From positions 2,515,850 through 2,539,849 of the forward strand of contig CP050848.1 in NCBI GenBank assembly GCA_014873095.1: 24,000 nt of DNA. Direction: 5' to 3'. Below the pieces are notes generated by a model. That model saw only the letters and a list, made by a program, of their open reading frames with translations, did not search any database and was not told where the DNA came from. The position numbers and the translations under genes are program-made. Source of the stretch: Planctomycetales bacterium ZRK34 (GTDB lineage: Bacteria > Planctomycetota > Phycisphaerae > Phycisphaerales > Zrk34). Shown here one piece after another: positions 1 through 24,000 of the stretch (position 1 is the stretch's first letter; every line of letters begins with the position of its first letter).

Positions 1-2
1 AC

Positions 3-503
3 CTGGGGCGCGACATCCCGACGTCGTACTTCGCCATCTGCGACATGCAGTATCCTTCCCGCCGCAACTTCAAAGGCCTGCTGGCCATTCACGATGACAA
101 GACCGTCGATCGGCCCAAGGAAGCCTACGCGGCCGTACAGCACCTGACGGCGGTCTTCGACGACACCGTCCAGCGCATCAAGGACTTCGACGCCGACATC
201 ACCGCCGGCGGCGAAGCGAAGGATTACACGGTGTTCGGCTACAGCGCCCCCAAGGGAACGATCGTCACGCTGTGGCGCAGTTCCGACACGCCGGGCAAGA
301 AACCCGAGGTTGAGACCGCGATCGTGACGCTGAAGAACACGACGCTGAAAAACCCTGTCTGGGTGGACCTGCGCACCGGCGATGTCTGCGCGATCGATGC
401 GTCGAATGTGAAAACCACCAGCGGCCACGTGACGATTCATGGCGTGCCGGTGTATGACTCGGTGATTCTGCTGGCTGAGCGCGATGCGATTCCGATGCGC
501 TGA
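3..503 (+). CDS. 3' end of a glycoside hydrolase gene (5' end outside window); C-terminal beta-sandwich region, paralogue of the 7200..8654 product
   Basis: Frame 3 is open from base 3 (LGRDIPTSYFAICD precedes the first Met at 45) to the stop at 501-503. NFKGLL..RPKEAYAAVQHLTAVFD and NPVWVDLRTGDVCAID..VPVYDSVILLAE align with NYKGLL..PKPAFVAYQHLCALFD and KPVLIDPLTGKAYRLD..APLLEYPLLITD of the 7200..8654 protein. Confidence 0.6.
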   Translation: MGRDIPTSYFAICDMQYPSRRNFKGLLAIHDDKTVDRPKEAYAAVQHLTAVFDDTVQRIKDFDADITAGGEAKDYTVFGYSAPKGTIVTLWRSSDTPGKKPEVETAIVTLKNTTLKNPVWVDLRTGDVCAIDASNVKTTSGHVTIHGVPVYDSVILLAERDAIPMR

Positions 504-542
504 TCGCCCGGCTGAATAAAACGTCAATTGCCGCCGTGATAG

Positions 543-582
543 CCGCGGAGCAACGCTCCGCGGACCGCGACGCGTTGCGTCG
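543..582. terminator. two adjacent GC-rich hairpins between convergent genes (possible factor-independent terminators, no U-tract)
   Basis: CCGCGGAG(543-550)/CTCCGCGG(556-563) with a 5-nt loop, then CGACGC(568-573)/GCGTCG(577-582) with a 3-nt loop. They lie between the stop at 503 (+) and the stop at 586 (-). Confidence 0.25.
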
Positions 583-585
583 AGG

Positions 586-1443
586 CTATTGAGGCGTCGG
601 AGTCTTCAGGTACCCCAGCGAGTTTAAAAACGCATCCATCTTCGCGAGGGTGTCACGGTAGAACCGTCCGCCGTGTTCGGTTGGACGGTAGAAGCCGTGC
701 TCGGCATCGTCGTAGAGATACAACTCGCTGCGTGCGCCGACGTCCTGCATCTTCTTCTGAAACGCCTCGGCGGTTTGGACACGGATCACGTGATCCTTGC
801 GCCCGAGAAACACGATGGCCGGCGGCATGCCTTTGCGGATGTTGTGCATCGGGCTGATCTGCTGCCAGTAGGCCTTGACGCGGCCGTACCCGTAGCCGCT
901 TTTGGAGTTGTCATACACGGGGTTGAACAGCACCAGGGCATTGGGCACGGGTGAGATGTTTTGATCGTCGGTGTCTTCGTTGAAGGCGTCGACCACGGCT
1001 GTGGCCGCGGCGACATGACCGCCGGCGGACCCGCCCGACGCGGCGATGCGATCGGGGTCGACACCGAGTTCATCCGCATGGGCTCGCACGTAACGGATGG
1101 CGCTCTTGCCGTCCTTGACGCACTCGATCGGGGTCGTGTGATTCCGCTCCTTGACGCGATACTCCGCCGACGCGGCCCACATGCCGCGCGCGGCCAGATG
1201 GGCGCACTGCGGATAAAACTGCGTGGGCGTGCCGCGGTTCCACCCGCCGCCGAAGAAGAACACGATCGCCGCGGCGCGGTCGCCCTCGGCGCGGCCCGCC
1301 GGTTCGAACACGTGAAGCTTCAACTCCACATCGCCGACCGTCTTGTACGTGATGATCCGCGTCGGTTGCGGCAGGGTATCCTCCGCCCGCACGTGGTCGG
1401 CGGACAGACAACACATCAGCATGAAGCAGACAACACAACGCAT
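586..1443 (-). CDS. secreted alpha/beta-hydrolase, esterase/lipase-like (probable carbohydrate esterase)
   Basis: ORF 586..1659 trimmed to the ATG at 1443, which gives a signal-like N-terminus (MRCVVCFMLMCCLSADHVRA). The longer form would overlap the upstream gene ending at 1451. Motifs: FFFGGGW oxyanion-hole type, GGSAGGH nucleophile elbow, C-terminal DDAEHGF. Confidence 0.8.
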   Translation of the reverse strand: MRCVVCFMLMCCLSADHVRAEDTLPQPTRIITYKTVGDVELKLHVFEPAGRAEGDRAAAIVFFFGGGWNRGTPTQFYPQCAHLAARGMWAASAEYRVKERNHTTPIECVKDGKSAIRYVRAHADELGVDPDRIAASGGSAGGHVAAATAVVDAFNEDTDDQNISPVPNALVLFNPVYDNSKSGYGYGRVKAYWQQISPMHNIRKGMPPAIVFLGRKDHVIRVQTAEAFQKKMQDVGARSELYLYDDAEHGFYRPTEHGGRFYRDTLAKMDAFLNSLGYLKTPTPQ

Positions 1444-1450
1444 ACGACAA

Positions 1451-2296
1451 TCAATACCCATACGCCGACGCCGGTGGATCATACTCGCCGAGGTCTTGTT
1501 GGTACATGTAAGCGGCGCGCGAACCATTGGTGGACCACGAGTGGATGTAGATGGTGTCCTTGAAGTCGACCCAACCGGCCGAGCCGTCGACGTAGACCTG
1601 GTTGCCGCCTTCGGGGCGGCCGTCGGCGTGGTTCGACTTGTGCGAGGGCAGGTCGACATAGGCGTACGGCGAGGATGAACTGCTGCCCTGGCCCCAGGCG
1701 TAGTCGATTTTGATCATGCTGTCAGTGGCGAGCACCCAACTGCCGCGCGCGTTGCTGACGGTCACGGGACTGCGCGACCGAATCCCGCCGGGGTTCGACG
1801 GGTTGTACCACTTGGTGATGCCGCCGAAGTAGGAGTAGTTGGTGGTGATGACCGGCTTGCCGGAGGAGGTGGCCTGGTACTGGGTTTTAAACTCGCGGCT
1901 GGGGCAGTCCCATACCGGGGCGTCGACGGGTGTGCCGTCGACGATGGTGATCGACGGGTCGATCTTGGCGATGGTGCCGAGCCGTTCCCATTCGCCGATC
2001 CAGTTCTTCGCGGCGTCGAATTTTGACCAGTCCTTGCTGCTGTCCGAGGCGTAAGCGCCCGAGCTGGTGATGTTCAACTGGACATTTCGCCGGGCGCAGG
2101 GGATGTAGTTGCCCTTGTTGCTGACGGTATACATGGTCGCGGCGGTGCCGATTTCGTGTAGATGCGCCGCACAGACCGAGCGCTTGGCCACCTCGCGGGC
2201 ACGACTCAGCGACGGCAGCAGAATCGCGATCAACAGCGCAATGATCGACACGACCACGAGCAACTCGATCAGTGTGAAACCTTGTCGGCGCATCAT
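1451..2296 (-). CDS. prepilin-type N-terminal cleavage/methylation domain protein (type II secretion pseudopilin-like, DUF1559-like)
   Basis: Start ATGATG at 2296 is preceded by GGAAAAG. The leader MMRRQG|[22 protein letters not shown] is a classic class III signal, followed by [18 protein letters not shown]. The C-terminus [21 protein letters not shown] resembles the H-X9-DG end of DUF1559 proteins. Confidence 0.85.
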
Positions 2297-2307
2297 TACT
2301 TTTCCTG

Positions 2308-2334
2308 AAGCCCACGGATCCAATCCGTGGGCTT
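2308..2334 (-). repeat. 27-nt perfect palindrome/hairpin, copy A (AAGCCCACGGAT-CCA-ATCCGTGGGCTT)
   Basis: 12-bp perfect stem, 2308-2319 pairing with 2323-2334. It fills the 45-nt gap between the PEP-CTERM stop (2342) and the pilin-like start (2296). Copy A matches 9893..9919 at 26 of 27 positions. Confidence 0.8.
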
Positions 2335-2341
2335 TGACTGT

Positions 2342-3592
2342 TCAATCTGAACGTCGGCGCAGTCCCATCAGGCCCAGCATCATCACGCCGGCGCCCAGCG
2401 CGGTCGGCGTCGGAATCGCCACGAGGTCGAATCCGTTGATGACGTTCGCGCCGGAGCCTGCATCGGTGATTCGGAAGATCACATCGTTCAGGCCGTCGGC
2501 CTGCAAGTAAAAGCTGCCGAAACCGAAGGGATCGGGGCTCGACCCGGTGGAGTAATCAACATTCAGCGCGCCGGTGAGGAAGGTCGATCCACCGTCGGTG
2601 CTGTAGAGGATGTCCACCGTGCCGTGATCGACCACTTTGTCGTGAAAATACCCGGTGAATTCATAGGTGCCGGCGTCGAGATTGCTGACGGTGATGTCGA
2701 GGTTCGTGGCCTGATTGAACACGAAATCGCGCAGCAGGTCGGACCTGTCAGGATCTGTCGTGACCGGCCCGCGATCGCGGTCGGGGTTTGCGCTGAAGGG
2801 GCCGACGGAAATATCGACGGTGCCGACATCAGTCGCCACGCCGGTGACACCCGACTGCGTCACGGACAGGTAGCCCGTCTGGGTGTAGCTGACGCCGGCG
2901 TCGTTGTCGCCGGACACCTCGTTGTCGTTGTCGTTGAAGTCGACGTAGAGCCCTTTGCGGCGGTCGAGCGTGAAAGCGTTGATCAGGTCCGCCTTGGTGG
3001 AGTTCGGATTGAACACGCGGACGATCACATCGTTGACGCCGTCGGCATAGAAGGAGAAGTCGCCTTTACCGATCGCGGCGACGCTGGTGCCGGTGGTGTA
3101 GGCCACGTCATCGATGACCTGCACAAAGCTGGACCCGGTGCCGGTGGTGTCGACGAACAGGTCGGCGACGCCCTGGTTGTTGCCGGAATCGTGGAAGAAC
3201 CCAGTGAACTTGTAATGACCGGCCGACAGGTCGGAGAGGGTGATCAGCAGGCCGTTGGTGGCGGCGGGGGTGAACACGAAGTCGCGGGCCAGGCCGCCGA
3301 ACCCATCGCCCGCGGTGATTGTCTCCCGATCGAAGAAGCGCGTGTCCGTACCCGAGAGGGTGACATCCACGGTGCCGCTGACGCCGAAATTCGCCGACAG
3401 GCCGGTGAAGGAATACGAATCGGTGCCGGCGTCCTGACTGCCCGATAGGCTGATGTAACCGGCGGGATGGGTGTTGTCATCGTCGCCGGCCTCTTCGAAG
3501 TCGATCATGAGAGCCGCCCGAACCGGCATGGCGATCAACATGACAAACGCCGACACGATTGCGATCTGGTAGATCCGTTGCATCATATTCAT
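2342..3592 (-). CDS. PEP-CTERM-anchored protein with two tandem copies of an unassigned beta-rich domain
   Basis: Start at 3592 (MNMMQRIYQIAIVSAFVMLIAMPVRA signal peptide; ATG at 3586 also possible), directly after GAAAGAGG. The C-terminus IPTPTALGAGVMMLGLMGLRRRSD has the sorting-signal layout: motif, hydrophobic helix, Arg cluster. Internal repeat: LARDFVFTPAATNGLLITLSDLSAGHYKFTGFFHD.. versus LLRDFVFNQATNLDITVSNLDAGTYEFTGYFHD.. Confidence 0.8.
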   Translation of the reverse strand: MNMMQRIYQIAIVSAFVMLIAMPVRAALMIDFEEAGDDDNTHPAGYISLSGSQDAGTDSYSFTGLSANFGVSGTVDVTLSGTDTRFFDRETITAGDGFGGLARDFVFTPAATNGLLITLSDLSAGHYKFTGFFHDSGNNQGVADLFVDTTGTGSSFVQVIDDVAYTTGTSVAAIGKGDFSFYADGVNDVIVRVFNPNSTKADLINAFTLDRRKGLYVDFNDNDNEVSGDNDAGVSYTQTGYLSVTQSGVTGVATDVGTVDISVGPFSANPDRDRGPVTTDPDRSDLLRDFVFNQATNLDITVSNLDAGTYEFTGYFHDKVVDHGTVDILYSTDGGSTFLTGALNVDYSTGSSPDPFGFGSFYLQADGLNDVIFRITDAGSGANVINGFDLVAIPTPTALGAGVMMLGLMGLRRRSD

Positions 3593-3599
3593 CCTCTTT

Positions 3600-4949
3600 C
3601 TACTGGGGCTGCAAAGCGGGCTTCGACAGCCCGGTGGTCTCATCGTTTTCAGGCAGCGGGGTGGCGGCGATGCCATAGGTTCCCGCCTGCGGATTGGGCT
3701 CGGCCTGAACCGGTCCGAAAGTCACGCGACCAGCCTCGGGCACATTCATCGCCCAGATGGTGTAAGGCACATCAATCGATTGACCGGGACCGATGGCGAG
3801 CGGCTTGCCGCCGGCGGCGGCGTCGAGGCCGATCTTCCAGCCGGTGTCGACAAAGCCCTGCTCGGTGACCCAGGTCGGCACCGGGCAGCGATCGCTTAGA
3901 AAGACATACAGCCGTGCGGGGCGCGACAGCGTGACGGTGACATGCAGGTCGTACTTGTTTTTGTCGGACATGGCTGTGCGGACATAGTCAGCGCCGTGCA
4001 GCGCCGCCGGCATGCCTGAATCATCCAGGCCGTTCCACTGGTAATTGCGGTCCGAGTGAGCCGGCGCGTCTTCGTTCAGCGCGTGGTGCTCGATGGTGTA
4101 TTCATGACCGCTGTTGGATTCGACGTCGACGATCAGCAGGTTCTGCCGAACGCTGGCGATGCCCTGATCGTTGAGGCTGACTTCATCACCGGCCAGGAAG
4201 TTGCGGTTCAAACCGTTGATATCCAGCACGGCCACGCGCCCTTCGATCACGCGGACGATCGTGTCGTTCGGCGGATCGACCGTCACCTCGAAGGCTGTGC
4301 CCAGGTCGACGATCGAGCCGTGCGGCGTGGCGAGGGTGAAACCCGACGCGGCGGTCGGAACGAACGCCCGCACTTCGCCATGACGAAGCTGCCCGCGATT
4401 AGGGCCGACGATTTCGAATTCACAGGGACCGACCAGATCGACCACGGCCGTGGAATCGAACATCACCTGCGCCGTGCCGGAAACCAGTCGAATCGGCCCC
4501 GCGCTCAACCGCCCGCCAAGCGAGGTCGGTTGTGAATCATCCGCGAAGACGGCGCCATGGCTGTTGGTCAACAAGGCGACGGCGCTGGGGCCCTGTACTG
4601 CCGCAGGCGCAGGCTGCTGGGGTGAGTTCGTAGTCGTGGTAATCAACCCGATCAAACCCACCAGGCAGATCAGCGCCGCCATGGCCGCGACCGGCTGCCA
4701 CCGCCAACTGTGATGCGCCGGTGACTGTGAATCGACCTCGTTGTATCCATTCCACCACGCTGAATCGTCGGACTCCGACCCGGTCGTCAGGCTGATCGGC
4801 TCGCGCAGATGCTGATCGATCACGGCGCGGTCCAGCAGTTGACGTCGCAGCGCCGGATCGCTCCGCAGAACAGTCTGCAGATCGTCAAAACGCGCCGCGG
4901 TGATGCGGTCGTCCAGGTATTCAGAAATCAGTTCGGCGTGATCAATCAC
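3600..4949 (-). CDS. FecR-type transmembrane anti-sigma factor with an extra uncharacterised C-terminal domain
   Basis: GTG start at 4949 overlaps the sigma stop (GTGATTGA). N-terminal anti-sigma helix region (ELISEYLDDRITAARFDDLQTVLRSDPALRRQLLD). One TM segment (VAAMAALICLVGLIGLI). FecR-like core (GFTLATPHGSIVDLGTAFEVTVDP..VRVIEGRVAV). About 170 further residues have no motif I can assign. Confidence 0.8.
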   Translation of the reverse strand: MIDHAELISEYLDDRITAARFDDLQTVLRSDPALRRQLLDRAVIDQHLREPISLTTGSESDDSAWWNGYNEVDSQSPAHHSWRWQPVAAMAALICLVGLIGLITTTTNSPQQPAPAAVQGPSAVALLTNSHGAVFADDSQPTSLGGRLSAGPIRLVSGTAQVMFDSTAVVDLVGPCEFEIVGPNRGQLRHGEVRAFVPTAASGFTLATPHGSIVDLGTAFEVTVDPPNDTIVRVIEGRVAVLDINGLNRNFLAGDEVSLNDQGIASVRQNLLIVDVESNSGHEYTIEHHALNEDAPAHSDRNYQWNGLDDSGMPAALHGADYVRTAMSDKNKYDLHVTVTLSRPARLYVFLSDRCPVPTWVTEQGFVDTGWKIGLDAAAGGKPLAIGPGQSIDVPYTIWAMNVPEAGRVTFGPVQAEPNPQAGTYGIAATPLPENDETTGLSKPALQPQ

Positions 4950-5478
4950 CGGTCTTCTCCTGCGGCGGGGTCAACCGGTCCTGAATGCAGCGGGCCAGGG
5001 TTTCACGGATGCGGTGCAGCGCCACGTAAATCGCATTGGGCGTCATGCTCAGTCGGTCGGCCATCTTCTGGATCGAAAGATTCTCCCGGTAGCGCATGGC
5101 GATGATGCTTCGCGAGCGGTCGACCAAGGCTTCGAGGCACTCGGCCAGCGCCAGCTTGCGATCGGTCATCTGATCGGTCAGCAGCTCGGCGTCAGCGGCA
5201 AGCTGATCCATCAGGTCCGGGGCGAAGACCAGCCGATCGCGACGGTGGCGGCGGAGGTGATCGACCGCTTCGTGACGGGCGATCGCCATGACCCACGACA
5301 TGAACGGCCGCTCGGGGTCGTACTGATCGATCTTCGTCGCCGCCTTCAGGGCCGCGGACTGCAACACGTCTTCAGCATCCGAGGCCGACCGCAGAATCGT
5401 CAGCAGATACGTCATCACCACCGGCTGGGCCTTGACCCAGTGGCGGGCAAACAGTTCATTGCGTTTCTGCTCTGTCAT
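4942..5478 (-). CDS. ECF (group 4) RNA polymerase sigma-70 family factor
   Basis: Region 2 (DAEDVLQSAALKAATKIDQYDPERPFMSWVMAIARHEAVDHLRR) and region 4 HTH (LSIQKMADRLSMTPNAIYVALHRIRETLARCI). The ATG at 5478 is preferred over the TTG at 5517 listed in the ORF track. Confidence 0.85.
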   Translation of the reverse strand: MTEQKRNELFARHWVKAQPVVMTYLLTILRSASDAEDVLQSAALKAATKIDQYDPERPFMSWVMAIARHEAVDHLRRHRRDRLVFAPDLMDQLAADAELLTDQMTDRKLALAECLEALVDRSRSIIAMRYRENLSIQKMADRLSMTPNAIYVALHRIRETLARCIQDRLTPPQEKTGD

Positions 5479-5568
5479 GCCTTCTACCGTAAGATACTGA
5501 ACTGCATCGTGTTGCAAAACATCTGCAACCTTGTCCGAGCTGCGATGGCACGCTGTGCCGTCAATACA

Positions 5569-5594
5569 TACGTCAGGGCCGACTGTTTCTTACA
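5569..5594 (-). promoter_or_regulatory. candidate ECF-type promoter of the sigma/anti-sigma operon (TGTAAG-N16-CGTA)
   Basis: Minus strand reads TGTAAG (5594-5589), AAACAGTCGGCCCTGA (16 nt), CGTA (5572-5569). The 13 fixed positions and the spacing are identical to the divergent site at 5636..5661. Confidence 0.55.
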
Positions 5595-5635
5595 ACGTTT
5601 CGGTGGGTTTTTTTCTGCCTTTTTATCAACGGGCC

Positions 5636-5661
5636 TGTAAGAAATGTGTCGCTGCATCGTA
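5636..5661 (+). promoter_or_regulatory. candidate ECF-type promoter of the GH28 operon (TGTAAG-N16-CGTA)
   Basis: Plus strand reads TGTAAG (5636-5641), AAATGTGTCGCTGCAT (16 nt), CGTA (5658-5661). It sits about 55 nt upstream of the GH28 ATG at 5716. It is the mirror partner of 5569..5594. Confidence 0.55.
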
Positions 5662-5715
5662 CGACCTGTCAGAGGCTTGCGTAATCGACGCGGCAACCAG
5701 CGACCGGAGGCTTGC

Positions 5716-7185
5716 ATGTTTGTCGGACGGGCTGTCAGCAGGGGCGTGCGGGGGGTAGGGTGGTTGATGTTTGCGATGGTGGTGGTCGGGTTGTGCCGAC
5801 CTTTGAGCGCGGAGATCGATCCGCGGTTGGATGTGGCGCGCGATGCACCGGCCGAGATCGCCCCGCTGAATACGCCATTCGACATGCCGCAACTTCAGCG
5901 GCCGAAGTTCGCCGACCGGACGTTCAACATCCGCGACTACGGGGCTGAACTCGGCGGCGAGAAGATGTGCACCGAGGCGATCGCCAAAGCCATCGACGCC
6001 TGCGCCAAAGCCGGCGGCGGGCGCGTGCTGGTGCCCGAAGGCGACTGGCTGACCGGGCCGATCCATTTGCAAAGCAACGTGAATCTTCATCTGGCCGACG
6101 GCGCGGTCGTGCGGTTCAGTCAGAAATTCGAAGATTACCTGCCCGTCGTGCTGATCCAGCGCGGCGGCGTGCGATGCTACAACTACTCGCCGCTGATCTA
6201 CGCGCGCGATTGTGAGAACATCGCCGTCACCGGCGAAGGCGACGCCACGCTGGACGGGCAGGGCAAAGTCTGGTGGCCGTGGAAGAAAAAGCAGCCGGGC
6301 ATGAAATGGCTGCTGTCAGATGAAGGCGGCAAGGCCCCGCTGGAAGAGCGCGTCTTCGGCACGCCCGAGCAGGGGGTGCGCCCGCCGTTCGTGCAGTTTT
6401 ACAGTTGTCGCAACGTGCTGCTGGAAGGCTTCACGATTACGAACACGCCTTCGTGGACACTGCACCCGGTGTACTGCGAAAACGTGATCGTGCGTCGGCT
6501 GAATGTACTCACCTACGGCGCGTACAACGGCGACGGCATTGACCCCGATTCGTGTCGCAACATGCTGATCGAGTACTGCTACTTCGACAGCGGCGATGAT
6601 TGCGTCGTGCTCAAAGCCGGTCGAAACCACGACGCCTGGGCGGTCGGTATCCCCTGTGAAAACATCGTGATCCGCCACTGCGCGATGCGGCACGGCCACG
6701 GCGCGATGACGATCGGCAGTGAGATGTCCGCCGGCGTGCGCAATGTGTTGGCCCACGATCTGATCGTCAACGGCACGCAACGCGCCATCTATGTAAAGAC
6801 TCAGCCCGGGCGCGGCGGCATCGTCGAGAATATCCACGTCCGCGATGTCGACATCCTCGGCGTCGGCGGCCAGGCGATCTACCTGAATACACGCTACACA
6901 TCAGGCAACCCGGACTCGCGCCTGCCGATCCTGCGCAACATTCACATCAACAACGTCCGCTGCGAAAAGGCCAAGCGCGCCATCAAAATCCTGGGCCTGT
7001 CCGAACAGTGGATCGAAAATGTCAGCTTCACCGACCTGAAGATTCACGCGGACAAAGGCGTCGAGACGCGCTACGTTCGCGGGCTGCGCTTTGATCGGGT
7101 GAAGATCATCACGGACGATTCGCCGGTGTTCACCATGCAGGACACCGAAGTGATTAAACCTGCTTCCGACTTACCTTCCAACTGA
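5716..7185 (+). CDS. glycoside hydrolase family 28 (polygalacturonase/rhamnogalacturonase-like), secreted
   Basis: The ATG at 5716 is preceded by GGAGG with a 6-nt spacer. Signal-like N-terminus (GWLMFAMVVVGLCRPLSA). Beta-helix GH28 signature set: FNIRDYGA, NGDGIDPDS, SGDDCVVLK, HGHGAMTIGSE, RAIYVKT. Confidence 0.9.
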   Translation: MFVGRAVSRGVRGVGWLMFAMVVVGLCRPLSAEIDPRLDVARDAPAEIAPLNTPFDMPQLQRPKFADRTFNIRDYGAELGGEKMCTEAIAKAIDACAKAGGGRVLVPEGDWLTGPIHLQSNVNLHLADGAVVRFSQKFEDYLPVVLIQRGGVRCYNYSPLIYARDCENIAVTGEGDATLDGQGKVWWPWKKKQPGMKWLLSDEGGKAPLEERVFGTPEQGVRPPFVQFYSCRNVLLEGFTITNTPSWTLHPVYCENVIVRRLNVLTYGAYNGDGIDPDSCRNMLIEYCYFDSGDDCVVLKAGRNHDAWAVGIPCENIVIRHCAMRHGHGAMTIGSEMSAGVRNVLAHDLIVNGTQRAIYVKTQPGRGGIVENIHVRDVDILGVGGQAIYLNTRYTSGNPDSRLPILRNIHINNVRCEKAKRAIKILGLSEQWIENVSFTDLKIHADKGVETRYVRGLRFDRVKIITDDSPVFTMQDTEVIKPASDLPSN

Positions 7186-7199
7186 TCAGGAGTCTGCCC

Positions 7200-8654
7200 G
7201 TGCAACCGCTCAGTCGCCGTCGTGTGATGCAACAGGGTCTGGCCGCGTCGCTGGCCTGTGGACTGTCGCCGAATCTTCCTCGCCTGCTGGCTGAAGAGGC
7301 CGCCGCTGAGATCACGGACAAGCCGTATGTGTTTGAACTGCCGGCAGCCGGGCGCATCATGCCGCGGCCGAGCAAGGCGATCGCCTCGTCGGGGCTTTCG
7401 GTCGGATTTGAAACGCTCGACCGCCAGCATTTTGACCCGACCAAGACCTACGGGCCGCTGTCGAAGCTCGGCGTCAAGTGGGCGCGCTGCCAGACGGGGT
7501 GGTGCCGCTGCGAGAAGGAAAAGGGCAAGTACACGTTCGACTGGCTCGACGAGGTGGTCGATTCGCTGCTGGCGATCGGCGTGCAGCCGTGGTTCAACCT
7601 CGGGTACGGCAATCAGCTCTACACGCCGCGCGCCGATGAGACCGCGGTGGGCTGGGCGCCGATTTTCGATGAAGAGCCCCGCCGGGCGTGGGTCAACTTC
7701 ACCCGCGCCATCGCCGAGCACTTCGCCGATCGCGTCAAGTGCTGGGAGATCTGGAACGAGCCGAACATTCGCGGCTTCTGGAAGCCGAACAAGCCCGACC
7801 CCGTCGACTATGCCGCGCTGGTCAAGCTCACCGCGCCGGAGATTCGCCAGCGCGTGCCCGAAGCGGTGATCATCGGCGTGGCGTCGGCGCACATTCCGAT
7901 GAACTACATCCAGACGTGTTTCGAGCAGGGCATGGGTGACCACATCGACTGCCTGTCGTACCACCCCTACCGCCCGCAACCCGAAGCCGGCTACGAAGAC
8001 GAAATCAACAAGCTGCGCAAGATCGTCGACGCGCACAACCCGAAGATCCGCCTCTGGCAGGGTGAAAACGGCGCCCCGTCCAAGGGCGGCAAAGGCAGCG
8101 CCGGCGCCCTGTCGAATCTCAACTGGTCCGAGACGAGACAGGCCAAGTGGCTCACACGCCGCATCCTCAGCGATCTGCGCCTCGATATCGAATTGACCAG
8201 CTACTTCCACCTGGTCGACCTGGTCGGCTACCGCGGCATCACCAACTACAAAGGCCTGCTCCGCGGCGCTGACTACTCGCCCAAGCCCGCCTTCGTCGCC
8301 TATCAGCATCTGTGCGCCCTGTTCGACCACGATGCCAAACACGACCCGGCGCTGACGCTGGACCTGGTCGGTGAATCCAAAACGCACATGCTCGACGCGG
8401 GATTCACCCGCAAGGGATATGCGCTGTATGCGTACTGGATGCCGGCGAGTCTGTTCGAGGCGTGGGCGGCGAGGCCGATCCGTTTGAGTCTGCCCCATCG
8501 CGCCGATGCCCAACTGCAAAAGCCGGTGCTGATCGATCCGCTGACCGGCAAGGCCTATCGGCTCGACGCATCAGACCGCACCGACAAAACGTTGACCGTT
8601 CAGGCTCCGCTGCTGGAGTACCCCCTGCTGATCACCGACCAGAGCCTGCTGTGA
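7200..8654 (+). CDS. clan GH-A (TIM-barrel) glycoside hydrolase, GH39/GH5-like, with Tat-type leader
   Basis: GTG start at 7200 lies 7 nt after AGGAG and 14 nt after the GH28 stop. Twin-arginine leader (SRRRVMQQGLAASLA). Acid/base motif CWEIWNEPN and nucleophile-type WQGENGAP. C-terminal beta-sandwich. Confidence 0.75.
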   Translation: MQPLSRRRVMQQGLAASLACGLSPNLPRLLAEEAAAEITDKPYVFELPAAGRIMPRPSKAIASSGLSVGFETLDRQHFDPTKTYGPLSKLGVKWARCQTGWCRCEKEKGKYTFDWLDEVVDSLLAIGVQPWFNLGYGNQLYTPRADETAVGWAPIFDEEPRRAWVNFTRAIAEHFADRVKCWEIWNEPNIRGFWKPNKPDPVDYAALVKLTAPEIRQRVPEAVIIGVASAHIPMNYIQTCFEQGMGDHIDCLSYHPYRPQPEAGYEDEINKLRKIVDAHNPKIRLWQGENGAPSKGGKGSAGALSNLNWSETRQAKWLTRRILSDLRLDIELTSYFHLVDLVGYRGITNYKGLLRGADYSPKPAFVAYQHLCALFDHDAKHDPALTLDLVGESKTHMLDAGFTRKGYALYAYWMPASLFEAWAARPIRLSLPHRADAQLQKPVLIDPLTGKAYRLDASDRTDKTLTVQAPLLEYPLLITDQSLL

Positions 8655-8682
8655 GCGGGTCGACAACCGGAGCGACCGTTTG

Positions 8683-9612
8683 ATGAAGCAATTGTCATGT
8701 GTGCTGATGCTGCTGGGTGTGTTGGCGTCGAACGTCGCGCTGGGCGCGGGTGAATCGACCGCGCCGAAGCCGACGTTCTCCAACGTGCCGTACGGCCCGC
8801 ACGAAAAAAATGTCCTCGACTTCTGGCAGGCGCCCGGCGAAGGGCCTCACCCGCTGCTGATCTGCATCCACGGCGGAGGCTGGATCAACGGCAGCAAGGC
8901 CGACTGGACCGATTCGGGTCGATACCCCGTCCGGCCGCCGCAGGCCTTTCTCGAACGCGGCATCTCCTGCGCCACGATCAACTATCGGCTCACGCCCGGC
9001 TCGCCGCTGCCGGCTCCGGTTCACGACGCCGCCCGGGCGGTGCAGTTTCTCCGATCCAAGGCCAAAGACTGGAACCTGCGCACCGACCGCTTCGTACTGT
9101 TCGGCGGCAGCGCCGGAGCCTGCACATCCATGTGGCTCCTGCTGCACGACGACCTGGCCGACCCGTCATCATCCGATCCGATTCTGCGACAGTCGACGCG
9201 CGTCGCCGCCGCCGGCACATGGATCGGACAGACCAGCATCGATCCCAAGGTCGTCGCCGACTGGCTGGGCCCCAACGGCATCAAGCACTCAATGATCGCC
9301 GCGGCCGTCGGCCAGCGCGACATCCAAACCGTGCTCGAACACTACGACCAGTACCGCGCCCTGTACCAGGAGTTCTCTCCGATCAATCACGTGGACGCCG
9401 CTGATCCGCCGCTGTTCATGAGCTACAGCGGCAACATGAAGCTCCCGGCCACCAGCGCGGGCCACGGCATTCACCATCCCCTGTTCGGCGTGAAGATGAA
9501 ACAAAAGTCCGACCGCCTCGGCCACGAATGCTACCTGGTGATCCCCGGCGTCAACACCTCATCGAAGTATTCCAACATCAACGATTTCCTCTTCGACAAA
9601 CTGCTGAAGTGA
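8683..9612 (+). CDS. secreted alpha/beta-hydrolase, esterase/lipase-like (probable carbohydrate esterase)
   Basis: ATG at 8683 (the TTG at 8680 is the ORF-track start). Signal peptide MKQLSCVLMLLGVLASNVALGA. Motifs: ICIHGGGW oxyanion-hole type, GGSAGAC nucleophile elbow, late GHGIHHP. Confidence 0.8.
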   Translation: MKQLSCVLMLLGVLASNVALGAGESTAPKPTFSNVPYGPHEKNVLDFWQAPGEGPHPLLICIHGGGWINGSKADWTDSGRYPVRPPQAFLERGISCATINYRLTPGSPLPAPVHDAARAVQFLRSKAKDWNLRTDRFVLFGGSAGACTSMWLLLHDDLADPSSSDPILRQSTRVAAAGTWIGQTSIDPKVVADWLGPNGIKHSMIAAAVGQRDIQTVLEHYDQYRALYQEFSPINHVDAADPPLFMSYSGNMKLPATSAGHGIHHPLFGVKMKQKSDRLGHECYLVIPGVNTSSKYSNINDFLFDKLLK

Positions 9613-9668
9613 CCCGCCCCCCATCGGCATGTCTGTACCAGGACCGCGCCGCGGCCCGTTTGTGCCAT

Positions 9669-9716
9669 AAAAAAATCCCGCGTTGACCTTCAGTAGGAGG
9701 GGAAGATCAACGCGGG
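9669..9716 (-). terminator. rho-independent terminator (minus-strand orientation) closing the 9951..10778 transcription unit
   Basis: 10-bp stem CCCGCGTTGA(9677-9686)/TCAACGCGGG(9707-9716). On the minus strand it is followed by A then U7 (complement of A7 at 9669-9675). Confidence 0.65.
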
Positions 9717-9892
9717 CGGAGGAGAGAAAAAAAGGCGCAGAACGATTAAGTATCGAATTGAGCAACTTTCATGCCAAACTCAAAAACAGGCTTTGCGGGC
9801 CACAGGTACGGGTTTGGATATGACGGATGATGTCCACAAGTACCATTCCGGGTCCAGGACTGTGCCAATGTGGCCACACGGGTCGATGAACA

Positions 9893-9919
9893 AAGCCCAC
9901 GGATTCAATCCGTGGGCTT
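9893..9919 (-). repeat. 27-nt perfect palindrome/hairpin, copy B (AAGCCCACGGAT-TCA-ATCCGTGGGCTT)
   Basis: 12-bp perfect stem, 9893-9904 pairing with 9908-9919, located 31 nt downstream of the PEP-CTERM stop at 9951. It differs from copy A (2308..2334) only at one loop base. Confidence 0.8.
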
Positions 9920-9950
9920 CGGTGTGTTGGTGTGATTTCAGGCGAGCTGA

Positions 9951-10778
9951 TCAGGCTCGGCGGCGGGGTCTGCGGAGGGCCAGGCCGCCCAGGGTCGCCA
10001 GGGCGAGGCCGATCGTGCCGGGCTCGGGAACGACGCTCAGGCGGATCGCGCCGATGGCTGACCAGGTGCCGGCGCCTTCGGTATCCGTGGTGCGGACGCT
10101 CAGCGTAGAGCCGGTGAGCAGCAGATTACTGACGCTCATGTAGCGGGCGTTGTTGTTGCCGTCGCGAATCCCCTGAAAGCCCTTGGTCTGCGTGGTCATC
10201 CCGGTCCAGCCATCCCCGGTGGAAGCGGACCCGTCTTTTTCCAGAACGGTGAAGCCGGACCAGCTCGAGCCGCCGTCGAGTGAGTATTCGTAGAAGCCTT
10301 CCGATGTCGCGGTGACGCGCGAAGTCCACACGTCGACACTGGCGACTTCGCCGGGTGTCAAGCCGCTGAAGGTCATGGTGAACGATTCATTGTTGGTGTT
10401 GGTGCTGGTGTAGAAGTAATCGCCGGCGGCGCCGGTGTTGGCCAGTGAGCCGTCGGTCGTGACCCACGAGGGGCCGCCGGAGGCGTTGTTGAACACCGCC
10501 GCGCCACCGTTGCCGGAGTCGGTGATGGTGCCGGACTTGTTCAGCGTCACGCTGGTCGGGGCGAGGCTGTAATCGTTGTGGATCGCACTGCCGTTGACCT
10601 CCGCCGGCGTGGCATAGATGTTCCATGCATTGCTGCCGCCGGGGTATGACCCGCTGTCGGTGGTATTGAAATCCACCAGGAAAGTCTCAGCCATGACATG
10701 GTGAGCGCCGAGCAGAATCACGACAGCAGACAAAAACAGCACAAGCAGTTGATGTGGGTGTCTCATCGCTTTCCTCAT
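9951..10778 (-). CDS. PEP-CTERM-anchored secreted protein, single beta-rich domain related to the 2342..3592 repeats
   Basis: Signal peptide (LLVLFLSAVVILLGAHHVMA). An alternative ATG at 10766 sits 5 nt after GAGGA. Canonical C-terminus VVPEPGTIGLALATLGGLALRRPRRRA. FLVDFNTTD and FTMTFSGLTPGE echo LYVDFNDND and LDITVSNLDAGT of the 2342..3592 protein. Confidence 0.8.
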   Translation of the reverse strand: MRKAMRHPHQLLVLFLSAVVILLGAHHVMAETFLVDFNTTDSGSYPGGSNAWNIYATPAEVNGSAIHNDYSLAPTSVTLNKSGTITDSGNGGAAVFNNASGGPSWVTTDGSLANTGAAGDYFYTSTNTNNESFTMTFSGLTPGEVASVDVWTSRVTATSEGFYEYSLDGGSSWSGFTVLEKDGSASTGDGWTGMTTQTKGFQGIRDGNNNARYMSVSNLLLTGSTLSVRTTDTEGAGTWSAIGAIRLSVVPEPGTIGLALATLGGLALRRPRRRA

Positions 10779-10832
10779 TCCCGGGATTTGAAACGTAGCC
10801 TCAACTTGGTCCGAACAAATCCAGTGGCTGAT

Positions 10833-10862
10833 AGTTTAACGCATGAATTTCGTCACAGTCAA
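10833..10862 (-). promoter_or_regulatory. candidate sigma-70-type promoter for the 9951..10778 gene
   Basis: Minus strand reads TTGACT (10862-10857), 18 nt, TAAACT (10838-10833), about 55 nt upstream of the start codon. Confidence 0.4.
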
Positions 10863-10908
10863 TATCTTTTTACCAGTTTGAGGGGCTGTGCGCCTTGTTT
10901 GCGGTCGT

Positions 10909-10940
10909 AAAAAAACCCATGGCCGCAGACCATGGGTTTT
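10909..10940 (-). terminator. rho-independent terminator of thiC
   Basis: Stem AACCCATGG(10914-10922)/CCATGGGTT(10930-10938) with a 7-nt loop. On the minus strand it is followed by a U7 run (complement of A7 at 10909-10915). It lies 23 nt after the thiC stop. Confidence 0.75.
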
Positions 10941-10962
10941 GGGGTTGTGTTGTGAAGCAGGG

Positions 10963-12840
10963 TCAGATCGTCGAGTCGTGTTTGGACAAGCCGTGGGCGG
11001 GGCGGGTGTCCAGGTCGACGAGGGTTTCCTGAATCTTTTTGGCTTCGTCGGCATCGACGTAGTCGCTGTGACAGGCGGGCTTGGCATCATCCGACGCTTC
11101 GCTTTGCTCAGCCTCCGGCTTGGTTTTGCTGGCGAGTTTGTGGATCTGATCCGGGCTGAGCACGCCGCGGTTTTTGAGGATTTCCTGCTGCTCGGGGGTC
11201 AGGGCAGCGGTGATCTTCGCCTTCTTGTCGGGGGTGAAGCCGTCGGCTTTGCCGCTGGCCCACTCGGTGATCTCCTTGGAGATGCGGACGCTGCACCAGT
11301 CGTGGCCGCACATGGCGCAGAAGTCGGTGTCGACGTCGAGGTCTTCATCGTGATACGCGCGGGCGGTGTCGGGGTCGAAGCTCAGTTCGAAGTGCTTCTC
11401 CCAGTTCAGCGCGGCCCGGGCACGGGTCAATTCGTCATCGCGATCGCGCGTGCCGGGGATGCCCAGTGCGATGTCGGCGGCATGGGCGGCGATCTTGTAA
11501 GCGATGCAACCCTGTTTGACGTCTTCGCGCTTGGGCAGGCCGAGGTGTTCTTTCGGCGTGACGTAACAGAGCATGGCGGCGCCGTGGTAGGCGGCGTTGG
11601 TCGCGCCGATGCAACTGGTGATGTGGTCGTAACCGGGGAAGATGTCGGTGACCAGCGGGCCGAGCACGTAGAAGGGCGCGCCGTGGCAGACGGTGCGCTG
11701 GTACTTCATGTTGTATTCGATCTGGTCCAGCGGCACGTGGCCGGGGCCTTCGACCATGACCTGCACGCCGCATCGCCAGGCGCGTTCGGTGAGTTCACCG
11801 ATGGTCTGCAGTTCGAGAAGCTGAAGGTCGTCCGTGGCGTCGGCGAGTCCGCCGGGCCGGCAGCCGTCGCCGATCGAGAAGGTGACGTCATGACGGCGCA
11901 GCACATCGCAGATGTTTTCCCACGCGGTGTACATCGGATTCTGCTGATTGTGCGTGAGCATCCACTTGGCCAGCAGCGACCCGCCGCGCGAGACCAGGCC
12001 GATCAGGCGGCTTTTCGCGTAGCGCAGATGTTCCATCAGCACGCCGGCGTGAACGGTGAAATAGTCGACGCCCTGGGCGGCCTGATGCTCGAGTGTATCG
12101 AGGATGATCTGCTCGTCGAGGTCTTCGATCTTGCGGCCGATGATCATCGAGTAGATGGGTACGGTGCCGATGGGAACCGTCGAGTTCTGGATGATCGCGG
12201 CACGGGTGGCGTCGAGGTCGCCGCCGGTCGACAGGTCCATGACGGTGTCGGCGCCCCAGCGCTCAGCCCACTTGAGCTTTTCGACTTCCTCATCGGTCGA
12301 TGATGAGACCGGCGAAGCGCCCATGTTGGCGTTGACCTTCGTCTTGGAGGCGCGGCCGATGGCCATCGGGTCGAGGTTGTACTTGAGGTGGTGAATGTTG
12401 GCGGGAATCACCATGCGGCCGGCTGCGACTTCATCGCGCACCTGCACGTCGGTCAGGTGCGTCTCGCGATCGGCGACGCGCTGCATCTGCGGCGTGATCG
12501 TGCCGAGGCGCGCATGCTCGAGTTGGGTGATCGGGGTGAAGTCTTTGGGGTAGACGACGGTGCGTGACTTGCCGTTTGCCTCGGTGAAGGTGGTCGTCTG
12601 GTGCGTCGGACTTAAGTCCGACGCGCCGGCGTCGGTGTTCGTGGACCAGCCTTCGGGCAGGAAGTCCCATGCGGTCTTGTCGGACACCGCGGGGATGTTC
12701 GGCGTGTCCGGCGAACTGAACATGTACGGGCCGCCGATGTCGGGCTTACGCGCGAATGAACCGGGCGTGGTGACGTCGGGGCTGTTGCCGGGGTTGGTGA
12801 AGCTGACGGGACGATGAAATGGATCGGTATGCGAAATCAT
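10963..12840 (-). CDS. thiC: phosphomethylpyrimidine (HMP-P) synthase ThiC, radical-SAM
   Basis: Highly characteristic blocks: [73 protein letters not shown]-terminal cluster [12 protein letters not shown]. Preceded by a TPP riboswitch. Confidence 0.97.
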
Positions 12841-12845
12841 GAAGG

Positions 12846-12955
12846 GTTCGCCTTCCTACGCAGCTCGCGGCGGGCACAAAGCCCGAGCTTGCTGATCAGG
12901 TTCCAAGGGACTGTCTCAGCCCGCCACCCGTGTGTGACGGACACCCCTGGCGAAC
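12846..12955 (-). promoter_or_regulatory. TPP (THI-box) riboswitch in the thiC leader
   Basis: Minus-strand RNA has a P1 helix GUUCGCC...GGCGAAC that encloses GGGGUG, CUGAGA, CCUUGGAACCUGAUC and GCGUAGGAAGG in the canonical order. The P1 3' strand ends 5 nt before the AUG and abuts the AGGAAGG Shine-Dalgarno. Confidence 0.9.
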
Positions 12956-12965
12956 ATGTTCAATC

Positions 12966-12993
12966 AGCATAGGGGCGTCGATCGTATGGTCAA
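12966..12993 (-). promoter_or_regulatory. candidate sigma-70-type promoter of the thiC riboswitch transcript
   Basis: Minus strand reads TTGACC (12993-12988), 16 nt, TATGCT (12971-12966). This places the start a few nt upstream of riboswitch P1. Confidence 0.45.
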
Positions 12994-13251
12994 GGCCTGC
13001 GCGGCTGATGAGCAGGCGGGTCCGATCATGCCAGGCGGTGCGCACACGCGCAGCAGCGCGACCAGTGTTCAGCATGGATCACGTGGTGAAAACGCAATTG
13101 GCACGTCTGTTGCTTTGCACTGATCAACCCGCCCACGAAGCCGCAATGGCCCTGCAGTACCGGAAGTATTCACGGGTTGCGCCCCCAAAACCCTCCCTCG
13201 CGCAGCCCGCCACCAACCCAGTCAACAACAAACAGAAAAAGGACACTCATC

Positions 13252-14067
13252 ATGTTGGGTTATCTTATTGACATGGACGGCGTGATCTATCGCGGCCGCG
13301 AGTTGATCACGGGAGCCGATCGGTTCATCAACGAATTGATCAAACGTCGCATTCCGTTTTCGTTCCTGACAAACAACTCGCAGCGCGCCCGCCGCGATGT
13401 CGTCACACGCCTGCGGCAGATGGGCATCAGCGTCGGCGAAGAAAATGTGTACACGTGCGCCGTGGCTACCGCGCGCTACCTCGCTTCGCAGAAGCCCGGC
13501 GGTACCGCGTTCGTCATCGGCGAAGGCGGCCTGCTGACCGCGCTGCACCGCAACGGTTTTTCGATTGTTGATCGTGACCCGGACTACGTCGTCGTCGGCG
13601 AAGGACGCACCTTCAACGCGGAGATACTCGAAGCGGCGCTGAACATGATCCTCGGCGGCGCGAAACTCGTGGCGACCAACCTCGATCCGAACTGCCCCAC
13701 GGCCGGCGGCGCGACGCGCCCGGGCTGCGGGGCGATCGTGGCGATGCTCGAAGCCGCCAGCGGCGTCAAGGCGTTCAGCGTCGGCAAGCCCAGCCCGATC
13801 ATGATGCGCGATGCCCGCAAGCTGTTGGGCCTCAGCGCCGAGCAGACCGTCATGATCGGCGACACGATGGAAACCGACATCCTCGGCGGCGTGCAGCTTG
13901 GGTACCACACCATCCTCACGCTCACCGGCGGCACACGCCGCGATGAAGTTGAACGCTACGCCTATCACCCCGAGATGATCGTCGAATCGATCGCGGACCT
14001 GGACCACGACGCCTTGGTGGAAGGGTGGGGCATGCATCACGCGACTGCGGAGAACACCGCGGCGTGA
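13252..14067 (+). CDS. HAD-superfamily subfamily IIA phosphatase (NagD/UmpH-like sugar/nucleotide phosphatase)
   Basis: The ATG at 13252 follows AAGGA. HAD motifs: I LIDMDGVIY, II FSFLTNNS, III GKPSP, IV IGDTMETDILGG. The upstream part of ORF 13177.. is a low-complexity extension. Confidence 0.85.
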   Translation: MLGYLIDMDGVIYRGRELITGADRFINELIKRRIPFSFLTNNSQRARRDVVTRLRQMGISVGEENVYTCAVATARYLASQKPGGTAFVIGEGGLLTALHRNGFSIVDRDPDYVVVGEGRTFNAEILEAALNMILGGAKLVATNLDPNCPTAGGATRPGCGAIVAMLEAASGVKAFSVGKPSPIMMRDARKLLGLSAEQTVMIGDTMETDILGGVQLGYHTILTLTGGTRRDEVERYAYHPEMIVESIADLDHDALVEGWGMHHATAENTAA

Positions 14068-14076
14068 GCCCACGAA

Positions 14077-14115
14077 AAGGCGGGGGGATTTTGCCGATCC
14101 TCCCGCCTTATTTTT
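14077..14115. terminator. bidirectional rho-independent terminator between convergent HAD and AraC genes
   Basis: Stem AAGGCGGGGGG(14077-14087)/CCTCCCGCCTT(14099-14109) with one G.U pair. The plus strand continues ATTTTT. The minus-strand version is followed by TTTTCG. Confidence 0.7.
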
Positions 14116-14136
14116 AAGCGTATTCAGCTTGCGCGG

Positions 14137-15078
14137 TCATGCCCCGGCGCTGCCGGCGGCGGCCATGTCGCGCAGGCGTTCGACATCACGCAGGGGCGGG
14201 TCGCCGAAGTGGCGCTTGTAGTCACGGCTGAAATGCGATGCGTCGTCGTAGCCGACCTGGTAGCCGGCCTCCGCGGCGTCGAGGTTTTCGTTGAGCATCA
14301 GGCGGCGCGCTTCCTGGAGCCGCAGGCGTTTTTGAAATTGCAACGGGCTCATCGCGGTCACCGATTTGAAGTGAGCGTGGAACCCGGACACGCTCATGTT
14401 CAACTGCCGCGCGACCTGCTCGATCTTCAGCGGCTTGTCGAAATTATCCCGGATGGACTCAACCGCACGGGCCATGCGATGGGCCTGGCCGCTGTACGTC
14501 GCCAGGTGGCGCATGCGGTCGCCCTGGGCGCCGGTGAGCAGACGGAAAATAATCTCGCGAATCACCAGCGGCGCAAGAATCGGATATTCATTCGGCGTCT
14601 CGGTCAGCCGCACCAGTCGCAACGTGGCGTCGAGCAGATTCACATCCAGCGGACTGACATCCAGCGCTTTGACGCTGCGGTCGCGGTGTGACAGCACACG
14701 GTCGCAGTCGACCATGACTGAGGTGACGACCGCCGGATCAAGAACCAGTCGAAAGCCCAAGTACGGCTCGCGCGGCGAGGCCTTGATCACTTTGCCTGAT
14801 ATGGGCAGCTGCATCGTGGTGATCAGGTAGTGCGCCGGATCATATCGGAATGTTTCATCAGCGAGTGTGATCTGCTTGCTGCCCTGAGCGATCACGCAGA
14901 ACGCAGGCTCGTAGACGCCGCAGGTTCCGCCGGTCGGTTCGGACATTCTGTTCAAGTGTACGCCTGGTTGAACCTCGGTCGTCCCGTCGTGCGGCAGGGC
15001 ATGTGCGATGCGATCGGCGAGTTCCTGCTGGTCGGCCAGGCGGCGCTGGCCGGTTCGTGTGTTGTTCGCATTCATCAT
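14137..15078 (-). CDS. AraC-family transcriptional regulator with AraC_N-type (cupin-like) sensor domain
   Basis: C-terminal double HTH (IEQVARQLNMSVSGFHAHFKSVTAMSPLQFQKRLRLQEARRLM..AGYQVGYDDASHFSRDYKRHFGDPP). The start is uncertain. ATG 15078 follows GAGG. ATG 15099 is possible. The ORF-track ATG at 15153 lies upstream of a perfect TATAAT, so it is unlikely. Confidence 0.8.
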   Translation of the reverse strand: MMNANNTRTGQRRLADQQELADRIAHALPHDGTTEVQPGVHLNRMSEPTGGTCGVYEPAFCVIAQGSKQITLADETFRYDPAHYLITTMQLPISGKVIKASPREPYLGFRLVLDPAVVTSVMVDCDRVLSHRDRSVKALDVSPLDVNLLDATLRLVRLTETPNEYPILAPLVIREIIFRLLTGAQGDRMRHLATYSGQAHRMARAVESIRDNFDKPLKIEQVARQLNMSVSGFHAHFKSVTAMSPLQFQKRLRLQEARRLMLNENLDAAEAGYQVGYDDASHFSRDYKRHFGDPPLRDVERLRDMAAAGSAGA

Positions 15079-15127
15079 GGCCTCATCGTAGTCGGGCATG
15101 TCGACCGTCACGCGGCGGCAGGGCGTT

Positions 15128-15155
15128 TCTTGGAGAATTATACAATCATCCAAGA
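15128..15155. promoter_or_regulatory. 7-bp inverted repeat around an AT-rich core in the AraC/ADH divergent region (candidate operator/promoter)
   Basis: TCTTGGA(15128-15134), 14 nt (GAATTATACAATCA), TCCAAGA(15149-15155). The spacer contains a perfect TATAAT on the minus strand (15142-15137). Confidence 0.35.
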
Positions 15156-15320
15156 GGATCGTCCTATAGCCTTGTCAAAAAACACGTATAGAGTTCTGCC
15201 GTACGGAAAACACCGCCGCGTGGGGTCGGATTTTATCTGGATTCACATGCAAGGCGGCTCGGACGACTGACAAACCGCATGGTCGGGAAAAACAAGCTCG
15301 CAAACCCCAGGAGCGAACCC

Positions 15321-16382
15321 ATGTACGACACCAAAGCCTATTCCGCTGCCAGCAAGACCTCCCCGCTCGCCTCAGCCACGATTCCGCGGCGCGAGCCGAC
15401 CGAGCGTGATGTGCAGATCGAAATTCTCTTCTGCGGAATCTGCCACTCAGACCTTCACTCCGTGCGCGACGAGTGGCACGATGTCATGCCGACGGTTTAC
15501 CCCATCGTGCCCGGTCACGAGATCGTCGGCCGCGTCACGAAGGTCGGCTCGGCGGTGAGCAAATTCAAACCCGGCGATCTGGCGGCGGTCGGCTGCATGG
15601 TCGATTCGGATCACACCTGTCCCCAGTGCCAGGCCGATCACGAGCAGTTCTGCCCGCACATGGCGCTGACGTACAACTCCCCGGATCGACACGGCACGGC
15701 GCCGGTCACCTACGGCGGTTATTCCGACTCGGTCGTCGTCGATGAACGCTTCGTGCTGCGCGTGCCGGAGCATCTGGATCTGGCCGGGACAGCCCCGCTG
15801 CTGTGCGCCGGCATCACGACGTATTCGCCGATGCGCCGCCGGCAAGTCGGCCCTGGCAAGAAGGTCGGCGTCGTCGGCCTCGGTGGGCTCGGCCATATGG
15901 GCGTCAAGTTCGCCCATGCCTTCGGAGCCCACACCGTCGTGCTCACCACCTCGCCCGGCAAGGCGGAAGACGCCCGCCGCCTCGGTGCTGACGAGGTTGT
16001 CGTCTCCCGCAACGCTGACGAGATGAAAAAACACGCCGGCAGCTTCGACTTCATACTCGACACCGTCTCGGCGAATCACGACATCAACGCCTACCTGAAC
16101 CTGCTGGCTGTCGACGGCAACCTCACGCTGGTGGGCGCGCCGACCGAGCCGCTGAACGTCGCCGCCTTCTCGGTGATCATGGGCTGCCGCAGCCTGTCCG
16201 GCTCGATGATCGGCGGCATCGCCGAAACCCAGGAAATGCTCGACTTCTGCGGCGAACACAACATCACCGCCGACGTTGAAGTCATTCCGATTCAGAAAGT
16301 CAACGAAGCCTACGAGCGCCTGCTCAAGTCCGATGTGAAGTACCGTTTCTGCATCGACATGGCCTCGCTGAAATCCGAGTAA
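15321..16382 (+). CDS. zinc-dependent NAD(P)-alcohol/aldehyde dehydrogenase (cinnamyl-alcohol dehydrogenase / YahK-like family)
   Basis: The ATG at 15321 lies 7 nt after AGGAG. Catalytic zinc motifs GICHSDLH and PGHEIVG. Structural zinc [12 protein letters not shown]. Rossmann fold [13 protein letters not shown]. Confidence 0.9.
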
Positions 16383-16467
16383 CACCGCCATCATCACCTG
16401 GAACGCAAACGTGTTGATGAGCAGAACGGAAAGTTCCACGGTGCAGTTTCAATCGGAGCAGCACAGG

Positions 16468-16998
16468 ATGTCTCGACATCACAATGCAAACGGAGTCGTC
16501 CGCCGCGATTGTTTGAAGGTCGCAGCAGCCTCTGCGGCTGCCTGGTTGGCGAGCGCCTTCGCTCCGGCTCGGCTTCTTCTGGCACAACGAAAGGAAAACA
16601 ACATGGATATCAAACGAGTTGGTTCAACCCCCTCGATGAACGGCCCGGACGATTGGTTCACCGGTTCGGTGCGTGTCGAGATGCTGATCGATGTGAAGGA
16701 TCCCTCGCGGGTTTCCGCCGCCAGCGTCACGTTCGAGCCGGGCGCTCGAACCGCCTGGCACACGCACCCGGTCGGTCAGCACCTGATCATCACGTCCGGC
16801 TTCGGATGGGTGCAACAGGAAGGCGGCCCCATCGAAGAGGTTCGGCCCGGCGATGTGGTGTGGTTCCCGCCCGACGTCAAGCACTGGCACGGCGCTTCGC
16901 CCACCAATGCCATGACGCACCTGGCGATCCAGGAATCACACAACGGCAGCCCCGTTGAGTGGCTCGAACACGTCACGGATGAGCAGTACAAAAAATGA
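16468..16998 (+). CDS. cupin-domain protein (small Mn-cupin / bacterial hydroxynitrile-lyase-like family) with Tat-type leader
   Basis: Cupin core [52 protein letters not shown]-terminal [22 protein letters not shown] resembles a twin-arginine signal. An alternative internal start ATG 16603 follows AAGGAAAA. Confidence 0.7.
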
Positions 16999-17050
16999 GC
17001 CTCGTCGGCGAAGCGCTCACCCCGCGGCGCGACAAAGTTCGGATTCGACC

Positions 17051-18076
17051 TCAGCGGCGCTTCATGGCGGCGCCGGCGAGCAGGGCGAGTCCACCGGCGG
17101 CGGCCGAAGGCGTCGGGATGCCGGTCGACGGCGGGGGGACATCGGGAGTGTCGCCGAGCCCGTAGACTTCACCGTTGAAACCGGTGATGGTGTTGACCGC
17201 GAGGCCGCCCCAGATGTTGCCCGTGCCGGAAGCGAGTGTGGCGTTGGGCGCGAGGATCGTGCCGAGCCAGGCATTGCCGGTGAGGTTGATCTCGGTGGCT
17301 TCGTGGAAGTTCCAGATCAGCTTCGAGGCGAAAGTGGTATTGTTCTCCTGCACGAAGGCGGCAAGGCTGGACGCAACATCCGAGTCGAACTTGAACGCGC
17401 CGGACTGGTTGATGGTCGAGCCGGAGACGTTGATGACCAGGTAGTCGGCATCGGTCGAGGCGGCGTTGGAAAGCAGCAGGCCGTTCTTGGAAAACAGGTC
17501 CGTCGAGGAGATGTTCAGCACGGCAACGCCGCCGAGTGTCGACTCGATCGTGAAGTGGTTGACCTGATGGTTGGGTGCGAATGAACCCTGGAATGTGGCG
17601 GTCGACGACATGCCGGCGTAATCCGCCGAGAGCGCAGCCAGGTCGGCGAGCTGCTGGGTGAGTTCAGCGCTGGTGAACGGATCGGACGCGGAGATCGGTG
17701 CGATCTTCGGATCGGTGGCGCCGTTCATGTTGAAGTGCAGCGTGCCGGCCGCGCCGCCGTAGCGGACACGACCGCGGTCGACGTTGACGTAATTGCCGGG
17801 AGCGCTGAGCGAGCCGAGCACGACCAGGGCGTAATCGTCGGGCGACGAAAACGTGCCGGACTGGGCCCCGAACACGGCACTGTTGTTGGCGGTCAGCGAA
17901 CCGCCGATCAGGGTGCGGCCGTGAATGCGCGGCGAGGTGTTGAGTGTGACCGATCCGCGTGTGATGACGCTGTAGGTATTCAACAGCGTGGCGGCATCGG
18001 CCGACATCGAACAGACCGCGACAACCGCCGCTGCCAGCGCAGCGCGCAACGATAAACACTGACTCATTCGAAACAT
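17051..18076 (-). CDS. PEP-CTERM-type anchored protein, choice-of-anchor-A-like domain
   Basis: The ATG at 18076 lies 7 nt after AGGAG. Signal peptide (ALAAAVVAVCSMSADA). LLNTYSVITRGSVTLNTSPRIHGRTLIGGSLT and WNFHEATEINLTGNAWLGTILAPNATL resemble choice-of-anchor A proteins. C-terminus GIPTPSAAAGGLALLAGAAMKRR. Confidence 0.7.
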   Translation of the reverse strand: MFRMSQCLSLRAALAAAVVAVCSMSADAATLLNTYSVITRGSVTLNTSPRIHGRTLIGGSLTANNSAVFGAQSGTFSSPDDYALVVLGSLSAPGNYVNVDRGRVRYGGAAGTLHFNMNGATDPKIAPISASDPFTSAELTQQLADLAALSADYAGMSSTATFQGSFAPNHQVNHFTIESTLGGVAVLNISSTDLFSKNGLLLSNAASTDADYLVINVSGSTINQSGAFKFDSDVASSLAAFVQENNTTFASKLIWNFHEATEINLTGNAWLGTILAPNATLASGTGNIWGGLAVNTITGFNGEVYGLGDTPDVPPPSTGIPTPSAAAGGLALLAGAAMKRR

Positions 18077-18278
18077 CTCATTGCTCCTCGTACCGCAGTA
18101 CGATCTCATAGGTACAGTGCGCAGTCCCACTCCAATGAGGCGCGCACTCGAACGAATCAAAGATTACGATTGAATTTTGAAGTCGGCCACCGGCGTTTTG
18201 TGCAACATTCTCTCAACCGATCCGGTCGGCGGCGCAAAATGTCAAACTGGAGTGTTTGTACGGATTTCGCAGGCGCTA

Positions 18279-18313
18279 CCAAACAACAAGGCGGAGGGAA
18301 AAGTCCCTCCGCC
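18279..18313 (-). terminator. rho-independent terminator of pfk
   Basis: Stem GGCGGAGGG(18290-18298)/CCCTCCGCC(18305-18313) with a 6-nt loop. On the minus strand it is followed by UUGUUGUUUGG. It lies 37 nt after the stop at 18350. Confidence 0.65.
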
Positions 18314-18349
18314 CTGGGTGAGTCGGGTGGTTGATGATCAAGTCGAACG

Positions 18350-19564
18350 TCAGAGCATTTCGACCGTGGGCAGATCGCCGACCAGCGGGCGAGCGTACTT
18401 GACGAACTCATCGGAGATATTGTTGCCGTCGATGATCCACTCGTCGGGCAGGTGGCGGGTCAGGGCGGCGATGTCCTTGAGGTCGGCCACGCCGTATTCC
18501 ACCTTGTAGGGATCGTCGCTGACGCGGTTGATGGTGATCGAACCATCGAAGTTGCCGGCGAGGGCGACTTCCGCGGCCTTGCGACCGGCGGCCCGGGCTT
18601 CGGCCTGGTCGACCTTGCTGACGCAGGGCGCCATGCAACGCTGAACATACCCGAAGGTGTCGGCCCGGACGCGGAGCTTGGCGCCGAGGTTGTTCTTGAT
18701 GTGCTTGGAGAGGAAGTCGCCCATGGCGCCGGAGCCGGAGAGCTGGACGTTGCCGTGGGAGTCCTTTTCGAGGTGGTGGCCCTGCTGCTGGGCGAGCTTG
18801 ACGGCGATCGGGGTGCCATCGGCATCGGAAATGCCTTCGGAGATGGCGATCAGGCAGCGGCCGTGCTTCTTGTAGACCGTTTCGACATCGGTGAGGAACT
18901 TCTGTTCGTCGAAGGCCGCTTCGGGGCAGTAGATCAGGTGGGGGCCGTCTTCGGGATTCTGGCGGCCGAGCACGGCGGCGGCGGTGAGGAACCCGGCATG
19001 GCGGCCCATGACGATGTTCAGCTTGATGCCGGGCAGGGCGCGGTTGTCGAGGTTGTCACCGATGAAAGCGCTGGCCACGAAATTGGCCGCCGAGCCGAAG
19101 CCGGGCGTGTGGTCGTTGCATTGCAGGTCGTTATCGATGGTTTTGGGAATGTGGAAGCAGCGCATCTCGTAACCGGCCGCCTTGGCGGTCTCGTTCACGA
19201 TGCGGCAGGTGTCGGAGGAGTCGTTGCCGCCGATGTAGAAGAAGTAACGTACGTCGTGCTTCTCAAGTGACTTAAAGATGCGCTCGCAATACTCGGCATC
19301 AGGCTTGTCGCGGCTGGAGCCCAGGCCCGAGCTGGGGGTGTTGGCGAAGCGGTCCAGGCGATCCTGCGGGATGTCCTTCAGCGGGATGAAGTCCTCGTCG
19401 ACCATGCCGCGGACGGCGTGGTGGGCGCCGAGGATCTGATTGATCATCGGGGACTCGCGCAGCGCCTCGACGCAGCCGACGACCGACTGATTGATCACGG
19501 CCGTGGGCCCGCCGGACTGTCCAATGACCGCATTACCCTTGATCAGACCCGTACTGTCACTCAT
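18350..19564 (-). CDS. pfkA: 6-phosphofructokinase, PfkA family, probably pyrophosphate-dependent
   Basis: Motifs: GQSGGPTAVINQS, YFFYIGGNDSSDT, IPKTIDNDL, TPGFGSAA, MGRHAGFL. The Lys in PKTIDND and the Asp after GGN are the positions that distinguish PPi- from ATP-dependent enzymes. Confidence 0.85.
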   Translation of the reverse strand: MSDSTGLIKGNAVIGQSGGPTAVINQSVVGCVEALRESPMINQILGAHHAVRGMVDEDFIPLKDIPQDRLDRFANTPSSGLGSSRDKPDAEYCERIFKSLEKHDVRYFFYIGGNDSSDTCRIVNETAKAAGYEMRCFHIPKTIDNDLQCNDHTPGFGSAANFVASAFIGDNLDNRALPGIKLNIVMGRHAGFLTAAAVLGRQNPEDGPHLIYCPEAAFDEQKFLTDVETVYKKHGRCLIAISEGISDADGTPIAVKLAQQQGHHLEKDSHGNVQLSGSGAMGDFLSKHIKNNLGAKLRVRADTFGYVQRCMAPCVSKVDQAEARAAGRKAAEVALAGNFDGSITINRVSDDPYKVEYGVADLKDIAALTRHLPDEWIIDGNNISDEFVKYARPLVGDLPTVEML

Positions 19565-19651
19565 CGTGAATGTCCTTCCTGGTCGAAAAACCCGGTTGTT
19601 GTTTGGCGAGAAACGGACCGATGTCCGTTCGAAGCTCCGGAAGAGACCCGA

Positions 19652-19679
19652 TCATAGCGATCCGCGTCCGGCAGGCAAG
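19652..19679 (-). promoter_or_regulatory. candidate sigma-70-type promoter of pfk
   Basis: Minus strand reads TTGCCT (19679-19674), 16 nt, TATGAT (19657-19652), about 80 nt upstream of the pfk ATG. Confidence 0.4.
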
Positions 19680-19867
19680 ATGAAAAAACTCGGGGCATCT
19701 CCGAGAGTTGACTGCACCAAACAAACAGCAAACATCACGCAACCCGACCAGCGGCGGACGCTTACAGCAAACCGGGTGTCGATGGGAATCCGGGCGATTG
19801 TGGAAAAACAGTTAAGATGATTGTGCACAACAGCTTGTAATATTTACATGCCTTCGCCAACATCGCG

Positions 19868-19897
19868 TTGACACGAATGCCGATACATGACTAGGAT
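19868..19897 (+). promoter_or_regulatory. candidate plus-strand promoter with no downstream ORF
   Basis: TTGACA (19868-19873), 18 nt, TAGGAT (19892-19897). It is bracketed by the inverted repeat ATGCCGAT(19877-19884)/ATCGGCAT(19908-19915). Confidence 0.35.
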
Positions 19898-19903
19898 GTC
19901 GTC

Positions 19904-19985
19904 AGACATCGGCATGAGTTTCGCGACTTCATTGCCGTGGCGCCCCCCGTTGCGATATCGGAGCTCGCAACGGGGGTTATTTTTT
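19904..19985 (+). ncRNA. candidate small RNA of about 80 nt (orphan promoter to orphan terminator), antisense to the region downstream of cstA
   Basis: Bounded by the promoter-like element at 19868..19897 and the strong plus-strand intrinsic terminator at 19944..19985. There is no credible ORF in between, and both flanking genes are on the minus strand. Confidence 0.35.
19944..19985 (+). terminator. strong plus-strand rho-independent terminator lacking an upstream plus-strand gene
   Basis: 12-bp stem CCCCCGTTGCGA(19944-19955)/TCGCAACGGGGG(19965-19976) with a 9-nt loop, followed by TTATTTTTT (19977-19985). The minus-strand version has no U-tract. Confidence 0.7.
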
Positions 19986-20038
19986 GGAACGAATTTCGAA
20001 GTTCACATCACGATGTAAGCGCGTGTGTTCGCTATCGA

Positions 20039-21910
20039 TCAGATGCCTTCAACACCCGTCGGCGCTTCGGGCGCAACAAGCGGCGGCAACGTCTGTTCAA
20101 CCACGCCTTTGACGCGCGGCCAGAGCACGATCGCTTCGATCACCATCCATGCTTCAAGCGCCACCGTCGCCATCGCAATCACGATCGCAATCCAGTTGGG
20201 CTGATCGGACTGCAACCATGATGGAATCTGCGCCATCATCGCCCAGGCCGGCATGATCAACATGAAGATCATCGGTATCGCAATGAACCACACCGGTGTG
20301 CGACGACGCCACAGGTAGAAACTGATCACCAGAAACGCAAGACCTGCAAGCAGTTGATTGGTCGCACCGAACAACGGCCACAAGATCAGACCGCCCGTGC
20401 CGGAAGTCTGCCATGTCAAATCTGCGCCGGGTTTTGGCATTGCCGCGATCACACCGGCCACGATGATCGCGAAGACTGTTGCGCCATGCTTGTTGCTGAG
20501 CCATGCCATGGGGTTGGCCGCGCCGGTTGGACGCTCATCGCCTTTACTGAACGTATTCGCAAGTTCCTGCACGACGTAACGCTGCAAACGGCACGCGGTG
20601 TCCATCGTGGTGCCGGCGAATGATGCGACCAGCACGCCCATCAGTGCAACAGCGGCGGTGGCGCCGATGCCCATCGCTTTGAGGAAGTTCGCAGAGCCGT
20701 CGACGAACGCGCCGACCTTGGCGCCAAGCCCACCGGCCGCCTGCCATGATGAATAGCGCACCATGTATGCATCATGGCCCGTGGCGATAGCGCCGTCCTG
20801 CGCTGCGACGCCGAGGCCCAACCCTGCCACGCACGCGAGAATCACCAGCGTGGCGAGAAAGCCTTCGGTCAACATCGAGCCATAGGCGACGAACTGGGCG
20901 TCGGATTCGCATTTAAGCTGTTTGCTGGAAGTGCCCGAGCTGACCAGGCAGTGAAAACCGCTGCACGCGCCGCAGGCGACGGTGATGAACAGAAACGGAA
21001 TCAACGCCGGCGCGCCGACCGGATCAGCGCGGATAGCCGGGGCGGCGATTTCGAGTGCGGGTCGTGCAGCGCCTTCAACCGGGGGCGCGCCGCCCAGCAT
21101 TGCCGCGGCCAGCAGACCAGCCACGATCAGCACGAGCGCGGAAATCAACTGCAGACTGTTGATGTAATCGCGCGGCTGAAGCAGCGTCCACACCGGCAGC
21201 ACGCTGGCGATGTACGAATAGATCAGCAGAAACATCACCCACGTGATCGTCGACCACTGGGCCAGCGTCGAGTTGAATGCATGCAGCGGACCCCAGTCGC
21301 CGAAGATCACGCTCAGGTACATGATCGCCAGCGCCAGCAGCGAAGGCGCCATCAGGTGCACGCCTTTGCTGTGAAGCCAGACGCCGATGATGATCGCCAG
21401 CGGAATCTGAATCAGGCACGGGAAGATCGACGCGGGGTACTGACGGAAGACCGCCGCGATGACCAGTCCGAAGATGGCGAGAATGATCGTCAGCGCCAGA
21501 AACAACACCAGCAGGAACAGCAGCCGCACGCGCTTGTTCAGCACGCGCCCGGCGATGTCGCCGACGGTCTGCCCGCGGTTGCGCAGACTGACGACCAGCG
21601 AGCCCAGGTCGTGGACCGCGCCGATGATGACCGAGCCGACCAGCACCCAGATCAACGCCGGCAGCCAGCCCCACATGACTGCGATCGCCGGGCCGACGAT
21701 CGGGCCGGTGCCTGCGATGGAGGTGAAGTGGTGGCCGAAGACGACGCTCTTGCTGGTCGGGACGTAGTCGTTGTTGTCGTTCAGCGCGACCGAAGGCACC
21801 ATGGCCTGCGGATCGAGCCGAAAGATCTTGCGGGCCAGCCAGCGGCCGTAGGTGTGGTATGCGATCAGGTAAGCGACACCCGCGCCCAGTGCGATCAGAA
21901 GTGTGGTCAT
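20039..21910 (-). CDS. cstA: carbon starvation protein CstA (peptide/pyruvate transporter family)
   Basis: N-terminus YHTYGRWLARKIFRLD..YVPTSKSVVFGHHFTSIAGTGPIVGPAIAVMWGWLPALIWVLVGSVIIGAVHD is diagnostic of CstA. It is polytopic throughout. Confidence 0.92.
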   Translation of the reverse strand: MTTLLIALGAGVAYLIAYHTYGRWLARKIFRLDPQAMVPSVALNDNNDYVPTSKSVVFGHHFTSIAGTGPIVGPAIAVMWGWLPALIWVLVGSVIIGAVHDLGSLVVSLRNRGQTVGDIAGRVLNKRVRLLFLLVLFLALTIILAIFGLVIAAVFRQYPASIFPCLIQIPLAIIIGVWLHSKGVHLMAPSLLALAIMYLSVIFGDWGPLHAFNSTLAQWSTITWVMFLLIYSYIASVLPVWTLLQPRDYINSLQLISALVLIVAGLLAAAMLGGAPPVEGAARPALEIAAPAIRADPVGAPALIPFLFITVACGACSGFHCLVSSGTSSKQLKCESDAQFVAYGSMLTEGFLATLVILACVAGLGLGVAAQDGAIATGHDAYMVRYSSWQAAGGLGAKVGAFVDGSANFLKAMGIGATAAVALMGVLVASFAGTTMDTACRLQRYVVQELANTFSKGDERPTGAANPMAWLSNKHGATVFAIIVAGVIAAMPKPGADLTWQTSGTGGLILWPLFGATNQLLAGLAFLVISFYLWRRRTPVWFIAIPMIFMLIMPAWAMMAQIPSWLQSDQPNWIAIVIAMATVALEAWMVIEAIVLWPRVKGVVEQTLPPLVAPEAPTGVEGI

Positions 21911-21967
21911 CGACGCCTCGTCAAAAGATTAATTAACCTGTCGCCTTCCATGACGTGCTGATCAAGA

Positions 21968-21997
21968 ACCTTAGCAGAATTCACCATATCAAGACAA
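21968..21997 (-). promoter_or_regulatory. candidate sigma-70-type promoter of cstA
   Basis: Minus strand reads TTGTCT (21997-21992), 18 nt, TAAGGT (21973-21968), about 55 nt upstream of the ATG at 21910. Confidence 0.3.
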
Positions 21998-22018
21998 ATC
22001 ATCACCCATGTCGGCGCA

Positions 22019-22057
22019 TGAAAAAACCCCGGCTCTTACCCTCCAGGAGCCGGGGTT
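22019..22057 (-). terminator. rho-independent terminator of the 22105..22803 gene
   Basis: Stem CCCCGGCTC(22025-22033)/GAGCCGGGG(22045-22053) with an 11-nt loop. On the minus strand it is followed by U6 (complement of A6 at 22019-22024). Confidence 0.75.
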
Positions 22058-22104
22058 ACAGATCATCGTTTCTCGCGATGATCATCTTTCTTGGAGTTTG
22101 TGGA

Positions 22105-22803
22105 TCACGCCGAGCGGCGGCGGCGTCCGAGCATCACGCCCATCGCGGCGACCATCACCACGGCCGTGGCCGGTTCGGGGGTGGCGGTGGCGCCGAAACC
22201 GTCGCCGCCGTTGTATTCGTAGTAGATCAGGCGACCAAGGCCGGAGTTGTAATAACGCGAGTCGAACAGCGCGGTGCTGGCCAGCGAGGGCGTATTCAAC
22301 TCTTCGGTCGTGGGAAACGGAAACGGATTGTCCCACGCGTCTTCGCCGACATAGCCATCGCCGTCGTCACCGTAGTTGACGTTCAAGAAGATGGTGTTGA
22401 TGCCGCTGTTGAGGCGGATTTCGAAGTAGTCCTGGCCGCCGCGGTGGGTTTTGCCGGTGCCGAATACCGCGAAGGTGAGCGACCATCCGGAAAAATCGCT
22501 GTATGAGCCGACCTGTCCGCTGACCAGCGACAACTGCGTGGTGTACACGGCCGTGTCGAGGTTCGAGCTGGTGTTCGTCGCGTCCGGCGTGATCGTGTTC
22601 GAGTCGTAGACGAAGGTGAAGTCGTAGCTCGACCCGGTAGTCATGCCCTGGATGAATTCGCCGTACAACGTTTTGTTGCTGTTGTTGGTTTCAGGATTGC
22701 CGATGATCTGCCCGGTGAAATTCAGATACGTCGGCACTGCCTGGGCAGCACCCGTGACGCTGAACAACGAAAACACCGCAACCCAGAGACTCTTTTTAAA
22801 CAT
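22105..22803 (-). CDS. PEP-CTERM-anchored secreted protein, unassigned N/T/S/Y-rich domain
   Basis: Signal peptide MFKKSLWVAVFSLFSVTGAAQA. C-terminus ATATPEPATAVVMVAAMGVMLGRRRRSA. It has its own promoter-like element and terminator. Confidence 0.8.
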   Translation of the reverse strand: MFKKSLWVAVFSLFSVTGAAQAVPTYLNFTGQIIGNPETNNSNKTLYGEFIQGMTTGSSYDFTFVYDSNTITPDATNTSSNLDTAVYTTQLSLVSGQVGSYSDFSGWSLTFAVFGTGKTHRGGQDYFEIRLNSGINTIFLNVNYGDDGDGYVGEDAWDNPFPFPTTEELNTPSLASTALFDSRYYNSGLGRLIYYEYNGGDGFGATATPEPATAVVMVAAMGVMLGRRRRSA

Positions 22804-22882
22804 CTTTCATACCCTCAGAATGATCAGGTCTACTATCTTTCCCGTCGAGCTGTGAAGCATGGCCCGACCCATCAGATAGGGA

Positions 22883-22910
22883 AGTTTACTAGAAGTCTTA
22901 AGAAATGCAA
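22883..22910 (-). promoter_or_regulatory. candidate sigma-70-type promoter of the 22105..22803 gene
   Basis: Minus strand reads TTGCAT (22910-22905), 16 nt, TAAACT (22888-22883). The -10 hexamer is the same as in the candidate promoter of the 9951..10778 PEP-CTERM gene. Confidence 0.35.
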
Positions 22911-22914
22911 CCAC

Positions 22915-22939
22915 TAACCTCTGATTTTTACAGAGGTTA
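22915..22939 (-). terminator. hairpin downstream of the beta-helix/LamG gene (possible terminator, weak U-tract)
   Basis: 9-bp stem TAACCTCTG(22915-22923)/CAGAGGTTA(22931-22939) with a 7-nt AT loop, 46 nt after the stop at 22985. No clean U-run on the minus strand. Confidence 0.3.
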
Positions 22940-22984
22940 TCTATTTTAACGTGTGCAAATAGTGCGCAATCTGGTCGTGTCAGA

Positions 22985-24000
22985 TCATGGATTCTGGGCG
23001 GATTTCGCCTCCGCGGCGATCTCCGTGTCGCTCAACGGGCGCGCCCAGAGCTTGACCTGGTCGATGGCGCCGGGGAAATAACCCGGGCGGCCGGTGTCTG
23101 CCGGAGCCCCGCCCCAGGCGTCGCGGCCGATCCACAGCTCCTGGGCGTTCTGGTACAGGTCGCCGGGATTGTCTTTGTGGGCGACGGGCTTGCCGTCGAT
23201 GTACAGCGTTACGCCTTGGCCGTGTTTGACGACCGCCGCCACGTGCTGCCACGCATCGGGTTTGAGCACCGGCTCGCTGGCGAAGTTGAACGACCATTTG
23301 CCCTGCGCGTCGGTCGCCTCGAAGGTCAGTCGCTTGTCACGAACCGCGATGATGAACGGCGCGGCCGTGCCCGTGGTGCGCTTGGACACGATGCCGAAGC
23401 GGCCGTCGACGCGCGCCGGTTTGATCCATGCGGTGGCCGTCCAGTTCGGCATGTTGATCATCCGCCCGCGATCGACCTGCAGACCGGTCGACCCGTCCAG
23501 CACGACGGCCGACCCGCTGGGCGCCTCATCGGTGTAGGCGATCTTGCCGTCGGGCATGGCGTCGAATCCGTTGCCGGCCGCGTCGTCGGCGGCGTTGGGG
23601 TCTTTGCGGTCGAAGTTCCACACCGCGATCGGGCCCGTGCCTTTCATCATCTTCGCCCATGCCGCCGCCTGCTGACGGGCGATCGCCGCTTCATCGCGGT
23701 AGGTTTCAGCGACGTTGTCGAAGGTGTTGTTCTGCACCAGTACGCCGGCCGTATCACGATGCACCCACACGCCGCGGTCGGCATTGGCCACATGGTTCTG
23801 CTCGACGATGACATCGCGCGTGAAGGTCGGCGTCTTGCCATCGGGGCCGGCCGCGTCGCGCGAGCCGATCGTGATGTGCGCGTTCGAATGCAGCTTGTTG
23901 CCGCGCACCACCGTGCCCAGCGACATCGGCCATTGCCAATCGCCCCGGCGCGGGTGCGCCAGAACGACCAACTCCGCCTCGGCCGCCAGCGTGCTCTGAT
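22985..24000 (-). CDS. 3' part of a secreted right-handed beta-helix protein with C-terminal LamG (concanavalin-A-like lectin) domain; 5' end outside window
   Basis: The frame stays open upstream of the ORF-track TTG at 23971 to the window edge. Beta-helix repeats (VEQNHVANADRGVWVHRDTAGVLVQNNTFDNV). LamG-like end (WTATAWIKPARVDGRFGIVSKR..WQHVAAVVKHGQGVTLYIDGKPV..ELWIGRDAWGG..FPGAIDQVKLWARPLSDTEI). Confidence 0.75.
   Translation of the reverse strand, partial: QSTLAAEAELVVLAHPRRGDWQWPMSLGTVVRGNKLHSNAHITIGSRDAAGPDGKTPTFTRDVIVEQNHVANADRGVWVHRDTAGVLVQNNTFDNVAETYRDEAAIARQQAAAWAKMMKGTGPIAVWNFDRKDPNAADDAAGNGFDAMPDGKIAYTDEAPSGSAVVLDGSTGLQVDRGRMINMPNWTATAWIKPARVDGRFGIVSKRTTGTAAPFIIAVRDKRLTFEATDAQGKWSFNFASEPVLKPDAWQHVAAVVKHGQGVTLYIDGKPVAHKDNPGDLYQNAQELWIGRDAWGGAPADTGRPGYFPGAIDQVKLWARPLSDTEIAAEAKSAQNP

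Follow-up and report, generated by a model that had tools for sequence, protein, structure and literature searches.

The locus described here would be one instance of a planctomycetal sigma-gated cassette for glycan sensing and surface display, wired in this case to hydrolases of acidic, acetylated glycans, a reading to which we assign a probability of roughly 55%. What was observed directly comprises the genes and the folds of their domains, the conserved synteny and a conserved bidirectional motif. The cassette seems to turn on the adjoining pectin-type enzymes, and the reading further supposes that plant polysaccharides act as inducers, that glycan is bound and that expression depends on the sigma factor.

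Organization of the locus

The window, that is, the whole stretch of 24,000 nucleotides analyzed, comes from Planctomycetales bacterium ZRK34, a marine planctomycete (genes QNN22725-QNN22727). The eight genes of the preliminary description are all present as ORFs at the places and in the order given there, with the domains assigned to them (Pfam and NCBIfam profiles). On the minus strand, the order is ECF sigma factor, anti-sigma factor, PEP-CTERM-like protein, prepilin-type protein and esterase, and the divergent plus strand carries a GH28 enzyme, a GH39-like clan GH-A enzyme and a BD-FAE esterase. The features are as follows:

45..503, plus strand: 3'-terminal part of a second GH39-like gene (C-terminus 96% identical to that of the GH39 gene in sister contig L006)
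586..1443, minus strand: exported alpha/beta-hydrolase carboxylesterase (BD-FAE/Abhydrolase_3), last gene of the sigma operon
1451..2296, minus strand: prepilin-type (pseudopilin-like) protein (N_methyl PF07963, TIGR02532)
2308..2334, minus strand: 12-bp hairpin in the spacer that separates the pilin-like gene from the PEP-CTERM gene (dG -20.8 kcal/mol)
2342..3592, minus strand: secreted PEP-CTERM-like protein (no Pfam match)
2345-2416, minus strand: PEP-CTERM-like sorting signal, PTP variant (sequence alignment)
2963-3523 and 2414-2974, minus strand: two copies of a 'DRDRG...LLRDFxF...TGYFHD' beta-sandwich domain (family HMM)
3600..4949, minus strand: FecR-type anti-sigma factor, single-pass, 449 aa (Pfam FecR)
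4803-4949, minus strand: its cytoplasmic helical domain (aa 1-49)
4638-4697, minus strand: its TM helix (aa 85-104)
4146-4583, minus strand: its FecR beta-domain (aa 123-268)
3603..4133, minus strand: its C-terminal beta-sandwich, Cdom (aa 273-449), a candidate sensor domain
4942..5478, minus strand: ECF sigma factor (Sigma70_r2 and r4_2; 178 aa with the ATG at 5478 as start)
5569..5594, minus strand: promoter-like motif TGTAAGAAA-N13-CGTA, oriented towards the sigma operon (pattern scan)
5636..5661, plus strand: motif TGTAAGAAA-N13-CGTA facing the GH28 operon (pattern scan)
5716..7185, plus strand: GH28 exo-galacturonosidase-like enzyme with signal peptide (Pfam GH28, 106 bits)
7200..8654, plus strand: GH39-family (clan GH-A) glycosidase with a putative Tat leader, read by eye (Pfam GH39, 39.4 bits, cutoff 26)
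8680..9612, plus strand: exported BD-FAE-type esterase (BD-FAE, 96.9 bits)

The 8-nt overlap claimed between the sigma and anti-sigma genes is read directly in the sequence (GTGATTGA), and the gaps of 7, 45 and 7 nt in the minus-strand operon and of 14 nt between the GH28 and GH39 genes follow from the coordinates. This close gene spacing makes co-transcription within the operons plausible. The hairpin described in the 45-nt gap is supported by its folding energy (z = -4.68, with equal folding in 0 of 200 shuffles), and no T-run comes after it, being in this respect unlike an intrinsic terminator. The sigma factor has an alternative start (TTG at 5517), the sister contigs calling 178 aa, and belongs to the Rhodopirellula/Verrucomicrobium family TIGR02989 (148.7 bits, cutoff 124.55). 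For the GH28 gene, the ORF start at 5644 was discarded, being located inside the promoter motif, and gene calls in sister contigs give 489 aa (start at 5716).

The left edge of the window cuts the locus, which continues beyond it. In L006, a 98%-identical sister contig, a pair of PEP-CTERM (PTP variant) and prepilin genes is located upstream of the second GH39-like gene on the same strand. Moreover, the layout of the ZRK34 locus is shared by several independently assembled marine metagenome contigs, and in a sister strain a sulfatase is added at the operon end.

Recurrence of the four-gene cassette

A survey of gene neighborhoods, left by the preliminary description as a check on its proposal, reveals that the order sigma, anti-sigma, PEP-CTERM and pilin-like gene recurs in related genomes. 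Orthologous loci with the cassette are L001, L003 and L009, four cassettes are found in tandem in L010, and more occur in loci L013-L037, L051 and L053. A PEP-CTERM or prepilin gene lies within the next two genes at 20 of the 24 independent anti-sigma anchors that are followed by a gene, and these marks are concentrated in the near genes (27/38, vs 9/75 of the far genes; Fisher p = 4e-10). The cassette of ECF sigma factor, FecR anti-sigma factor, PEP-CTERM protein and DUF1559-type pseudopilin is widespread in planctomycetes.

The genes around it are another matter. Carbohydrate esterases or glycoside hydrolases adjoin cassettes in L003, L009, L010, L051 and L053, no CAZymes lie next to the cassette in the orthologous locus L001, and the neighbors at 17 loci (71 genes) belong to 100 different Pfam families. 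Dockerin- or adhesin-type surface proteins are frequent beside cassettes. Because the neighboring enzymes vary by locus, what is conserved is the cassette of four genes and not a "PUL", and the proposal of a self-contained polysaccharide utilization locus is not sustained.

A motif common to both operons

The same promoter motif had been claimed to face both operons, and exactly two matches are found in the 24 kb, with at least two matches in 0 of 100 shuffles. Being common to both, the motif links the sigma operon with the divergent hydrolase operon. In L003, an identical motif is located upstream of the sigma gene, and a copy with one mismatch and an N14 spacer faces the divergent orthologue of the ZRK34 plus-strand esterase (74% identical), the pair being retained in both orientations where the proteins are about 56% identical. 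When 424 kb of loci were scanned with a relaxed pattern, the motif appeared only in the ZRK34-type locus and L003, each having it in both orientations. No promoter dyad is common to the regions upstream of 24 diverse sigma genes, so the motif evidence is limited to two lineages. In ZRK34, the sigma factor would be the one that reads this motif.

The anti-sigma factor and the surface proteins

The AF2 model of the anti-sigma factor (pLDDT 87) places its FecR part close to the cell-surface signaling domain of PupR (PDB code: 6ovk; Foldseek, rmsd of 2.0 over 121 columns), and this part also superposes on a second structure (PDB code: 4m0h). The extra C-terminal domain noted in the preliminary description turned out to be a 6hpd-like beta-sandwich for which no Pfam model exists, no match being obtained even at E = 10. 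This Cdom family has 1,846 cluster representatives (444 below 1e-30), nearly always C-terminal in proteins of 450-550 aa, and FecR is present in 60 of 60 sampled members; the domain is also found in free-standing PEP-CTERM proteins without FecR. Its sequence matches the C-terminal domain of a GH2 glucuronidase (PDB code: 6hpd, residues 885-945; E = 9e-6 to 3e-5), which indicates that both domains are homologous, and its fold matches this domain and GH138 (PDB code: 6hzf), these being CAZyme accessory domains. To our knowledge, no ligand has been demonstrated for the 6hpd domain. Also, the sensor position is modular, with Laminin_G_3, Laminin_B or CBM96 replacing Cdom in cassettes of the same type; this variable domain would be lectin/CBM-like.

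In the PEP-CTERM-like protein, the internal duplication proposed before is confirmed by a family HMM (5e-35 and 8e-92). Of the sorting signal, the PEP-CTERM-like character stands but the exact PEP motif does not, since it reads IPTP...RRRSD. This PTP signal has no score with PEP-CTERM HMMs, and in the alignment close homologues share IPTP at the motif column, where more distant ones have VPEP. The predicted fold of the repeat points to two CBM-like beta-sandwich domains: the AF2 model, of middling confidence (pLDDT 66), resembles tandem CBM22, CBM35, CBM32 and discoidin domains (Foldseek, E down to 9e-9), structural matches of beta-sandwiches being generic. Only nine homologues were found by a word search of 5.8 billion proteins. 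The protein may bind glycan at the surface. The window holds further PEP-CTERM proteins, one with the adhesive domain pAdhesive_15 (17051-18160).

The pilin-like protein (100% identical to ZRK34 QNN22725.1) is not a special member of the locus. It belongs to a very large PVC family of DUF1559-type pseudopilins, for which over 7,400 homologues were counted, PF07596 being a frequent annotation among them. A role for it in the locus is putative.

The hydrolases

The GH28 enzyme is very close to solved structures (PDB codes: 3jur and 5olp, E = 1e-103) and scores 402 bits with the NCBIfam BT4155-type alpha-D-galacturonidase model, below the equivalog cutoff. The minus-strand esterase matches solved esterases (PDB codes: 5ao9 and 7bfn, E = 1e-64), and the plus-strand BD-FAE esterase shows the most consistent link with the cassette of all the hydrolases. 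The best reading is that these hydrolases target an acidic, acetylated glycan. The closest solved relative of the GH39-like enzyme is PslG (PDB codes: 4zn2 and 5bx9, E = 3e-23 over aa 82-462). PslG is a GH39 that processes the exopolysaccharide Psl, and in Pseudomonas the substrate of PslG-like enzymes is an exopolysaccharide made by the cells themselves.

Proposed mechanism and alternatives

In the proposed mechanism, the anti-sigma factor would span the inner membrane, its N-terminal helices holding the sigma factor. The beta-sandwich after the periplasmic FecR domain would sense either a piece of glycan or a partner protein loaded with glycan, the signal thus being a glycan, and the sigma factor would then be freed, presumably through the kind of regulated proteolysis seen in other FecR systems. 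Once free, it would read the two back-to-back TGTAAGAAA-N13-CGTA promoters, one driving its own operon (sigma, anti-sigma, tandem CBM-like protein with PEP-CTERM-type anchor, pseudopilin and carboxylesterase) and the other the GH28 exo-galacturonosidase, the PslG-like GH39 and the BD-FAE esterase.

The relation to PslG leaves room for remodeling of the cell's own matrix in place of foraging: the locus could act on its own exopolysaccharide or surface coat, for example in attachment or detachment, and not on external plant or algal glycans. PEP-CTERM/exosortase systems are reportedly associated with exopolysaccharide production (Haft et al. 2006), and the additional PEP-CTERM proteins of the window, that with pAdhesive_15 included, and the surface proteins beside cassettes would fit. 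However, the GH28 enzyme is very close to catabolic enzymes, the two deacetylating-type esterases fit catabolism, the sister strain has a sulfatase at the operon end, and no glycosyltransferase or polysaccharide export genes are present among the ORFs and profile matches of the window, which makes this explanation improbable. That the sigma cassette and the hydrolase genes are unrelated units lying side by side by coincidence, the repeated motif not being a promoter, would agree with the heterogeneous neighbors of the cassette and with L001, where CAZymes are not kept. Nonetheless, this is very improbable given an exact motif with the same spacing in both orientations, its retention in L003 beside an orthologous esterase, its confinement within the 424 kb scanned and the common layout of the metagenome contigs.

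A further alternative concerns the signal input, which could be the PEP-CTERM protein, the pseudopilin or both, binding the ligand on the cell surface or in the periplasm and contacting the C-terminal domain of the anti-sigma factor. The conserved neighbors of the anti-sigma gene are indeed these genes and not enzymes, the anti-sigma factor has no transducer-contacting subdomain, and no TonB-dependent receptor is found in the window (ORFs and profiles). Also, Cdom occurs inside free-standing PEP-CTERM proteins beside pseudopilin genes (e.g. L039), a hint of like-with-like domain contacts, and PF07596 (DUF1559) was first classified as a solute-binding-type family (PMC2754498). On the other hand, PEP-CTERM/pseudopilin pairs exist without the sigma/anti-sigma pair (L006, 15954-17671; L039), no covariation is seen between the types of PEP-CTERM protein and of anti-sigma C-terminal domain, and regulon members are expected downstream in an autoregulated operon anyway. 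Such an input is thus rather doubtful.

The four-gene cassette is apparently undescribed, no paper on such a sigma/anti-sigma/PEP-CTERM/pseudopilin arrangement having been found in a literature search covering about 8 million papers. Were the surface proteins the input, they would take the role that the TonB-dependent transducer has for FecR and PupR. In these classical systems, the FecR domain is followed by the part that contacts the transducer, whereas in the ZRK34 anti-sigma factor this position is occupied by the beta-sandwich Cdom.

Gene organization of the locus

The eight genes proposed in the preliminary description are found in place, the ORF list giving five tightly packed genes on the minus strand and three on the plus strand, with identities taken from Pfam and NCBIfam.

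Table. Genes of the locus (coordinates, strand, assignment)
4942-5478, minus: ECF sigma factor (TIGR02989, 148.7 bits; cutoff 124.55)
3600-4949, minus: FecR-domain protein, the anti-sigma factor (PF04773, 24.7 bits; cutoff 24)
2342-3592, minus: PEP-CTERM-like protein (no family match in Pfam or NCBIfam)
1451-2296, minus: prepilin-type protein (N_methyl, TIGR02532)
586-1443, minus: BD-FAE/Abhydrolase_3 esterase (91.6 bits)
5716-7185, plus: GH28 (PF00295, 106.3 bits; cutoff 22.9)
7200-8654, plus: GH39-like enzyme (PF01229, 39.4 bits; cutoff 26)
8680-9612, plus: BD-FAE esterase (96.9 bits)

The sigma factor consists of sigma-70 regions 2 and 4 only (PF04542, 55 bits; PF08281, 35 bits) and passes the cutoff of the Rhodopirellula/Verrucomicrobium subfamily model TIGR02989. 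Its overlap with the anti-sigma gene can be read directly, with the stop of the sigma gene and the start of the anti-sigma gene both falling in GTGATTGA. The hairpin described for the gap of 45 nt that separates the PEP-CTERM gene from the pilin-like one is also present (12 bp, 2308-2334, minus strand; dG -20.8 kcal/mol, z = -4.7). It is not read as an intrinsic terminator, because no T-tract follows it; a scan with the terminator consensus did no better in the window than in shuffles, and no Rfam family was matched there. Such a hairpin could give the PEP-CTERM and pilin-like products different levels via transcript stability or processing. The public record of ZRK34, a complete genome of 5.71 Mb from a strain that we assume to be in culture, gives QNN22725-QNN22727 no more than the labels prepilin-type, hypothetical and FecR domain protein.

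Structure of the anti-sigma factor

The anti-sigma factor was modeled with AlphaFold from an alignment of 60 sequences (mean pLDDT 87). The predicted structure comprises N-terminal helices (aa 4-49), a TM helix (aa 85-104), a beta-domain (aa 123-268) and a separate beta-sandwich (aa 273-431). The cytoplasmic anti-sigma helices, single TM helix and periplasmic FecR domain of a FecR-type anti-sigma factor are all recognized, according to PF04773 and the model, and the conserved DLGTxF motif is found. By Foldseek, the middle beta-domain superposes on the cell-surface-signaling domain of PupR (6ovk), with an rmsd of 2.0 Å over 121 columns, and also matches a Bacteroidales anti-sigma factor (4m0h).

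Both the model and Foldseek bear out the extra C-terminal domain of the preliminary description as this separate sandwich at aa 273-431 (Cdom). It matches accessory domains of the GH2 beta-glucuronidase 6hpd and of 6hzf, a GH138 enzyme acting on rhamnogalacturonan II. Every Foldseek match of this region is an accessory beta-sandwich of a CAZyme, with no STN domain among them, and the PupR match covers only about 121 columns. Moreover, a Cdom profile aligns to residues 885-945 of 6hpd (E = 9e-6 to 3e-5), and both have the pattern LPxxLxxA/SxYVxT...YVxxDDxVPxPxxLxxxxEDTG in common. Pfam gives no match, even at E = 10, either to Cdom or to the repeat domain of the PEP-CTERM protein. Profile-profile comparison detects no homology between these two, and the idea of one domain common to the anti-sigma factor and the PEP-CTERM protein is set aside.

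When 1.84 billion representatives were searched exhaustively by HMM, 1,846 Cdom proteins were returned, 958 of them below 1e-10 and 444 below 1e-30. Nearly all are proteins of 450-550 aa that carry it at their C-terminal end, and the 60 members sampled all carry FecR (60/60) and otherwise nothing notable. Given this size, placement and constant association with FecR, Cdom is, judged from sequence, a large family of candidate anti-sigma sensor domains that lacks a Pfam model, and it deserves a family model of its own. Cdom also occurs in short, secreted, FecR-less proteins that end in a PEP-CTERM signal, sometimes with a pseudopilin gene directly after.

Table. FecR-less proteins with Cdom and a PEP-CTERM signal (comparison locus, coordinates)
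L039, 7827-9098 (DUF1559 pseudopilin gene directly 3')
L041, 950-2446
L042, 2153-3424
L045
L047, 6253-6897
L050

The PEP-CTERM-like and pilin-like proteins

A word-indexed search with the PEP-CTERM-like protein gave nine homologues, those with a named source all being planctomycetal. Their alignment reveals a domain of about 185 aa that is present twice and has DRDRG, LLRDFxF and AGxYxFTGYFHD motifs, followed by a tail in which Pro-x-Pro comes first, then a hydrophobic helix and then an Arg cluster. The tail of the window protein, IPTPTALGAGVMMLGLMGLRRRSD, has no PF07589 or TIGR02595 match at E <= 0.01, and the Pro-x-Pro columns read IPTP or LPTP in close relatives and VPEP in distant ones. 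The aligned VPEP homologues suggest that the protein carries a putative signal of PEP-CTERM type in a PTP variant, which would account for the missing HMM matches. Among 30 cassette-linked PEP-CTERM proteins, 16 score with PF07589, and the 30 as a group are diverse in content (seven with dockerin, two with LamG and one each with CBM96, a GDSL lipase and an adhesive domain).

The AF2 model of the window protein, of middling quality (pLDDT 66), predicts two beta-sandwiches whose best PDB fold matches (lowest E, 9e-9) are tandem CBM22, Xyn30D CBM35, CBM32 pairs and discoidin domains; its family profile has no match among PDB sequences. The suggestion that this protein is "possibly glycan-binding" therefore stands at the level of the predicted, CBM-like fold and not beyond it.

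The window contains several other PEP-CTERM proteins and is rich in surface and lectin-type genes. Tails with [ILT]PTP, a hydrophobic helix and RRR occur at 2345-2416, at the C-terminus of 17051-18160, in the Planctomycetes MAG locus L001 (3459-4760) and in the sister contig L006 (16772-17671), and VPEP or TPEP is kept within the same window by 9951-10778 and 22105-22803. The PTP tails may be the sign of another class of sorting signal, possibly served by a separate exosortase paralogue. The PTP-variant protein at 17051-18160 (minus) bears a pAdhesive_15 (ice-binding-like adhesive) domain, E = 4e-38, and the PEP-CTERM protein at 22105-22803 (minus), which has no Pfam domain, adjoins a Laminin_G_3 (ConA-like lectin) protein at 22985-23971 (minus).

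The pilin-like protein has the N-terminal G|FTLIELLVV motif of prepilins and exceeds the cutoffs of PF07963 (32.3 bits; cutoff 21.2) and TIGR02532 (29.5 bits; cutoff 16.3). More than 7,400 homologues from Planctomycetes and Verrucomicrobia were scored, many with PF07596 (DUF1559), and its identity to thousands of PVC proteins is 36-45%. The window copy itself reaches only E = 0.077 with PF07596 (13.5 bits; cutoff 23.3), the domain is borne by homologues that align over the full length at 36-41% identity, and the C-terminus of the window copy (GGN-x-V-x-V-DGS) is typical of the DUF1559 / H-X9-DG family. With several paralogues encoded in ZRK34, the protein is, on these comparisons, a member of a very large PVC family of pseudopilin-like proteins and not a one-off. 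We know of no established function for the DUF1559 (PF07596) family.

Recurrence of the four-gene cassette

The gene order of the minus-strand operon is kept in relatives for its first four genes, which recur in L001, L003, L010, L051, L053 and the survey described below, but the enzymes vary between loci. In L001, at 43% identity, the sigma, anti-sigma and tandem-domain genes are accompanied by an uncalled but clearly homologous pilin-like gene, and no CAZymes adjoin the cassette. The orthologous locus L003 has the same first three genes, after which the contig breaks off just inside a prepilin gene. Aeoliella straminimaris (L009) carries, on one strand, a sigma factor, an anti-sigma factor with Cdom and a DUF1559 pseudopilin, and its divergent genes encode an alpha/beta-hydrolase (dockerin-like repeats, VPEP tail), two proteins of the DRDRG/YFHD domain family with one copy each, and another PEP-CTERM protein. 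Four sigma / FecR anti-sigma / PEP-CTERM / pseudopilin cassettes stand in tandem in a Thermoguttaceae MAG (L010, 1-19391), where the two anti-sigma factors scanned end in Laminin_G_3 and Laminin_B. Between these cassettes lies a PEP-CTERM protein with a DRDRG/YFHD copy after an unassigned N-terminal region.

For the survey, 39 metagenome loci were anchored solely on Cdom, and all loci were annotated with HMMs and motif rules built for the purpose. A PEP-CTERM and/or prepilin gene lies within the next two genes for 20 of the 24 non-redundant FecR anti-sigma genes that have at least one downstream gene on the same strand. Counted per gene, the mark is borne by 27/38 near genes versus 9/75 more distant ones (odds ratio 18, Fisher p = 4e-10). 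Among metagenome loci, which were unselected for PEP-CTERM or prepilin genes, such a gene follows in at least 11/15, the true share possibly being higher, as several contigs stop at that point. In several exceptions (L004, L026, L038), PEP-CTERM genes are instead found divergent from the sigma gene. A scan of one genome per species with the PEP-CTERM family gave only three loci and did not recover ZRK34 itself.

Two further genomes with the cassette (L051, L053) have AXE1, GH43-like, GDSL and DUF6807 genes as neighbors. DUF6807 lies directly downstream of the cassettes of these Pirellulales-type genomes (L051, 9569-10639; L053, 13145-14647), one being fused to a GDSL esterase. Across 17 loci, 71 unlabelled neighbors matched 100 Pfam families, each of which occurs in two genes at most, including GH2, CBM60, sulfatase and aldose epimerase as well as transporters, proteases and oxidoreductases.

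In about 8 million searchable full texts, as distinct from subscription literature and database notes, no description of the cassette, of Cdom or of the promoter motif was found, nor does the main text of the ECF reclassification paper mention the cassette. Except for two domains, the individual families are all known already. What appears to be new is the four-gene cassette, the abundant Cdom, which PEP-CTERM proteins and a GH2 enzyme also have, and the conserved bidirectional motif.

The divergent promoter region and the hydrolases

One motif was said to face both operons, and TGTAAGAAA-N13-CGTA does occur twice, pointing outward, in the 237-bp intergenic region.

Table. Motif copies from the scan of the window
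5569-5594, minus: TGTAAGAAA-N13-CGTA, sigma side
5636-5661, plus: TGTAAGAAA-N13-CGTA, GH28 side

These are the sole matches in the window with two mismatches allowed, and none of 100 shuffles had two or more. The plus-strand copy overlaps an ATG at 5644, so the GH28 start must be 5716, where the gene calls of sister contigs also place it. At about 56% protein identity, L003 has the exact motif upstream of its sigma gene and a second copy in the opposite direction, with one mismatch and N14 spacing. The gene that faces this second copy is the orthologue, 74% identical, of the third plus-strand gene of the window, the BD-FAE esterase. A relaxed scan (at most one mismatch, spacer of 12-15 nt, CGTA or CGTC) of all fetched DNA, 424 kb, found the motif only at divergent regions of the window type and of L003, in both orientations each time.

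This comparative evidence argues for a single regulator that would drive transcription in both directions and, by analogy with autoregulated ECF operons, we infer that it would be the sigma factor encoded there. A search of the 5' regions of 24 diverse sigma genes from cassettes gave no shared promoter dyad above the shuffled background, so either the motif is lineage-specific or the dyad search is too crude.

The enzyme at 5716-7185 is assigned by homology to GH28, a family of right-handed beta-helix proteins, and matches exo-poly-alpha-D-galacturonosidase 3jur and 5olp at E = 1e-103; in NCBIfam it scores best with the model for BT4155-type alpha-D-galacturonidase, under the equivalog cutoff. 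The clan GH-A protein is a member of GH39, a (beta/alpha)8 family, and among solved structures comes nearest to PslG, which it matches over aa 82-462, most of its length (E = 3e-23). The esterase at the operon end (586-1443) matches the solved esterases 5ao9/7bfn at 1e-64, and the two esterases of the locus are only about 27% identical to each other. Together, these enzymes would be consistent with an acidic, acetylated glycan that is deacetylated and exo-hydrolyzed.

The flanks differ between strains. After the plus-strand esterase, the 98%-identical strain has a sulfatase and ZRK34 another PEP-CTERM gene. In this interval (window 9613-10962 versus L006 3598-5336), marine metagenome contigs have the sulfatase and then fliD, and ZRK34 the PEP-CTERM gene and a ThiC-like gene. 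The latter, a 625-aa ORF at 10963-13176, resembles ThiC by eye, and neither a TPP riboswitch nor any other RNA family was detected upstream of it at Rfam gathering thresholds. Beyond the left edge of the window, as seen in L006, a PEP-CTERM/pseudopilin pair without sigma and anti-sigma genes precedes a second GH39-like gene.

Proposed mechanism and alternatives

The best-supported reading of the locus is an ECF/FecR signaling module whose anti-sigma factor bears its own exchangeable, lectin- or CBM-like sensor. The signal would be received by this C-terminal domain, and the module would autoregulate the sigma operon and drive the divergent hydrolase operon via the shared promoter. The PEP-CTERM protein and the pseudopilin would be its conserved outputs, a matched surface binder and a fiber or piston component, and the hydrolases would be lineage-specific additions to the cassette.

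The main rival keeps the same genes and places reception elsewhere, with the PEP-CTERM protein or the pseudopilin relaying the signal to the anti-sigma factor. Another rival concerns the substrate, the hydrolases then remodeling the matrix of the cell itself; the likeness of the GH39 enzyme to PslG and the association of PEP-CTERM systems with exopolysaccharide speak for it.

Extending the module with a built-in sensor to the whole superphylum is a tentative step, which we consider possible but rather unlikely. The four-gene unit would then be a sense-and-display system of PVC bacteria in general, so far undescribed, in which the lectin-like sensor (Cdom, LamG, Laminin_B or CBM96) is exchangeable, each paralogous cassette answering to one glycan and its matched surface binder and pseudopilin forming a substrate-specific apparatus of capture or uptake, a planctomycetal counterpart of SusC/SusD. 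If true, the very large DUF1559 family and planctomycetal PEP-CTERM proteins would thereby gain a first function.

Planctomycetes play a major part in degrading polysaccharides in the sea and in soil. To our knowledge they have no SusC/SusD systems, and we know of no account of how they sense and capture glycans, nor of an assigned function for DUF1559 pseudopilins and PEP-CTERM proteins, two of the largest planctomycete-specific sets. Mentions of DUF1559 in the full-text literature searched are very few. The locus ties both sets to a defined regulator, a candidate promoter motif, a very common, putative anti-sigma sensor domain without Pfam model and recognizable hydrolases.

Comparison with known systems

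As in FecI/FecR/FecA (PupI/PupR), an ECF sigma factor is translationally coupled here to a single-pass anti-sigma factor with an anti-sigma domain and a periplasmic FecR domain. However, the window lacks the TonB-dependent transducer: no ORF of that size and no domain match is present in the 24 kb, and none was found in L001-L010, L051 and L053. C-terminal to the FecR domain, the anti-sigma factor has a beta-sandwich of about 175 aa related to CAZyme accessory domains, and no STN or transducer-contacting subdomain was detected among its Foldseek matches; the conserved neighbors are a PEP-CTERM protein and a pseudopilin, and the putative targets are glycan hydrolases, whereas those of FecIRA are iron uptake genes.

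Bacteroidota PULs of the ECF240/ECF10 type are under ECF sigma/anti-sigma control with a SusC-like transducer (PMC7826278, PMC7671368). They resemble the cassette in having a FecR-type pair beside glycoside hydrolases and esterases, with many paralogues per genome, presumably one per substrate. In contrast, the sensor of the cassette is apparently built into the anti-sigma factor, and its surface parts are PEP-CTERM-anchored proteins and pseudopilins. The description of the locus as non-SusC/SusD agrees with the window and the related loci, where no SusC/SusD genes occur. Membership in either group fails because neither a TonB-dependent transducer nor a SusC/SusD pair is present, although by components FecIR and the ECF/anti-sigma pairs of Bacteroidota PULs are the nearest systems.

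With the PEP-CTERM/exosortase proteins (TIGR02595, PF07589), the window protein shares a signal peptide, Pro-x-Pro, a hydrophobic helix and an Arg cluster, differing in its IPTP motif, which those HMMs leave unscored. Known PEP-CTERM regulators are two-component systems of the PrsK/PrsR type and not ECF/FecR pairs. The pilin-like protein has the prepilin cleavage/methylation leader and the C-terminal motif typical of the DUF1559 / H-X9-DG family, whose systematic placement behind sigma, anti-sigma and PEP-CTERM genes is not described in the searchable literature.

By mechanism, the nearest system would be, by analogy, sigma-I/RsgI of Acetivibrio (Clostridium) thermocellum. As Nataf et al. and Kahel-Raifer et al. 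are said to have reported in 2010, its paralogous anti-sigma factors end in different carbohydrate-binding modules; the system reportedly senses polysaccharides and drives genes for surface-displayed, dockerin-bearing proteins that degrade glycans. Dockerin domains are likewise present in 7/30 cassette-linked PEP-CTERM proteins. Nonetheless, the families are unrelated by Pfam and NCBIfam, being here ECF instead of SigI and FecR instead of RsgI_N, and the carbohydrate-sensing domain of the cassette is a putative one. Moreover, since ZRK34 is diderm, sensing would take place in the periplasm, unlike in the clostridial system.

Follow-up and report, generated by a model that had tools for sequence, protein, structure and literature searches.

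Probable back-to-back promoters of an ECF sigma factor between its own operon and a divergent glycoside hydrolase operon

Introduction

Several groups of alternative sigma factors offer points of comparison for the locus described here. Promoters of the Bacillus subtilis SigW and SigX type combine a TGAAAC or TGTAAC hexamer with CGTA or CGAC across a spacer of 16-17 nucleotides (N16-17). Classical FecI-type sigma factors are usually not autoregulated.

Autoregulation is the usual arrangement for ECF sigma factors, and nearly half of those surveyed have no more than three predicted promoters, often within 2 kb (Todor et al. 2020, PMC7776599). Some of the contacts between sigma factor and promoter have been assigned by experiment. 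For RpoE, Todor et al. 2020 (PMC7776599) assigned Arg171 to position -31, Ser172 to position -34 and Asn84 to positions -12/-13. Polysaccharide utilisation loci of Bacteroides are under the control of ECF sigma factors (Martens et al. 2009, PMC2709373; Ravcheev et al. 2013, PMC3878776).

The locus lies in a 24-kb stretch of DNA, called the window below. Two copies of one bipartite motif stand between an ECF sigma operon and a divergent operon that begins with a GH28 glycoside hydrolase. Judged from sequence comparison, these copies are probably the back-to-back promoters of the adjacent sigma factor, a member of the TIGR02989 family, and would serve both autoregulation and a local target.

Genes flanking the intergenic region

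The ECF sigma factor gene (4942..5478, minus strand) encodes 178 amino acids from ATG 5478 and matches the Pfam families Sigma70_r2 and r4_2. Its best NCBIfam model is TIGR02989 (Sig-70_gvs1, the Rhodopirellula/Verrucomicrobium ECF subfamily), which it matches at 148.9 bits against a cut-off of 124.55 and over profile positions 3-158 of 158. The next gene (3600..4949, minus strand) encodes a candidate anti-sigma factor of 449 amino acids, with an overlap of 8 nt between its start and the sigma stop. This protein is predicted to consist of an N-terminal helical region, one transmembrane segment, a FecR domain and a C-terminal beta-sandwich of about 180 amino acids. The FecR match (PF04773) is borderline, at 24.7 bits against a cut-off of 24.

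The third gene of the sigma operon (2342..3583, minus strand) encodes a secreted protein of 413 amino acids that contains two internal repeats and ends in a PEP-CTERM-like tail. The protein matches no Pfam or NCBIfam family, and its gene is found at the equivalent position in the related loci L011-L014, L017 and L018. Further along the same strand are a gene for a protein with a prepilin-type N-terminal methylation motif (1451..2296; PF07963 and TIGR02532; 281 amino acids as called on L011) and a gene for an alpha/beta-hydrolase esterase (586..1422; BD-FAE / Abhydrolase_3 in Pfam). The esterase is probably the last gene of the sigma operon, and the intergenic gaps are short on L011.

On the plus strand, the GH28 glycoside hydrolase gene (5716..7185; PF00295) encodes 489 amino acids, with a signal peptide from ATG 5716. 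Its best NCBIfam model is that of the alpha-D-galacturonidase BT4155 from Bacteroides, with a score below the model cut-off. It is followed by a GH39-like glycoside hydrolase gene (7200..8654; PF01229) and by the third gene of the plus-strand operon, which encodes a BD-FAE esterase (8680..9612; Pfam). An earlier note on this DNA had named an ECF sigma operon and a GH28 operon as the neighbours, and this stands: the minus strand has a TIGR02989 sigma factor and a FecR anti-sigma factor, and the plus strand has GH28, GH39-like and esterase genes.

The short start codons that the note had preferred, at 5478 and 5716, are likewise supported. Gene callers working on near-identical contigs begin the sigma factor at ATG 5478, giving 178 amino acids, and the GH28 protein at ATG 5716, giving 489. 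A conserved Shine-Dalgarno sequence, GGAGG, stands before ATG 5716 and the signal peptide comes after it, and both the Shine-Dalgarno sequence and the ATG are aligned with the start in L015 and L016. The upstream ATG at 5644 is missing from the 96%-identical contig L011, which reads ATA there, and the stretch 5644-5716 differs in length among relatives. The contigs whose sigma factor is 99% identical come from marine metagenomes, TARA included.

A divergent motif pair

The 24-kb window holds exactly two copies of the motif TGTAAGAAA-N13-CGTA, one on the minus strand (5594..5569) and one on the plus strand (5636..5661), and each copy faces the operon that it would transcribe. Read directly, the minus-strand site is TGTAAGAAACAGTCGGCCCTGACGTA and the plus-strand site is TGTAAGAAATGTGTCGCTGCATCGTA. 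The geometry on both strands is TGTAAG-N16-CGTA, which is that of a bipartite ECF promoter. When up to two mismatches are allowed there are two matches in the 24 kb, compared with 0.09 expected from shuffles; three allowed mismatches add three weak matches, at about chance level.

The minus-strand copy starts 116 nt upstream of ATG 5478 and points at the sigma gene. Between the two TGTAAG hexamers lie 41 nt (5595..5635), with a T7 run at 5608-5614 and a T5 run at 5620-5624. The divergent pair was already reported in the earlier note, together with a gap of 41 bp holding the T7 and T5 runs; both copies are exact, and the gap and its runs are present in the sequence as described.

The chance estimate of that note does not survive. 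It was set at 4^-13, which is overstated because the 13 'fixed' bases had been picked by comparing the two copies with each other. Shuffling the 237-nt intergenic region 20,000 times gives a divergent exact 9-mer inverted repeat in 6.7% of cases, and such a repeat with an identical 4-mer at the same offset in 0.21%. The fair post-hoc figure is about 2x10^-3, so that a chance origin of the pair is unlikely, but not to an astronomical degree; taken alone, the pair is only moderately improbable. It is the conservation in related loci that makes the pair convincing.

Predicted promoter elements and starts

In the proposed sigma-operon promoter, the -35 element is an exact TGTAAGAAA with the core GTAAG (5586..5594, minus strand), and the -10 element is CGTA extended to a conserved CGTATG (5567..5572, minus strand), 16 nt past TGTAAG. 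The core GTAAG carries an unusual G at the position usually called -31. In the proposed GH28-operon promoter, the -35 element is again an exact match to TGTAAGAAA (5636..5644, plus strand), and the -10 element is the invariant run (T)CGTA (5657..5661, plus strand).

Start sites were predicted by treating the A of CGTA as the -10 base. The sigma operon is predicted to start within 5558..5562 (minus strand), most likely at G 5559, which is 10 nt past the A of CGTA. For the GH28 operon, the position of CGTA suggests a start within 5668..5672 (plus strand), most likely at A 5671. The predicted leaders are about 81 nt long for the sigma operon and about 45 nt for the GH28 operon. At the predicted sigma-operon start (5559), a pyrimidine-G pair is conserved in L015, L016 and L017; at the predicted GH28-operon start, positions 5670/5671 form a C/A pyrimidine-purine pair.

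The region upstream of both -35 boxes (5595..5635) is common to the two promoters and contains the T7 and T5 runs as A/T tracts. Measured back from each of the predicted starts, the tracts lie at roughly 48-56 and 58-66 nt. These tracts are possibly shared UP-element-like subsites, a role suggested by analogy with the promoters of Todor et al. 2020. The predicted 5'UTR lengths, the pyrimidine-purine starts and the UP-like tracts are all features reported for predicted ECF promoters.

Scans for other signals gave little. The promoter scan returned no housekeeping-type promoter in 5400-5800, and an Rfam search of the region gave no relevant family. The terminator scan gave three weak terminator-like matches, in a region where transcription is not expected. 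As a hairpin, the inverted repeat is no more stable than shuffled sequence (z = -0.02), and a search for conserved structure in the sigma leader found none.

Conservation in related loci

Five orthologous sigma lineages were recovered, at 99%, 85%, 83%, 80% and 61% identity. The footprint was drawn from the window and from L015, L016 and L017, whose sigma factors are 80-85% identical and in which both sides of the intergenic region are present. All 25 box positions are invariant in this set, against 48 of the 212 other intergenic positions (23%; Fisher 6e-15). No invariant run reaches 4 nt apart from the four boxes, which are the longest, and one CAAC in the sigma leader.

The sigma side retains TGTAAGAAA-N13-CGTATG in L015, L016 and L017, with 13-nt spacers that vary. 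In L018, whose sigma factor is 61% identical, the sigma side reads cGTAAGAAA-N14-CGTAT. The copy keeps its place throughout L011-L017, at -112 to -115 relative to the sigma start. The divergent side keeps TGTAAGAA and CGTA in L015-L017; the ninth base is T or C in these relatives and A in the window, and the spacer after the hexamer is 17 nt in all three and 16 nt in the window. A/T tracts are found in all orthologues and vary in sequence. At closer range, all nine intergenic differences between the window and L011 (96% identical) fall outside the boxes, seven of them in 5595..5635. An alignment of orthologous intergenic regions was among the checks that the earlier note proposed, and it bears the pair out: both copies are kept in orientation and position, and the spacers vary.

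The same alignment bears on whether the inverted repeat TTTCTTACA...TGTAAGAAA could instead be an operator for a dimeric or looping factor that controls both operons, with CGTA incidental. A perfect 9-nt inverted repeat between divergent operons would suit such a factor, as would the gap between the boxes, which is fairly constant in the relatives at 39-42 nt. The distance between the arms nonetheless varies by 3 nt, so the half-sites would rotate relative to each other, and the 9-mer inverted repeat alone is no rarity among the shuffles (6.7%). The CGTA boxes equal the 9-mers in invariance and keep a promoter-type spacing of 16-17 nt, and upstream of unrelated sigma factors that share the recognition helix there is one GTAAG-N16-CGTC and no inverted partner. 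An operator of this kind is very unlikely, given the conservation and spacing of CGTA, the varying arm distance and the single copies elsewhere.

The reading as promoters also holds up when the window is left out of the model. A weight matrix was built from L015-L018 alone and then scanned across the whole window, where the two sites score 27.7 bits (sigma side) and 24.2 bits (plus strand). The next-best match in the window reaches 11.7 bits; the shuffle maximum has a mean of 11.6 and a top value of 21.5. A relaxed pattern run over 408 kb of fetched loci finds the orthologous intergenic regions and two strays, and matches nowhere else. Within the DNA examined, that is, the window and the fetched loci, the regulon as predicted from these matches is two promoters.

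The plus-strand site does score slightly lower (24.2 vs 27.7 bits), and its spacer is 16 nt in one lineage and 17 nt in others. Both facts would suit a reading in which the sigma-side copy alone works, the plus-strand copy is a decoy or relic and the GH28 operon uses another promoter. Against this, ECF sigma factors tolerate spacers of 16-18 nt, the plus-side boxes are invariant in four lineages, and the intergenic region shows no sign of a housekeeping-type promoter. The plus-side boxes are kept even in L017, despite its changed downstream genes: GH28 and GH39 are absent there, and the gene nearest the retained divergent promoter is the orthologue of the window esterase at 8680..9612 (74% identity). 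The promoter has thus outlived a change in operon content, and a non-functional plus-strand copy is highly improbable.

The reach of the footprint is narrow. In homologues whose sigma factors are 39-47% identical (L099-L102) the motif cannot be recognised, which confines the footprint to the clade of at least 61% identity and to lineages that share the recognition helix. A genome search with the sigma factor gave only relatives of at most 50% identity (at most 35% for longer matches), and the nearest sigma factors in named genomes are planctomycete, at 27-36% identity. A metagenome scan with the five-orthologue alignment gave only relatives of at most 42% identity, all of them without the motif; these are the source of the Arg-type comparison set used below.

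Match between sigma residues and promoter bases

The sigma factors were aligned to RpoE, with residue numbers that agree with those of Todor et al. 2020. At the positions of Arg171, Ser172, Phe175, Arg176 and Asn84, all five motif-bearing orthologues have Y, V or A, H, R and D, a combination found in none of nine more distant homologues.

Two types of recognition helix can be compared. In eight of eight loci with the Tyr-type helix NA[IVT]Y[VA]xLHR, the sigma strand carries GTAAG-N16/17-CGT between -74 and -115. Among these loci are L007, L009 and L010, which belong to unrelated lineages and whose sigma factors share only about 30% identity over their length. Of the nine loci that have the Arg-type helix GAVRVxLHR and upstream sequence, eight show GTAAC between -96 and -107, followed by CGTA in six and by CGAA in two. 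No locus crosses over between Tyr/GTAAG and Arg/GTAAC, and the background rate is 0.0074 per 260-nt strand. Counted as only about four independent Tyr-type clades against about three Arg-type clades, the covariation has a Fisher probability of about 0.03.

The other reading positions behave consistently. Val occurs with T at -34 in the Tyr-type and Arg-type groups alike, and Asp occurs with CG in 14 of the 16 Tyr- or Arg-type promoters, L039 and L041 reading CGAA. Taken together, the comparison suggests that Tyr pairs with G, and Arg with C, at -31, the base which the published code assigns to the Arg171 position. That the pair belongs to the adjacent sigma factor, as the earlier note had supposed, is in keeping with this sequence fit (Tyr/GTAAG in 8/8, Arg/GTAAC in 8/9, no crossovers).

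A separate case is L103, the locus of the sigma partner of the distant anti-sigma factor P0031. It has cGTAAGATT without CGTA, and Ser and Ala stand at the reading positions of its sigma factor.

PVC-group bacteria carry many ECF paralogues (1134 ECF sigma factors in 23 planctomycete genomes), and a paralogue encoded elsewhere might read both sites, the adjacent sigma factor being its target and not the driver. This is unlikely. The motif is co-conserved with the adjacent sigma factor in every orthologous locus and fits the DNA-reading residues of that protein (Tyr/G vs Arg/C), and ECF sigma factors are usually autoregulated. A last alternative, that the pair is a chance similarity without function, can appeal to a post-hoc probability of about 2x10^-3 and not 10^-8. 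It has conservation, cross-validation and covariation against it, and the comparative data effectively refute it.

A proposed regulatory circuit

If the two sites are promoters of the adjacent sigma factor, RNA polymerase carrying that sigma (4942-5478, minus strand) would read both of them, with TGTAAGAA as the -35 element and (T)CGTA, 16 nt past TGTAAG, as the -10 element. The minus-strand promoter, with its putative start near 5559, would drive an autoregulated and probably five-gene operon: sigma factor, FecR anti-sigma factor, PEP-CTERM-like protein, pseudopilin-like protein and esterase. The plus-strand promoter, with its putative start near 5671, would drive the genes for GH28, the GH39-like hydrolase and the esterase. 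Both would depend on the sigma factor, whose role would be that of a local regulator with two promoters.

At rest, the membrane anti-sigma factor would hold the sigma factor. Release would follow an extracytoplasmic signal that acts through the outer domains of the anti-sigma factor, with a pectin-like or algal glycan fragment as the probable signal. The freed sigma factor would then turn on both operons together, with positive feedback.

The outer part of the anti-sigma factor differs among relatives. The N-terminal region, transmembrane segment and FecR domain are common to them, and the C-terminal modules differ: P0037 has Laminin_G_3 and P0038 has CBM96, where the window protein has a domain of about 180 amino acids with no annotation. 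A structure model of this last domain is a beta-sandwich of moderate confidence (pLDDT 64, pTM 0.67). Foldseek found no significant structural match for the model in the PDB, and the anti-sigma candidate has no significant match among PDB sequences. By analogy with its relatives, direct glycan sensing by the C-terminal domain is plausible; since the argument rests on domains in those relatives, carbohydrate binding by the window domain stays a guess.

A more speculative proposal, which we regard as rather doubtful, is a transducer-free ECF circuit that governs glycan degradation in a marine member of the PVC group, probably a planctomycete. Here an exchangeable C-terminal module of the anti-sigma factor would bind a polysaccharide fragment directly, and the sigma factor would read the atypical GTAAG by means of a Tyr that replaces Arg. 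The co-transcribed PEP-CTERM-like and pseudopilin-like proteins would possibly assist in sensing.

The circuit has several uses. It provides a testable regulatory map of a carbohydrate-degradation locus from an uncultured marine bacterium, with one sigma factor, two promoters, eight genes and predicted starts, and two start codons have been corrected. It also provides a natural specificity pair whose members are one residue and one base apart, Tyr/GTAAG and Arg/GTAAC. With this pair of classes, the published ECF recognition code could be tested or extended, and orthogonal promoter and sigma parts could be made. The PVC group abounds in ECF sigma factors, hardly any of which has a known target; the window is a case in which the targets are readable from the sequence.

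Comparison with known systems

Glycan-responsive systems of Bacteroides. The window resembles the ECF/anti-sigma/SusC-like control of polysaccharide utilisation in Bacteroides (PMC2709373, PMC3878776) in that an ECF sigma factor and a FecR-family transmembrane anti-sigma factor lie beside glycoside hydrolases, and a glycan is the expected signal. It differs in that its sigma factor comes from a different subfamily. No SusC or SusD domain and no TonB-dependent receptor or plug was found in the large ORFs of the 24-kb window, and the gene calls of L011-L018 include no TonB-dependent receptor. The lack of a SusC/SusD pair led to the rejection of a Bacteroides-type polysaccharide utilisation locus. 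The ECF promoters of Bacteroides were left unpredicted by Ravcheev et al. 2013 (PMC3878776), and those of the window can be read from its sequence.

FecI/FecR/FecA signalling. The window anti-sigma factor has a FecR domain and is a candidate for co-transcription with the sigma factor (8-nt overlap), as in FecI/FecR/FecA systems. Unlike in those systems, there is no FecA-like transducer near the window sigma factor, and the 25 best NCBIfam matches of that protein include no model named after FecI. FecI-like sigma factors are over-represented among ECF sigma factors without a significant promoter prediction; the window sigma factor has a clear predicted autoregulatory promoter. A system of this kind was rejected on three grounds: the lack of a transducer, a sigma factor that is not FecI-like and its predicted autoregulation.

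SigI and RsgI of Clostridium thermocellum. The likeness with these biomass-sensing pairs (PMC4711584) is one of functional analogy only, in that interchangeable carbohydrate-binding modules are found on the outer part of their anti-sigma factors, and relatives of the window anti-sigma factor have Laminin_G_3 or CBM96 at the equivalent place. SigI does not belong to the ECF sigma factors (group 4), and RsgI has no FecR domain. If the transducer-free circuit were true, it would be a third independent coupling of glycan sensing to a sigma factor, beside the SusC/anti-sigma systems of Bacteroides and clostridial RsgI/SigI.

SigW- and SigX-type promoters. The window sites share with these the order of hexamer, 16 nt and CGTA, and the Arg-type relatives read TGTAAC-N16-CGTA. 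The window hexamer ends in G and not in C, and the window sigma factor scores 65 and 57 bits against the SigW and SigX equivalog models, whose cut-offs are 243 and 194. A literature search on TIGR02989 and TGTAAG found nothing relevant.

Local-regulator ECF sigma factors. The closest likeness is with the local regulators described by Todor et al. 2020 (PMC7776599). They too have a bipartite promoter with a 16-18-nt spacer before the sigma gene and before divergent genes, a small regulon within 2 kb of the sigma factor, A/T tracts upstream of the -35 element and a pyrimidine-purine start pair. In both, the residue at the position of RpoE Arg171 tracks the base at -31. Unlike theirs, the window -35 core is GTAAG, with Tyr in place of Arg, and not the common GGAAC or GTAAC. 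The window pair is also tight, symmetric and back-to-back, with one shared 41-nt region of A/T tracts, and is predicted from sequence.

An autoregulated ECF sigma factor with a divergent local target is a well-documented design, and the window pair introduces no new principle. Two details set the window apart: a -35 core of GTAAG that goes with a Tyr at the reading position, and the tight and symmetric placing of the two promoters.

Possible sensing proteins of the sigma operon

The sigma operon encodes a candidate anti-sigma factor with a FecR domain that belongs to a modular family. The relevant part of the window is 3600-4163 (minus strand), and the other members are P0030, P0033-P0035, P0037 and P0038. 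An N-terminal part with a transmembrane segment and the FecR domain is common to the family, at about 50% identity, and different C-terminal domains are attached to it, including Laminin_G_3, CBM96 and others. Such variation on a common part points to an exchange of sensor modules among paralogous ECF circuits.

The third gene of the operon (2342-3583, minus strand) encodes a protein of 413 amino acids with a signal peptide and a PEP-CTERM-like tail. The protein contains two internal repeats, one with RDFVF and ITLSDLSAGHYKFTGFFHD, the other with RDFVFNQ and ITVSNLDAGTYEFTGYFHD, and has no match to a Pfam or NCBIfam family. In two orthologous sigma loci, L017 and L018, a gene of similar size follows the anti-sigma gene, and the 413-aa protein may therefore be part of the sensing module.

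Additional elements in the two leaders

Possible weak basal promoter. The leader of the sigma gene carries TTTGCA-N16-TATCTT in the sense direction (5492-5519, minus strand). Eight of its 12 positions agree with the housekeeping consensus, and it falls under the threshold of the housekeeping-promoter scan. The start codon at 5478 lies 13 nt past its end, and the invariant CAAC at 5511-5514 falls inside it. Retention in the orthologous locus L016 is partial, where the counterpart reads TTTACA-N16-CATCTT. Judged by its sequence, the element may act as a weak basal promoter, and the resulting transcript would have almost no leader.

Partial third copy of the motif. A sequence of the form cGTAAGAtA-N11-CGTg is found in the same leader, antisense to sigma (5488-5511, plus strand). 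It has the 9-mer CTGCATCGT in common with the promoter of the plus-strand operon. It is probably not a promoter, because its spacing is 2 nt short, its weight-matrix score is only 4.1 bits and its CGT is lost in L016.

Short direct repeats. Around the start region of the plus-strand operon, short direct repeats occur at 5657-5680 and 5707-5738 (plus strand). The sequence GAGGCTTGC is present twice, at 5672 and at 5707, and the copy at 5707 is the GH28 start region with its Shine-Dalgarno sequence. Similarly, TCGTACGACCTGTCAG at 5657 resembles TCGGACGGGCTGTCAG at 5723. These repeats are possibly due to chance.

Variation around the plus-strand operon

The window is collinear with L011, a close relative, from 3 to 9747 at about 96% identity, and diverges from about 9747 onward, a stretch compared with L011 1-5900. 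After the esterase gene, L011 continues with a sulfatase and a FliD gene. The window has there, on the minus strand at 9951-10778, a gene for a PEP-CTERM protein, and also ThiC. The two strains thus differ by a rearrangement immediately behind the plus-strand operon.

In L017 (5766-5988), about 170-220 nt separate the divergent promoter from the esterase start downstream of it (ATG 5819 or 5765), giving a leader much longer than that of the plus-strand operon in the window. The long leader may be what was left when a deletion took out GH28 and GH39.

Further along the window, an AraC-family regulator (14137-15153, minus strand) is divergent from genes for a zinc-dependent alcohol dehydrogenase and a cupin protein (15279-16998, plus strand). 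These form a separate small regulatory unit with no relation to the ECF promoter pair.

Sigma factors with the same recognition helix in other lineages

The recognition helix of the window sigma, NAIYVALHR, is found exactly in ECF sigmas from unrelated MAGs (L007, 124-681; L009, 2797-3354; and L010), at an overall identity of only about 30%. These MAGs are labelled Gammaproteobacteria and Candidatus Paceibacter. The promoters of L009 and L010 are near-identical although the two are assigned to different taxa, possibly a sign of binning errors. Upstream of all three sigmas is GTAAG-N16-CGTC.
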